Below, one piece after another: positions 1-64,000 of a stretch of DNA of 64,000 bases. The notes beneath the pieces were generated by a model. The model was not told the DNA's origin. It saw only the letters and a list, made by a program, of their open reading frames with translations, and made no database searches. Numbering within the stretch: position 1 is the first letter of the stretch; every line of letters starts with the position of its first letter. The stretch lies in the NCBI GenBank assembly GCA_044892525.1, contig CM097888.1:39804001-39868000 (forward strand), written 5' to 3'. The translations under genes and the position numbers were made by a program. The DNA is from Schmidtea polychroa. Lineage: Eukaryota.

Positions 1-2297
1 AACCACAAATATCGAAAATTTAAGGAAGAATATCAGAAATTAATTATATTAAATAGAGCCATTTCAAAGTTTAAGAAAATAAATAATTAAAAAAGAAAAT
101 AAAGAATAATAAGATAAAATACAAAATACGAAATTTGTTTTACCAGATGAAATGAATAGTGCATTTTAACATGTATGAATATCATGGTAAAAAAGCCACT
201 AAAACTCTCAATTCTATAAAATACATTATTAACCAAAACTACTAAGACTCTCATATACTATACTTTTAACACCAGAACTACCAAAAATTACCCTTTATAT
301 ACTGTTGTTGGTATAAGTAGCCAAAGTAAAAAAAAACTTTCTATAATTAAGCAAACACAAAATAAAATTCATTATAATAAACATCACTAGAAAAGTCAAT
401 AATTCATATATGTCATAATTCATAAAAAAAATAAAAAATTGATGATGAATTAAGGATAAAAAGTAAAACCAGTCATTTTGATTGGTATGGTAGTTCTAGT
501 GTTAAAAATAATTCTACACCTGCATTATATATTTCTAAATTTCGTGTGAATCGTGATTCGGATTAAAAAAAAATAGAACCCATCATAAATAATTTCTGCA
601 TCGACATGATAGAATTAAATAAAATCTCAGAGGGCAGAATAACTTAGGAGTAAATTCAGTCACCTAAGTGAATTTAAATATATATTGGTATTGTTTAATT
701 CTGAGGCGTAGAAAGCTTTGAAGTATAACATTATAAAAAGTATTGGTGGCGCCAATTTTAAGACAGTGTCTAATTTATTTAAAAATGAGTAGTATATTTT
801 TAATTGAATGTCATACATCATTTAATCTGTGTTCTTATATAGTTTAGTAATTCTCATACAATAAGAGTTATCAACATCGAAAAACTGCCATTTATCTCTG
901 TATTTGACTTCAAGAAAATTATTTACTTAGTGAAATGAGTAATATTTGTAAGCACAGAAAAGTTTGTAAAATGAAAATAAGCATACCTTATTATAATATT
1001 ATGAAAACTTTAGCAAAGATGGAGAAAAAATTGCCTGTCATGCATTAATGTTAAAATAGTTTTTATCCTTAGATATTGTTCAGAATGATCATATTATGAG
1101 AGGTTTAAAACATATTTTAATTGTTTCGGAGGGTCTTTGTATATTTTGGTTTTAATTTTTACAGACAATATAGTACAATCATTCATAATTTTATAAACAT
1201 ATCTTTTATTTAGGCGTATAGTTACATTTAGTTGACAATAAATCTCTTAAAATATATCGTGAAATATATATTTATTAATGTCATTTTGCTTTATTTAAAT
1301 CGTTGTATAATTAAGGAATATTTTAACAGTGATGTATGAAAAAGTATATTACTTCGGGAATAAAAAATTATACCTTAGGAAAACTCTGAGCTGTGAAGAG
1401 GAAAATAAAAAAAGAAGGATTCAGTCGCTATCTTAAAACGAGGAATTATAATTATACCTTAAAGATGCAATTCTCAATATGTGTGCCACGACATGTTTAT
1501 AAAATTTTTAAATTTGCTAGTGTTTTTAGGGAAAATTTAAAATACACTATATAAGGATTTTAAAATAAAAATTTTTGTTTGATATATTTTCGAACTTTTT
1601 CAAAGTGTTAGAAATTTTATGTTAAATTAAAAAAAAATTTTAAATCTAATTTATCAAAGTATGAATTATAATACTTTGAAGGAAGAAAACAAAATCTCTA
1701 TAATATGTATAGATGTTCCCCCTATTTTTGCGAAGGGAACAGAATAATAAAAAATTAATAAGAATTACATTACATAAAACTTTTATTCCATAAAAATTGA
1801 TAAGTCTTTCCATGTGGGTCGCAAACCAAAAATCACTGCCTTTCATAAATACTTTCATAAATACTTTCATAAAATCGAGCATTTCACTCGAATGTTATGG
1901 ACCATTGATATATTTATTTTCTAGTGCAGTGTGAAAGATTTTCTTTTGATTTCAAACATTGTGACACTTGTGAAAAACTTCAACTATTAAAAAATTAATG
2001 GAATAATTGGTTAACTCATTACTTTCAAAATATTTCACAGTTATTACAACAAACTGATTAAATAAAAGTGATTCACATTTCTGTGAAGTTATCAAAACAA
2101 ATTTGAAGTAGGCCCTTAAAATATTTATTCACTGATTTTAACAATTTTAATATACTAGTGTACCTACTTGTAACTACTGTTTTCTATCTAATTTGATTGG
2201 CAATTACTTTTACTAATTTTTAATTAATTAATAAATACAAGTCATCAATTCTTCGTTTCAATACTTTCCTTTAAGGGTTTCAGAGGAATAGCAAATT

Positions 2298-2470
2298 NNN
2301 NNNNNNNNNNNNNNNNNNNNNNNNNNNNNNNNNNNNNNNNNNNNNNNNNNNNNNNNNNNNNNNNNNNNNNNNNNNNNNNNNNNNNNNNNNNNNNNNNNNN
2401 NNNNNNNNNNNNNNNNNNNNNNNNNNNNNNNNNNNNNNNNNNNNNNNNNNNNNNNNNNNNNNNNNNNNNN
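2298..2470. other. Assembly gap (N run)
   Basis: Run of N. The ORF-track entry crossing it (2245..2484) is an artefact. Confidence 0.99.
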
Positions 2471-3352
2471 CTTGGTAGCAGCATTTATTATTTAAAACAA
2501 TAAAGTGATAATATAAGCCTTTTGCTGCAAATAATGTATTTAATGAAAAAATTTTCGACTATAAGATAGTCCTTGTCAATCTCCTGGAATTTAGCAATCT
2601 TCTTCCCGAAAATACATTTCTATCTTTCTTTTATTTCCTTTTTTTAATTCACATTGGTTATAAATATAATATATACTTTCTTTTTATAAATTTTTTTTTA
2701 AAAATTTCATTTAAAACTAAATGAAACAAACTAAAATTTTTAAAATTTTTATAAAGCTTCTATAATTAGCTTCTAGAAGCCTAATAAAATATTTCAAAAT
2801 ATTCTAAAATAAAGCCTCCAATAACTATTTATATACGCTATTTAAATATTTCAATAAATGTGTGAATTTTGATTTTTAAATCCTATCTTTGAAAGTATAT
2901 TTCTTAAAATTTTCTATATTATTTTAATTATTGCTTTTTAATTTATTATATTTTCTATATATTGTCAGTTATTCTCGTTAACTAACAATAACTGACAATA
3001 TATAGAAAATATAATAAATTATAAAGTAATAATTAAAATAATATAGAAAATTTTAGGAAATATACTTTCAAAAATAAAGGATTTAAAAATCAAAATTCAA
3101 TAATGATTATCTTCTTACAGTAAATTTAATTTCTAATTTAAATTCTTGAAAATTTTACCTTAATTTATTTTAATGATTTCAACGAATAAAAGAGAAAGTG
3201 AAAATAAAAAATATCAAAAATCATTTGAAAATTGAAACAGCTAAATTCCAAGAAATTGGCTAGGATTATTTTTATAATCGAAAATTATTTCATTTAATTC
3301 AATATATACTTTACAGCAAAAGGCTTATGTTATCATTTACTTGTTTAAAAGT
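2471..3352. mobile_element. Foldback/MITE-like non-autonomous element with outer inverted repeats and an internal long hairpin
   Basis: tgataatataagccttttgctgcaaa (~2506-2531) is inverted at ~3310-3340 (tacagcaaaaggcttatgttatca). A near-perfect palindrome spans 2863-3099 around a 13-nt loop (2974-2986). The left terminus recurs at 29181-29260. Confidence 0.6.
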
Positions 3353-6300
3353 ATATAACTAATACTATCACCGTTGTACAGTAGACTGGCTTCCAAGATC
3401 GTGTGATTTTGCAATTATGGGATTGATCATAAAATATAACGTTTACATGACACAGAAAAATTTGAGACATTTAAAGATAAAAAATTCATTAGCATTAAAT
3501 ATTATAAAAATTGATAACGATTTCAACAAAAATTAACGCAGCAGAATGCCTTTATATTGAAAGTTTCAAACCAGAATTTAATAAACTTTTTGGGGTTTAA
3601 GTTGAGATTTTGAAACAAATTTTATATTCTTTTTGTAGTGGCTTTTCCATTGAAATTCAACGTCAATTGATTGAGCCAACTTAAAATAACAAATATTTAT
3701 TCCCAATTGGTAAAATCATTTATCATTTTCACTATTAATTTCATTTCAATTTTTTATATATTCATTTGTTCTAATATTATAAAACAAAATATTGATCTGC
3801 CATCTGAAAAGAAATGACGATCAAGTAGAACATTCAAAATTACTCACTATTGCAATAGGAAATAAAAATTAATGTATATTAACTACAAAAAATTAAAATA
3901 TTCTCTGTATAGTCGAATCTGGAATAAAATATTTTTACAAGTCAGTAAAACTTATATATTGAATAACATGAAATTTGAATAATTAATTTTTATTTAATTA
4001 TATGTTAATTTATTTTTATTTGTCTTTATATTTTATAGTATAATTGGTAAAGATAAGTTTCTTCATTAATTAAATATTAACAATATTAAAATAAAAAGAC
4101 CAATTACATTCCTTTACTGACTGACTTTTTGTTTAAAAGCCAATAAATATATACTATAGCCAATATTATGATCTATCCTCAGATGTAAACACTACAGAAC
4201 AATGAGAAAAGGAGAATTCCATGTTTTTGTAAGTGATAAATCTGACAGAAAGAACACCACTCATCCGCTTGGTGCAAAAACTGAAATGATCATCTTCACT
4301 GAATAAAAATACAGTCTTCAAGAAATTTCAAAACCAATTTGAAGAATTTGAATCTTTATCTTATTATGAACATGGGCATAATTGTGATTTTTCTTACACG
4401 TTTAATAAAATTGCAAACTAACTTAGATTTCTTAAAATCTTTAGACAGTACTCGACTTCGAGAAATATTATATGGACTTATTTTTTCTAAAAAATCCCAG
4501 ACATTTCTTTCAATATTAGCAGCCTCATATAATATTTCTTTTTCTAAGTTTACGATAAGAATATTTAATTCAATCCACAACATTACACAAAGACCTTCGT
4601 CAATTGGTCGTGTAATTAAAGAATTTAACACTTCTTATAAAAACTTTAACTTATTATGAATTGAAATAATGTTGGATGCGGTTTTAAAATCTCAGGCTAA
4701 CAAGTGTAAAATACTTTAATAGTTTCTTTTAATTGTAAAAAGACGTTTAGAAAAAATATTTTGAAATAATTTTCTGTCTCTTTTTTATAATTAGACTGAC
4801 AAAATTTCATATCAGTTAACATTATTCAAATAATTTTAATTTAAATTAATTTCAACACAAAACAAAACTCAAAAATCTCATCAGCAAAAATCTATTTATT
4901 AAACCTGACTTATAATGTATAATATTTTACAAAAACAAAGAAAATATATAATTTCTTGACATTTAATTTAATTAAAATTTTTATTAACCACCGCAACACT
5001 GTATTTTTTCAAAGACCTCTAAACATTGATAAAAAATAAATAACTCAATAATAACGCTGTTCAACATTAATAATTAATAATTGTAACAAACAAAATATAT
5101 TCAGTGCAAATTTCTGTAACATTTACAGTTAACATTTGATGAATAATAGTTTCACTTACGTTATATAATATCAATAAATAATTTGATCAATAAAGTCAAA
5201 TCAATGAAACAAACACTTGAAAAATGCATTGCCGAAAATTCGTGTTAAATATGAAACAAAATATTGATTTATAGTTAAAAAAAAGAAATATAGATAATTG
5301 AATAAAGATCGATAGTGAATAAAATAAATTATATTTTATTATTAAAACGATATAATTAATAAAGAATACTACTACTACTACTACACATATTTTTAATTTT
5401 TTAATACAATATTGAACAAATATAAAAAAAACCTTAAATTTTAATCTATATTAATCAAAAAATTTTTTAAAAGATATAATATATATAATAACATATAAAA
5501 AAATTCAAAAATCACGGATTTTATAAAGTTTGTGGTCTATTAATATAAACAAAACTATATTAATATATATTAAACAAAAAAAATTTTTAAAGCTTAAAAA
5601 ATAAGTATAAAAATTTTTTTTGGCGGAACTTACTTTGAAGACCACTGATCCCTAAAAGAACTTTCACCAAATGTTTGAATAATTTTACAATAAAAACTAA
5701 CTTGCTATTTTCTGGGATATTTTATTTATTGATGTAAATTATTTCAATTTGAATAAATGCCACAATAATTTATTAAATTAATATAATAAAACCAACCTTT
5801 CAATTGACATTTATCAGTTATATGATTATGCTAAAATTTTCTATTAAAAATATAATGTAAATAAAATCAGAAATGTCATATATAAAAATTAGATAGCAAG
5901 TTTCGTCGGCATAACAACTGAAAAAGGATTACATCGTTCAGAAGTCTGGGTTATGTCTTCGTTATTGTTTTGAACAATTATGACGCATTCACCAACATAC
6001 ACTAAGATGAGGATTGCCTCGTTAATTGTTTTCTGAAAATTCACGAACCAACCCAAAATATTATTTTCCTAACATTTCTCTAGAAATTTTATTAACTGGT
6101 TCTTAATCCAAAATTTAAATTTATTACATTTTTAGAAATTATATTATCAAATAGAATTATCAAATAGTAAAGCCTGCATTAAAATTAGTAATATAATTAA
6201 AAATTAAAATTTGATTAAATTGTATCATTACATTAAAATATTTAATAAAACTTTCCGTTTCCTCAGAAATGACTTGGATCCCTTTAGATATACGTTGCAA

Positions 6301-6527
6301 ATCCCAATAATTTTGAATCCAAAGCTATTAAATCTTCATTTCTATACTAATACGGATCACCATATTCATATCCGTTTCGTTATAAATACATATTGGGCAT
6401 ATTTTATGACAGTCTCCATTATTTGTTTATTTTTATTATATATGAAAATGGTGATATAGAACACCTTTAAATTACCGAAACAAATATAATAAATGTTGAA
6501 AACCCGAAAAATGAGGCGGAAATTCAG

Positions 6528-9500
6528 ATTTCTATTTGAAAGTCAACGAAACAAACGAAAACTACACAAATAGAAATGACGCAAACCATTGTCTTAATGT
6601 CTTTGAAAAGAATGTAAGACGAAGTTTAAATTCCATCTAAATATATTTTTATATATTTCATTAAAAAATAATTTATTATTCAATTATCAATTAAATTTTA
6701 TGATGATAGTAAGGAATTCGAATCATCCGCTATTTGTGTTTATTCGATCAAATCCATTGAGGACGCCTTCAACAGCGAATTGAAAAAATCATCAGAAAAA
6801 ACTAGTTATAAATCCAATGAATACAAAAATATCGTGAATAAATAATTCTATTTAAAATAATAATTTGATTAAATGTTTCAGTGCCAACTTTTTACTACTG
6901 GAAATCAGGATTCAAATTTCTTGATGAATCTTCAAACCTTGTTCAAGACCTATCCCTTTCACAAAGGTATTGTTACAAGTCAAGCCATTTTTTATGAAAC
7001 GAGATCAAAGATTTTCGAAATAGCCTCTGAGGAGTCTCCCTGGTCAAATAACAGGCGTGTAGTTTTATTTGTGTCGATTCAAACAAAACATATAACAAGT
7101 TTGCTGGAAATCAGTTTGCAGCCGAAAATATGCATTCTAAGAAAGCTTCTGTTTCAAGAAAGCATCACCTTGTTGAAAACTGTTAATGAAACTGATGTAA
7201 GAAATTTTTCGAATTACATTATTATTACTTATTTGTAATAAATATCGAGCCAAAGAAAATTAAATAAAAATACGAAATTTTTAATTGACAATTTATAATT
7301 ATTTATAATGTACACAAGGATAATATTTGATAATATATTTATAAAGAATTTTTCAATAGGGACGATGTGATTTTAAAAGGAAATAAAATAAATACAATTT
7401 AAGATACAATTACAATTCTTTTTTAATTTTGAATCACAAATAATTGCATTATGTTCGAAATTGAAAGCTAATTAAATGATCATTCCAGCTTCATATACAG
7501 GAGTGAATTCGAAAATCCCAGTTTTATATGACATTTTCAAGTAAAACAAGCCTAATGTCATGAATATTCAAATCTTCATCATCAAATGTTTGTGGTTTGT
7601 TTGAATAAACCATGGATTCAAATAATCCCTAAGAGTGACAACTATTTGAAGGCCTCTGAACAGTTACAATTCTTGAATATATCAATTCAGCAAGCTTCAT
7701 TTGCAATAAGTTGTTAGTGACATTAGCAATATGACATTTGGCATCATTCTTTTGGAACCATATGTCAAATTCAACGAGTTTTGGCTATAAAACTGTTAAC
7801 ATTGATTGATATCACTCACTATTCACTTGAACTACATTTCCAGAAGCATTTAAACGAAGCATGGTTCGATGATGCCACCAAACAATGACTTTTTGCTTAT
7901 TCAAAAACTTCTAATAAATGTCCTGTGGCTTGCTTTCCCATCAATAACGACAGTTTTGCTTATTGACAAAGCCTTTTAATCAAAAACGAGCTTCATCCAA
8001 AAATATTATTTTTTAAAGCAAAATTAGGAGCAATTTTAAGATTCTTTGGGCTCAACCAACAAACTCACATTGACTACAATGATTTAGTAGCTTCAGTTCT
8101 TGGGTCTACACAATTTTATAAGGGTGTAAATCCAAGTTTTTTCACAAAATATGCCAAATTCTTGCGAACGACAATTAATCGGTAAATTTACATCTTCTGT
8201 AATACTAGTTCTTAAAGCAGTTATATTCTCTCCACTTCTTGAATTTCGATGTCATATAAGTGGTTTAGTATTGTTAAAAGTAAAATCCTTTTCGGATTTC
8301 GTAACGATTTGACGAATAACAACCACAGTATGTCGATTATTGGAACCATACTTTTTACTAAATGCACGTTGAGTATTCACAAAAGAACGAAAAACAACAA
8401 AAAAAACGACAACTAGTGATATTTATAATATTGTAAATATAATTGCTATGACATTTTAAAATCATATCTCCCATATTTAATTAATAATATATTGCATTAT
8501 CTCACAACATAGTTATGATTATTATTTTATACATATGCAATATTTAATATCAATATTTATTTATTATTAAAAAACTTGACAATGAATCAGTAAATATATC
8601 GATGTTTCTTTAATATTCAATATTCATGTTAATATCAAAAACATCGATATATTTACTGATTTTTAGTCAAAGTTTTTAATAAATACAATGCCAATTGAAA
8701 AGAAATCAGTGGTGAAATCTGAAAAAAAGTTATTATATTCAATATTTATTGCTGTTATTTATTTCAATTAAATTTTAATGACTCCAACAAATTTAACATG
8801 ATGTTCACCATCATTTTTTAAATGTCATACAATTTCTCAAAAATTTTCAATATTTTAAATTATACATTATATTATTAAAACAAAATAATTATTTATTATT
8901 AAATCGACTTTATAATGTAGAAGATATATTTATTCGTTGGCTCCTCTCATAGATTGATCAAAATTCCTCTGGATATGTGTTATTTACAGGCCACTGACAC
9001 TCAGTGTTCAGCACCATATTGTTACTGGGATAATATCACGAAAAAGTGCAAATATGTTACCACTGATAATGAATTTTTGTTAATTTCAAATTCGAAATCC
9101 TATTGTGCTAGTGCATTAAAAGAAAATCAAAAGGCCGTCTCAAATCTGTGGGTTCAGTGCCGACTGAAATCGATTTTGAACGACTTGATACAAATAGGAA
9201 TCTGCAAATGCAATATTGAACGAATTACCGATCTACATGAGATTAAATTAACCATTTCCCCAGACTGTAAAGGTAATAAATAGTAATTAAAATTAATTTT
9301 GTTTATATTTAACTTGAAACACATTTTAAATATTAAAAAATGTTTAAAATAAGTTGGGGTTGCATAAAAAACCACAAATAAATACTATTTTCGATATTAG
9401 ATAGTCGGAGATAGTCGGCTAATCTCGAACAGTAATTACTGCTCAAATCACGGGATTTAGTCGAAAAAATGCAAAAATTGTAGATATAAAATTTCATTAA

Positions 9501-12500
9501 AATGTCACCAGCAGAATTTTTGCAATTTCCGGAGTCTTTGTAAAGAAATCAGTACTTCTCTGCTGCGTCAAAATAACACAACCATCTCTGTGACAATATC
9601 TGAGTGAATAGTTTGAAATTTACAATAAAATAATTCCGTTTTACTGGGTAATTTAATAATATAGTTAAGAATTTCATATGCGAAAAATAGTTCTTCGATT
9701 GTTATTTTTAGTAAAATTTTTTCATTCATTTGAATAAAATAAATACATTAAAACAAATACACAATGCATCTCAAATATATGTACGATTGTAATGACGAAA
9801 GACCGTCTAAATACTTTTCATTAGGGTAAGACAAAACATTGAAAGTTTTGAGAGTGAAGGGGTTGTTAGCAATACAGGTTAAAAATTCCTGGTTGAAATA
9901 ATGAGTAGAGATCAGTAGATAATAATAATAAACAAAATAAATAAACCTATTTAAATTTAATCTGAAATGATATTTCAAGGCCAGGCAGAAACAGATCAAC
10001 TTCTTATTGAATGAATCTATCAATTCTTTCGCCTACACTCATAATTTCATAATGACCACCATAAAATTTAAGTGATTTTCTTTTCTATTGTTGAAATGAC
10101 AATTTATCAAAATTTAGATGAATTAATCGTTTCAATTATTCATTTTTCACAATATTTTCTATTTTAAATATTACAATATTAAATTTATATTTTATTTCAT
10201 AAAAAAATAATAAAATTGCTTTTGGTCGTTCTACATTTCCCTAACTCACTTTTAAAAGCATTTCATAATTTTCTATAATTTTCCTCTTTTCCTTAAATAT
10301 AAAATTATTTTTTTTGTAATTGCACTATCTATTTTATAAGTAGATCAAGATGCGAAATGATGGTAAAAAAAGGTAAAACTAAATCAAGAATTCAGAATCG
10401 TTTATAGAAAAATTCATAGTTTATAAATTCATATTCATTTATAAATAAAAAGCCATTCAAATAAATAATTTCCTTAATTTATAAATTTTTATTTTATTTA
10501 GGCAATATATAACAATTATACATATAAATACATATAAATACTAAATTCTAAAACTCCGGTCGAATTGTATTCCGATCTCGTTTATCAGTTTACATGTAAT
10601 GGGTGTAATGCCACATACATTGGAGAGACTTCCCGTCATCTCGATATACGAGCTCGAGACCATTATAGACCGAAGTTATTGACCAATATTAGTGAGCACA
10701 ATAAGGGCTGTAAGAGTAAAATAGGTATGTATGATTTTCAAATTTTATTAAAAAATATTGATAATTATTGGGAACGTGTAATTTGTGAGGCGTTATTGAT
10801 AAAGTCATTGAATCCGAAAAATAATTTGCAGAATCCAGTGAATATTTGTGTTTAAATGCTTTTAAATAATATTTTGTATATTGTATGTATGGATTGTTGT
10901 TGTTAAATTAAATAATTAATAAATTACTAAATTAAATTTCAATATGCTAAAATTTAAAAAATATTAAATTATTTGAATTATAATTATTAAAAGAATGAAA
11001 TGTTATTAAAATTTTTTTTTATATAATTAATACAATTAATAAAGTTGTTTAAAAACCTTAAATTTCTATAGTTTATATGTCCTACCTGATGATGACAGAA
11101 AAACTGTCGAAAAAATATCGTGAAACGAATGTTTGGTTGGCGCTTTCTTGTAATTAAATCATTGCCATGCATATTTAACTATTTATTCATAAATACAATC
11201 AATTCTATTTTTATTCAATCGATACTTTTCCAAAGAATTTGTGTAGAAAAAACTCGTACAAACAAAACAAAGTTAATTCCAGTATTATAATTCGAGGAAT
11301 TTCCATAAATAGTAATTGCGAATGCAACAAAAAAAATTAACGAAAAAAATCCTTAAAATTTTGATATCGTATAAAATCAAAACCCTTCTTGTAAAAAGAA
11401 AATGATTATTTTTAATTTGCGCTATTTCAAATCCATGTAAAAATCTTCGTGTAAAAGCAGACCTGGGTATCTTTAGGTTTAATAAATAAGAAATTATTAA
11501 ATCGGGCATCACTGGTGTTTAAATTATTTGACCAAAACATTATAAAAAACACATTTCTTAATATATAAACAGTTAATCTTTAAACATTTCATTTATTTTC
11601 ATTTATAACTATTGATAAAAAAATTTGTATTGCATAGGAAATTTTTTTTATCTATAACTGTAAATGAAAATAAATGGAATGTTTAAAGAAAACAGATTAA
11701 AGGTGAACAAAAGAAATATTATTGTTTATAGGTGTTTGCAACCTGTCAAATTTACGTTGTTAAATCATTGTAATATTTGCTGTGGTTATAATAAACTGAG
11801 TTCATTTCGGAAGCACGACTACATTTTATCAATAAAAATTTTTATCCTTAACTTTTCGGTATCAGAAGGTTTTTCAAAATTTATCCAGATTTCCATATTG
11901 TTCATACTAATAAAAACCCTTCAGAGTATTTGTAATTGGTTTGAATCATTGCACAAATTTGCACACCTTATTTTTGAAATCCTTTGAATTTTTATTTTGT
12001 TTAACTGTTATACAGACTCTGTTCATCTTTAAGCCCACTGATCACCACGGATACATCACAATTATGAAAAATGTTTCACAGAGCAAAATGGATGATATTT
12101 ACAAAAACACTGTCAAAATTCATGCGGAAATTTATTTTCGACATAAAATTAATTAATATTTGAAATTATTAAATTAAAATAAAATTGATGGAATCATTTC
12201 GTATTAGTCGATGGAGATTGGACAGCATTTTCATCGTGGTCCGACTGCAGTTTAACATGTGGATATGGAACCCAGGTTAGATCAAGATTCTGTGATAATC
12301 CTAAACCTCAAAACGGAGGCAAGAAATGTGTGGGAAACAATATAGAGCATCAAATATGTATTAATAAAAAATGTGATGGTTAGTATTCAAATATTATATT
12401 GACAGAACTTTACATATAGTTTTATAAACTTCGCTTCTTTCGTATGCAACTCCGCGTAGATAATTTTTTTCTTTTCAACATATTGTTGGTCCCGTGGTAA

Positions 12501-15500
12501 AGCTATCAAAATTTAAAAGTTTTTCATCTATTAGTGTGACCTTGGAATTTAATAATGTTATTTTTTTAATTGATAGTGCGAATTACAATTTTGATCATTG
12601 TAAATTTAGATTAAAGCTTAATTATAATTGTCTATGATTTTTCATATAAATCATTGATGTATTATTGTTTCATAAGGCCTACGTAAATTTGAATGTGAGA
12701 GTTCCATGAGGATCGATTTAATAATAATTAAAATATAATATTAACATAATCAAGTAAAAATAAAATATTATTAGCCCTAAAAAACAGGAAGAAGCGTATT
12801 GGTATAGGATAGTTCATCGGATTTGTATATGAAAAACTTCTATAATATTTTTATTAAATTATTCGTCAATGTATGCTTCTTGCGGAACATTCCCGCTTAG
12901 ATATAATTTTTTATATTCTTCACACGCTATTTCTAGACTTTGGAAATTGATTAGGAAATTCACACACGTAGTCAGGTTCAGTCCACTGAATTCTTTGAAC
13001 TTTTTCACGAGTTCAATTTGGTCATTCGATAAATTTTCCAAAGCTTTAGGCACTTTCGGTTCATTTAAAGCTAGCAGTTCCGTTTTATATACGGAGTTCA
13101 ACTTCGTGTTAAATGACATGAATTGAATAAAATCGGACAGGATAATCCCGTTCATTATTGTCAACGTAAACCATTTGTTTTGATAGAAAATCTAGTATAT
13201 GCTGAAACAATCATTATAGTTTTTAGAATAATTTTCAAGTGATATTTTAAGAGGACTATAAAATTTTGGACAGGTACACTTGACTTTACTATACCATTGA
13301 TAGTTAAATAAGAAATTAATATTATTAATTTTCAAGGTCACGTTAATAAATGAAAAATCGCGGGTAAAAATGTTTTTTCTGACGCTATAACAAATGTCAA
13401 TGTAAAATTTAAATTAAAAATTAAAAGTTAAAAAATAGATTAACAATCCAAACTGAAAATGTTAAATTAAATTGAAAGGATGAATGTGGTCTTTAAAAGT
13501 TATTTATATATTAATAATTTTGTAAGTAATTATTTATATCAAAAAGTTAAACTATAAATTTTATATATTGGTAATAATCTTTATTATTTATTAATAAATG
13601 AGTTTCCTTAGTCTTTTCTTTGCGCAAAGGTTGCAACACACACCAAATTAATAAAAAGTATGTAAAAGATTACTCATGGAAAATTTCCAAAGTTTTTAGG
13701 AATTCTATCTATAGTATGTTCCATTCACATTTTGAAAAAGATTACATTGACATCTCTGAATTTGAATGTAGTGATAAGACTTATATTATACAACATTCGG
13801 TTTTAGTAAACTCCTATGTTATTATTTTTCGAGAGTTTGTTTTGCATGTTTTAGCATATATAATATGCATTGTCTATAGAGAGATGATTAAGAGTATAAA
13901 TTTTTGAAAAAGATTACAATCCGATTACGGTTTTGCAAGGTCTTAGAATTTTACACAATATATTTTTATCATTCACGCCGATATTAATAAAGAAAACAGA
14001 TTTTATTTTCTCGTCAGAAATTTCACAGCTATTAGGAATGCGGTAGAAATTCTCAGGAATCACTATTTTAAATTTTAAAATATTTAAAATTAGATTAAGG
14101 TTTGTCTGTTAAATATTTTTATTTTAATGATTTTAAATATGCATGTTTGGAAAAGTTATAAATTTTAATATTTTAATTTTAACATAATTCTAAGTGGATT
14201 AAATATGAATATTATGAATTTAAATGTTTTAAATTTAAAATAATTTGAAAATTTATGCATAGTAGCGAAAGTTTATTTGAAAATATTATGTTATGAAATA
14301 TATTTTTATACTTGAACTTATCATATTATAACAATCTCAAAATGAATGAAGAAATCAAATGCAATTAATAAGAAACAAGGAATAAATACTTTTTAAAGTA
14401 AAATTCACAAAATCAAGGTTTGTTTATTTATATCTTCTTACTAGAAGTATAGACATAAAAAACGCCGATAATTTATTAATGGAAGGGGAACTTATATTAT
14501 TGTTGGGGTTCAACAAGAGAGGCATAAAAATGAGGTGAAAATCGATAAAAACACCAAATTCAAAATAAAAATTTAAAGTACAAAATATTAATTAAAAATC
14601 AAAAATTTTAAAAATGAATATTTTCTTGGGGAAACTGGTATGGGCGGATGCTGAATAATGAGACGAGTTCAGCTATAATAAAATAAAATCAATGGGGGGT
14701 CCCTAAAAGGAATAAATCGCAAAAAACAAAAATTAATTAAAAATTAATTAACTAATAGAGAACCCGAGCTAATGGGAAACCCGAGCTAATGGAGAACCCG
14801 AGCTAATGGGAAACCCGAGACAATGGAAAACCCGAGCGAATTGAGAAAACTTGAATTAGCAATCCAATTTTGGGAAGGCAATTAATTTAGCCGGATAAAA
14901 TAAAAGTGACAAGAGCCGTCAAAAAAAAGAGCCAATTCTCTTAAATTGAATTAGACCTACAAGAGGAAGCCCGGGGGAAGTAAGACCAAAACTAATTTGC
15001 AAAAATAAAGTCAATTACCAAGTGGGTATAAAAGCAACTGGCAAGAAAACAAAACTGCCAGTTGGTCGAAGAAAAGAAAGTCGAAGTTTAACGAGAGCGA
15101 AAAAGGAAACATTAAAGTTAGTAGAAAATAAACAATTTGAAAAATCGAACGTACCAGAAAGGGACATCTCCCGTTGGAAGATCTACCCCTGTGTGAGATT
15201 TGTTGGCAAATTGAAAAGTGCAGACAAACCCTGATTGTATCAAGTGTGAGTAAACTAATAAAAAGTGTAAAAGTGTGTGGTGAATTATGAGCTCAATGCG
15301 CGTCTGTGTGCGCGTTGTATTGTGTGATGGGTTTGTGTGCGCACACAGACGCGAGCAATGTCATTTTTTGGGTTGGGTTGTTGGTGTGTCGCATCTGTGT
15401 GCGCTTTTCTTTTCTTTGTTTTTGGCTGTGTGCGCACACAGACGCGAGCAAGAAGTATGGCAATATTTATGAATTAGTTTTGTTGTAATTAGATTTATTA

Positions 15501-18500
15501 GATTTATTGATTGGTATTTGATGAGTTATGTTTCGATTTAAGGAAAGAGTTGTTAATGATGGCTGCTTTTAATGAAGAAATTTATGAATCTGATAACTCA
15601 ATGGAAATTGGAAATACTACAAACGAAACTGATGGTTCCTTTTTTATGATCCCAAGAGATCCTGATAACTTTAATGGTGTTTTTGGCCAACTAAGATTAA
15701 ATTTATTTGGTGGATGGATTTCCGTTGGTATTCGATGCAATAATTGTGATGTAGTAGCTACACAAAGAAAGGTTCCAGATAAAATGATTGAGAAGAGTTC
15801 AGCTACTAGGTTGTTTAATATTACTGAAAGTACTGGAGGTGTTATGACTGGTATGATCCCTGATTATCGATCTCAAGTATGTCGTGCACAAATGGAAGCA
15901 GCTAGATTTAGATATAAACATGGATATGAAATGCCTTGCGACATAATATGTCGTTCTATTGCGGATATTAAGCAGCTTTCTACCCAATCAACTGAGATGC
16001 GACAATTAGGTTGTTCAATGATGGAATTATCTTATTGTATTGACATGGACAAATTGTTGTTATTCAAAACTGGCTCTGTGGATGGAAATAAAATTATTAT
16101 GCTTTATCTTGAATTTAAACATGAACAGTGTGACTGCATCAGTGTTAATAAAGATTTTGTGTTGGGTCGTTTATTTATTTTGAAAAGAACACAAAGGAGT
16201 CAGACCGTGGTACCGACTTACATTAAAAACCCAACGTTATTATCAATAAAATAAATAAAATTTACTGCATAAAATGATTATTCTTAAATGCTAGTTTTGT
16301 AGAATTGCGATTCTTTTATTAGCCTCTTTTGGCAATAAATGATAAAAAATTGATGTTGATGTTATCGCTTAATGTTGGATAATATTTGTTTTAATAAAAT
16401 GTTTTAAATCTAGATCTATTTTGAGACCAAAATCTTGCTATTTTCTTTACCTAGCTACGCATTTATTAAGAAATTATTCCTAAGTTTATTTTACCACTTG
16501 AATTGTAATATTTACTAAGAACATCTGAATGGTATTACAAATACAAACAAAATGATTTTGTTAACTGCGGTTTTTTTATTCTTAAATAATAACTCAGCTT
16601 GTTCAACGTTGTTGATGTCTTGGTAAAATATTAAGTAATTTCTTTAGTTATCAGTACTTATTGAAATATTAAAAAAACGCGGAATTTTACTTATTTTGCC
16701 ATAAATATTAACATAAAAGTAATCGTGAAACTTTTATGAACTTATTACTAAACCTTTTTTAAAATTTTTTGAAAAATGGTTTATTAAGAGTTCAATTTCG
16801 AAAATACAAGAGGACTGTATTCTCCATGGACAAGCTGGTCCACTTGCTCAAAGACATGCGGATTTAGTACCAAATCACGAAATCGTCAGTGCGTTTCGGG
16901 AAAATGTACTGAAAGTTTAAATGAAATAAAAAGCTGCAATTTACCATTATGTGAATGTAAATAATTTAATTTAATATTTATCAGAATATGTTAATTTATG
17001 TTTAGTTAAAATTTATTCACAGTGGAGTTCTTGGTCCAAGTTTAATTTAACATCACTCACAAAAATAAGACTTCGATTTAAGTGTTTCAAAACATATCAG
17101 TATGAATCCTTTAATCTGTCATTCCATGATATTGCTCTATTTATTGACCACTCGTCATGTTCTACACCNNNNNNNNNNNNNNNNNNNNNNNNNNNNNNNN
17201 NNNNNNNNNNNNNNNNNNNNNNNNNNNNNNNNNNNNNNNNNNNNNNNNNNNNNNNNNNNNNNNNNNNNNNNNNNNNNNNNNNNNNNNNNNNNNNNNNNNN
17301 NNNNNNNNNNNNNNNNNNNNNNNNNNNNNNNNNNNNNNNNNNNNNNNNNNNNNNNNNNNNNNAATTCTGTAATAACTTCAACTACCTGGCGACTTTTTAT
17401 AAATCTCTGTTTGAGGATATCAAATCTCTTATCGTGGTGTATTAGGAAAGAGATTAAATTAATTTGTAAAGTTTCTAAAAACCTTTCTTATTTAATAGAT
17501 TTTGCTTTTGAGAAATTTATATTGCCTCACTTCCTAGAGCCAGTATTTGAAAGTCTGTATGGCAATAAAGTTACCTGAACAGATTTTCCTAGGTAGCCAC
17601 CCAAAACTTTAGCCTATAAAGACTAAAATTACTTTATATAGATATAATTTGAAGTCATAAAAATATATAAATTCACCTGACAGCCTAAAATTAGTGAAGC
17701 AAAAATTGATTAGTTTTGCAACAATTAATCTAATATTCTTGACAAGTCATTTTTAAGAGCTCTGTCATATGATCATGTCGTACTTTATAAGCCTTTCATT
17801 TTCAATTCATATCATCATCTAATAAGTTCTAATTGATCTCATTGATATTTTTCATTCATAAGATCAAATCATCAGAAAATGGACCTAAAACAATTTGAGA
17901 AAGAAAAAAAAGTCAATGTAGAGAAGTCGATGTGACCACCCGTCTGTGTTTGACCTTCGCGCATTTATATCGTTTTCCAAAGCTCACTAGTCACTCATCA
18001 TAAAGTCATTCATATATGGTAACGATATTAACAAGAAATAATGATTGAGAACCTGTACCTTCCAAAATTGTAAATAATATCTAAGGAAAATAATGTATTT
18101 GTTTATTCCTCATTGTTATATATAAATCCTTTCGAATAACCACGTCGCATTTCATCATGCTACTATAAATTGCCTCAAGGCCACCGTTCAAAGTATAAGC
18201 ATAGATTAAATCACATATCTGTGTAGCGAATCAATCAACTGGAATTGACTCTTGCAAAGTTAGCAAATAACGTTAGGTATTTAATCTCATCTCATCTGGC
18301 AACATATTCCAGTCACTGAAAATTCCGAAATAAGTACCAGCATGATCCTCATCTTCCAATACATAATCGATTGAATAAAAGATAGTTGTTGGATTGTCAT
18401 ATCTTCGAGTCTTCATAAATTTCATTAAAATTTCAAGAGAAAACAACAACTTGAGGAAAATCTTTATTTTCAAAAACTGCCAAAAAACCGTTTTGAAACC

Positions 18501-21025
18501 AAATTCTGAATCTTCCAGAAAAAACTAACTAATTAATCCGACCAAACAAACTATAAGAAATACCTCCAATTGTCCAAAAAAACAATCGATTTCTAAATCG
18601 AAAATACATTGCCTTGCGTCTGTGTGCGAACCCGACAGGCAAATGCAATCAATAATCAACGCGCATATAGACGCGATGCATAATTAACCAACATTTGTTG
18701 TTAAACAAGGGATAACATGTATTGGGAACACTTCTATATAAACCTACTAAATACATCTGAACTATATAATCAATATCGAACTTCAATAAGCAATAGGAAA
18801 TAAATAACCCTTATACACAACACAGCCCACATTTATATATCGTAAGACTTAACAAATCATATGTGATTTAGCTTAAGAAGTTAATCCTTATCCTGCGGTT
18901 GTCTACAGATATTTTGTATTTTTTATGAAATTTGGACTTTTATTTATAAAATTTTCTGTTTTACATAATATTTACATAAAATTTTACATAAAATTTAATA
19001 TTACCTTTGCCCCGAAATAAGTACCCGATTTGATAAAGATGTTTTTTAAATAAATGTTGGTTTTGAAATAAAAACACTTTTAGAAACTGAACCTCAAAAT
19101 ATAATTTCAACTTAACAATTAACATTAATAAATATTACAAGAAGGCGACTCAATAAATATATCAAGAAGCTTTATTGAACTTTCCTAAATGCTAATCTTT
19201 GCTTGGGTTGCTTGGATGAGCGCCATATTGCATTTAATACAAATTGGTAACTGTCCTGGTCGTTTCCATTTGTCTTTGCCTAAATGAGGTTAATTGTATT
19301 ATTTTTGTATTATTTTTGCCTCCATTGACCTTTGTAATTTCCATCATGCACTGCTGATGTGAAAGAAACATTTTATCACTTCTATATCTACGATTTTCCT
19401 TTTCATTCCATTTCTTCCAGCGCATACTGATCTTTCAAGTAATAACTGCCGTTCTCGTAGGCATATTCTATTTACAGTCTCCTTTGTTACGGAATATCAA
19501 ACGCCTGCATCTTTTATGTATTCGTTTGAGTTTATCACTTTTAGTTCCTTGTAGTAGGCAAATTTACATATTGACGCTTTTCCTGTGACAGATTATGTTT
19601 TCTTCTTTCTAGTGCAACTCCAGGAACTTTTTCACGGAATATTTTTCACCGGTATTTTTAAAAATTCTAAGATAAAATCTATTTTTAAAATAATCTTCCA
19701 AAATCCTAGCTAACGCCTTTAAACTTTTTCAGTACGTACAAATGTCATTTTTGACGTATTCTATTTGATATAATGAACCATTGCAATTGACGTTTCAAAA
19801 TATAATTAGTATCCAGCCAATATATAAATCGGACACTTATTTTCGAAGAGAGGTAGTAATTGTTTATTAAATTTCAGCATATCATTAAAAGACTGGCTTT
19901 AAATGAGTAAGTTAGTGGACAGGGACATATGTTGTGTCTATGACACATTTTATACAATATCTCAATTTATTTATTCCTAGGAAAAATCTGTTAAAATAAT
20001 AATTTAGATAAGAAACAGATAATTAATGGAAATTTCTCCGAGTGGTCCGAATGGTCTAGTTGTAGTAATTCATGCAAGAGTTCAGGATGGACAAATAGAA
20101 CCAGAAACTGCACCAACCCAATATGTTTCGGTAATTTTGACATAACTATTTAGCTACAAATTTTGAAAAATGTTATTTTATTATTATTACTATTAATGCT
20201 ATTTAGGTGAGACTACAGATTATAAAATGTGTCCAATACACTTGTGTAAAAGTTCATGGAATTGTTGGTCAATGTGGTCGGACTGTTTAACACCATGTGA
20301 AACAAGAGGAATGAGAACGAGAAAAAGACAATGCACTTATGATAGTAAAAGAACTCCATGCCACGGAAATGAAACTGAAATTTCTGATTGTCCTTTGAAA
20401 CAATGTACATTAGAATTATTTAGAAAACCTAATTAATTAGCTCCAGGTTCTTTCGCTTATTCCAAATGGACTGAATGGTCGTCTTGTAAAGAAAATAGTT
20501 TTAAAACTAGAAAACGAAAATGTTTATACGAAAAAAACTGTCTTTTTCCTTTGATTCAAAATAAACCTTGTCTCAGACAAATAAAGGACCAGCCAGGTAA
20601 AAATAGATTTAATATACATCTGTGAAATGTATTCTTTATATTCAGCGGAATATTCCTTCATATATATTATTGTATCTGGATTGGTTGGCTTTGTTTCTGG
20701 ATTGCTGATGGGAGCTATCATATGTTATATTTGGTGGAAAAGTACAATGAATGTGATGAAAGAGACTTACGGAGGATCAAATAGAATCAGTAATACAGCT
20801 AATCCGTTAGACGCTCAGTCTATTTACGACTCGCAATACTTACATTTAACCCCAGACCCATACAACAGCTTGTTTCGGCAAAGATCAGTATCGAACAGTG
20901 AAAGCAATATCAACTCCCCACCACCACAATATTACTTTCCCCAAAATGTATCGTTTTATCCAAATTCTTCTAATGCTCCTTTAATGCATTCTCATTTACC
21001 AGAAGAACAGATAGAGATGAGTTAA
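6528..21025 (+). CDS. SEMA5: Semaphorin-5-like gene (Sema + PSI + TSP1 repeats + TM + cytoplasmic tail), multi-exon; 5' exons not resolved
   Basis: Phase-compatible GT-AG exons: 6714-6833 (SAICVYSIKSIEDAF, Sema motif), 6882-7196, 8921-9272 (LFVGSSHRLIKIPLDMC..APYCYW, PSI), 12208-12378 (DGDWTAFSSWSDCSLTCGYG, TSP1), 16789-16956 (TSP1), 17006 to gap (YSQWSSWSKFN..RLRFKC, like the atypical Sema5 TSP repeat), ~20019-20130, 20207-20404, 20441-20596 (TSP1s), 20646-21025 (TM YIIVSGLVGFVSGLLMGAIICYIWW, then stop). 6528-6613 is a probable additional exon. Confidence 0.88.
7480..8455 (-). mobile_element. Decayed Tc1/mariner-superfamily transposase (DUF4817/DD37D-like) in a Sema5 intron
   Basis: Minus-strand translation with stops and frameshifts: NTQRAFSKKY..RSGENITALRTSI..CRSQE..IIFLDEARF*LKGFVNKQNCRY*W..KVIVW..WFQKNDAKCHIA..FESMVYSNKP, colinear with this family. 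Confidence 0.75.
8563..8684. repeat. Short hairpin/MITE-like inverted repeat
   Basis: aatcagtaaatatatcgatgttt (8585-8607) is perfectly inverted at ~8639-8661, with imperfect extension on both sides. A related arm occurs at ~29451-29480. Confidence 0.6.
10565..10855 (+). mobile_element. Penelope-like element 3' fragment, GIY-YIG endonuclease
   Basis: LVYQFTCNGCNATYIGETSRHLDIRARDH...DFQIL...RVICEALLIKSLNP matches the PLE GIY-YIG pattern. No RT ORF is visible upstream. Confidence 0.8.
12859..14085 (-). pseudogene. NXF1: NXF1/TAP-like mRNA export factor copy, frameshifted, nested antisense in a Sema5 intron
   Basis: The C-terminus QIELVKKFKEFSGLNLTTCVNFL...LYLSGNVPQEAY is a TAP-C/UBA domain. 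Upstream NTF2-like pieces (RDFSFINV / LTINGIVK / SAYTRF / LTIMN) lie in three different frames. FKIVIP at ~14070 resembles the NXF1 RRM start. Only 12859-13400 is well supported. Confidence 0.6.
14758..14850 (+). repeat. 17-bp tandem repeat (aacccgagctaatgg[g/a][a/g]), about 5 copies
   Basis: Direct reading of the sequence. The last copies are degenerate. Confidence 0.85.
15277..15450 (+). promoter_or_regulatory. GC-rich double-hairpin cassette upstream of the PSMA6-containing ORF
   Basis: cgcgtctgtgtgcgc (15299-15313) pairs perfectly with gcgcacacagacgcg (15339-15353). A second pair lies at 15390-15404/15432-15446. A homologous copy is inverted at 18605-18692. Regulatory function is inferred. 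Confidence 0.45.
15556..16254 (+). CDS. PSMA6: Intronless chimeric ORF containing an internal fragment of 20S proteasome subunit alpha type-6
   Basis: GGWISVGIR..VVATQRKVPDKMI..LFNITESTGGVMTGMIPDYRSQVCRAQMEAARFRYKHGYEMPCDIICRSIADIKQLSTQSTEMRQLGCSM aligns by eye to PSMA6 residues ~35-150. The N-terminal alpha signature (FSPEGRLYQVEYA) and the C-terminal half are replaced by unrelated sequence. First ATG 15556 (track start 15511 is TTG). May be a pseudogene. Confidence 0.75.
   Translation: MMAAFNEEIYESDNSMEIGNTTNETDGSFFMIPRDPDNFNGVFGQLRLNLFGGWISVGIRCNNCDVVATQRKVPDKMIEKSSATRLFNITESTGGVMTGMIPDYRSQVCRAQMEAARFRYKHGYEMPCDIICRSIADIKQLSTQSTEMRQLGCSMMELSYCIDMDKLLLFKTGSVDGNKIIMLYLEFKHEQCDCISVNKDFVLGRLFILKRTQRSQTVVPTYIKNPTLLSIK
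17169..17362. other. Assembly gap (N run)
   Basis: Run of N inside the Sema5 region. ORFs crossing it are unreliable. Confidence 0.99.
17370..18473 (-). pseudogene. Decayed intronless ORF of unknown family, downstream of the second hairpin cassette
   Basis: Long stop-interrupted minus-strand reading frames. The 5' end shares ttttaatgaa..atttatgaa and a weak D..F.G.F..RLN pattern with the non-PSMA6 N-terminus of the 15556 ORF. Confidence 0.35.
18605..18692 (-). promoter_or_regulatory. Second, inverted copy of the GC-rich hairpin cassette
   Basis: Minus strand reads tggttaattatg..cgcgtctatatgcgcgttg..tattg..cgcacacagacgcaaggcaatgtatttt, colinear with 15277-15370. Confidence 0.45.
19170..19560 (-). 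mobile_element. Possible heavily decayed piggyBac-like transposase 3' fragment
   Basis: Scattered minus-strand peptides NEYIKDAGV*, KISMRWKKW and ICIKCNMAL resemble the piggyBac YN..MGGVD, YRI..R.KKW and C-terminal Cys-rich motifs. They lie in different frames. Confidence 0.25.
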
Positions 21026-22637
21026 TATTGTGTTGAAAAAAAAGCGATAAGTACGTCTCGGTGAAAGCTTTCTCTGATTTTTGTATAGATTTTGTTTTGA
21101 ATATATGAATCTTTTTTTTGTAATTTTTTTTAAATAATTTACTTTTATTAAAACTATTTAAATATTAATTTTCTTCATAATGTTGGAGCTTTGTAAAATT
21201 AAGGAAGAGACAGAGTTATGCGCAAAGCAATTAAATATAAAATTTAACACAACAACGTAGAAATAAAAATAGAGATAAAATACAAAGTATTAATTAAAAA
21301 TTGAAAATATTAATATTTTTCAGCGGAAACAGACATGATCGAGAGCCAAATGATGAAACGAATAACAATATAAATTTCGAAGAATTATAAATATTAAAAA
21401 TACATTTAGAAAATCATCAAAATATTGAGTTATTAACAAATTAGTTTACTTTCGCAAATATATATTTTACCCTTACGATAATTAATTTCATCAGAAATGC
21501 TAAAAAATATTTTTAAAAGTTCTTATTAAATCAAAAGTATGAAAATTATAATAACTATAAAAATTATTATTACACTAAAATATTAAATTACAATAAATTA
21601 ATTAATTCAATATGCTATAAGCAGGAAAAATGTATACAATGGCCGATTTATGCACTCATATTTATTAGTGGTATACAGTCAGATTCACTGGATTATTATT
21701 TCGCATACACCAAAATTACAAACATAATTACACACCATGTTAAGTTATTTTCGCGATGCTATATTGTCAAACCCTATAAAATCATAAAAATATCACGTGA
21801 TTTGGAAATTATGTATCCTTTGTGGAATTTAGTAATAAAATTAGTTACAAAATATATTCTCCTCATTAAACTAAATTGTGCCAATAGTTAAATGCATCCT
21901 TCTGAATAATTTATTCCAGATAATTCTGACTACATGTGCTACATAATATAATAAAAATAGCAAAATACATTTAATCCAATATTATACTTGGTAAGTCTCA
22001 TACTCGGCCGGTATTACACACAATAGTTATTTTGCTGAATAAATAAAGCCCTAAAAAATTAAACGAAAATTGATTCATGAAAATTTGATAACTGTTACTC
22101 TTTAGTTTTCATAGGTTATAAAAACTGATTCACCTCCTGTGAAGGTTGTTGAGAATTTACTGCAAAATTTTACGGATCTTTAAATTGATCTTAAGAATGA
22201 AACATTGAATTAAATCACTCTATATTGTATGTTAAGGTTGCTATCTTTGTAAGTTGAAATTGGAGCCTAGGGTTTTTGATATCATGCTTTGGATCATCAA
22301 TAATGTATTTCCTCGGAGTAACAATGTGCCACCCTCACAATCATTTATTATTCAATGGAAAATGCAAAAGTGTGACAAATGTTCAACATAAACTCATTAC
22401 AATGTCATATATGTCTACCACACCAACAAACCAAGAGTAAAAGGTATTTTCAAAATTCAAGTTAGCAAGTTAATACACAAAACAATACAAAATCATTTTT
22501 TTAAACACATGAAAAAATAAATTCAACAATTTGATTTTCAAAATTTTATTTTTAATTAATTTTTCAAAGAAAAATTAATCAATAAATTGTGATAAGAAAA
22601 ATAAGATCGATGAATTAATCAATAATTTCGGATCCAT

Positions 22638-23538
22638 TTATAATTCTAAGCTAGAATTTTTTTGATACACCAATGTAATCTTTTTTGTAGCGAATCCATC
22701 GACACCCGTGGCGAGACATTCGTAATTGCCTTCGTGTTTCAACTGGAAATCGGTAATCTGCAAGAAAGCAGTGAGGCGCATCTTTTCTGGTCCACCTCGC
22801 ACGCTGATGCTCATTTCTTCAGAATCGCCTAATTTTTAAAATAATTTTATTAAATATTTTTTATTGTATTTTAAAATTTTATTTATTATTTTAAATATAT
22901 ATATATACATATATTTACCTGGTAAAGCTTGTGGTTCAATTGCTCCTGGGGCAGTATAAAACCACTGGACAGTTGGAATAGGGAATCCTTGAACTTCACA
23001 GAGAATTGTGTGTTTGGATCCTTGAACAACATTTTGACTGTCACTGAAGCTAATGATTTTTGGGCCTAGAAATTCATGGAATAAACAGTATTTATTTTTA
23101 TCAATATATCTTACGAGTTTGACATGGTCCATCGTGTTTTTGATTAATCTTCAATTTCATTGAAGCAGCTGCAAATTGGCATGGAGTATAGGTAATTCCA
23201 TCACTTCCACAAACCAACCCCTTCAATTGACAAACACAGACACTTTGGGATTCGTATTTCGATGAGTCAATATCGTTTCTTTTAACACATTCCATGTTAT
23301 CTCCACAGAATCCATGCCATATTTTGCTCTTTTTTGCCGAATAGTCACTGCAAAGTTGTCCTTCTTCCAATCCACAAACCTCACAACATCCACATTTATC
23401 TCTAACTAATCCTGCATTACAAACTCCAGCTGGTGGGCATTTATCAAGATCACAATGCAAACAGTCCATATCCTTGGCAGAAACGACTGCTAGAGTGATT
23501 AAAGAAATAACACTTAGTAAAGTAAGTTGAAATTTCAT
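22638..23538 (-). CDS. Secreted IGFBP-related protein (IGFBP + Kazal + Ig; IGFBP7/KAZALD1/IGFBPL1 family), 3 exons
   Basis: Exons 23538-23115, 23065-22919 and 22828-22638 with GT-AG phase-1 introns. Signal peptide, RDKCGCCEVCG (IGFBP), VCGSDGITY..C (Kazal), ILCEVQGFPIPTVQW and VRGGPEK..LQI..HEGNYECLA (Ig). Confidence 0.92.
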
Positions 23539-23584
23539 GATTTGTTAATTGGAATTGTGAATATTTCTTACAACTTGCAGTGTC

Positions 23585-23592
23585 CTTTTATA
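23585..23592 (-). promoter_or_regulatory. Candidate TATA box of the IGFBP-related gene
   Basis: TATAAAAG on the minus strand about 50 nt upstream of the ATG, within a locally GC-richer promoter-like stretch. Confidence 0.45.
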
Positions 23593-26500
23593 GGATGGGA
23601 AATCTATGTGCTTCTTGCACATGTGCACACTGGTTTTGTGTGCCACTGGAAATAGCACATCACTTTCATGGATTTCGGTGCCACAAACCGATTTACACTT
23701 GTAGATTATTCCCATTTATTAGATGATTTTTAATAAAACATATTACTCATCAATTTTAATGTAATAGAGATGATATCGATTTTTATTTAATTAACTTTTA
23801 TTAATAATCAATTAATTGTTGTAATTTTGTCGAATATTATTGATTTATTTTCATATATTTATTGAATATAATTATTCTATAATTAATTATATGCCAGCTT
23901 GAAAGATTGATGTGAAAAATGTCACATTTTTTTTCATTGAGAATTTTCACTGCTGGTTTAAGGTGAATTTTTTTTAATTATTTTATTGATTGATTAATTT
24001 TTATAGATTTCCAATAATGATGTGTTTTAAATTGTTGAAAATTCTTGGAAGATAATATGTACAAACGAGAAGTCGAGGCAAATGTTTTTCATGGTTCAAT
24101 GGAATTTGAATAATATATAAATTTAATTTAAAAAATTTAATTATTTTTAATATATATTTAAAGTTTTCATAAATACAAACCCTTATTTTCTGTTTATTTG
24201 TTTTTTGTAGAAATATTTTATTTTATGAAAAATTACGGGGTGTTCTAAAATTTTGATTGAAAAAATAATTACAAAACGTATATTTAAATGACAATGAATT
24301 GCCGATAAAAGAACATAAATTTATTAGAAATAATTATATTAAATAATAAGAAAATATTTATTGAACTGATATTTGGTGGAATTATAAAGCTGTTTTCCTA
24401 CGCTCCTCAATTTTTACACGATGCTAATTCTTTAATTAGTATATGAAAGCACATGTTTTACTTCTACAGAATTGACATGCAACTCGTCCCCTCCATTTAA
24501 GATAGATAAAAACTGGGAAATCTGGCTAAAGAAAATAAACATATATTAAATTTCATTGCAACAAAAAAATTTTAATTAATTTATTATTTTACTATAACTT
24601 TTTCTAGGGACCTCTCACTAAATTTTTATTATTGTTTTTGGATTTTTCTCATGATTTATAGTTCAGCCATACCCATCTCTCTGATCGATAATCATTTTTA
24701 CATTTACATTAAATTTTTTAATTAATTTTGCACTTTTATTATTTTGGTGTTTTTTTAAATTTTTATTATGCTTCCGTTTTGTTTTGTGCCTTTATCCATC
24801 ACCTCGACAAATTTCTACCGGGTGATTCAGGGAAAGTAAGGTACCCTTAAAAAAAGTATGTTACGTTCAAGAAATTAGAAACCCTTCAGAAACGCCATTC
24901 GACTTTTAAGAAATTAATAAATGTAATATTTTAAATTTTTTCATTTAAAATTTCATAAAAGGAAGAATTTGATGGAATGGTAAAACTAACCCGAATTAAT
25001 ATGACTGAATTTGAGGGACTAGAAATATAAATTACTATAAAGAAGCTTTGAAAACAAAAATTATGGGTGTAAATATTCCAGCATATGGCTATATGTATTT
25101 TCAAAGAAAATATCTTAAACGTATAAAGTTTTGTGGTTAAGGTTTTCGTCTCAGGTAAAAGTAAGTGAATTAGCCAGGTATTTAATTTTTAACTATTTTA
25201 TTAAGTGTTTACAAATTGTTTTTATGGTGGGTTACTTGAGGGAAAGATCTTTCACTAGATCCTTATTCGACCAACGCTTTTCTTATTTCCGTATTCCCCT
25301 GTGCAGCCTCGCATATTGTTTTAATTCTAGATTGTAATTCGTGTTCGTTTCTTCCTTCTTATTTTAGGATTTGCTTGTTGGTTGGTTGGTTTTTTTGTTG
25401 TTTTTGAGCTCTGCAATGGTTGTAGATTTCTTTCCTCTTGATTTCGATACTAGTTTTCTTTCTCTTTGAAGGTTGTTGGATTGGTTCCGAAAGTTTTCTA
25501 TATAATTTGTTGATATAATATATTCCTTTGAGAGTATTTATCTATAGATTTTTTGGTTTGTTAAAGTGTTAAACAATGTATTTTTGATTAATTGATTTTT
25601 TTGCTCTTTCTTTTTTATTGCTTTTTTGCTTTTGTTGTGTTGAGTTTCTCTATTTTTGTATTTGGGTTTAAATACCCGTTTAAGCTCAGGTATGAATCTG
25701 CTGTGCACAGTGTCCTAACAAACATATTTATTATTTTTATTTTTTCAATTTGCAGTAGCTTTTTGCTACCCGATCATTGGTCTGACTCAGCTATTGTAAA
25801 CTTCAATATTTACATCCGTATTTTATAGTAACATTTAATTTTCAACCCCGATTTCCTTGGGTTCCTTTCGGATAAATTACTTCTTATTTTCGATAATTAC
25901 TCTTTTCTTTGTTCTTTTTCCTTGACTGTTTTTTTCGGCAATTTTCTATGACTTGACTTTTCTGTCTCCCCAATTTATTCATTTCTCTTTAAAATGTTTT
26001 GTCATTCTAAAATTGCTTTCCTTTTTTGAATTTATTATATTTTACTTTCATTATTTTGGTTTATTTTGATTTTATTATTTTTTTGTTTTAATCGATAATT
26101 ATCTATTTTCAAATTTTTGATGTTTTTAATTTAATAATTATTATATTCTCTGTTTTTTACGTTTTTATTTATTTTTTTTTCTTTTATTTCTAATTTATTT
26201 TAATTTCATTAATTTATTTATCGTATCTTTTTGCTATTTTTCTTTTCGTGATTTGAATTCTTCGCCTTTTTTACTCTTTGTTTCTCCATTTTGATTAAAC
26301 AGATTATTTATTTCTCCAGTTTTTGCCCAATATTTTCGATACTGTCTTTATCAAATGTTATCCAATAAGCAATTCTCGATTCCTGGAAATTATATCGACA
26401 GAGTCAGGGTCGTTTTAGCTAATTTACAATTAATATAACAATCATTTACTTTATATCAATCTCCTGTATACGAAGGAATGAGTACGGATCCTCGCTGAAT

Positions 26501-27419
26501 TATTTTTGATATTTAAAATTTGTTTTTTATTTACTATTTCAAATTTTTATCGACAACAAATTCTTAAATACATTTTTGATTAATTTATTTGAACCTTTAA
26601 TACATATTTTCATTTACTTTAAGTTTTCAGTGTCTTCAAGTGATTTTTTGTGAATACCTGAATTACAAAAACATTAAATAAAAATGAACGGTAAAAATGG
26701 CTACAATAAATGATATCGTGCTCTCAAATTTGGAAAAAAATGAATGAATCGAAGAAATCGAAAAAACTATAAAGATATAGCAAAAAATCAATGATTTCGA
26801 ATAATGAAATATGACAAGATCGTTTTTAATTAATAAGTGCAACTGAAAGTGACAAAAAACAAAAATAACATAATTTGAGAATGGAAACCCGTAATCTCAA
26901 GAATTTACACGAGATAATAAATGAATCACTAAAACAGTCGGAAAAATAAAGAAAACGAAATAAAATGATATATCTTGCCATCTGCCAGAGGTAATGTGGG
27001 AATTAAGAAATCCCAAAGAATAAAACACTATCGGAGTCAAATAGTAGTTATTGATTTGATAAACCACCAAAAATTTGATTTATTTAATATAATTTCCTTA
27101 AACTTTTAAATTTTTAAGGTCAATTTCAAATTCCAAACGTATAGAAAAGTTAGGAAAAAAGGTTTTGGTTTGCGTTATGAATTCATAGAACCAGTTAAAA
27201 AATTAATAGCTTTTCTATGAGCAGCGTGTAGAAAGAAATATATTTTTCAATAAATGACTCATAAATTAAAATATTTTATTTTTGTACAATAAAACATTTT
27301 TTGTTATCTTAAGACTTACATAAATTCTAACGTAACCTTTTCGCTTCTTAATATCTTTCAAATACAAGTTGGTTATTTGACCTAATGTTCAAGCCTCAAC
27401 TACGCTAAATGAATAGTCT

Positions 27420-29063
27420 TTAGAAATTGTCAGAATTCTTATTCATACCGTTTTCTTTTTTGGCCTCATTAATTTTATTTGTATAATTTGTTGTTTCTGA
27501 TAGAAGATGATGGATATTATGTTCTATTCCCGCAATTGAATTTCTCATACGTTTCACGTCATCGTAGCACTCCTCATATTTCCGTAAATAATCCTTTTTG
27601 CCTAACAATCCGCACTGCATTTGCAATGACCTGTTATTACCTTTGATGTAGTCTCTTAATTTTTTAATTTTGTTGCTGGACTTTTGTAATCGTTTAAAAT
27701 CTTTGTTTAAACTGACCAGTTTCAAATTGGAAATCCGCTTATCATGATCAGTGAAACTGATTTTCTCTTTAATATGACTTAACAAATGATTACAATTCGT
27801 TATTTTTCTGTTTAGCTTATTTATTGCTTCGCATCTTTCTTCAACCTTTTCATTGAAGGTTTGATTTTCGATTTTTAATTGTTCGAAATCAATTAAACGC
27901 AACCCACCCTCAAAGTTCTCTTTCGATCGCAGCGCTTTGTCAAATCGTGCATTTTTGTGTTCTAATTTCAAGTTGTGCAGTCTTTCAGCTTTGATAATGG
28001 CTTCTTTTTTAGATTCTGCAACGAAAAAGTCTCTGATCACGTCTGTATCCAACTTGAAACCGGTACGGCTGTGAAGAGCAGAATAGCCAACATTTTCCTG
28101 ATACTTGACGAAATCTTTATCGGCTATTTCAATTTGTTTGGTTTTCGTTTCGGATGTTGATTGTAGTTTCTCGATTTTTTCTTGATATTTGCTCGTTTCG
28201 GTATTTAATTCAGTCATTAAAACTAATAAAATTTCTCGGTAACGATCGTATTGAGTATTGAAGTCAACGATAAAATCTTTCTCTGATACTGTTTTTATAT
28301 TGCCCTTTTGTTTAGCTTTTACTAATTTGAAGTATTCAACAAGTTTGGACTGATAACCTACATTAGTGTCTAGTAAGTTTTTTCTTTCAAAAATCAGTTC
28401 TTTGATTCTACTTATCATGTTTAATCGATTGGCTAACCTTTCTGATGAAGAAATACTTTCCACCTCATTCAACAAATGTCGAGGCTGATGCTGAATAAAC
28501 TTTTGTTGATTTTCAAAATCGATGTCTTGGTCTGAGGAGACTCGTGTATTGTATAACTCGTTTAATAATTCTTGTCCTAAATCACATTCCTGCAAATCCA
28601 AAGACATATTTATTACTGATTCATCATTTAACCCAGAAATTCTGTCATCTTTGGAATTACCTCGAATATAATCGAATACTTTTTCATAGTGGTCCTGAAC
28701 ACTGTGGAAACTTCTTTTTGATTTGACATCAAAGGTAGAACCAAGATTTTGCGCTACTGAAAAACGAGTGTTTTCTTCTATTGACAACGCAGGTCTTGAG
28801 TCCTCATTTATTTCTTTAGTTTCATCTTCCATTATAGGAATTAGGTCCTTAATGACGTCTGTATCGATTATTTCTTTATTTTCCTTAATGAAAAAATTTA
28901 ATTTAATTTATAAATAAAAAGAATCTACTTGATCTTGGAAATTATCTGTTTCTGTGATTTCATTTAACATATCATTCTCCGTTGTATGCAATTCATTTTG
29001 TATGACGTACTCTGAAACATTTTCTTGTACAGACTCTGATTTGAGATTTTCATTATCATCCAT
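27420..29063 (-). CDS. CCDC96: Coiled-coil domain-containing protein 96 (CFAP184, DUF4201)
   Basis: GLRLIDFEQLKIENQTFNEKVEER..LSHIKEKI is the conserved DUF4201 core. Probable exon 1 at 29063-28929, then a 45-bp phase-0 intron, then exon 2 at 28883-27420. Confidence 0.88.
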
Positions 29064-30847
29064 TTATTTATTATAAATTTATTTTTATTGCATTTATGAA
29101 TCAATATTTCAAATAAATACGAAGATAATTTTTCTCATAAAAGATTATCATTATTATAAGACAGTATAAAGTGATGATTTCTTGGTAGTGGCATTTATTA
29201 ATTGTCAAACCATTAAATGATAATATAAGCCTTTTGCTGCGAATAATATATTTAATAAAATGAAAGAATTTTTATAGTTGGGAAATTTTTTCGTTTTATA
29301 ATACAGTTCTTAACCTTTTAAATTTACGAAGTACTTTTGATTGTATGAAAAATTTGCGGAGTAAAGATTTTTATTTAACAATAAAATGTTTATGGACACT
29401 GATTTTATTTATACGGGTTACAAAGACAAATTAAGAGAATGAAGACTATGAATCAGTAAATATATCGATGTTTTGATATATTTTCTGATTTATAGACTTC
29501 AAGCTCTTTTGAAAAATAACCAATAGGAACTTCTTTTTTGGAGTAATCAGATAATCTGTCCCTTATTTTCCTTCATTACCTGGCCTTATTACATGTCGCG
29601 CATTTCGAATACTGTTTGTATTTCACCTTTATAGTGACTACTACTCATAAAAATTTGAATAAAAAATGCTAAAATAATTTATAATGAGGGGTTTTGTCTG
29701 TTGACCTATATTTATCTTCTTGACTACTAGCGTAGTTCAATCTCGTAGTTGTTCCTATGGCTCAAATTCTAACAGTCACAACTAATAATTATGATTATCA
29801 AAACTCAATAGGATCAAACCACACTCGTCACAAATGACGTTCGTACTTTATAGCCTGCGCGGAATCAGAAAAAATAGAACTTACAGAACCTACTAAATCG
29901 CGGATTCCTCGGACCAAAGTTGTCAATAGAAGACACTATCGCATAATTTACTAGGGGTAACCCGGTCAATCATATCCCTCAATACTATCACGATTAACCC
30001 TGCAGAGCGCGCGCTAAGAAGATCGTTTATATATTCTTGGTTATTTGTTTTGTTTGGACGGATTCGTAGATATATATTCCGTAGATATATAATACATATG
30101 CCAAAAACAGTAAGACAAAACAGAAAGACAAAACAGTAAAAAAAACGGTAAAAAGTAAAAAACCATCAAAGATCGTCTGGGTTTGGAGGGTTAAATAGGA
30201 CTAAGTTTATTATTCAATGATTCAGTGATAGTTATCTTTATGCTAACTTGTGGTAAAATCGTGAAATTGAGTTGATCGATAAACGTCCAATATCATTGGT
30301 CCTTAGTTATTTAATACGAGTACGAGGGGTGGGGATCACTACCGGTGTTTATCCGCACCAAAAACTATTATAAACACAACAATATTTCAAAATTATTAAA
30401 TATTTAAATGCCCCTGGTTCTCAGATATCAATGGAATAATTATTGTCAAACACGATTCAACATCAGATAATTTATTATTCTAAGAATAAATTCAGGTACT
30501 AAATTGATCTATCAAATAAACTTTTATTTCGTCTCTAAGTAATTTGATTATTTGGCTCCATTTAAGCGTGGTACGATATAAAATAGATGATCATCACTGA
30601 TCTAAAATAATCAATAAAATTAAAACTTAATTTAAGAAAATATAAACGACAATAAATATTTTCACCATTAGGTTTTTTGAATAAAATGGGAAAAAAACTT
30701 TGAAGTTAACATTCAATATAATTATTTTGATAAATGTAAGATTCGTAAAACTAATTAAAAATATTTATAGAAGCTATATTAGTACAATTAGATTGCAAAA
30801 TGAACTCAAATTTATTAATAAAAAATATCAATTAGCAAATCATTGGA

Positions 30848-31279
30848 TTACTTTGTACCAAACATTGGTAATGAAGTGATATATTCATCTAATTTCTGTG
30901 TAAATAGATTTGAATCAACTTCTTCATGAGGCTGACAAAATGGATTCTTAGTAACATACTCAACATAAATGTTATTATAAATATAATAACATTCTTCGGT
31001 CAAAATTCCACAACTATTATCGGTGACCATCACTATTTTAGTACCTGTTGGAAATTCAATGTAGTGCAATTTATATTTGCTTGTTGAAAAATTAAATGAA
31101 TCAATTATGTTATCTGATGGTGTTAATTTATTAACAAAACTTTTCATAGCCGATAGAAAGCCACCAATTAATTCTTTGGTTTTGCTTTTATCGCTATTTT
31201 CAATTTTAGTTTTAATCCAATCATGATAAAATATAATTTGATTATTTTTATTAAAAATATAAATCTCATAAATTGTCAT
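30848..31279 (-). CDS. TRAPPC1: TRAPP complex subunit 1 (Bet5), single exon
   Basis: MTIYEIYIFNK..YHDW..LIGGFLSAMKSFVNKL..FSTSKYKLHYIEFPTGTKIVMVTD..IYVEYVTKNP..LFTQKLDEYI, 143 aa. Confidence 0.92.
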   Translation of the reverse strand: MTIYEIYIFNKNNQIIFYHDWIKTKIENSDKSKTKELIGGFLSAMKSFVNKLTPSDNIIDSFNFSTSKYKLHYIEFPTGTKIVMVTDNSCGILTEECYYIYNNIYVEYVTKNPFCQPHEEVDSNLFTQKLDEYITSLPMFGTK

Positions 31280-33263
31280 TTTAAAAATAAGAATATGTTG
31301 TATTAAAATTTATATATTTTAAACAAAAAGAAATATCTTTACTACTACATATTTTATTAAAATTTTATGATTTTTGAAAACAACAATCATTTCAAAAATG
31401 TTATAAATACAAATTTCTTGTTCTTAATGGTGTCTGCAAATTTGTTAACAAATGAATTGCTGTGAAAATTATTTAATATTTTATATTTTTAAGAATCAAT
31501 AAATGATTATGTATATAATTTTTAAAATATAATAAAATTTATTTTAACAAATATTAATGTTGAGATGCGTTTATTGTAATAAGATCACTAATTCAATTTT
31601 GGTCTAGATATAGTTAGTAAATTTTTGATCTCAAAATTTCTTAATTCTAATCTAAAATAAAACGACATTTAAATTCATCAACTTAGAATCTGGTATTAGT
31701 CGCCGAGTCCATTTATTTTCCATTTGTGGGAGTATCCACTGATACACGGTAATGGTACCAGTAAATGTATAACTCGAGTTGGTATTGGTAAGATAAAGGG
31801 AAAAAGAAGTGGTTCGTTTCGTTTTGCCAGTCAATTCTTCCTCCAATTCGTTCTTTGTTAGTTTATCAGCCATACATTAGTTGGCTGGCTAGACTCTTCG
31901 AAAGTCCATTTCTTGAAATCGATCTTCAACTTTCGAGTTTCGATTTTCAACTGGGATACCTTCGCCTCTTCAGGCCAGAACCCGGATTCTTAAATCTTTA
32001 GATTTTGTTCTTTCAGGTGGATGCATTTGAGTTGTAAATAGTCCTTAGTGACATGAACTTCTAGCGTCGACATACGCAGTTTTATATAGACAAATTCGGG
32101 TACATAAGAAATAAATAATGAATGGCAAGGGATTCTGAAGTTTTTATAAGAATACTTTAGCCTTATTATATAAAGTTTCATTTAAATTAGTAGATATTTT
32201 GATCAACAATTTGTATTTTCTAATACGAATGTTCAAAAATAAATATATCGTAACATTTTATTATTTTTTTGCATTCTTTTTCTTCTAGCCTGTGTATATT
32301 AGCTTATCATATTAGATTAATGCATATTATATTAGATTATTAGTGTATATTAGAATATCACTGTACACAGTGATGTGATGGTTAAATTCTAACAACCAAA
32401 TCGCGCCTTAGTAAACATTAATCTCAAATTATTATACAATTTTTTCAAATTACAAAAACTTTATTATACATTTACAAAATTATTTATATACATTATATAA
32501 TTTATACATTACATTTATACATTCCAAATATTTGTTGGGTAGTCAACAAACATTCACTTGCAACTAGGGGATGAAGGTCAATAAAATTAAACAAGCTCTA
32601 TTTGTCGACCGCAAGTCAATTTTTATTTAAGTAAACTTAATGCTGGGTATGCGTGTTGTGTACTGACACTTTTAGTCCCCTTCCTAACTTTGGGTTAAGA
32701 AATCAGTTCTAGCCCAACACTATTGTGTATCGAGATAAGGCCACATATAGAGGATCTGCATTCGGTTTTTCTACGACCATTAAGTTGGAACAACATATTA
32801 TCATCAAGTTCCTTTTCGATTGTGGTTTTAGGGTAAAGATGTTACACATATGTGAGTGAGGTAGGAGAGAGAGCTGGAATATTCTTAGAAGTAATTTGTA
32901 TTTTTGTTAAGGACATCCATTTGCAAGTCAAGCCTAAATAACTCCTGGATCTCTGTACATTGAAAAGAAGTAGAAGTGGATGGAGGGGATCAGTGTTAGT
33001 ATTAAGAAGAAGGGTACCTTTAATTGACTCAGAAGGAGTGCTTTTAAGAGGAGGTGTATAATGAATCTTGTAGGGAGTTGGAGTATTAGGAGTGCTATGA
33101 TGAGGTGATGCATATTTATTCATCATAAAGGGAGATTCAGTTGCAGCTAGTTGCTGAGAGATGACATTAATTGGTGACGATATTTTATAAGAGTGAATGG
33201 GTGTGGAAGTATTAGTAGCAGACCGAGAGCTTTCAAATATGCTAACATCGTCTATGTCAGAGT

Positions 33264-35662
33264 CAGGGCCTAGGAGAGAGAGTGCGGGACCCGGGGGCAA
33301 ATTTTTTGGGGCCCCTTTTTAATAATTAAAAAATATATATAGTTAGCGACAACACAATATAAAAACAAATTTTATTATATTAATGATTTACGGGCTTTTG
33401 CAAATTTATCAATTATTTCACTAAAATTTAGGTTTCTTGCAATATCGTTATTAATATGCAGCATTCCTAATCCATTAAGCCGCTCTTAGCCAGTGTAAAT
33501 TTCAAGAAATTCTTAATACGTTTTTGAGCTGAAAACGTACGTTCATGTGCAGGAACTTTGTCTTTTAATTTTCGCCAACCTTTATCACGGTTCCAATCTT
33601 TTGTGAAATTACTTGCTAATTCATTTGCAAATAAGCAGCAAGCACAGTAAATAGATTTTTTCGACTCACTATAATAAATCCAATCCCGAGATGCCTTTTC
33701 TCCATTCTGAAGCGTTTTATTAAAGATATGAACTGGAAATGTTTTGTTTTCGATGTCAATTGGAAGTGATTGAGGAATCATGCGCTCAGCATTCAAGAAT
33801 GTTTTTCTTATATTTGGATCGTTTGACTGAAGAAGAGCGATATCAAAACGACTTTTGAAACTAAATAATGATCATTATCTAAATCACTCGACGCATTCAA
33901 TTTTTTTCTTCTGCAACTGTCAAATCTTCATGTTCTTGAACGAATGTATCAAATGAATTGCCATTGACTGATACGTTTATTGATTCAAAAGAATCTTCTT
34001 CATTGTTTTGGCTTGCTCTCTTCAAAAATGAGGTGATCTTCGCTGATTTATAGATAGCTTCTTTTCGCTTCTTAATGTCTTTTCGTTTTTCTGCTCCACT
34101 TTTGTGTCTTTTAATCTAAATTAAATATTCATTAAATTAAGGGATATATTTCATTCGAAAACAAATTTTCATACCTTTTGTTCACTTCTTTTAGTATTAA
34201 AATTTATTGAAATTAATTTTTATCAAATAGAAGAACAAACAAAATAAACAAACTTTATTTCAGTTTAACACCGACAATTTTAAATTTAAAACTTCAATGA
34301 GAAATTTGCGAAATATTTCAAGCCGTTTCATTTCATTTTTTTAGTAGAGAAATTTTAATGAAATTTAAAATATTCTTTCGAATTCCACGCTAGTTGGGTT
34401 TAAATTAGGGGTCCCAATATCATATCATTAATAAACGGATATTTTTAAAAATATTTTTAAAAATCTCTTATTCGTGGATTTTAATAACGATCAAGCAATT
34501 TTAAATGACGAATTCCTAATCTTAGATCAATCTGATTTATTTAAAAACATGTTAGATTGGTATATAAGAGCAAAGAAGTTATATCATTAGTCCTGTTGAG
34601 GATACTTAAATGGAAAATAACATAATAAATAAATAAATTGCCTGGGGGAAGATCGTCATGACAAATTGGACGATCTATGGGAACTCAGAAAAGAAAACAG
34701 AAGTAAAAAGAAATTAAAAATGAGAAAGATAAATCAAATAAAAGGAAACAAACAAGAAATTAAAACAAAGGTCATTGTTAATTAAGAAGTACAAATGAAG
34801 GTGGAATTTCAAATTCCAGAAAAACAAAATAAGGGGAAAAGCCGTATCTTGACAGCCTGTCAAAGATAGCGAAATTGTCGGGAGAATGCGGCTTAACAGA
34901 AAAGGAAATGGGAAAATATCTTGACATCTGTCAAAGATAAGGCTGACGTAGAGGAAAAGGAAAATGATAAACAGAATCTGTCGCCAGTGCCACAAACCAA
35001 ACAACTATATAAAGGAAAACTGGTGGACGAGAAATCAAAACATATTGAGAACAAATTGAGAGCAAATTTAGAACAAATTTAGAGCGAAAAGTGGAACGGA
35101 AACAGAACGAAGTTGAGAGCAAAACGAAACGAAATTAGTGACAAAAAGTAGAGTAAAATTAGAAACGACAGAGTAAAACGGGGAATCAAAACAGAGTGAA
35201 AAGAATCTTTTATAAAATTGAATATAAAGTAAAAGTTGAGTAAATAAATTGTGTGGTCAAAGCAAATAGAACAATCGATCAATTGAGTAGTTGACGGCTA
35301 GTGATTATTGTTGTGGTTACAGAAAGGGCTATTCTTCACGTATTGTCTAAATAAGATCTGTGTGATAAATTGGTTTATAGTTAATTGGTTGTAATTGAAA
35401 TTTGTACTATTACGTGTGCATATTAATAAAGCTTATTGTGTTCGAAAGTGTTGAATTGCGAATTAATAAACACGCTTTGGAGCCAGATTAAAGGTTTGAA
35501 TTTACCAATATTGTCACCAACTCAATAACCCAACAGTCCATTTTCAAATTGTTGAATTTTTAAAAACTAATTTTTGTTTCCAAAAAATTTCTTCAAATAA
35601 AATTTTGAAGATTTGAGGCCCGGGGTCAGTGGCCCCTCTGGCCTCGCCTCTCCTAGGGCCTG
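33264..35662 (-). mobile_element. Non-autonomous hAT element (ZMYM1/TTF-zinc-finger type), internally deleted
   Basis: TIRs CAGGGCCTAGGAGAG / CTCTCCTAGGGCCTG (one mismatch). 8-bp TSD GTCAGAGT (33256-33263) / GTCTGAGT (35663-35670). In ORF 33467-33796 the TTF finger (RDWIYYS..IYCACCLF..GWRKL..HE) is joined directly to the hAT C-terminal ERTFSAQKRIKNFL motif. Confidence 0.85.
34550..35535 (+). mobile_element. Putative solo LTR nested inside the hAT element
   Basis: TGTT...AACA termini, about 1 kb, A-rich non-coding body, AATAAA near the 3' end. The 3' part resembles the reverse complement of 50290-50400. No TSD found. Confidence 0.4.
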
Positions 35663-36223
35663 GTCTGAGTTGAAAAGGTTGACAGGATTTTGAGGGAATT
35701 AATTTATCCACGCCAAGAAAGTCAATCACATCGTCAAGATCACAATTATAATGAAGGTTATCAAGGTTGCTTTGGGAAGAAGATGAGGTTTTGTCCTTCA
35801 CACGCCTTTAACAAACCCACAGCGATAATTTTCAAATAAACCCGTATTTTAAAAACCATATCTCCGAACGGAAATTATTTTAGCAACCGGCTCGAAAAAG
35901 GCAGTACATCACTCTCTGTATAATAATATATTACATTTATACTTGAATAAAAGATATTTACAAATGTAAAATTTTATTCTATTGTTTTATCAGCAATCTC
36001 ATATTTTATGTTCTTCAAAATTTAAATAAATAACAACTTTTAAAAGTGGTTTGTTTTAATATTTATTTATTCATCAAACTTTAAAATATAATTTTAGTTT
36101 TGAAAATTAATTTTTAAAAATATCTTAATATTTTAAAAATTCTTTAAAGCTTAAAATTTTCCTTAGTCATTTAAATGTATTATTGAAATCATTAAAACAT
36201 TGTTTTGAATTGTGATAAGTTAA

Positions 36224-39200
36224 ATGCTTGGAAACCAGAGTTATGTCGAATTTTTCGCCAGATGTGATCAAAGTTCTGAAATAATTAACCTGAAAATTCC
36301 TTTTAATTCTCACTTTGATGATGTACTTAAGTGTCTACAGAAAGCTTTTAATAAAGAAGAGATTTCTTATTTTGAATATCTTGATGAAGATGATGATAAT
36401 GTAGTTGTCAGCTGTGAAGAAGGACTACAATCTGTATTTTCATATTATTCAGATATTATTAAAGATTCCAGTGATCTCGAAGAAATCCCTAAACCGCTGC
36501 AAGTTTGTGTTAAAACTAACACATCTGAATCAAGTGTACTTTTAGCCGAAAGCCCGAATTTGACCATATCAATTGACTATCATATGTTCCCCAATGAAAA
36601 AGATTATAATTCTAACAATAGCTCGATAAGTCACAGTGGTTCTATTAGCGGTAGTGGTGGAGTTTTCATATCTACTTCAGCTGATGAACGAGCATATCAA
36701 TTAACTAATGGGGATTTTAATTCAATTTCACCAATATCAGATGACAATTATGACAAAACACGTAAGTCCTATTATTTTANNNNNNNNNNNNNNNNNNNNN
36801 NNNNNNNNNNNNNNNNNNNNNNNNNNNNNNNNNNNNNNNNNNNNNNNNNNNNNNNNNNNNNNNNNNNNNNNNNNNNNNNNNNNNNNNNNNNNNNNNNNNN
36901 NNNNNNNNNNNNNNNNNNNNNNNNNNNNNNNNNNNNNNNNNNNNNNNNNNNNNNNNNNNNNNNNNNNNNNNNNNNNNNNNNNNNNNNNNNNNNNNNNNNN
37001 NNNNNNNNNNNNNNNNNNNNNNNNNNNNNNNNNNNNNNNNNNNNNNNNNNAAATTTTTGACCAGATTTGATTTTAAATGTTTCATTTATTTAAGATTTTA
37101 AACTAACTGAAATTTAAGTAAATTTTTAATTTAAATCTTTCTTTTTCTTATCTTTCAATGACGCATTCGAAATGTTTCTAATCGTTCTGAAATGCTTTTC
37201 TATTACTCCTTTTTGCACTGTGATGACTTGATCTCATACTACACCAACACATTGCATTATGAAGGAAGTTTTCTTTATTGATCCGAACTCACTTATAAGG
37301 TATTTAGTACAAAGAAATTTACTGCAAATATAGTTTTGTCCAATAGATAATCTATTGATATAATTATTCATTGGTTATATCTCATCGGTAACATGAGGTA
37401 GAAACAAATAAGCACCTGTTCCAAATTAAGCTCTATGATGAATGGAAAGTTTATCTTAAATGATGTTTTATGTATACACTTCCTAAAAACATTTCCTAAC
37501 TCATTTCCTAAAAGCGCGATATCTAATTTCCTAAAAGCGCGATACCTCATTTCCTAAAAGCGCGATATCTCATTTCCTAAAAGCGCGATATCTCATTTCC
37601 TAAAAGCGCGATATCTCATTTCCTAAAAGCGCGATATCTCATTTCCTAAAAGCGCGATATCTCATTTCCTAAAAGCGCGATATCTCATTTCCTAAAAGCG
37701 CGATATCTCATTTCCTAAAAGCGCGATATCTCATTTCCTAAAAGCGCGATATCTCATTTCCTAAAAGCGCGATATCTCATTTCCTAAAAGCGCGATATCT
37801 CATTTCCTAAAAGCGCGATATCTCATTTCCTAAAAGCGTGATATCTCATTTCCTAAAAGCGTGATATCTCATTTCCTAAAAGCGCGATATCTCATTTCCT
37901 AAAAGCGTGATATCTCATTTCCTAAAAGCGCGATATCTCATTTCCTAAAAGCGCGATATCTCATTTCCTAAAAGCGCGATATCTCATTTCCTAAAAGCGT
38001 GATATCTCATTTCCTAAAGGCGCGATATTTCATTTCCTAAAAGCGTGATATCTCATTTCCTAAAAGCGCGATATCTCATTTCCTGAAAGCGCGATATCTC
38101 ATTTCCTAAAAGCGCGATATCTCATTTCCTAAGAGGGCGATATCCCATTTCCTAAAAGCGCGATATCCCATTTCCTAAAAGCGCGATACCTCATTTCCTA
38201 AAAGCGGGATATCTCATTTCCTAAAAGCGTGATATCTCAGTTTTCAATTTTTTCACTATAGGGACTTCGGTAAAAAGACATACGAATCTAATAAGATTAT
38301 TCAAAATAATGACACATGCCTTCTTCTTTTATCTAGATCAGTGGTACGCAAACTTTTTACCTCCCGGCACAAAATAGAAAAAAAAGTCAAGGCACAAATA
38401 GAAAGAATGTATCTTTTATATAGAATTTTTTTAATAAAATGAAATTACATGTATATATTTTATTTAATGGGATGAGTGCGCTTGTTTTTTGTCGCAAATA
38501 AATTTTATACGTGGTTCGATTTTTGTTAAACAAACTCGCAGCTCATCATCCAACATTAGCAATCGCTCTCTTTTTAGATTTAATCTCTGTGAGTGCAGAG
38601 AATCCGAATTCGCACAGATATGAGGATCCAAATGGCAGCAGAGATTTGATGGCTTTTAAACTTAAATCACGATATTGACTTTTTACGAAAATCCAAAATT
38701 CTGGCAAGTCCTTCTAAGCAAGCGCAGCTTTCAAAACTACATCATTTTTCAATTCAATGAGTTTTTCTTCTTCTGCCAAAGACAGAGACACATCATTGTG
38801 GCATATGAATGGAAGTATCAAGCGACGGAAAATATTTGGAGAAAGATGAAAAAAGATTTTGCAATGTTTCATAGATTTGGTTCATTATTTTGCTCTGATT
38901 TTGAGAAGCATGGACACCTGGCAAAAATTCAATGTTATTTTTTTTGTCTGTCTGATCCAAAATTGCAGTTTTTCATCGAATGCTTTGAGTTTTCCTGTAA
39001 TTGTGATCATATTTTCTTTCTCACCTTGCAGACTTAAATTAAGTAAGTTCAATTTTTCAAATAAATCGTTCAGAAAAATAACTTCCAGCCACCATATATC
39101 GCTTTCAAGAAACTCGAACTTACCACCTTCAGTAGAAAAATAGGAAATAATCTCAGTTTGCAAACTGACAACACGAGCAAGCACTTTCCCCTTCGAGAGC

Positions 39201-42200
39201 CATCGGACTTCTGTATGAAATAGTAAACTTTTGTGATCTGAATCCATTGCCTCACATAAAGACGTAAATATTCTTGTCCGAAGCGGATTTGACTTGATGT
39301 AGTTCACTACTTTGATTACTTCATTCATTGTTTGCAGAAGCTGAGTGGGCAGAGCTTTTGAAAGTAAAACTTCTCGATGAATCATACAGTGCACAATTTT
39401 TACTTGTGGATTGCGATGCAAAACATGAGCAACAAAGCCTTTGTTCCGTCCTTGCATTGCTGGAGCTCCGTCAGTGCAGACACTAACACAGTTATCCCAT
39501 TGGAGTCCCTTTGATTGAACTTTTTGATTGACCAGCTCAAAAACATCTTTTCCCGTGGTATTTTTCGTCAGCTCACTACAGAAGAAAAATTGGTTTTTAA
39601 TTTTTCCTTCTCTGATTAATCGTAGAAACGCAATCAACTGAGCTTTGCTACTGATATCAGTCGATTCGTCAATTTGAAGCGCCCAGAGTTTTTCAAGTTC
39701 ATCTGTATTTGCTACGAAATACTCATGAATCTGATTGTCAACGTCCTGCGACATGTGTTGAATTCTTCGAGAAATTGTATCAGCTGACAACGGAATTTGC
39801 TTAATTTTTTCGACTGCTTGATGGTCGAACATTAATTCAACGGCAATTTCTAACGCTGGCAAAATAATCTTTTCGTCATCAGTATGTGACTTTTTATTTT
39901 TGCATAAAAGTTGAGCAATTTTATAGCTAGAAATTTGGGCTTTTTTAGGGATCGAACAAAATACCTTAATTTGTTTTGACTGCCTCTGTAAATTAGTTCG
40001 GAAGTGGTCAAAGTACATTTTTGGTTTATTCTTCATTTCTGGATGTTTTGTTTCCAAATGTTGATGAAGCTTACTTGGTACCATTGATTCATTCACAAGA
40101 GTTTTTGAGCAAATTAAGCAAAAAGGAAGAGAACTATCATTTTCTGATGGAATAAACCCAATTTCAATATAGTCGTCTTGATATTTGTGCTTTGCCAAAC
40201 TGTTTGATTTCGCATTTGATTTTGGATTTGGATTTTGGACATTTTCATGTCCAGTTTTCTGAGTTCTTGATACAAATTTATCCATAAGGATGCCTTGTAT
40301 TAAAATAAATTAGTAATGGCTGTTAAGAAAAATATATTAAATTACTTGCTTGGAATAACAACAATTTAGATCACTACCAATTAATTAATAACCTTTGTCA
40401 AATCGAAGAAATATCTGGAATTTTTATCAGTTACTAATAATAATCGATAATAATAATAATGTTTTTATTAAATAACTTCTATTCACTTACGATACAAACA
40501 AAATAATGAGTTCTACAAATTTCCCCACTATAAATTTTGAAATTTTTTACTAATGGCTTTATTCCAATCATAGTATTAAAAATTTCAAAGAAAAATAGCA
40601 AGCCTACTATGGAAAATTTAAAACAAATTTGAATTTTCCATAAAAAATTCAATTAAATAACGGTCACTTTTATCAATTATTGTTACTTCTTGACAGTGTT
40701 TTGTTTTTATTAAATAACTACAAAAAAAATATTTTCGTACTAAATATTTAAGCATTAGCGGCACATTTTAAATTCTTTTACGGCACACTAATATGCCGCG
40801 GCACATAGTTTGCGTACCACTGGTCTAGATGGTAAAATAGATGTTTTATGAGTAATTTGAACATTATATTTACTGTTTTTATATAATTCTTATATTATTC
40901 TACTTATATTATTCTACTAAAGAATATTGGGACCTTTTTTGTTGATAAATTAAGAAAACTTCTTTTTTTAATGGGCTTATGTGTGATGGAATAATAGTAG
41001 TACAACCTTCTATGAAAAAAAGATAAAATTAATGAGAAATTATTCGCCTCTATGACACTGTCCTATGCTGATTAGGAAACAAATAATAAAAACGTAAAAT
41101 TAAATTTTAAATCTTAATAGCCTCTCTGTCAATTGAAAACAAAATTTTGCGATCATTCAAAAATATCGGGTATTATTTCGATTGTTTTTGTACACAAACA
41201 TATATTATTAACTGATATATTGAACAATTGAATGTATGTGTCGTAGTTATAACTTATTAGGTAGTTTTCATTTCAAATACTATTTTATAATATATAATTT
41301 TTAAGTAACTAAATATAACTAGAATTGATGTAATATATTAAATCAAATTTCAAAGCTAATATGAAAAGCAAAATTTGGAATTTTTTCGAAATAAACACTG
41401 TTAATCAATCTTATGCAAACTGCTTGATCTGCATGATGAAGCTGAAACATGGCAGCAAGAATCCAAGGTCGTATGCGTTCAAAGCATCCGGAAAAACACA
41501 CCGAATATATGCAAAAATGCAAAAATTAAAAATTAAGGCCAGTGATACTAATATTAGGCTTGCTGAGGATGCAAAAAGGCCTAAGCAGCAAAATCTCGAT
41601 GCCTATATTGAAAGAACGCGTCCCTTTGAAATGCTTATAACAATTTGAATTACTGGGATGATAGTCTTGGATGCGCAGCCATTTTAGGTTGTAAATGATA
41701 TTGAATTTCGACGGGTTGTGTACGAATTAGAGCCTCGGTATAACATTCCACATCAAACACATTTTTCAAGAGTAGTGATACCAGATATTTTTGTAGCAGT
41801 AAAAACAAAGATTCAAAATATAGTAAAGCATTCGAGTTATATATGTTTTACTTCTGATATGTGGACAGCAACTAATAATATGAATTCATTTCTATCTTTA
41901 ACAGCGCATTGGATCAACGAGAAATGGGAGCGAAAATTCGTTGTATTAGCAATGCGAAGTGTTAACCGTCGAACTGATCGCTAATACAATATTGAGTTTG
42001 CTCGATGAATTTAAAATTGATGTGAAAATGCGTGGTTTGCTTGTAAGGGATAATGAATCCAGCATGATCAAGGCGGCACCCCGACAAAAGAGAGCCGACA
42101 TAAGACTACCTAAGAAGCCCACAACTTAGCTGTATAAATGTAACTATAAAGAAACGTTTTATTAGTTTGAACGTCCTTTCATTTTGTTACATTTCATTTC

Positions 42201-44915
42201 ATTTTATATTCTCACTTTAGGCCTAACATTTAAAATCTTTGTATGTGTGATTAGATTGCGTTTTGGAAAATTGGACTTCACTTGATAGTCTATTATAGTT
42301 AAGATACCCGCAAACGTTCAGTTGATTATACCAGGTTTTTTAGTTAAAGAAACTGAACAATTAGAGTTTTAATGAAACATTAAAGAGTTAACATCAAACG
42401 ATGCCGTCTGATCTGAGTTAATTTTCTTGTTCCTATTTATTAAATATTGTTTTTCGATCTTTAGTTTGCGCTCTTATGTCATCGCTCTATTGTCGTGCGC
42501 TTTTTTGACGGGTCCCCGATCAAGGTTGATAGTGTTTCGAGAATGGCGGATCTTGGGTGCTAAATTTATATGATTCAGTTAGTAATACACGTTGGTATAA
42601 AATCGCACCAGGAGATCACAGATGCAATATCGTCTTCTCGTAAAATCGTAACACATTTCCGACATTCGTCTATAGCTAATGATTTACTTAAACGGATTCA
42701 GAAATCATTTCAACCAGATGCAGCAGGCAACCCAATTCCATACATTGCTTGATAAATGATGTTCCAACGAGATGGAATTCTACGTTTTTTATGCTAGAAC
42801 GTTTATTGGAACAGAAAAAGGCACTGGCTGCATATTATCAAGATAATGACATTAACCTAACTAGTCTTCAGTGGAGTTTATTACGTTATTATTACGTACA
42901 AGGAACGCTAGGACGCCAGTATGATGTCTGCAACAAGTGGAATGATAATTCCAAGCATTCGTGTTCTTAAGATGATTTTGAAAAAAACTTCATCGGATGC
43001 CGAAGATTGTGTAATTAAATTAATGTGTACCACGATGCTTGAAGATATTCGCAGGAGATATTTGAATATTGAAAAAACTAAATGTTATATCTATGGTATT
43101 AGACCCTACTTATAATCTTCGCCTCGCTGACGACGAGATTTCCAAGTTTGCAAAAGAATGGCTTGCTGAGGAGATGGACACTGTGGTTTTAGGTCGAAAA
43201 CCGATCAGTGAAGAGTTAAATGCCGCGACAAAGTCACATTCAGCCGTTTTATCCAATTTGGATAGTTTTTTCGATGATATACTCGAAGAAACACAATCAG
43301 ATTACGGATATTCCAAAACAATTCCATTAAATCTGCAACTCGGCGCATATTTAATGGAAAAATGCTATCCACCACCAGCTGATCCAATAATATTTTGGAA
43401 ATTGCGAAATATTTCATACCCTCAACTTTACGAGGTGGCAAAAAAAGTCTGCGGCACCTACTTCTAGCGTGGTCAGTGAAAGAAAAATAAATAAAACAAA
43501 CAAAAGTTTTACTAAAACAAACTACTTTCTAAATAATCTAAAATGTGTGTAATCTTATTGTAATTAAAAAATGAAAAAAAATAAAAACTTTTTATAAATT
43601 GAATAACTAATAAATATAAGCTAACTATGCATATATCAGAAACATATGAAAAGATCTAATATTTACGAAACATACCTTTTTTGAAATGAGAGTGAAATAC
43701 ATATAACCAACACATGATAAAATTAATTTGAAAAATTCTCTTACATTTAATCTTCCGTAAAATTTACACATGTTACAAAAATCACGAAAAATACACCATG
43801 ACTCGAAAAAAACTATGAGAAAATATATATCCAGAGCAGTGTAAATATTCGATTTGGCTTTGGACTTTGGCATATAGTAGTTTTAAATATTTGTACTTCG
43901 GCAAAAATGGCACTTTGGCTACTCCCTAATATGCATACAATAAAGATCGTGTGGTAATGTGCGATAAATCATTTCCTGAAAGCGCGATAAATCATTTCCA
44001 AATTGTGCGATAACTCCATTCACGAGTTCGAGATTTTGGCGTTGTCGAGGGAGTGGTATGCCCCATAAGTCATAGTGATTCGGAACATTCACTTTTACTT
44101 ATTACTAAAGTTCCCACTTGATCAATGCGCAATTAACAACAATTAACAATACGGTGGCTTTTATCAATCATCATAAGATATTTTCTTTACTGTGATTTTT
44201 CTAGTTAACAAAAAAATGAAAATAAAGGAAATTTATAATGATAGCTAGCAAATTTATAAAGCAAATTTATCGTTTATAAATGAGTTTTGTAATTTATTGA
44301 ATATCAAAAGTAAATGTAATAGAAATTCTTCGATTATATAGCAAAGAGAATTTTATTCGAAGTAGTTTAGCGTTTAAAATACTATTTTTTTAAATCAGAT
44401 GGTCAGTGTTCAACAAGTCCAGCTTTGTGTGAAGAAAATGTTTATTTAATGGGAGAAATCGGTTGTGGATCAACAGGACGAGTTATGCGGGCATTATATG
44501 TGCCAACGCAAGAAGTTATAGCAGTGAAAATAATCGATCTTGATATGGATAGTGAAGATAACATAAAACAACAAATCTTATCAGAGCTAGCCGTATTACG
44601 ATTATCCAAATCATCTCATATCATTGATTTCTACGGTGCCTTTTTTGTGGAGTCCAGTATCTATATTTGTACTCAATTTATGGATGGTTACAGTCTGGAT
44701 CGATATGGAGTTATTGTCGAGAATATTCTCAGCAAACTTCTTATACTTATTATAAATGGACTTGTCTACTTGTGGTCGAATAAAATCATACATCGTGACG
44801 TCAAGCCGTCTAACATGCTCGTCAGCACTAGTGGTCAAGTGAAACTATGTGATTTTGGTATCAGCAAACAATTAATCCACTCAATTGCCAAAACTTACAC
44901 AGGTTTGTGTGCTTA

Positions 44916-44960
<45 letters not shown>

Positions 44961-45361
44961 GAAAGAGATTGTTCTAATCGATATAAAATATTTTCAACGC
45001 GGATTATTTTTAAAATATTAAATCAAAACAAAAAAGACTTTTCATGAATGAGTAATTTTACACCAAATCTGACTTTGATAAAATCGGATTCAGTGAATTG
45101 ATTGATAATAAATATTTGTGTCTATGTAATTATTTATAATTATTGGCTATTATTGAGAATAGCTCAATTGAACGTATCTCATATTTGTTAATGATGGCTA
45201 TTGTCAATATTATCATTGGATTAAGTCTAGCATTTATTAAAATTTGTTTCAAAATTTACTCATTATTAATGACAATCTTTATCAATAGTCAATCATACGA
45301 TTTAGATTTATTTAGTTTAATTTATTATTATTAATTAATCCACTCAATTGCCAAAACTTAC

Positions 45362-45409
<48 letters not shown>

Positions 45410-48400
45410 GCGTTTGATAAAACTAATTTATGATTTTTTGTCAGAATAAAAATGAATAAAATATCATAAAAAAGAAAACAGGTAAAAGATGACCAAAAGA
45501 TTATATTAATTTTACGCTTTTATTATATAATTTATTTAAAATTTTACGATATCTTATAATTTTAATCGACAAAATGATATTTTTATTCAAATATTATCTA
45601 AAATCGATTTTTTATATCTAATGATAATAAAATGAATTAAATTTTATAAATATATTTAACATTTTATTTTATAATTTTACATAAACTTTGATTTTTAAAA
45701 CACAATATGATATTTTAATTCATATTTTATCTCAAAAACATCGACTTTACTCATCGAAACATGTATAATTTTTTCAATTTAACCAAACATTTCTTTTAAA
45801 TTTTCGTTGTCATAATAAACACTTTAATAAAACAAAAAATTCTATACATTGGCTAAATTTGTAATGTGAAAACATTCATAAGTAAATATTTATATTCTCA
45901 ACGGGAAAATATTGATTTAAATCATTAAAATTTATACGCACTTTTCCACCTACTTTGGTACATTCTGCCGGATATTGCTTCAATCTATTCCAGTTTACGA
46001 ATTTCGCAAGTACATTCAATATTTTGAAATTGACGCAAACTTCAATGTTAATGTGACAATTGAAATTTATAACAAAAAGCACAGATTTGTATTAATTGAA
46101 AAATCAATGCTCTCACATACTTCATAACAATACATTGCAATGATCGATTATTTTAATTGCTCATGCATAAACCTTGAAACACTTTGAAACAAGAATACTT
46201 TTCTTAAACCTTAATTTTTTTGTTTTTTTTTATTTGGAAGTCAGAAAATGTAAAATTACAGTAAAATTACAATAAACTATTTTAGAGGAAAATATTTAAT
46301 TTATCTTGTTTTTATTATGAATAGCAAATATAACAAGACACTTAATTCTGAACTCTTTCAGTTTTAGTCTATAACATTAGACTTTAACATTCTGTTTTGG
46401 AATGCATTTTTTTTATTATACAAGCTTCTTCTCTCATAACATGCTACATTAAATCAAAAGAGAATATAAGCAAAGTTGATAATTTTTTCTGAAAAGGATA
46501 AATATAATTTCAATGCACTCGTTACGATATATATTTCCAGATATGGGCACCGGCTAATGCTAAAAGTGTGAATATCTGATATCTTTTGAAGAAATAGCTG
46601 GATACTTCTTTTTCTGCTAGAATTTCTTAATCTAGATTGCTTTAAAGAAAAAATAAATCGTCATCCATAATTAATATATTTCTTGCAATATATACCTATT
46701 TACCAGATTTAGTCAAAAGTTATTCATGTTTTTTAGTTATTTAAAGTTATTGTTTTACCATATCATTTAAGCAACATATTTATGTGCATAATTTGGTATC
46801 ATTTTAAAGACCATGAAAAGGAGTATACAACTGGACTTTAAAAATTACAATTTTAAAATTCCATTTAGTTATTTTTAAATTTTAGAATGATTGTAGAAAA
46901 ATCAGTAATTCGTCATTATAATTCGACATTATTGAAAAAATGGACTAAAATAGCAGTTGTGACTAGAGAAATCTGCATCGTTGATTGCAAAGATGTACTC
47001 AAGGAAAATACAGCTCAGTGGTGGTTTCGTCACTTTAATCAGTAATTCGTGTCATTACGATATTATTGGAAAAATGTTTTAAAACAGCAGCTGTGACTAG
47101 ATAAATCAACAACGTTGATGGCAAAAATGTGTTCAATGAAAATACAACTCAGTGGTGGTTTCGTCGCTTTAATCAGTAATTCGTGTCTTATTACGACATT
47201 GGAAAAATGGCCTAAAACAGCATCTGTGACTAGATAAATCTACGGCGTTGATGGCAAAGATGTGGTCAAGGAAAATACAGCTCAGTGGTGGTTTCGTCGC
47301 TTTAATCAGGGAGATACAAGTGTTGAAGACCAGGAACATTCAGGTCGCCCATCAGTGGTGAATAAAGAAAAGTTTCGTGCCCTTTTAGAGCAGCAGCCTA
47401 GTACTAGAACTCGCAAGCTGCCAGATGACCTCTTTCATTCTCAAAACGCTATTGTTCGTCATCTCTATTACATAGGTTTTGTAAATAAAAATCCCCTCCG
47501 AGTTCCACAAATTTACAAATATTCAAGAACAACGTCAAATTAATCATTGCCGCAAATTACTCGATTTGTTTACCCCATTATTATTAGTCTTCGCATTGAA
47601 ATGATTGACAGCACATTGTTTTTGTCTTTGCTGACCTTATTAAAAGTACAGATCACACTTTGTGGCTTTAAGTTTGAAATATCTATAAAAATGAAATGCT
47701 AGAGTAAATTCAGTTACAACGGTTAGCTATAAATAAACGCTGACGCTATTGTCTAGTTTTACCATTGTTATCTTGCAATATAGGCAGTTAAAAAGATGGT
47801 TGCAATTTTATTCGAATACCCGCTGTTTGCAAATTGTATGTCCAATTTTTTACATAACTGGAAATTACAGTTTCGAACGTAAAAAAAGTCATTCCACATA
47901 GAATGCAACAATTGGTATTAAAGGGGGAATTCCTTCCGGAAAAAATCAAACCCTACTAGGCTGCATACGAATATTTTTCTATTTATGATTTTGAAAATAT
48001 TCTAGTTGATCAATTATTTTTTTATAATGAATTTTTTCAAGGAACTGTTGCCTTTATGTCTCCTGAAAGGCTGAGAGGAGACTTTTATAGGCTGTCATCT
48101 GATGTGTGGAGTTTAGGAATCAGTATCTATATTCTCGGAACTGGAAACCATCCATTTATTGATTTAACTCTACCGTCAACTCCCGCTATGATCATGAACA
48201 GCATATTCGTATCTAGTAATAATAACTTTTATTCTGCTCTATTGTCCAATGAGATGCAAAGCTTCATTGGAAATTGTTTAAATAAAGATCCTAGTCAAAG
48301 GTTTGATCCAACATCCATTACGCAGCACCCAATTTATCAGAAACATTCCGGTAACCATGCTGCCATCCTATCGCAATGGGTATCCGATCATAGCCATTGA
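36224..48400 (+). CDS. MAP2K5: Dual-specificity MAP kinase kinase 5 (MEK5): PB1 + kinase, 3 resolved exons
   Basis: Exon 36224-36761 (PB1: FEYLDEDDDNVVVSCEE..FSYY), exon 44399-44902 (IAVKII..KQQILSEL..FYGAFFVE..HRDVKPSNMLV..VKLCDFGISKQLIHSIAKTYT), exon 48042-48400 (GTVAFMSPER..SDVWSLGIS). All junctions GT-AG, phase 1. An extra exon in the 36780-37050 gap cannot be excluded. Confidence 0.92.
36780..37050. other. Assembly gap (N run)
   Basis: Run of N in MAP2K5 intron 1. Confidence 0.99.
37500..38240 (+). repeat. 23-bp minisatellite (catttcctaaaagcgcgatatct), about 32 copies
   Basis: Head-to-tail units with 23-nt periodicity and scattered gcgc>gcgt variants. No spacers. Confidence 0.97.
38339..40822 (-). 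mobile_element. hAT Buster-family DNA transposon (ZBED5/ZBED8/SCAND3-like), full length, 3' frameshifts
   Basis: Perfect 16-bp TIRs CAGTGGTACGCAAACT. TSD ATCTAGAT/GTCTAGAT with central TA. ORF 40285-38885 has a BED finger (CLIC..SMVPSKLHQHLETKH), LQIDESTD, VCTDGAPAM, HCMIHRE, HTEVRWLSKG. The C-terminus (LLPFGSSYLCEFGFSAL..HSSH*) continues out of frame to ~38465. Confidence 0.95.
41361..43928 (+). mobile_element. Decayed Ac-type hAT element (ZBED1/ZBED4-like)
   Basis: BED finger (IWNFF..ANCLIC), CFTSDMWTA..FLSLTAHWI, DNESSMIKA, RKIVTHFRHS, NDVPTRWNSTFFMLERLLEQK, DPIIFWK..YPQLYEVAKK across several frames. Right end ..GGCTACTCCCTA (43928) looks like an Ac-type TIR. Left TIR not found. Confidence 0.85.
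42076..42560. mobile_element. About 485-bp non-coding insertion interrupting the Ac-type transposase
   Basis: Transposase homology stops after DNESSMIKA and resumes at ~42570. The insert has short inverted termini GCACCC...GGGTGC. Boundaries approximate. Confidence 0.45.
43959..44015 (+). repeat. 2-3 degenerate copies of the 23-bp minisatellite unit
   Basis: gcgataaatcatttcctgaaagcgcgataaatcatttcc matches the 37500-38240 unit in the same orientation. Confidence 0.7.
44916..44958 (+). repeat. (ATT)n microsatellite; a second (ATT)n tract lies at ~45362-45408
   Basis: Direct reading of the sequence. Confidence 0.9.
46906..47543 (+). mobile_element. Mariner (Mos1-like) transposase 5' relic with the HTH-coding segment tandemly triplicated
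   Basis: Three ~135-bp units start at 46906, 47043 and 47177, each ending tggtggtttcgtc.ctttaatcag. The last continues as KENTAQWWFRRFNQGDTSVEDQEHSGRP. Confidence 0.85.
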
Positions 48401-49105
48401 TTCGATGCTTTGGTAACCAATGTGAAGATTTGAGATTTATAGAATGGAGTTTTCATTATTGTTATTTTCATAATAAAATGCGACAGATTTTCTATTATTA
48501 AACTTTTTGTTTCAATTATTGATTATTAATTAACCTTTTATTATTATTGTTAATATTATTTATTTTTATTGATTATTATACACCCAACTCTTTTTTTACA
48601 CGGTAGATACGTTCGAACGAAAATCGTGTAAAAAAGACATGTTAACCATAGTAAAATTGAGGATGTGTTCTACAATTATAGCAAACCGTGTAAAATAGAA
48701 AAAGGAACCATTAGTTCTTAAAAACCGTGCAAAAAAATAGTAAATCTTGAAACCATATTATATAAGTTTTAGAAAATATAATCCATACAAGTTTTTATTA
48801 AAAATAGATAATAATAGTAATTTTTGTCCATATGTAAAAAACAAATAAAATTTTAGTTCATAAATACATATAAATTAAATTCAAATTGGAAATATAAGTC
48901 TTATTTAGCAACTAATATTTATTATCACTACTTTATAATAAGCGTACACGACTAAAATTTCTTTACTCACATAGGTGTACCAAATCTGATATTGGTTTTC
49001 TTATGATAAAATCTGTTATAAGCTGCTGGGTTTTTGCTTTTTTAGCTTCCTTATAAAGTTCTTGATAGCCAGCCATACAAACCTGTAAATTCCGTTGGAA
49101 TTTTA

Positions 49106-49624
49106 ATGCACGCTCATTTTAATTCATTCATTCCTGCTGCTGGTGTAATTGAGGCATTCGAAGACCTCGTTGAAAATGAATGTTTACCCGAAGAAGCGAT
49201 AGTAATTGCCAATTATTTCGAAGATAATTATATAGGGAGAAGACAAAGACGTAGACGACAATTACCTATTTTCCCCATAGAACTAAGGAATGTTTATAAG
49301 GAACGCTTAATGACCAACGGCGCACAAGCGACGACGTTGAGGGATGGCACAGGGGATTTCATGAAACGTGTCACATTTTTTCCGAACCCCTACAAATTCA
49401 TAGAACCCTTGAAGAAACATCAAGCATTACAGGATATGGAAATCATACAATTGATTGCCAGTAATCCCACAAGGCGTAACAAAAAATATGCAACCATTTC
49501 TAAGCGTATTAAAAATATTGTTGAAGATTACGAAATTCGTAATAAAATTGATTATCTTCAAGGTATTATTAAAAGCCATTTTGTTTTATACTGTTATTAT
49601 AATCAAAATAAAATAATAAGATAA
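49106..49624 (+). mobile_element. Mutator/MULE transposase C-terminal fragment
   Basis: EAFEDL..IANYFEDNYIGRRQRRRRQLPIFPIELRNVY..FIEPLKKHQ..KKY..RIKNIVEDY..IDYLQGI is the typical animal MULE C-terminus. Confidence 0.8.
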
Positions 49625-50281
49625 AAAATAAAACCGTTGGTTATTGCATTATTATTCTTATATTCTATTTTAACAATAAAATAGTTATATTTACCGAATT
49701 TCTCTATAGGAAATATATCATACAATATACACTATATTCAAACTTCATTATTAATTATATTTATTCTTTTAATATAATAAATAAATCGAAATTGTCACAA
49801 ATATGTTATAACGAGGGCGAAAATTCCGTAAACCATTCAATACAAATCACTCTCTTTTCATCCTATATATATTTATTCTATTAGAACACAGTCGAAATAT
49901 TTTTAAAAATCTTAAAAAATAAAAATTGAAAATGAGCAGAAAAATTTTCTAAGACATTTTAGTGTTTGGATTTTTGATCTTGGTGACCTTCGACTTTTGT
50001 GAAACCTTTTAAGGTATGGTCAAACATGTTCTCCATGATGGTGCCGATCTGTTAAATCATTTATTAGAAAATCAAAATTTTTGACCCTTTGAAGGTTTTG
50101 ACACACCATAATTAAACACTCTAAGGTATAAGTGGCGCCATAATGTAGATTACAAAGAATTCAATCAATCACCAAAAATTTGGTTATCCGTCGACATGAC
50201 TTTAATTTAAAAAATATTATTTTTAGATTTTGACCGTCCATAAAAACTGTTTGGTTTTTATTATTTTTATTTTTAATAATA

Positions 50282-51281
50282 AGTCGGTTCTCTCTCTGAC
50301 TCCTCGTGTTCTTAATCAAACAATTAAGTCGAAACCCAGCACAGAATAACTTTATTTAATTTCAATCAAATTATAATTTGTCACTATATTTGCACATTTT
50401 GCTCAAAATAATTATCACTCGATAAGGTAGATAACCCCAGGGCAATCACCTTTTCTAATACAAGAACAAAACTTTTTTCGATTTACTATTGTTGGGCTAA
50501 AACGTGGAGTTTCGAAAACTGGAGCGAATAGAAAAGTAATCCTTGAAAAATAAACGAAATAAAATAAAAATATAAAGTACCATAAAATTCTCACTAATAA
50601 ATCAAAAAAGAACAATAAAATATCAATAAGAGAATAAGAATAAGTAAAACAAACTAAATAAAACCCAATAAACCCCTTAAGATTTGGAAATAAAGCGATT
50701 TAGGACCCAGCAGATGAAATAGAATAGAATAAGTAAAAAAGTGACAACAAATAAACGAGAAATTTAAGAAATAAATAAAAATAAAACTATCTGTAAGTCT
50801 AATTAAAACAAAAAATTATATTACAATAAAGTAGCAATAAATCCACAGGAAAAATAGGAGGAAAATAATAAAAATAAGAAAATAAATAAAATAATAATAA
50901 GAAATAAGTTAAGTCATTAAAATCTAATATATTATAATAAAAAAAAACATAAAAATAATAATAAATAGTAAAAATACAAACAAGTCGTGTCCTGATTGGA
51001 CGAAAAATAATATATAAGGAACGGAAAATATCTGTAGAGTACCACTTTTAAAAAATATTCTACAGGTAAACTTTGGTTCGTTATTAGACCACTTTTAAAA
51101 AATATTCTACAGACTTGACAGATTTCGGAACCTTTAATTAGCCTACAGCGAACTAGTTCAGAGATTTCCAAACCAAGCCGAGGAAGGAATATATAGAGGC
51201 CAAATTTCAAATCCATTCGGGAAAAATCTTAAATTCAACCGATTTAACTTCAGTTTTCGAAACTCAAGGTATGCCTCGACA
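50282..51281 (-). mobile_element. Putative LTR (about 1 kb)
   Basis: Minus strand starts TGTCG and ends CGAC(T), with AATAAA near the 3' end. An internal 25-bp direct repeat lies at 51041-51065/51088-51112. The 3' part resembles 35400-35500. No clear PPT or TSD. Confidence 0.35.
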
Positions 51282-51369
51282 GTTGTTGTATTTTATGGTT
51301 ATTAGTTTGATTTCGTTAATTATTATAAATATAATAAAACAATTTCATATAATAAATTTATTTAAATGA

Positions 51370-52852
51370 AAAGTTGCCTTTCTTCATGGTACCGGCGACT
51401 GTACCATCTGAGAACTCCCAGTATGATGTGGACGAGTTGGGATTGCACTGCAGTAGAGGACACCACCGTGAAAAGGTTGGTATGCATAAGAAATCACGAA
51501 CATGCTGAAAGGAGAATGTGATATTTGTAGAGAGTGATATTTGTCATATTAGAGATCCTCCAAGGAGACGATGAGATTTCGATTACGTAGGATGAGCAAC
51601 ATCATACTTGGAGTCCAAATGGTATGGTCGCCGGGTAAATTTTCTTTATGCATTTTTCTATCATTCAGTTTGATTATTGTATTGTTGATTTGATTGAATG
51701 GAAACGAGTTGATTGGTCCCTCATGACGGTGCAAGGAGGTGGCAGCAATGAATGCCTTCTTGGGTGTGTCGTGAGGGGTGAAGAAAACTCAGTAGGTGGA
51801 ACATCCAGTTAATAAATGACAGTTCCTTCATCAAGCGCGATCGTCTATAGAGCGTACCATCGGTTCGTTTAGTCAAATCGAGATGTCCAGTAGTTGTAGA
51901 GATGATTTAAATTCCGAATGCAGACAATTCAGAGCGATATAGGCAGTGACGTTCGTACAGATTCGATAATAATCCACATAGATAGGAGAAAAATTCTTTT
52001 CCGTGATATTCAGCCGGTCGATCGACGTAGTTAGGAAAGAGCAGTGTTGACCATAGATTGCAAGTAAATCCAACGATTTTTCGGTGACGCTCTGTGTTTG
52101 CAAGGTTCTGTCTGATTTGCGCCGTCACGACGTTAGCGGTTGCATCCATCGTCGATGTACTCTTACGATTTAATTGTCGTCCGTGAGTCGCCAAGGCCAG
52201 TGATAAAAAATCTCTCGCTGACAGGGAAGTAAACATCTTGCAGGGAAATTATCAAAATTCTTACTTCGAGCTCGCAGACAGTAGTTGTCAACGATAACGA
52301 AATCAGTTGATTTACATTAGCCTGCGTAGAGTTAGTCGACAGGAGATATCTGATAATGTCCTGGAGAAAGAGATAACATGTTAGTTTTTCTGGGAAAATG
52401 TCAAATGGATAAGCTGATAGTCATTGATCTGAATTAATATCGTAAAAGGAAATTAGATGATAATGTTGAGCTTACCCAATAATCTACGAAATTGTCGCCC
52501 ACTCAGATTGATAAATCTGATTTTCCGATTCACCTACGGCTGCTTATTTGAGGAATCTATTACGCAACCACTATTATTCCGACTTGAGCATGCACATACC
52601 CACGCACCACAGTCAAGTCTACTTAGGGCAGTTTAAAGTAAATACACAATTTTTGGTGATGTAATAGCGGCATGATAATGTAAACTTTGCTAGAACAGCG
52701 AGACAATAAGATGAAGTAAAGGAATGGATTTCCCCTACACAACCCGATATATAATAATTACTCACAACAGCATAAACCATCATTCGCGGTGATAGCCAAC
52801 ATACAGTTACAGATACCACCAGGAGTAATGACACACTTACACATTCAATCAT
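51370..52852 (-). pseudogene. Decayed ORF with signal-peptide-like N-terminus, possibly an envelope/glycoprotein relic
   Basis: GC-richer than the flanks. Hydrophobic start MIECVSVSLLLVVSVTVC, Cys-containing fragments, many stops and frameshifts. No family motif recognised with certainty. Confidence 0.3.
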
Positions 52853-53422
52853 AATGCATAATCACAAGTGAACGTTTTCCATGACGACGATTTCGACGCG
52901 TTATTTGAATTAATTAGATGTAGATTTAGAGCAGAATTTTCAACTGATTACGTGATCAATTCCATAATTTTGAACGAGATAAAAACATAAACAATCTATT
53001 CCGTCGCCGTGAATTATTTCTCTGTAATTTTAGGCACGCCTACATCGACGGATTGCCATAATGATATCGGCAAATCTTTAAATAAAATATACTAAGGAGA
53101 ACATGGTTGAAGGGAATAAAGTAAAAGACGAGTTTTACCTGGGGATGGTCCCATCCGAAAATAAACCCAAAGGGCGAGGTTTATGTAGAGAGAATTTTGT
53201 GTACGAATCCCCGTTTCCTTTTCTTAATTTACACGAATCCGGTGAAGAGATTTGAATGTTTGCAACTGAATGACTGCGTATAGAGATGGATGAAGAAGTG
53301 TGTGGGTCATCGTTGGGTGGTATGCTTGATAAACTCCAAAGCCACGCTCAAAAATTTGATTATTCTTTTTCTCACTGATAGAGGTTTTCCCGAGTGAATA
53401 TAAACAATGATTGATTTTCTAG

Positions 53423-54184
53423 ATGGCTACATCGTCCAACAACGCCAAAGGACTTCACCCGTGTTTTTCTTGTGCGGACAAGAACGCGGATATCGCCCAA
53501 CTGCATTTATATATCGGGGCTCTCAAAAAGAGAATTGATCTCTATGAAGGAACGTGGTTCTCCCCGCCACAAATGAAAGAGGAACGCAAGAAAATTCTCC
53601 GATTAGAGCATTGCAGGGACAGCCTGCTAGAGGAAAGTCGTTGCCAGCGGCTCACCATCAAAGCGCAGTCAGAAGCCCTCCATAAGGTATATACGGAGGC
53701 AGAATTGGCTAAGCGGGTGCGAGAATTCCCCGTTCTGGATGGGATGAATATCTTTCCCCTTCACCACCAGTCTTCTACATCTTCCAGCTCGAACTGTCTG
53801 GGGCACGGCTCACAACTGCCGCCCATTCCAGCCCCGGTGTTGTCAAGTCACCAGCCAAAGACAGGTGGACCTACCGATTCCATCTTAGCTTCAACCTCGG
53901 TAGCACCAATCGACATCACGAACGCAGGAAACCCCCAGACTACCCGCAAACGGAAACGGCCAACTCGAGCCGAGAAGAACCAAAAACGCCGAGCTGCGAT
54001 GACAGCACTCGAGACGTCCTTATCAGCGGCGAAATCAAAAATCCAAGAGATAACGTCCTCCCATTCAATCCCCTCGAAGGAAGTTTTCCGCATCGTTCCA
54101 GCTGAGGGCATCAAGTACATTGTAGATAGCCGATTACCGGTCGACATAGATGAGATACTGGCCGATGGAGATAACTTTGTTTAA
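53423..54184 (+). CDS. Uncharacterised 253-aa protein: CxxC, coiled coil, Ser/Pro-rich linker, basic NLS-like stretch
   Basis: Intact intronless ORF containing CFSC and RKRKRPTRAEKNQKRR. AATAAA follows at ~54315. Confidence 0.6.
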   Translation: MATSSNNAKGLHPCFSCADKNADIAQLHLYIGALKKRIDLYEGTWFSPPQMKEERKKILRLEHCRDSLLEESRCQRLTIKAQSEALHKVYTEAELAKRVREFPVLDGMNIFPLHHQSSTSSSSNCLGHGSQLPPIPAPVLSSHQPKTGGPTDSILASTSVAPIDITNAGNPQTTRKRKRPTRAEKNQKRRAAMTALETSLSAAKSKIQEITSSHSIPSKEVFRIVPAEGIKYIVDSRLPVDIDEILADGDNFV

Positions 54185-55187
54185 CGTGACGTACAATTGA
54201 GCTTGATTTCCTCTCCATTGAGTTGTAAATTACCTTGTGAATTATGCTAATGTTATATATTTTTGACTGCTGTTGATCTGTTAGTGGTAATGATATTTTT
54301 ATTGTTTCAGTGTCAATAAAATTTTCTGTTTGTTTTCAGTTTTGTCGAGCTTTCATATATTTGTTTGTGCAATTAGAGTAGATGAGATAACGCTGCGGAA
54401 TGAAAGTAATTAGAGTTGAAAGTCGTTCCTTTGGACCAGGATCGGACCAAGTGACACGCATGTATGTGGGTAAGTCCTTCTAAGGCACCGTAGGACCCGA
54501 ACCGAGAAAGGGTTAGGAGTAGTCCTAAGGCAGGGGCTCACCTGCTAACCTTTTCCGACCCGTGTGAGCAGCACCAACATGGAACATCACCATGGGCTCA
54601 TATGTGGGAATATGCAATCAGTCATTTGGAGTATGTGTAGAAAATGTATAACGGAGCCATGATGCTTGATAGGTGTGATGGAAAGGCATGTATAATTTTC
54701 TTTTCTTCTCCACATACGCCAACATGATTTTTGGGGGCTCAGCCGGGATTCATATATTGATTTGTTTGATTGTCTAATTTTGTGTTATGATGTGTTAGAT
54801 TAACAATTTAATTAATTATGATAAAAATGGAATCGGGGCTGAAACGAATTATAGTGCAATAAAATGATACGAACTGTCTGAGTTTGAAATAGAGCATGTG
54901 GTGAATGAAACGAACCTAAAGGAGTTGGAATGAATGTGATGAAGTATGATGAGAAAGGAAAAACGGGAATTGGTTATTGAGATTAATTTTAACTGGTTAA
55001 AATAAAAAGGGGGACGAAAGAAAGTAAGTGATTAAAGCAAAAAGATGAAAGGGGAATTTCAAAGATCGAATAAAATACAAAAGTTAAAACACTAAAGCAT
55101 AAAAGTCAACGAATATTAAATACAAACATAATAATATTAATTTTAATATCAGTAGCAACAAAATAATAACAACACATTCATTTAGAT

Positions 55188-55667
55188 ATGTCAGAAGCTA
55201 GACAACATCTACGACAGCTAAGCCGGTTCGTCGAAATAGAAAATGATTCAATAAAAACATTAAGGGAAAAACTGAAACAAATAGAACTGCTAGAACAACA
55301 AAGCCACAACGCACCGCTGATATCCAAACAAAACTTTCTAACCGACAGATTAGGATCAACAAATACCGATACCGACTTGTCTATTCATTACCAATGGTTT
55401 CAGCAACGTCTCGACGACCCCGCTCTGAACATCGAATATGTGAGGATACGCGAACGAGTCAAAACTCTGTCTCAGCGGATACGAACATCAATAGTAGAGA
55501 AAGCAGCGGCCTTGAGAACTTGTAACATTTGCAAGATGCGACCTGTCAAAATTCTGATTCTACCTTGTGGGCACCTTAGCCATTGTGACGAATGCGCCGC
55601 CAGTTTAATCCGTTGTTCTATGTGCACATGTGTAATAAAAGAGAAGCACACAATCTACTTCAGTTAG
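55188..55667 (+). CDS. Coiled-coil + C-terminal IAP/MDM-type RING finger protein (putative E3 ligase), no BIR domain
   Basis: CNICKMRPVKILILPCGHLSHCDECAASLIRCSMCTCVIKEKHTIYFS* has the spacing and extreme C-terminal hydrophobic tail of IAP-class RINGs. Confidence 0.82.
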   Translation: MSEARQHLRQLSRFVEIENDSIKTLREKLKQIELLEQQSHNAPLISKQNFLTDRLGSTNTDTDLSIHYQWFQQRLDDPALNIEYVRIRERVKTLSQRIRTSIVEKAAALRTCNICKMRPVKILILPCGHLSHCDECAASLIRCSMCTCVIKEKHTIYFS

Positions 55668-56261
55668 GTACGCGATCGTCGCTCGGTGAAGGAAACTGGA
55701 TGATTAACAATTAGATTAAACATTTTGATATTTTTGTTCTGAATTAATTCGGTAATGTTTTATAATGATAGCATATATTATCTGTAATGTGGAGTAAATA
55801 ACTAATAAATCCTTTTTGTGTATTCATTTCATTATACGAAGTTATAAATTGAGTTGTGTTGTTATAATTTTCACCATGAAGAAAGGGCATTTTAAAAATT
55901 TAAATTGATTTTTTAAAGTGGAACTAGTCCCATCATAGTGTTAAAGGGGGAATAAACCGAGCCACCTTCGGGAGGTACGATATTGGAACCATTTGGGAAG
56001 GGACAACCGATCACCCCGAGTAAGAGATGTAAGACGAGGTACCATCGCGAATATTGAAAAGTTTCTGCGGTATGGCTGATCACCATACCAATGTAGAAAT
56101 GGATCAATGCGATCGTTTTGCGTTTTGAGCAAGGGGGGAAAGGGGAAACCTTCCAAAGCGGTACAGATTAAGTCGACAAATAAAAGTAAAAATAGGAAGA
56201 TGACAGTATAGAATAAAGACAGAAAAGGAACGGAAGCATGCAGAGTTTAGAGACATTAAGG

Positions 56262-56484
56262 CCGAGCTGTTGAAAAGTCCAGCCGGTCAGGGAAATTGAA
56301 ACTGAGCTGTGAAAAGTCCAGCCAGTCGGAGATATTAAGATCGAGTTGTTGAATAGTCCAACCGGTCAGGAGAAGAAGATTGAGCTGTTGAATAGTGCCA
56401 GCCAGTCGTAAGATCGAGTTGTTGAATAGTCCAACCGGTCAGGAGAAGAAGATTGAGCTGTTGAATAGTGCCAGCCAGTCGTAA
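56262..56484 (+). repeat. Tandem array of a GAGCTGTTGAAWAGTCCAGCCRGTC-like core (6 copies), including an exact 73-bp duplication
   Basis: 56336-56408 is repeated at 56409-56481. Lies in the non-coding leader of the integrase-ankyrin ORF. Confidence 0.9.
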
Positions 56485-57062
56485 AGGCCTAAAGTAATAG
56501 TGAGATAGCATTCAAGCTACAAGTTGATAACATTTAAATTACTAGTGAGATGGAATATTAAAGCTAGCTAGAAGCAAATTGAGTTTGAAATATGGAATTC
56601 GAATTTAGAAAGGATTAAACGAGCTCGTGGGAGGTAATAATGAAATTTTTTTTCAGTGAGAAAGAGAAACTGAAAAGGAAAATGAATTAAAGAGATAATG
56701 AAAATAAAGAATAAGTGAGAATAAATGATGAGTAAAAGAGGAAGGTGATTAATTAATTAAAAGGGATCCCAGATAAGTAGACAAAGTTCTACAGAATTTT
56801 TTTTTTGGTTTAAACCGGTTAAACGAATTTTGTTTTGGTTACAGAGTAGAACCAAATAAGGGGAAACAGAGATGAAAGATTAAGTAAAATAGCGGAACCG
56901 CGTAAAAGGATTAAGAAAATATGGGAGGTAATAAGCAGTAACTGACAACGACCTATCGATATTATAAATGCTAACTATAGATAATTTATACGACTATATA
57001 GATAATTGTTACTACCCCAAATAGATAATTTAAAATCGACGAAAAATATGGGTTGATGGGTA

Positions 57063-60000
57063 ATGAGCGAAGTCACCAACTACTTCAAGATCGCAAAATT
57101 AAGAACATCACCGTACCATCCACAAACTAATGGTATGACAGAAAGATTCAATGGAACACTGATTCAAATGTTATCAAATTATGTCGATCGTCATCAACGA
57201 GACTGGGATGAATATATAAAATTATGTCTAATGGCTTACAGAATGTCGATTCACGCGTCCACAAAGATGAGTCCGTTCAAGTTGATGTACGGCAGAGAAT
57301 GCAATATGCCAATGGATTTAGAATATCAGCCACCAATATCACAATACATGGAAATAGACGATTATGTAACCAAGTTCAAGGAAAGAATGCAGGAAATCTG
57401 GGAAACTGCAGGATTGAATATAAAATTTTATCAAGAAAGTTACAAAGAGTTACATGATAGAAAGAAAAACGTCAAACAGCATACGTTTCAAACAGGCGAT
57501 TGGGTGATGATTGAAACACCAGAATTAATTCCAGGAACCACCAAAAAATTACAACGAAACGGTAAAGGGCCGTATGAGATTCTATTCGTCGGAGAAACTA
57601 ATGTAAGAGTACGATTAGTGAACAACCCTTTTACAAGACCAATATACGTAAATGTTGCACGATGTAAGCCAATTCCGAAAACCGCCACCAGTCAGCCAGA
57701 AGGACGTACACTAACGACAAGATCACAAACGTATAGAATAAACATGTTACAGCAGATAAACGAACCAACAGGTAATCGATTAGGGTTACAACCATCAGAA
57801 GCCGAGAAAATCATAAAGGAAGTAACTGTTAAAATGCCCGGATGGGCAGAAGACAGATTAGATTTTGAGATATTGGGAGGTCTGCTAACAATGATCGAAA
57901 ATTATGCAAACCGAGAAAGAACACACCCATTACTCAGGGTAGTAAAAAGTCAATGGCCTATATTATTTACGATCACAGACCACTATGGAGATACACCGCT
58001 GCACAAGCTTTTAAAGGTGGGTAGTAACGAACAGATATTAGAAACGATTGAAGCATTTCGCGACTGTAACATTTCGACGGATCAAGGAAACAACCAAGGT
58101 TACACCCCACTAATGATAGCAGCCAATCGGGATAAAGCTAAAGATATTATCATCGCATTACTCGAAACGGGGTCAAAGATAACCACACAAGACCACAACC
58201 AGAAAAATGCACTACATCATGCAATCGAAGGGAAAAGTACGGAAGCCTTCATAATCTTAGTAGATCTATTATCATATGAGGATAATAGAGAGATAGGAAA
58301 CATGTATGACGGGCTATTAACTGCAATCAAAGAGAAATTAATAACAATTGCTGGATTACTAATTGCATGGAGAAACCCGATCAAAAACGATTACATGGTA
58401 GATATAAACGAAACATTTACCAAAGGAGAAAACACCTTGATGAGAGAAGCGATGAGAGGACATCACCTATTCGAGATTCCAAATCAACTACTACAACGTG
58501 GCATAAAGTTCTCAAATCACAAAGACGAACAACTAATCAGAAAACGAATTACCAACTTCGAAAAAGCTATATCTCAATTTACCGATAAAGTACAAGTAAA
58601 ATTTTGGGAAACCGTGAGCGTTTTACATATGATGGAAACTATGAACAACATTCGAGAAAACTACCTAAGTATTATTCAAGTTCTAACGGCAGAGGAACGC
58701 ATTAACAATTCGAACAAGAAAAAGATAAAAATGAAGAAAGTAAAAGCAAGAGAGTCTGAGGAACAAGTCGATCAACCAATGACCGATATAGCAACAACAA
58801 GTAAACCAAAGACAATAAACTCCGACCAAGAGATAGTAGTACGTAAGGCTAAAGAAGTATTCTTTGAAGAAATGCAAGATCTATCCGATGAAGCGATACT
58901 AGCAAAAATAACCAAAACAGTACACACCTACGCAAGAGATCAGACCACAAATCTAGACATAGGAAAAATAAAAACATTTATACCACTAGCATTCACCTTA
59001 CCAACAAAAGACTCAAGAACACCATTACAACAAGCCATTTTAGCAGCAAAAGAAAACAGAGCAATAACCATCATAAGAATCCTCAGAGACTTCGGAGAAG
59101 AATCTAATGCAAAAAATGAACAAGGAGAAACAGCAATGATGTATGCAGCCATAACAAATATACACCCGAAAACATTACATATACTACATCGATCGGGATC
59201 AAGACTGGATGAAATATCAAACGAAGGAAATTCTACCATGGATTGGGCAACGATACAACCAAACTTGGAAATGATTAGATTCATTTGTAAAAATGCTACA
59301 AGAACCGAGGTAGAAAATATCTGTAAAAACACGTCACAGTTCCAATGGAACACGATACGGATGAACTTAGAAGCCATGAAGTTATTGCTAACATGGAGAA
59401 TACCACAAAGCAATAAATATGCAATAAATATAAATGAGTTCTACGAAAACGGAGAAAATGCTATGGTTAAAAATACACTAACAAAAGGAGGAACTCCGAA
59501 AATCATAATGATCGTATTAAACAGGGAAGATCTCAAATTCACGCAAAATCTAAACGAACAAAAGCGAATCGGAAAACATCGCCGTATACAATTGAGAGAA
59601 CTGGTAAAAGAATGGAATAGAAAGAGACATGTAGCAACAGGCAGAAAGGAGTTCGAATTCGAAACAAAATTAGCAAGAAACAGAGTGCTAACGGCATACC
59701 GCAGATTGTTGAATGATATAAATGTCGAGGACGACATTTTAAACGATAGCGGGGGAGATAAAGACGATAAAGACGATAAAGACGACGATAATAATGAAAA
59801 AGGTCGAAACGGGAATAAAGAGAAAGAGAAATCAGAGGAGAATAATCAAGAAAATAACGACGCGAGTAGGAAAAAAGAGGAAAATAACCCGAGAAACCGA
59901 ATGAAGCAAGAAGAAAAGACGAATAGTGGAAAACAGAGGGTATGCCTACTTTTTACCAACAAAGAAATGGAGACAAATATGATGATAATGATACTCGTAC

Positions 60001-60980
60001 TAACAATGGTGGAAATGATAACAGCCCAGGGAGGAATGAGAACGATAAAAGAAGCCAAAGAAACGGAAAATAAGGACAACAAAGAGGAAGAACTAAAACA
60101 AGAAAAGAAAAAACAAGTACAAGAGCAGCAATGGGATTTAAAAGAAGAATGGGATTTAAAAGAAAGGTGTATATTAGGAAGATGTATGTCTAGAGCTTAT
60201 CAGAGACTAGTGTTAAAAAATGAAGATGCAGAACCAATAACGGAAGTAAGAATACAAGAAGCATACCGAAATCGAGACGGAAAGAGAATAACGAAAGTCA
60301 AAGGGAAGGAGGTACACCTGGGAAAAGGAGGTGAGGTAGTGATAACGCAACTCCAGTCAAGAAAAGAACACAAAGTCTGCATTTCAAGATTAGGACCGGG
60401 TGAAGACTGTCTACAATATGTAATACAGCAACAACCTCCAAAAGAATACACAATATGCATCTGGAGAAAAGATACAGCGAGAGAATGTCGACGATACCCT
60501 GGGAAAAGAGGGAAGAAAAGAAAAATCAATGATGAAAAAGATGAGCAAGGGAAACGCAAGAAAAACAGTGAGAAACATCAAGACAATTATGTATCCGAGG
60601 AGGAGATGGAGAAAATACAAAAAATGGCAAAGGAAGGTATGAACGAGGAAATAGCAAGAATACGAGGAATGATGAAAGGAAATGACAAAGACGGTAAGCT
60701 AAAAAGCACAGAAGCAATATCAACACTAACGAGCAAGGAAAAAGCGGAAATTATAAGCGTAAAACAGATGATGTGGATCAGCGGCATAATAATAACAGGG
60801 GCCTTTTTAATCATAACGGGGGGGACAATAAAAATAATCAAAGATAGACGGCATCGCGGAGAACTAGAAATGGCCAGAATAAGAAATTTTCAACATCGTG
60901 TAAAACGACCAAGTAATATCAAGCAGGAACAGTGGGTGGAGGCCTGGAATGCTCAGCGCCCTCCAAGCTCACGTATATAG
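57063..60980 (+). CDS. 1305-aa fusion: Ty3/Gypsy integrase C-terminal half + GPY/F module, two ankyrin-repeat modules, acidic/charged linker, internal signal-like segment, Cys-containing region, TM helix, short tail
   Basis: KLRTSPYHPQTNGMTERFNGTL..DWDEY..AYR..H.STKMSPFKLMYGRE and FQTGDWV..KKL..KGPYEI (57063-~57670). Ankyrins GDTPLH, GYTPLMIAA, QKNALHHAI, SRTPLQQAI, GETAMMYAA. Hydrophobic MMIMILVLTMVEMITA (~59979-60026) and WISGIIITGAFLIITGGTIKII (~60774-60839). Confidence 0.88.
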   Translation: MSEVTNYFKIAKLRTSPYHPQTNGMTERFNGTLIQMLSNYVDRHQRDWDEYIKLCLMAYRMSIHASTKMSPFKLMYGRECNMPMDLEYQPPISQYMEIDDYVTKFKERMQEIWETAGLNIKFYQESYKELHDRKKNVKQHTFQTGDWVMIETPELIPGTTKKLQRNGKGPYEILFVGETNVRVRLVNNPFTRPIYVNVARCKPIPKTATSQPEGRTLTTRSQTYRINMLQQINEPTGNRLGLQPSEAEKIIKEVTVKMPGWAEDRLDFEILGGLLTMIENYANRERTHPLLRVVKSQWPILFTITDHYGDTPLHKLLKVGSNEQILETIEAFRDCNISTDQGNNQGYTPLMIAANRDKAKDIIIALLETGSKITTQDHNQKNALHHAIEGKSTEAFIILVDLLSYEDNREIGNMYDGLLTAIKEKLITIAGLLIAWRNPIKNDYMVDINETFTKGENTLMREAMRGHHLFEIPNQLLQRGIKFSNHKDEQLIRKRITNFEKAISQFTDKVQVKFWETVSVLHMMETMNNIRENYLSIIQVLTAEERINNSNKKKIKMKKVKARESEEQVDQPMTDIATTSKPKTINSDQEIVVRKAKEVFFEEMQDLSDEAILAKITKTVHTYARDQTTNLDIGKIKTFIPLAFTLPTKDSRTPLQQAILAAKENRAITIIRILRDFGEESNAKNEQGETAMMYAAITNIHPKTLHILHRSGSRLDEISNEGNSTMDWATIQPNLEMIRFICKNATRTEVENICKNTSQFQWNTIRMNLEAMKLLLTWRIPQSNKYAININEFYENGENAMVKNTLTKGGTPKIIMIVLNREDLKFTQNLNEQKRIGKHRRIQLRELVKEWNRKRHVATGRKEFEFETKLARNRVLTAYRRLLNDINVEDDILNDSGGDKDDKDDKDDDNNEKGRNGNKEKEKSEENNQENNDASRKKEENNPRNRMKQEEKTNSGKQRVCLLFTNKEMETNMMIMILVLTMVEMITAQGGMRTIKEAKETENKDNKEEELKQEKKKQVQEQQWDLKEEWDLKERCILGRCMSRAYQRLVLKNEDAEPITEVRIQEAYRNRDGKRITKVKGKEVHLGKGGEVVITQLQSRKEHKVCISRLGPGEDCLQYVIQQQPPKEYTICIWRKDTARECRRYPGKRGKKRKINDEKDEQGKRKKNSEKHQDNYVSEEEMEKIQKMAKEGMNEEIARIRGMMKGNDKDGKLKSTEAISTLTSKEKAEIISVKQMMWISGIIITGAFLIITGGTIKIIKDRRHRGELEMARIRNFQHRVKRPSNIKQEQWVEAWNAQRPPSSRI

Positions 60981-61148
60981 AAAGGATTATGACTGTATAT
61001 AGATTGTAAAAAGTAAGTAGGTAATATTTATTTATATAACAGTATTCTATATTTTTATATAAGCGCGGTATCAATAGTACATAATGATGGGGATAATTAA
61101 TATGAACATAAAATTAGATAAGGATTGAAAAGTATATATAAATTAAGA

Positions 61149-61508
61149 ATGGAGCGAATAGGCGAGGAAGTAAATCACAGTACAACAACCGAGGAGATGT
61201 GGAAACAACAATGTGCAATGTTAACTCAAGTGATTTCGAATTTACAGGAACAAGGACTCGCTGTACAAAGAAGCTTAGTCGAAAGTTTAAATAAAGGCTT
61301 CAGTTATGTAAGAATAATCGAAGACCAACGAATGAAAATTGAGCAAATGCAGCGAGAGATAGACCGAATATCACGATACAGCCAGGTGCAAGAAGAGGAG
61401 TTAATAAGAATCGCGGAAGAGATGGAGCGAGAGGAGATAGAAGACTGGTCAGAATGGTTAACCAGCAGGGAAGAGGGCGGACAAGAGGCCGACTCTTCCA
61501 GCCAATAA
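61149..61508 (+). CDS. Small acidic coiled-coil protein
   Basis: Intact ORF (first ATG 61149; track start 61125 is TTG) with heptad-like Q/E/R-rich sequence. AATAAA overlaps the stop. Confidence 0.55.
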   Translation: MERIGEEVNHSTTTEEMWKQQCAMLTQVISNLQEQGLAVQRSLVESLNKGFSYVRIIEDQRMKIEQMQREIDRISRYSQVQEEELIRIAEEMEREEIEDWSEWLTSREEGGQEADSSSQ

Positions 61509-61597
61509 ATATAACCTAAAATAGCAATGTAAATAACTGTAAATAAAAATTCGAAACTGTACCAGTAACGAATATATGTATATATATAATTATAGAA

Positions 61598-62986
61598 ATG
61601 GATAAGCGACAACGAGAAGAATTCAAAGAAATTGTTGAACAAGTCAGAAAGTCCACCACAATTCGAATACACAACCATGTAACGTGTGGAATATGCAAGA
61701 GCTTATTAAGAGAACCTCACCAAACCAGATGTGGATGCAGAATGTGCAGAGAATGTGTAGAGGAGATAATAAAGAAGGGACCACAATGGTGCCCAGTATG
61801 CAAAGAAACAATGATAACAAGTTTGGGAGATACAAACGAAGATAAAGCAGCTGTAAAAGATATGTTGAATGCAAACCTTGGATGCAAAAACACCCCATGT
61901 AATTGGCGAGGAGTGATATGGGAAGTGAGGCAACATATGGAGCAATGTGAATATAAAATCAGTCAATGCAAACGTTGTCAAGAAGAGATTAAAGTCAATG
62001 AAGAAGCAGAACATCAAAGTCGATGCGAAGAAAGACTGGAGAAATGTGAGTATTGCGGAGAAACCGACACCTGGAAAAAACTAATCAGTCAACATCACAA
62101 CATACAAGAGGAGAAAGTGTGCGCAGAATTCAGAGGAGAATGCCCCAATAAATGCGATAAACCCGGAGTAACAAAACTCGCTCAACATCTAAAAGAATGT
62201 GAAAGGAAAAAGATAACGTGTGTGCTAGGAAAATGGGGAGGTCCGAAACAATTACACCGAGGGGAATTACCCCAACATCTAGCAGAAAATGTATCAACAC
62301 ACGCGGAAATATGGTCAACGGTATTACAAGAAAACGAAAGAAAAACCGAAAACTTAGAAAGAGAAATAGTCTCGCTAAAAGCGTTGGTAAAAGAACTATT
62401 GGAAGAAAAGGAAGCATTTGAAGAGGCGAGAACAAGTACAAAGATACAGACAGATCTAGTAGAAACTAGCAACATTATGGTGAAAGAACTACATCAAAAA
62501 GTAAGCGAATTAAACCTCAACGAATTAATACCTACGGCTCCATACATATGGAAAATAACGGGAGTAAAAGAGAAGATGCAGAGAGCGAGAAATGGAAAGG
62601 ATACAACATTACTAAGTCCAGCATTCTACTCATGGAAAAACGGGTATAAAATGAAAATGAAAGCATACCCCAATGGGGATGGAAGTGCATACGGAACGCA
62701 TTTCTCAGTATTCTTCTTGATGTGCAAAGGGCCATACGACGAGTTAATAGAATGGCCATTCAAAGCAAAAATAGACCTCGCAATGATGAACTATCAAAGT
62801 ATACATGAACAGAGTTTCCATACAGCGGGAAACCTCGTATGTTACCAAAGGCCCTTGGAAGAAGAAGGACCAGCAACTGGAGCACCGAATTTCATCCTAC
62901 AGCGGAAAGTAGAAGACATGACGAAAAGCGACACTATATACATAAAAATAGCGGTGAGGCGAGACGGGAAGAGTAGGACTGAGTAG
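61598..62986 (+). CDS. TRAF: Intronless TRAF2/3/5-like protein (RING + TRAF zinc fingers + coiled coil + MATH)
   Basis: RING CGICKSLLREPHQTRCGCRMCRECV..CPVC; zinc fingers C.N..CNWRG..HMEQCEY..CEER..CEYC; MATH YIWKI..SPAFYS..GYKM..YPNGDG..GTHFSVFF..GPYDELIEWPF..QRP. Confidence 0.93.
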   Translation: MDKRQREEFKEIVEQVRKSTTIRIHNHVTCGICKSLLREPHQTRCGCRMCRECVEEIIKKGPQWCPVCKETMITSLGDTNEDKAAVKDMLNANLGCKNTPCNWRGVIWEVRQHMEQCEYKISQCKRCQEEIKVNEEAEHQSRCEERLEKCEYCGETDTWKKLISQHHNIQEEKVCAEFRGECPNKCDKPGVTKLAQHLKECERKKITCVLGKWGGPKQLHRGELPQHLAENVSTHAEIWSTVLQENERKTENLEREIVSLKALVKELLEEKEAFEEARTSTKIQTDLVETSNIMVKELHQKVSELNLNELIPTAPYIWKITGVKEKMQRARNGKDTTLLSPAFYSWKNGYKMKMKAYPNGDGSAYGTHFSVFFLMCKGPYDELIEWPFKAKIDLAMMNYQSIHEQSFHTAGNLVCYQRPLEEEGPATGAPNFILQRKVEDMTKSDTIYIKIAVRRDGKSRTE

Positions 62987-63206
62987 AGAGACGAATAATT
63001 TTGTATATACTAATTGTAAATATCGGCGTATATATCCAGTAAAATATTATATAGTAGTGTAGAAAAATTCCCCCCAAATCTACCAAAGGTAAACTTAAGC
63101 GAAAAACTCCTAAAACAACTCCTATAACGAATTATAAAAATAAATAAAAAATAAGCCAAATATAAGCGTACAACGTTGAGTTAATGATATCGTTATTTAG
63201 ACCAAG

Positions 63207-64000
63207 ATGACACAAGAAAGAACTGAAGCCCCAAACCATGAAACCAAAGTCAATAAAATCCATAAGGGAAAATGGGTCAAAGTAATGTTACAATTGACGA
63301 ACCAGACCCGCAACCACCTCGAAGAGGCCAGGGAATACGAGAATAACAAATATCAGTGGTTAGTAAACAATTTAAGAGCCGAAGCAGAAGCATGCAAAAG
63401 AGCCTCTAAGTGGGCATCATTGGAAAACACTCGCCAAGAAGCGCACAGCCACTATTTAAAACAGTTAGTGCAGGAAGCACGGAAACGATTGACGGACGAA
63501 AACACAAAACGAGAAGCAGAAAAACAAAAGGAAGGAAGGAAAATGAATCACCTAGTGGCAGAAGCCCGAAACTGGAAGCGGCAGAACAAAGAGATGAAAA
63601 AAGAAATGAAAGAATTGCCTATGAGATTAGAATACGAAAGCGAACAAGGCAAATGGGAGGAAAATCTGGTCATAAGAGAAGAACTGAAACGGCTCAGAAA
63701 GATCGCGGCCCGAAGCCAAACATGGCAGACCAAAGCCATGGAATTTGAAAGACATCTAGCCATGAAAATCTCCATAAGGGAACACGAGAATGCCGCAATG
63801 GAAGAACTGATACTTCAACAGTCAGGACGACTCGTGGAACTGGTGAATAAGGTCGCAGAACTAGAACGAGATGTCAACGGATACCAAGGAGCTCTGGAGC
63901 AGAGAAATATGGTACTGGCGGGGAAAAACAAAAAGTTAGAAAACGAAAGGAAAATGTATAACGAAAATCTCAAAAATCTGGAGATAGAGATCAAGAAATG
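63207..64000 (+). CDS. Long coiled-coil ORF, open to the end of the window (missing from the ORF track because it has no stop)
   Basis: I translated MTQERTEAPNHETKVNKIHKGKWVKVMLQL...ENLKNLEIEIKK from the ATG at 63207 with no stop codon (~264 codons). E/K/R-rich. Confidence 0.7.
   Translation, partial: MTQERTEAPNHETKVNKIHKGKWVKVMLQLTNQTRNHLEEAREYENNKYQWLVNNLRAEAEACKRASKWASLENTRQEAHSHYLKQLVQEARKRLTDENTKREAEKQKEGRKMNHLVAEARNWKRQNKEMKKEMKELPMRLEYESEQGKWEENLVIREELKRLRKIAARSQTWQTKAMEFERHLAMKISIREHENAAMEELILQQSGRLVELVNKVAELERDVNGYQGALEQRNMVLAGKNKKLENERKMYNENLKNLEIEIKK

Follow-up and report, generated by a model that had tools for sequence, protein, structure and literature searches.

A very young, internally deleted Gypsy retrotransposon copy with TRAF and IAP-type RING genes in Schmidtea polychroa, and its likeness to Burro elements

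Features and genes of the element

The window analysed here is a stretch of 64,000 nucleotides of the Schmidtea polychroa genome, in which an initial annotation had described a retroelement-borne cassette of signalling genes at 53000..64000. The array in this region makes up the left-hand portion of a single Gypsy LTR retrotransposon copy, very young and belonging to a family of ~30.6 kb elements. Its features, all on the + strand, are as follows.

50486..50489, +: target-site duplication CTAT, 4 bp; its partner follows the 3′ LTR, past the window end
50490..54724, +: 5′ LTR, 4,235 bp, with TG...CA ends (pairwise LTR comparison)
53423..54184, +: LTR-encoded 253-aa ORF inside the 5′ LTR; a second copy lies in the 3′ LTR
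54732..54749, +: primer-binding site for host tRNA-Pro(TGG), whose 3′ end it complements
55188..55667, +: 159-aa ORF with a helical N-part and a C-terminal IAP-type RING (Pfam, PDB comparison)
56264..56484, +: tandem repeats of 39/73-bp period in the leader; their length differs between copies
57061..57064, +: deletion junction with TAAT microhomology (alignment with full-length copies)
57063..60980, +: 1305-aa remnant of a ~4,620-aa polyprotein (Pfam: ankyrin and a weak rve_3 piece)
61149..61508, +: 119-aa acidic helical ORF; a homolog is at the same place in a Burro1-like family
61598..62986, +: full-length TRAF of 462 aa, with RING, zinc fingers, coiled coil and MATH
63207..64000 (window end), +: 345-aa coiled-coil-like ORF, 264 aa of it within the window (ORF calls)
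contig C4:39870043-39874276 (window-equivalent 66043-70276), +: 3′ LTR (LTR comparison)

The two LTRs differ by 2 substitutions and 1 indel, and 4-bp target duplications were seen at three further copies as well. The primer-binding site begins 7 nt past the 5′ LTR, and the stretch ahead of the 3′ LTR, checked for a polypurine tract, is conserved, GC-rich and not pure purine. The cassette is not free-standing: the 5′ LTR starts at 50490, left of the region first flagged, and past 64000 come two more ORFs, one of 233 aa that is coiled-coil-like and one of 211 aa that is predicted to be a membrane protein, and then the 3′ LTR. The composition was said to be unlike that of the host genes to the left, and it does differ from the DNA on that side (A 0.43 vs 0.35; GC 0.35-0.47 vs about 0.28).

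Six co-oriented + strand ORFs from 53423 to the window end were also confirmed; the 1305-aa one, being a polyprotein remnant, is not intact as had been supposed. The TRAF, IAP-type RING, ankyrin and membrane-protein domains named earlier were all recovered, with the correction that the ankyrin and membrane parts share one polyprotein tail and that BIR is absent.

The 253-aa ORF has a conserved CxxC, a helical N-half and a basic stretch. No Pfam match and no credible outside relative were found for it, one search being empty and another giving one low-complexity match. The 159-aa ORF carries a Pfam C3HC4 RING, has the cIAP/XIAP RINGs as best PDB matches (E 1e-9), and precedes gag in full-length copies; RING was the only domain found, with no BIR by Pfam or PDB comparison. 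In the 1305-aa remnant, aa 1-205 are a C-terminal integrase piece (the weak rve_3 match), which bears out the reported integrase fragment at the start of one ORF. Two ankyrin clusters follow, best matched by Pfam at aa 327-401 and aa 668-708. After them come a signal-like segment (aa 973-991) and an ectodomain that contains cysteines and is predicted to be beta-rich; a transmembrane segment (aa 1241-1259) lies beyond it. Self-comparison revealed no duplication within the ankyrin part at E<1e-3, an ankyrin search among long proteins returned only 4 generic ankyrin proteins, and an Atlas search with the membrane tail returned no usable match. Both ankyrin clusters match one same stretch of the Burro1-like family, and the fold model of the ectodomain was uninformative (pLDDT 45).

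Pfam assigns RING and TRAF-MATH to the 462-aa ORF, whose best PDB matches are TRAF3/TRAF2 (E 1e-28); the database search gave relatives at 24-29% identity only. Its RING has a C-G-C ligand variant that is common to 5/5 intronless genomic TRAFs checked. The gene for the 211-aa membrane protein is hypervariable and swapped. An LMP1-like receptor mimic was considered for this protein from the PxQxS-like motif of its tail and was rejected, the motif being absent in 4/4 divergent homologs.

Copies in the genome, the deletion and selection on the genes

About 120 close copies of the element are present in the genome. A same-strand upstream RING match inside 40 kb accompanies 106 of the 123 TRAF-MATH matches, so the genes recur in the same order, and 90 of these 106 paired copies have the full-length RING-to-MATH spacing. 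Along full-length copies Pfam gives, in order, Retrotrans_gag, CCHC, Monjiviricetes_fusion, RVP, RVT_1, RNase H, rve and ankyrin. The frame of ~4,620 codons is open in 2/4 copies (the first four examined) and broken once in the other two. The Gypsy order PR-RT-RH-IN is thus present in full-length copies and deleted in the window copy; LTRs and tRNA-Pro site could be mapped here, gag and RT in the full-length copies, and the suggested giant Gypsy element linked to LTRs and pol was borne out.

The gag of the full-length polyprotein has three CCHC knuckles. The env domain (PF24664, E 9e-68) lies in frame between the Bcl-2-like part and the protease; the evidence bearing on an infectious, errantivirus-like provirus, with particles that pass between cells, is this env homology. 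A Bcl-2 match, weak but consistent, occurred in 5/5 aligned segments (best E 1e-5), with the window copy's family at E 0.019, under the Pfam cut-off; the fold model of this segment had pLDDT 45 and no Foldseek match at E<=0.001. The ubiquitin-like region before it gave weak matches only (PI3K_rbd E 0.013, ubiquitin E 0.2). A conserved segment between PR and RT occurs in relatives and has no dUTPase match in Pfam or PDB. Full-length copies would encode a single gag-Ubl-Bcl2-env-PR-RT-RH-IN-ankyrin-membrane polyprotein, which would be cut into pieces.

The window copy measures 19.8 kb after its deletion, and the copy at C1:235.46 Mb 30,585 bp. About 10,615 bp are missing at the junction, comprising gag, the ubiquitin-like region, Bcl-2-like, env, protease, RT and RNase H; the integrase also loses its zinc finger and the first two catalytic aspartates. 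The 1305-aa ORF is the tail of the polyprotein because this deletion removed the upstream part, and the window copy is unable to replicate by itself.

An assembly error over a full-length locus would explain why the contigs of 4 public runs stop at 57061-57064 and continue as the full-length form, and why none of the 32 pieces listed (of 3,963) bridges the junction. Against this, with about 120 copies present, short contigs from other individuals can easily miss a junction found at one locus, other copies have shorter spacings of their own, and the 4-bp microhomology fits template switching or repair, of which such microhomology is typical. We regard an assembly error as rather doubtful. A non-autonomous, cargo-only sub-family spread by helper enzymes is very improbable. 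The copy still has its two LTRs and its primer site, and RING and MATH lie closer together in 12 of the 106 paired copies, but all 12 spacings differ. The junction 36-mer occurs once in the genome assembly, and no second full-length match was found among the 40 scored of 1,293 candidates; the mobile sub-family was rejected on this single-copy junction.

Selection was analysed across copies, as had been proposed, and in every cargo ORF tested dN/dS was well under 1, to be read with synonymous sites near saturation in several comparisons and with copies that are not independent: 0.11 for the 253-aa ORF (vs L058), 0.16-0.24 for the 159-aa ORF (three unsaturated comparisons), 0.06-0.09 and 0.11-0.14 for the ankyrin region and ectodomain of the remnant, 0.13 for the 119-aa ORF (vs L057), 0.07-0.09 for the whole TRAF (MATH alone 0.11-0.12), 0.04-0.06 for the 345-aa ORF, 0.11-0.18 for the 233-aa ORF and 0.34-0.50 for the 211-aa membrane protein. 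The value of these data is that purifying selection on the cargo is demonstrated gene by gene.

That the ORFs are a host gene cluster present in single copy, or DNA that hitch-hikes neutrally, has a negligible probability; nothing was found in favour of it, the DNA matches to the array are 98-100% identical in 40/40 scored, LTRs flank the ORFs and dN/dS is far under 1. None of the observations named beforehand as contrary to the retroelement reading, such as single-copy ORFs or ORFs not linked to LTRs or pol elsewhere, holds for the family.

The accessory ORFs are likely expressed from sub-genomic RNAs that arise by splicing. A YAG lies within 12 nt of the ATG in 6/7 accessory ORFs of the window copy vs 26/104 background ATGs, a count that is biased because 3/6 of the YAG sites are in-frame stop codons.

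Origin and possible function of the cargo

A planarian TRAF gene is the likely source from which the element captured its TRAF. Among the top-scoring genomic MATH loci, 14/20 form a separate clade (SH-aLRT 98; 20 of 1,484 candidates sampled) in quick trees which have 82-93% SH-aLRT at the deciding nodes and do not give the direction of capture. The suggestion that the element spreads such genes stands for the element copies themselves; a host TRAF expansion derived from the element is unsupported, the main host cluster among the 20 of 1,484 candidates sampled being a clade of its own. Hundreds of genomic TRAF/MATH sequences are nevertheless element-borne, which bears on planarian TRAF expansion counts (PMC6109357; PMC7586133); the words 'transposon' and 'retro' do not occur in the main text of PMC7586133.

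The initial annotation had read the cargo as a coherent mimic of TNF-receptor/NF-kB signalling (TRAF2-cIAP-IkB). TRAF2/3 and cIAP/XIAP are indeed the best PDB matches, and the element has two ankyrin clusters as well as two predicted membrane proteins, but the best 60 of 171 PDB matches of the first ankyrin cluster include no IkB and are all generic ankyrins, and the RING protein is without BIR, through which cIAP binds TRAF2. In the element TRAF, LVC is aligned to the SSS stretch of TRAF3, which we take to be the receptor-binding part, and the tail motif of the 211-aa protein is missing in the divergent homologs examined (4/4). For S. mediterranea, the accessible part of PMC13563047 states that no clear NF-kB homologs were identified. 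An NF-kB domain search of the genome gave no match anywhere, controls included, and is uninformative. The module reading is unsupported, and we consider it quite unlikely.

We favour another role, in which the TRAF, IAP-type RING, ankyrin and membrane-protein cargo likely keeps the expressing cell alive and damps stress or immune signalling; the TRAF and RING protein likely mimic ubiquitin ligases acting on host TRAF/IAP signalling. An anti-death role is likely because of the analogy with the Burro1 IAP, reported to be anti-caspase (Lee et al. 2026 Dev Cell, as cited in the accessible part of PMC13465017). The RING protein has no BIR and therefore cannot act as reported for that protein. In the accessible text of the respective papers, planarian host TRAFs are required for cell survival (PMC7586133) and induced by TBK1 (PMC13563047).

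The cargo might instead be kept mainly for protecting host stem cells and not for the element's own sake. Such a mutualism agrees with the protection of stem cells reported for the Burro1 IAP (PMC13465017, accessible part), with the strong purifying selection on the cargo and with the need for host TRAFs in survival (PMC7586133, accessible part), but selection at the level of replication gives the same between-subfamily selection, the window family is without a BIR protein, and BURRO1 RNAi gave no rescue of the smedwi-2 phenotype in an earlier study, which addressed a different question. We hold mutualism to be unlikely, though worth keeping in view.

Taken jointly, the best explanation, and in our judgement a probable one, is a recent, internally deleted, env-bearing copy of a Burro-group Gypsy element with a family-wide cargo that is likely pro-survival and signalling-damping. 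More speculatively, the family could run its own programme in the style of complex viruses, in which the BIR-less RING and TRAF work as an E3, or as a rival to host and Burro1 IAPs, and the swapped membrane protein is a surface identity or exclusion factor. If this is true, Burro families of one genome would tune stem-cell death differently, possibly in opposite directions, and element-borne TRAF/MATH genes (hundreds of copies) would inflate the published planarian TRAF counts.

Comparison with Burro elements and vertebrate proteins

The element matches the planarian Burro group by published layout, in agreement with the earlier guess, and may be the same as Burro-2, -3 or -4. It has in common with Burro-1 to -4/GYPSM1 (PMC6431247) a length of >30 kb, LTRs, accessory ORFs, ankyrin repeats, cargo of TRAF/MATH type and a huge polyprotein from gag to integrase. 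This polyprotein carries three CCHC knuckles, and its env, in the same frame, stands between the Bcl-2-like domain and the protease. Novelty is unsupported because TRAF/MATH, BIR, ankyrin and BCL2 cargo of Burro elements is already published (PMC6431247), and the function of the Burro1 IAP is reported (PMC13465017, accessible part); surprise is limited because the concept of a giant retrotransposon with cell-death and ubiquitin genes is published too. In the main text of the published Burro accounts examined, we found no BIR-less RING gene, LTR-encoded gene, splice-acceptor-like starts or swapped, hypervariable membrane-protein gene; the figures or supplements of Grohme 2018 and Lee 2026 may already describe the window family.

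Burro1 is described with MATH inside a 4,873-aa polyprotein and with BIR (PMC6431247), whereas the window family has neither; it encodes TRAF in an ORF of its own further downstream, and its RING-only ORF precedes gag. The element is also distinct from the Burro1-like family of the same genome (loci L036, L049-L050, L105-L107). Their RT-RNase H-integrase stretches are 81% identical, and the downstream order of ankyrin, 119-aa-like ORF, TRAF (32-33%) and 345-aa-like ORF is shared, but the Burro1-like family has MATH within its 4,791-codon frame and a 392-aa BIR+RING IAP after the TRAF. A Burro-like element of Dugesia tigrina (PMC6431247) likewise has TRAF/MATH on an accessory ORF outside the polyprotein, but upstream, with a polyprotein of 5,140 aa and two knuckles.

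The element TRAF has the domain order of vertebrate TRAF2/3, with a Cys in place of the RING His ligand and without the receptor-pocket serines. The 159-aa protein shares its C-terminal IAP-type RING with vertebrate cIAP/XIAP and lacks their BIR and UBA. Like the Burro1 B-IAP (accessible part of PMC13465017), it is an element-borne IAP-type RING of the kind tied to cell survival; B-IAP is BIR+RING, whereas the 159-aa protein joins RING to an unrelated helical N-part. As a naturally occurring counterpart of the Burro1 IAP that has no BIR, it makes the roles of RING and TRAF separately testable by RNAi.

Structure and deletion of the window copy

The six plus-strand ORFs of the initial annotation (53000..64000) were found where claimed and its Burro-type guess was correct; the finding is real and is a member of this known kind. 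The window was placed at G000:C4:39,804,001-39,868,000 of the searched 781-Mb genome (G000, contigs C1-C4), and the LTRs were located by comparing the flanks and four other copies.

Features in window coordinates
38885-40285 (-): 466-aa DNA transposase-like ORF with a weak Spin-doc zinc-finger match
44449-45021 and 48056-48400: two protein kinase gene exons, ending about 2 kb upstream of the 5′ LTR
50490-54724: 4,235-bp LTR
54732-54749: 18-nt primer site, complementary to the 3′ end of genomic tRNA-Pro(TGG) genes
57061-57064: site of about 10.6 kb of extra DNA in other copies
from 57063: A-rich coding strand (A 0.43, T 0.19 vs 0.35/0.36 in bases 1-50000)
66043-70276 (window-equivalent): second LTR

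The LTR ends are TG...CA and the target duplication is CTAT. The LTR pair of the window copy differs by two substitutions and one indel. In each of three other copies the LTRs show about one mismatch and the target duplication is 4 bp; since the pairs are almost identical, the family was active very recently. Past the window the element continues with three ORFs (345, 233 and 211 aa), and the 211-aa product is predicted to be a membrane protein.

The flagged window copy is a deleted member of its family. The extra DNA was present in all four first-fetched copies with TAAT borders on both sides. Its coding content spans gag (three CCHC knuckles), a fusion glycoprotein (PF24664, E 9e-68), protease, RT, RNase H and the larger part of the integrase. 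The full-length frame of about 4,620 codons is open in two of these copies and has one break in the other two. The 1,305-aa ORF of the window begins at an internal methionine that lies past the second of the catalytic aspartates, and the integrase piece it keeps is therefore non-functional. The junction occurs once in G000; contigs of four public runs end at it and run on as the full-length form, and none bridged it among 32 listed pieces of 3,963. The deletion is thus without independent support, as is expected if the event is private.

The kinase gene at 44449-48400 is presumably of the MAP2K-like subfamily, and an effect of the element on its expression is possible. The tRNA matching the primer site forms a long tandem gene array of 475-bp period at G000:C1:130.90-130.95 Mb (stretch L074), and its pattern has 2,212 matches across the genome. 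At C4:39,894,436-39,898,620 (L012:436-4620) two direct repeats of about 1 kb, 99.8% identical and each with an unnamed ORF, enclose a ubiquitin ORF and, after it, a piece of DUF1759; the unit may be a small BEL/Pao-type element carrying a ubiquitin fusion.

Family size, gene order and cassette exchange

The TRAF DNA search gave 368 candidates, and all 40 scored were 98-100% identical. Among the best 150 of 3,604 RING candidates the top 120 rows had 75-100% identity, and among the best 150 of 1,463 MATH candidates 123 rows stood at 84-100% and the remaining 27 at 70-73%. A same-strand RING row was present within 40 kb upstream in 106 of the 123 MATH rows, with full-length spacing in 90 pairs, longer in four and shorter in 12; the shorter spacings all differ and the window copy is the shortest. 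The downstream order matched at five of seven further RING loci (three of them a sister subfamily) and was missing within the fetched span at the other two.

Two copies (L103, L104) are mosaics, having a TRAF 98% identical to that of the window together with downstream ORFs and LTR of another subfamily; their 345-aa, 233-aa and 211-aa ORFs are at 81%, 58% and about 25%. This pattern of identities suggests that subfamilies have exchanged the 3′ cassette by recombination. At G000:C1:186.48-186.50 Mb the 211-aa membrane gene also has homologs in a tandem array of about 1.5-kb period, apparently amplified alone.

An abundant shorter family of about 3,300 aa (L030-L031, L034-L035, L042-L043) has gag, in-frame env and pol, with weak ubiquitin-like and Bcl-2-like matches and no TRAF or ankyrin match, and provides top env matches among 2,581 candidates. 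Several giant and shorter env-bearing elements are nested or adjoining at G000:C3:85.54-85.59 Mb (L033-L036).

Cargo proteins, selection and TRAF origin

Searches of Pfam and PDB confirmed ankyrin repeats and an integrase piece among the window ORFs, a full TRAF nearest to TRAF3/TRAF2 (E 1e-28), and in the 159-aa ORF a C-terminal IAP-type RING best matching cIAP1, cIAP2 and XIAP (E 1e-9). The TNF-receptor/NF-kB/IkB framing first proposed for these genes was unsupported. A Bcl-2-like segment lies just upstream of env, with weak Pfam Bcl-2 matches in five of five aligned relatives and weak PDB matches that were all Bcl-2-family chains among the 60 listed.

Pairwise Nei-Gojobori dN/dS with bootstrap (synonymous-site saturation left 10 of the 39 comparisons without a ratio)
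TRAF: 0.07-0.09
Ankyrin region: 0.06-0.09
Membrane ectodomain: 0.11-0.14
RING ORF: 0.16-0.24
LTR ORF: 0.11; 0.49 vs a close copy
119-aa ORF: 0.13
345-aa ORF: 0.04-0.06
233-aa ORF: 0.11-0.18
211-aa ORF (outlier): 0.34-0.50
Integrase control: 0.01-0.03

As these values are low, the cargo is functional for the element and not hitch-hiking.

The element TRAF was probably captured from the host. Its RING has C-G-C at the usual His position, as do all five intronless genomic TRAFs checked, and quick trees place element TRAFs with these five (SH-aLRT 86) and the large C2 TRAF cluster separately (98). No element proteins were found in the 10 kb fetched around four of these five; one has a short pol-like fragment close by. 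The C2 cluster (G000:C2:115-121 Mb, L077-L096) is dense and its genes are closely related, with MATH occupying a short frame of its own, probably an exon; it represents a host expansion separate from the TRAFs of the element. At G000:C3:47.37 Mb (L102) a distant Gypsy pol of 33% identity precedes an oppositely oriented TRAF, an arrangement suggesting a second, independent TRAF-carrying element.

The polyprotein would be processed into pieces, and a signal-like segment at tail aa 973-991 may release a type I membrane protein. A YAG stands within 12 nt of the ATG in six of seven accessory ORFs vs 26 of 104 background ATGs, three of the six YAGs being in-frame stops, and five of six gag starts are without AG adjoining the ATG; these motifs suggest that accessory ORFs are read from spliced sub-genomic RNAs. 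With a Bcl-2-like segment, TRAF and IAP-type RING present, the cargo would most likely serve to sustain the cells that express it and to dampen stress or immune signalling. Host TRAFs are described as needed for cell survival (PMC7586133) and as induced via TBK1 upon injection or wounding (PMC13563047).

Comparison with Burro elements

Planarian Burro elements exceed 30 kb, with a giant polyprotein in which env sits in frame, flanked by BCL2 and protease; Burro-1 to -4 have MATH, BIR and ankyrin motifs (PMC6431247, section 7). Burro1 IAP is reported to shield stem cells from caspase-mediated death (Lee et al. 2026, as cited in PMC13465017), and PIWI control of BURRO1 and BURRO4 has been demonstrated (PMC8532177); further related literature is PMC11410931, PMC11663942, PMC6109357 and bioRxiv 10.64898/2025.12.11.693146. 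A literature search, with the primary Burro accounts outside its reach, found no account of the BIR-less RING ORF, of the ORF in the LTR or of the exchanged membrane gene. The Burro1-like family of G000 carries MATH within long frames (123 of 150 rows scored, with 4,791 codons in many of them) and has a 392-aa BIR+RING ORF. Its pol core is 81% identical to that of the window family, whereas the latter is without BIR and polyprotein MATH and has a RING-only ORF ahead of gag; the window family may be Burro-2, -3 or -4.

Follow-up and report, generated by a model that had tools for sequence, protein, structure and literature searches.

The window, a stretch of 64,000 nucleotides from Schmidtea polychroa, contains a copy of a Burro-type Ty3/gypsy LTR element that is 30.7 kb at full length and that carries an intron-free accessory gene for a 462-amino-acid TRAF protein (61598..62986) with no stop in its translation. 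All stranded features given below lie on the + strand. The TRAF gene is flanked by LTRs of identical type with a 4-bp target duplication. The left target-site duplication (50486..50489) directly precedes a 5′ LTR of 4,235 bp with TG...CA ends (50490..54724); the paired 3′ LTR (L021:2043-6276) and the repeat of the duplication beyond it lie outside the window. The LTR contains a 253-aa ORF with no match in Pfam (53423..54184), in which a basic stretch was noted. It is followed by a primer-binding-site-like 18-mer recognized from its sequence (54732..54749), which may resemble a tRNA-Pro primer-binding site, and by a 160-aa ORF with a C3HC4_3 RING at its C terminus according to Pfam (55188..55667). 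This second RING gene sits between the 5′ LTR and gag, and AG directly precedes the ATG in both it and the LTR ORF. Further downstream, a remnant of the polyprotein ORF (57057..60980) encodes the C-terminal part of the integrase, ankyrin repeats, and two hydrophobic segments near its end. This end (59979-60980) comprises a signal-like hydrophobic stretch, a Cys-rich segment, a second hydrophobic stretch, and a short tail, a layout that resembles a type I membrane protein. A small helical accessory ORF of 119 aa (61149..61508), which has a small ORF as its counterpart at the equivalent place in a sister family, precedes the TRAF gene, and the next accessory ORF (63207..64000), which is coiled-coil-like and has no Pfam match, continues past the window edge. 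Host sequence in the window also includes a 474-aa ORF with a Spin-doc zinc finger (38885-40309), a transposase-like fragment recognized by eye (49046-49624), and a ~69-bp tandem array (37477-38242).

The copy in the window has lost ~10.6 kb of internal sequence at a junction with 4-bp microhomology (57061..57064). The loss removed gag, env, protease, RT, RNase H, and the front of the integrase, and the copy that remains is 19.8 kb long and non-autonomous. Splicing of an RNA was considered as the origin of this deletion and was ruled out, because the would-be donor bases are retained, the junction carries microhomology, and it is unique to the window copy, with one match genome-wide. In the LTR-LTR comparison, the two LTRs were 2 mismatches and 1 gap apart over 4,235 bp, and the window copy is young. 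At the per-generation mutation rate of 1.31e-8 given for a related species in PMC10899757, this divergence corresponds very roughly to ~18,000 generations.

The genome searched (781 Mb, with four large contigs) contains at least 92 copies of the TRAF protein at 91-100% identity (92 of 1,864 candidates were scored), and 84 of these 92 have no stops. Two other copies of the element measure 30.7 kb, have LTRs of 4.2 kb, and are bordered by target duplications of 4 bp. In full copies, a polyprotein of ~4,700 codons, which was read in separate pieces, encodes gag, a Monjiviricetes-type fusion protein, protease, RT, RNase H, integrase, and ankyrin repeats. Maverick/Polinton-type polymerase ORFs were seen near several element copies (L031, L038, L158). 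A 35-kb sister family (L105-L109, G000:C1:21.53-21.56 Mb) has a MATH domain inside a 4,791-codon frame as well as a separate downstream TRAF with a C-G-C RING, which is positioned after the polyprotein and a small ORF and is followed by a BIR-RING gene. This second TRAF is 32% identical to that of the window family and occupies the equivalent position. The two TRAF-type modules of the sister family, the polyprotein MATH and the full TRAF, possibly represent two captures; the groove residues of the polyprotein MATH are close to those of host TRAFs.

Burro/GYPSM1 elements are giant gypsy-like LTR elements of planarians (PMC6431247, relaying Jurka 2007 and Grohme 2018). The same source notes MATH_TRAF_C in Burro-1 to -4, with an accessory-ORF location in a Dugesia element, and reports BIR, ankyrin, and BCL2-like cargo. 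The window family resembles these elements in its length of >30 kb, multi-kb LTRs, target duplication, TRAF-domain cargo, and accessory ORFs. It also has the Burro layout, in which env lies between gag and pol in a single polyprotein, together with ankyrin repeats. Burro1/GYPSM1 proper differs in having a polyprotein MATH and a BIR, neither of which was found in the window family by Pfam. The 35-kb sister family fits Burro1 better because of its in-frame MATH and BIR-RING gene, and the window family may be Burro-2, -3, or -4. A BCL2-like motif had no match in either family (Pfam profiles only). Both the TRAF gene, as cargo, and the element that carries it belong to kinds that have been described before. 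As far as the available text of PMC6431247 goes, however, what is described is a MATH domain, whereas here a whole RING-bearing TRAF lies downstream of the polyprotein. Among the papers retrieved by literature searches, none mentions a complete TRAF of a Burro element in its title or abstract; the primary Burro papers, figures, and supplements may already show one.

The TRAF protein has an N-terminal RING, TRAF-type zinc fingers, and a coiled coil followed by MATH/TRAF-C, so that the complete intronless TRAF described in the first-pass annotation was recovered in full. The RING (residues 30-68, 61685..61801, Pfam RING E 9.5e-5) is of an all-Cys, C4C4 type with the ligand pattern C30-x2-C33...C45-G-C47-x2-C50-x2-C53...C65-x2-C68. 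The N-terminal 145 aa align to solved TRAF6/TRAF5 RING-zinc-finger chains, in which Cys47 (codon 61736-61738) stands opposite the His of CGHRFC in TRAF5/6. This agrees with the His-to-Cys exchange noted earlier. A canonical C3HC4 RING has His as its fourth zinc ligand; here, Cys47 is present in 40/40 copies. The five TRAF-type zinc fingers (residues 96-235, 61883..62302) fall under the Pfam zf-TRAF threshold yet align to the TRAF5/6 chains with an E value of 8.6e-16; the fifth finger lacks one ligand in the window copy alone among the 40 copies. An AlphaFold model built from a 52-row alignment (mean pLDDT 91.9) has a long helix at residues 232-305, which corresponds to the coiled coil (62291..62512). 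It is followed by the MATH/TRAF-C domain (residues 316-453, 62543..62956, Pfam E 1.7e-24). The best Foldseek matches of the model were the TRAF domains of TRAF2/3. Among vertebrate proteins, TRAF2/3 are closest to the element MATH, and TRAF6/5 give the best alignment for the RING and zinc fingers. Vertebrate TRAF2/3/5/6 differ from the element protein in their RING His, in an identity of about 30%, and in a serine-rich receptor-binding strand that the element protein has not kept. Its partner-binding MATH strand has diverged from those of host and human TRAFs and also differs between element families. In one similarity search, 17 relatives were found at 24-29% identity, all of them distant, and none that was close. 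The segment after the RING is only two residues longer than in TRAF6 and does not have the longer insertion of TRAF2-like rows. A Lys directly after the last RING ligand has a role in activating E2-ubiquitin, and Lys69 holds this place in 40/40 copies.

Codon use in the TRAF gene resembles that of the polyprotein. At four-fold sites, the frequencies of A and T are 0.59 and 0.09 in the TRAF gene and 0.55-0.58 and 0.09-0.12 in the polyprotein, compared to 0.33-0.37 and 0.32-0.52 in six other ORFs of the window, one of which contains masked bases. The A-rich skew that the TRAF had been said to share with the integrase-bearing frame is thus confirmed. Comparison of 39 copies with the window copy gave dN/dS of 0.08-0.20 at dS of up to 0.42 within a 40-copy set that was picked by protein score and whose members are non-independent. 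Constraint extended to every domain, with values of 0.17 for the RING, 0.15 for the zinc fingers, 0.18 for the coiled coil, and 0.12 for MATH. A second sample comprised 78 copies picked by a non-coding anchor. The full-length TRAF frame was open in 55 of these and broken in 23; 60 of the 78 also belong to the list obtained by protein search, 5 of them having stops, and the remaining 18 are all broken. In 13 of these 18 copies, pN/pS was 0.13-0.23, a range that leaves out five truncated or interrupted copies, with which the pooled ratio is 0.33; the ankyrin region gave 0.12 and the integrase core 0.02. A TRAF subfamily that is 68% identical differs by dN of 0.19 at dS of about 1.9, where synonymous sites are near saturation.

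These values bear on the idea that the TRAF is a neutral passenger that is intact merely through the youth of its copies. LTRs only 2 mismatches in 4,234 apart and the 23 broken copies among the 78 would fit such a passenger, but dN/dS of about 0.1 at dS of up to 0.42 and dN of 0.19 at dS of about 1.9 between subfamilies contradict it, the ratios being far below 1, and we regard it as very improbable. The element TRAF is kept under purifying selection. Polyprotein-like codons, the subfamily dS, and the 32%-identical sister TRAF at the equivalent position also sustain the earlier proposal of capture from the host followed by long residence in the element.

The same data can be set against a decoy role, in which the element TRAF would join host TRAF trimers or bind their partners and so block signaling, the RING serving for folding or dimer contacts, not catalysis. 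In the predicted structure, both the coiled coil and the fold of the MATH domain are preserved, while the partner-binding strand has diverged from host TRAFs. The RING of vertebrate TRAF2, which binds Ubc13 poorly, offers a parallel. However, a pure decoy could do without a RING, which is indeed absent from the MATH-only insert of the sister polyprotein, whereas the constraint on the element RING matches that on the other domains, and all eight ligand positions and Lys69 are retained in nearly all of the 40 copies. A decoy role is on balance unlikely.

The relationship of the element TRAF to host TRAFs was assessed at 60 loci, which combine the best 30 of 87 and the best 30 of 150 family-search matches. 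A RING was visible at 48 of these loci and was C-x-C in 48/48; the 48 comprise two old element copies, one duplicate, and 45 distinct non-element loci. At the other 12 loci, no RING was seen inside the flank. The single C-x-H (C-G-H) RING in the wider fetch belongs to a TRAF4-like gene. An expanded TRAF family has been described in the planarian host (PMC6109357). All-Cys RINGs were observed across this expanded family, and the last Cys pair is also irregular in several genes (L039-L098, L112-L117, L159-L169). Among 150 outside relatives, a RING was seen in 91, of which 77 have His and 14 have Cys. Domain order and the C-x-C RING are thus common to the element TRAF and the planarian TRAF/MATH family (PMC6109357, PMC7586133, PMC8807557). 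The element gene differs from planarian host TRAFs in being A-rich, T-poor, and multi-copy, with a diverged MATH groove. In the titles and abstracts retrieved by literature searches, a C-x-C RING in planarian TRAFs was not found; figures and supplements may hold it.

Lack of introns is likewise shared with the host. RING to MATH lies in one exon in eight host TRAFs, five of which have an in-frame Met. Three have no Met before the RING (L114:4357-5718, L117:2192-3652, L117:4273-5700) and so require either a short exon further upstream or a spliced leader. The eight genes have host-like codon use, with four-fold T of 0.26-0.41, and the donor host TRAF group may already have been intron-free. The view, taken in the first-pass annotation, that intron absence and the His-to-Cys RING set the element gene apart is thus not supported. 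The opposite view, that of an ordinary host gene among intronless TRAFs of the same composition, holds insofar as intron-free host TRAFs exist, but fails in that their composition differs and what the element carries is a repeat rather than a syntenic gene.

The three element TRAFs group together in a tree of 46 rows (100/98). They fall within a C-x-C clade of 20 rows (96/95), which also contains host genes and nine outside proteins; one outside row labeled C-type, P0045, has an irregular RING. Support for the closest sister group among host genes is weak (90/76). A tree of the RING finger only places the element clade (95/92) inside the C-x-C clade (95/94). Under a mixture model, the element clade reaches only 93/91, unstarred; composition warnings were flagged on trees, and the shared A-rich composition could attract the element rows. 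The phylogeny thus separates the element genes as a group of their own but places this group within the host C-x-C TRAFs. We also considered whether element TRAFs seeded the tandem expansion of host TRAFs. This is unsupported, since the two-exon host tandem family forms a separate clade (100/100, RING-finger tree).

It could be argued from the fixation of Cys47 in 40/40 copies, and from the His in 77 of the 91 RING-bearing outside relatives, that the His-to-Cys exchange originated within the element and alters E3 activity. The C-x-C pattern in 48/48 RINGs among the 60 TRAF loci of this genome and in 14/91 outside relatives, together with the nesting of element genes in the host C-x-C clade, refutes an origin in the element, and we give this explanation almost no credence. 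Because host RINGs are also C-x-C, a difference in activity between element and host proteins could only stem from other residues. Instead, the 48/48 C-x-C RINGs of the host genome and the nested position of the element clade indicate that the exchange most likely predates one old capture. From the trees and the equivalent position of the two TRAFs, we infer a single capture before the split of the two giant families. Judged from these comparisons, the all-Cys RING is a trait of the host lineage and not an invention of the element.

A route of expression is suggested by the spacers between accessory ORFs, which are 55-220 bp long in both giant families. The 89-bp spacer upstream of the TRAF gene (61509..61597) contains TGTAAATA at 61528 and 61538 and an acceptor-like TAG (61593-61595) before the TRAF ATG. 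This TAG was found in 57 of the 58 copies examined and not found in one. TGTAHATA lies at most 70 bases from the upstream stop in 8/10 spacers (shuffle mean of 0.76; reached in 0/2,000 shuffles), a motif chosen post hoc from the data, and TAG lies at most 9 bases from the next ATG in 8/10 (shuffle mean of 1.48; reached in 0/2,000 shuffles), one spacer with an unclear start codon having been left out. The arrangement was noted at 60981-61148, 61509-61597, and 62987-63206 in the window and in the L028 and L108 spacers. As candidate modes of expression, it suits a common leader that is spliced on, combined with alternative 3′ ends, or the processing of an operon by spliced leaders. Intergenic spacing in flatworm operons peaks near 100 bp (PMC8629364), spliced leaders occur in Schmidtea, and TGTAHATA equals the Pumilio element (PMC5855632). 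In two sister-family copies, an A-run follows a TGTAAA motif 3′ of the coiled-coil ORF (L108:8467-8560, L102:5002-5050), a possible trace of a polyadenylated end.

We consider it more probable than not that the element TRAF is a ubiquitin-ligase adaptor with an active RING and that it tunes stress, cell-death, or immune signaling in the host. Under this model, a TRAF would have been captured once from a host group that already carried the all-Cys RING and then retained by purifying selection. It would be made as its own processed mRNA by means of the AG before the ATG and a 3′-end signal after the stop, and a predicted ligase-active RING with an altered MATH groove would tune host signaling. 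The His-to-Cys exchange is predicted to keep the zinc site without a functional switch. By analogy, ligase activity can go together with an all-Cys RING: CNOT4/Not4, which has E3 activity, uses a C4C4 RING to bind its E2, and the C4C4 RING protein TMEM129 is an active ligase in vitro (PMC4431670, PMC4024746). Both have eight Cys zinc ligands, as does the element RING, but they are unrelated proteins, whereas the element RING has standard TRAF spacing with one ligand exchanged. Knockdown of host TRAFs leads to cell death (PMC7586133, PMC8807557). These all-Cys precedents and knockdown phenotypes, together with Lys69, the lack of a long insertion after the RING, and the diverged MATH strand, are the grounds for favoring a RING-active adaptor over a decoy, a role in the element's own cycle, a RING switch born in the element, or a passenger. 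The repression of Burro transcripts by PIWI (PMC8532177) counts against it. Because the receptor-peptide strand of MATH differs from those of host and human TRAFs, the host partner is not obvious.

A TRAF that serves the element's own cycle, for example by ubiquitinating Gag or adapting the element's membrane protein, would account for its co-inheritance with another RING gene and with a polyprotein that has ankyrin repeats and a membrane-type end, as well as for a MATH groove that differs between element families. The cargo of the sister family, namely, the BIR and, according to PMC6431247, a BCL2-like motif, points instead to control of host death, and we judge a role confined to the element cycle to be quite improbable.

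Returning to the RING-active adaptor, a wider form of it can be put forward tentatively, and we hold it to be possible but doubtful as a whole. Planarian giant retroelements may use a complete captured TRAF with ligase activity in the manner of a viral accessory gene at dozens of loci. It would be expressed on its own mRNA from an operon-like cassette in which a 3′-end/Pumilio-type motif and then a splice acceptor occupy 55-220-bp spacers. Its altered groove would rewire host death or immune signaling, perhaps in stem cells during lapses of PIWI control.

The feature that first drew attention to this gene, its all-Cys RING, loses its singularity, since the expanded TRAF family of the host and related genomes share it. 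There is still good support for a retroelement that keeps a whole host signaling protein, a predicted ligase, under selection. In practical terms, element copies may find their way into both transcript counts for planarian TRAF/MATH genes and the probes used for TRAF RNAi. Burro elements have been proposed to meddle with apoptosis and ubiquitination (PMC6431247), and the TRAF described here provides one defined gene with which that idea becomes testable.
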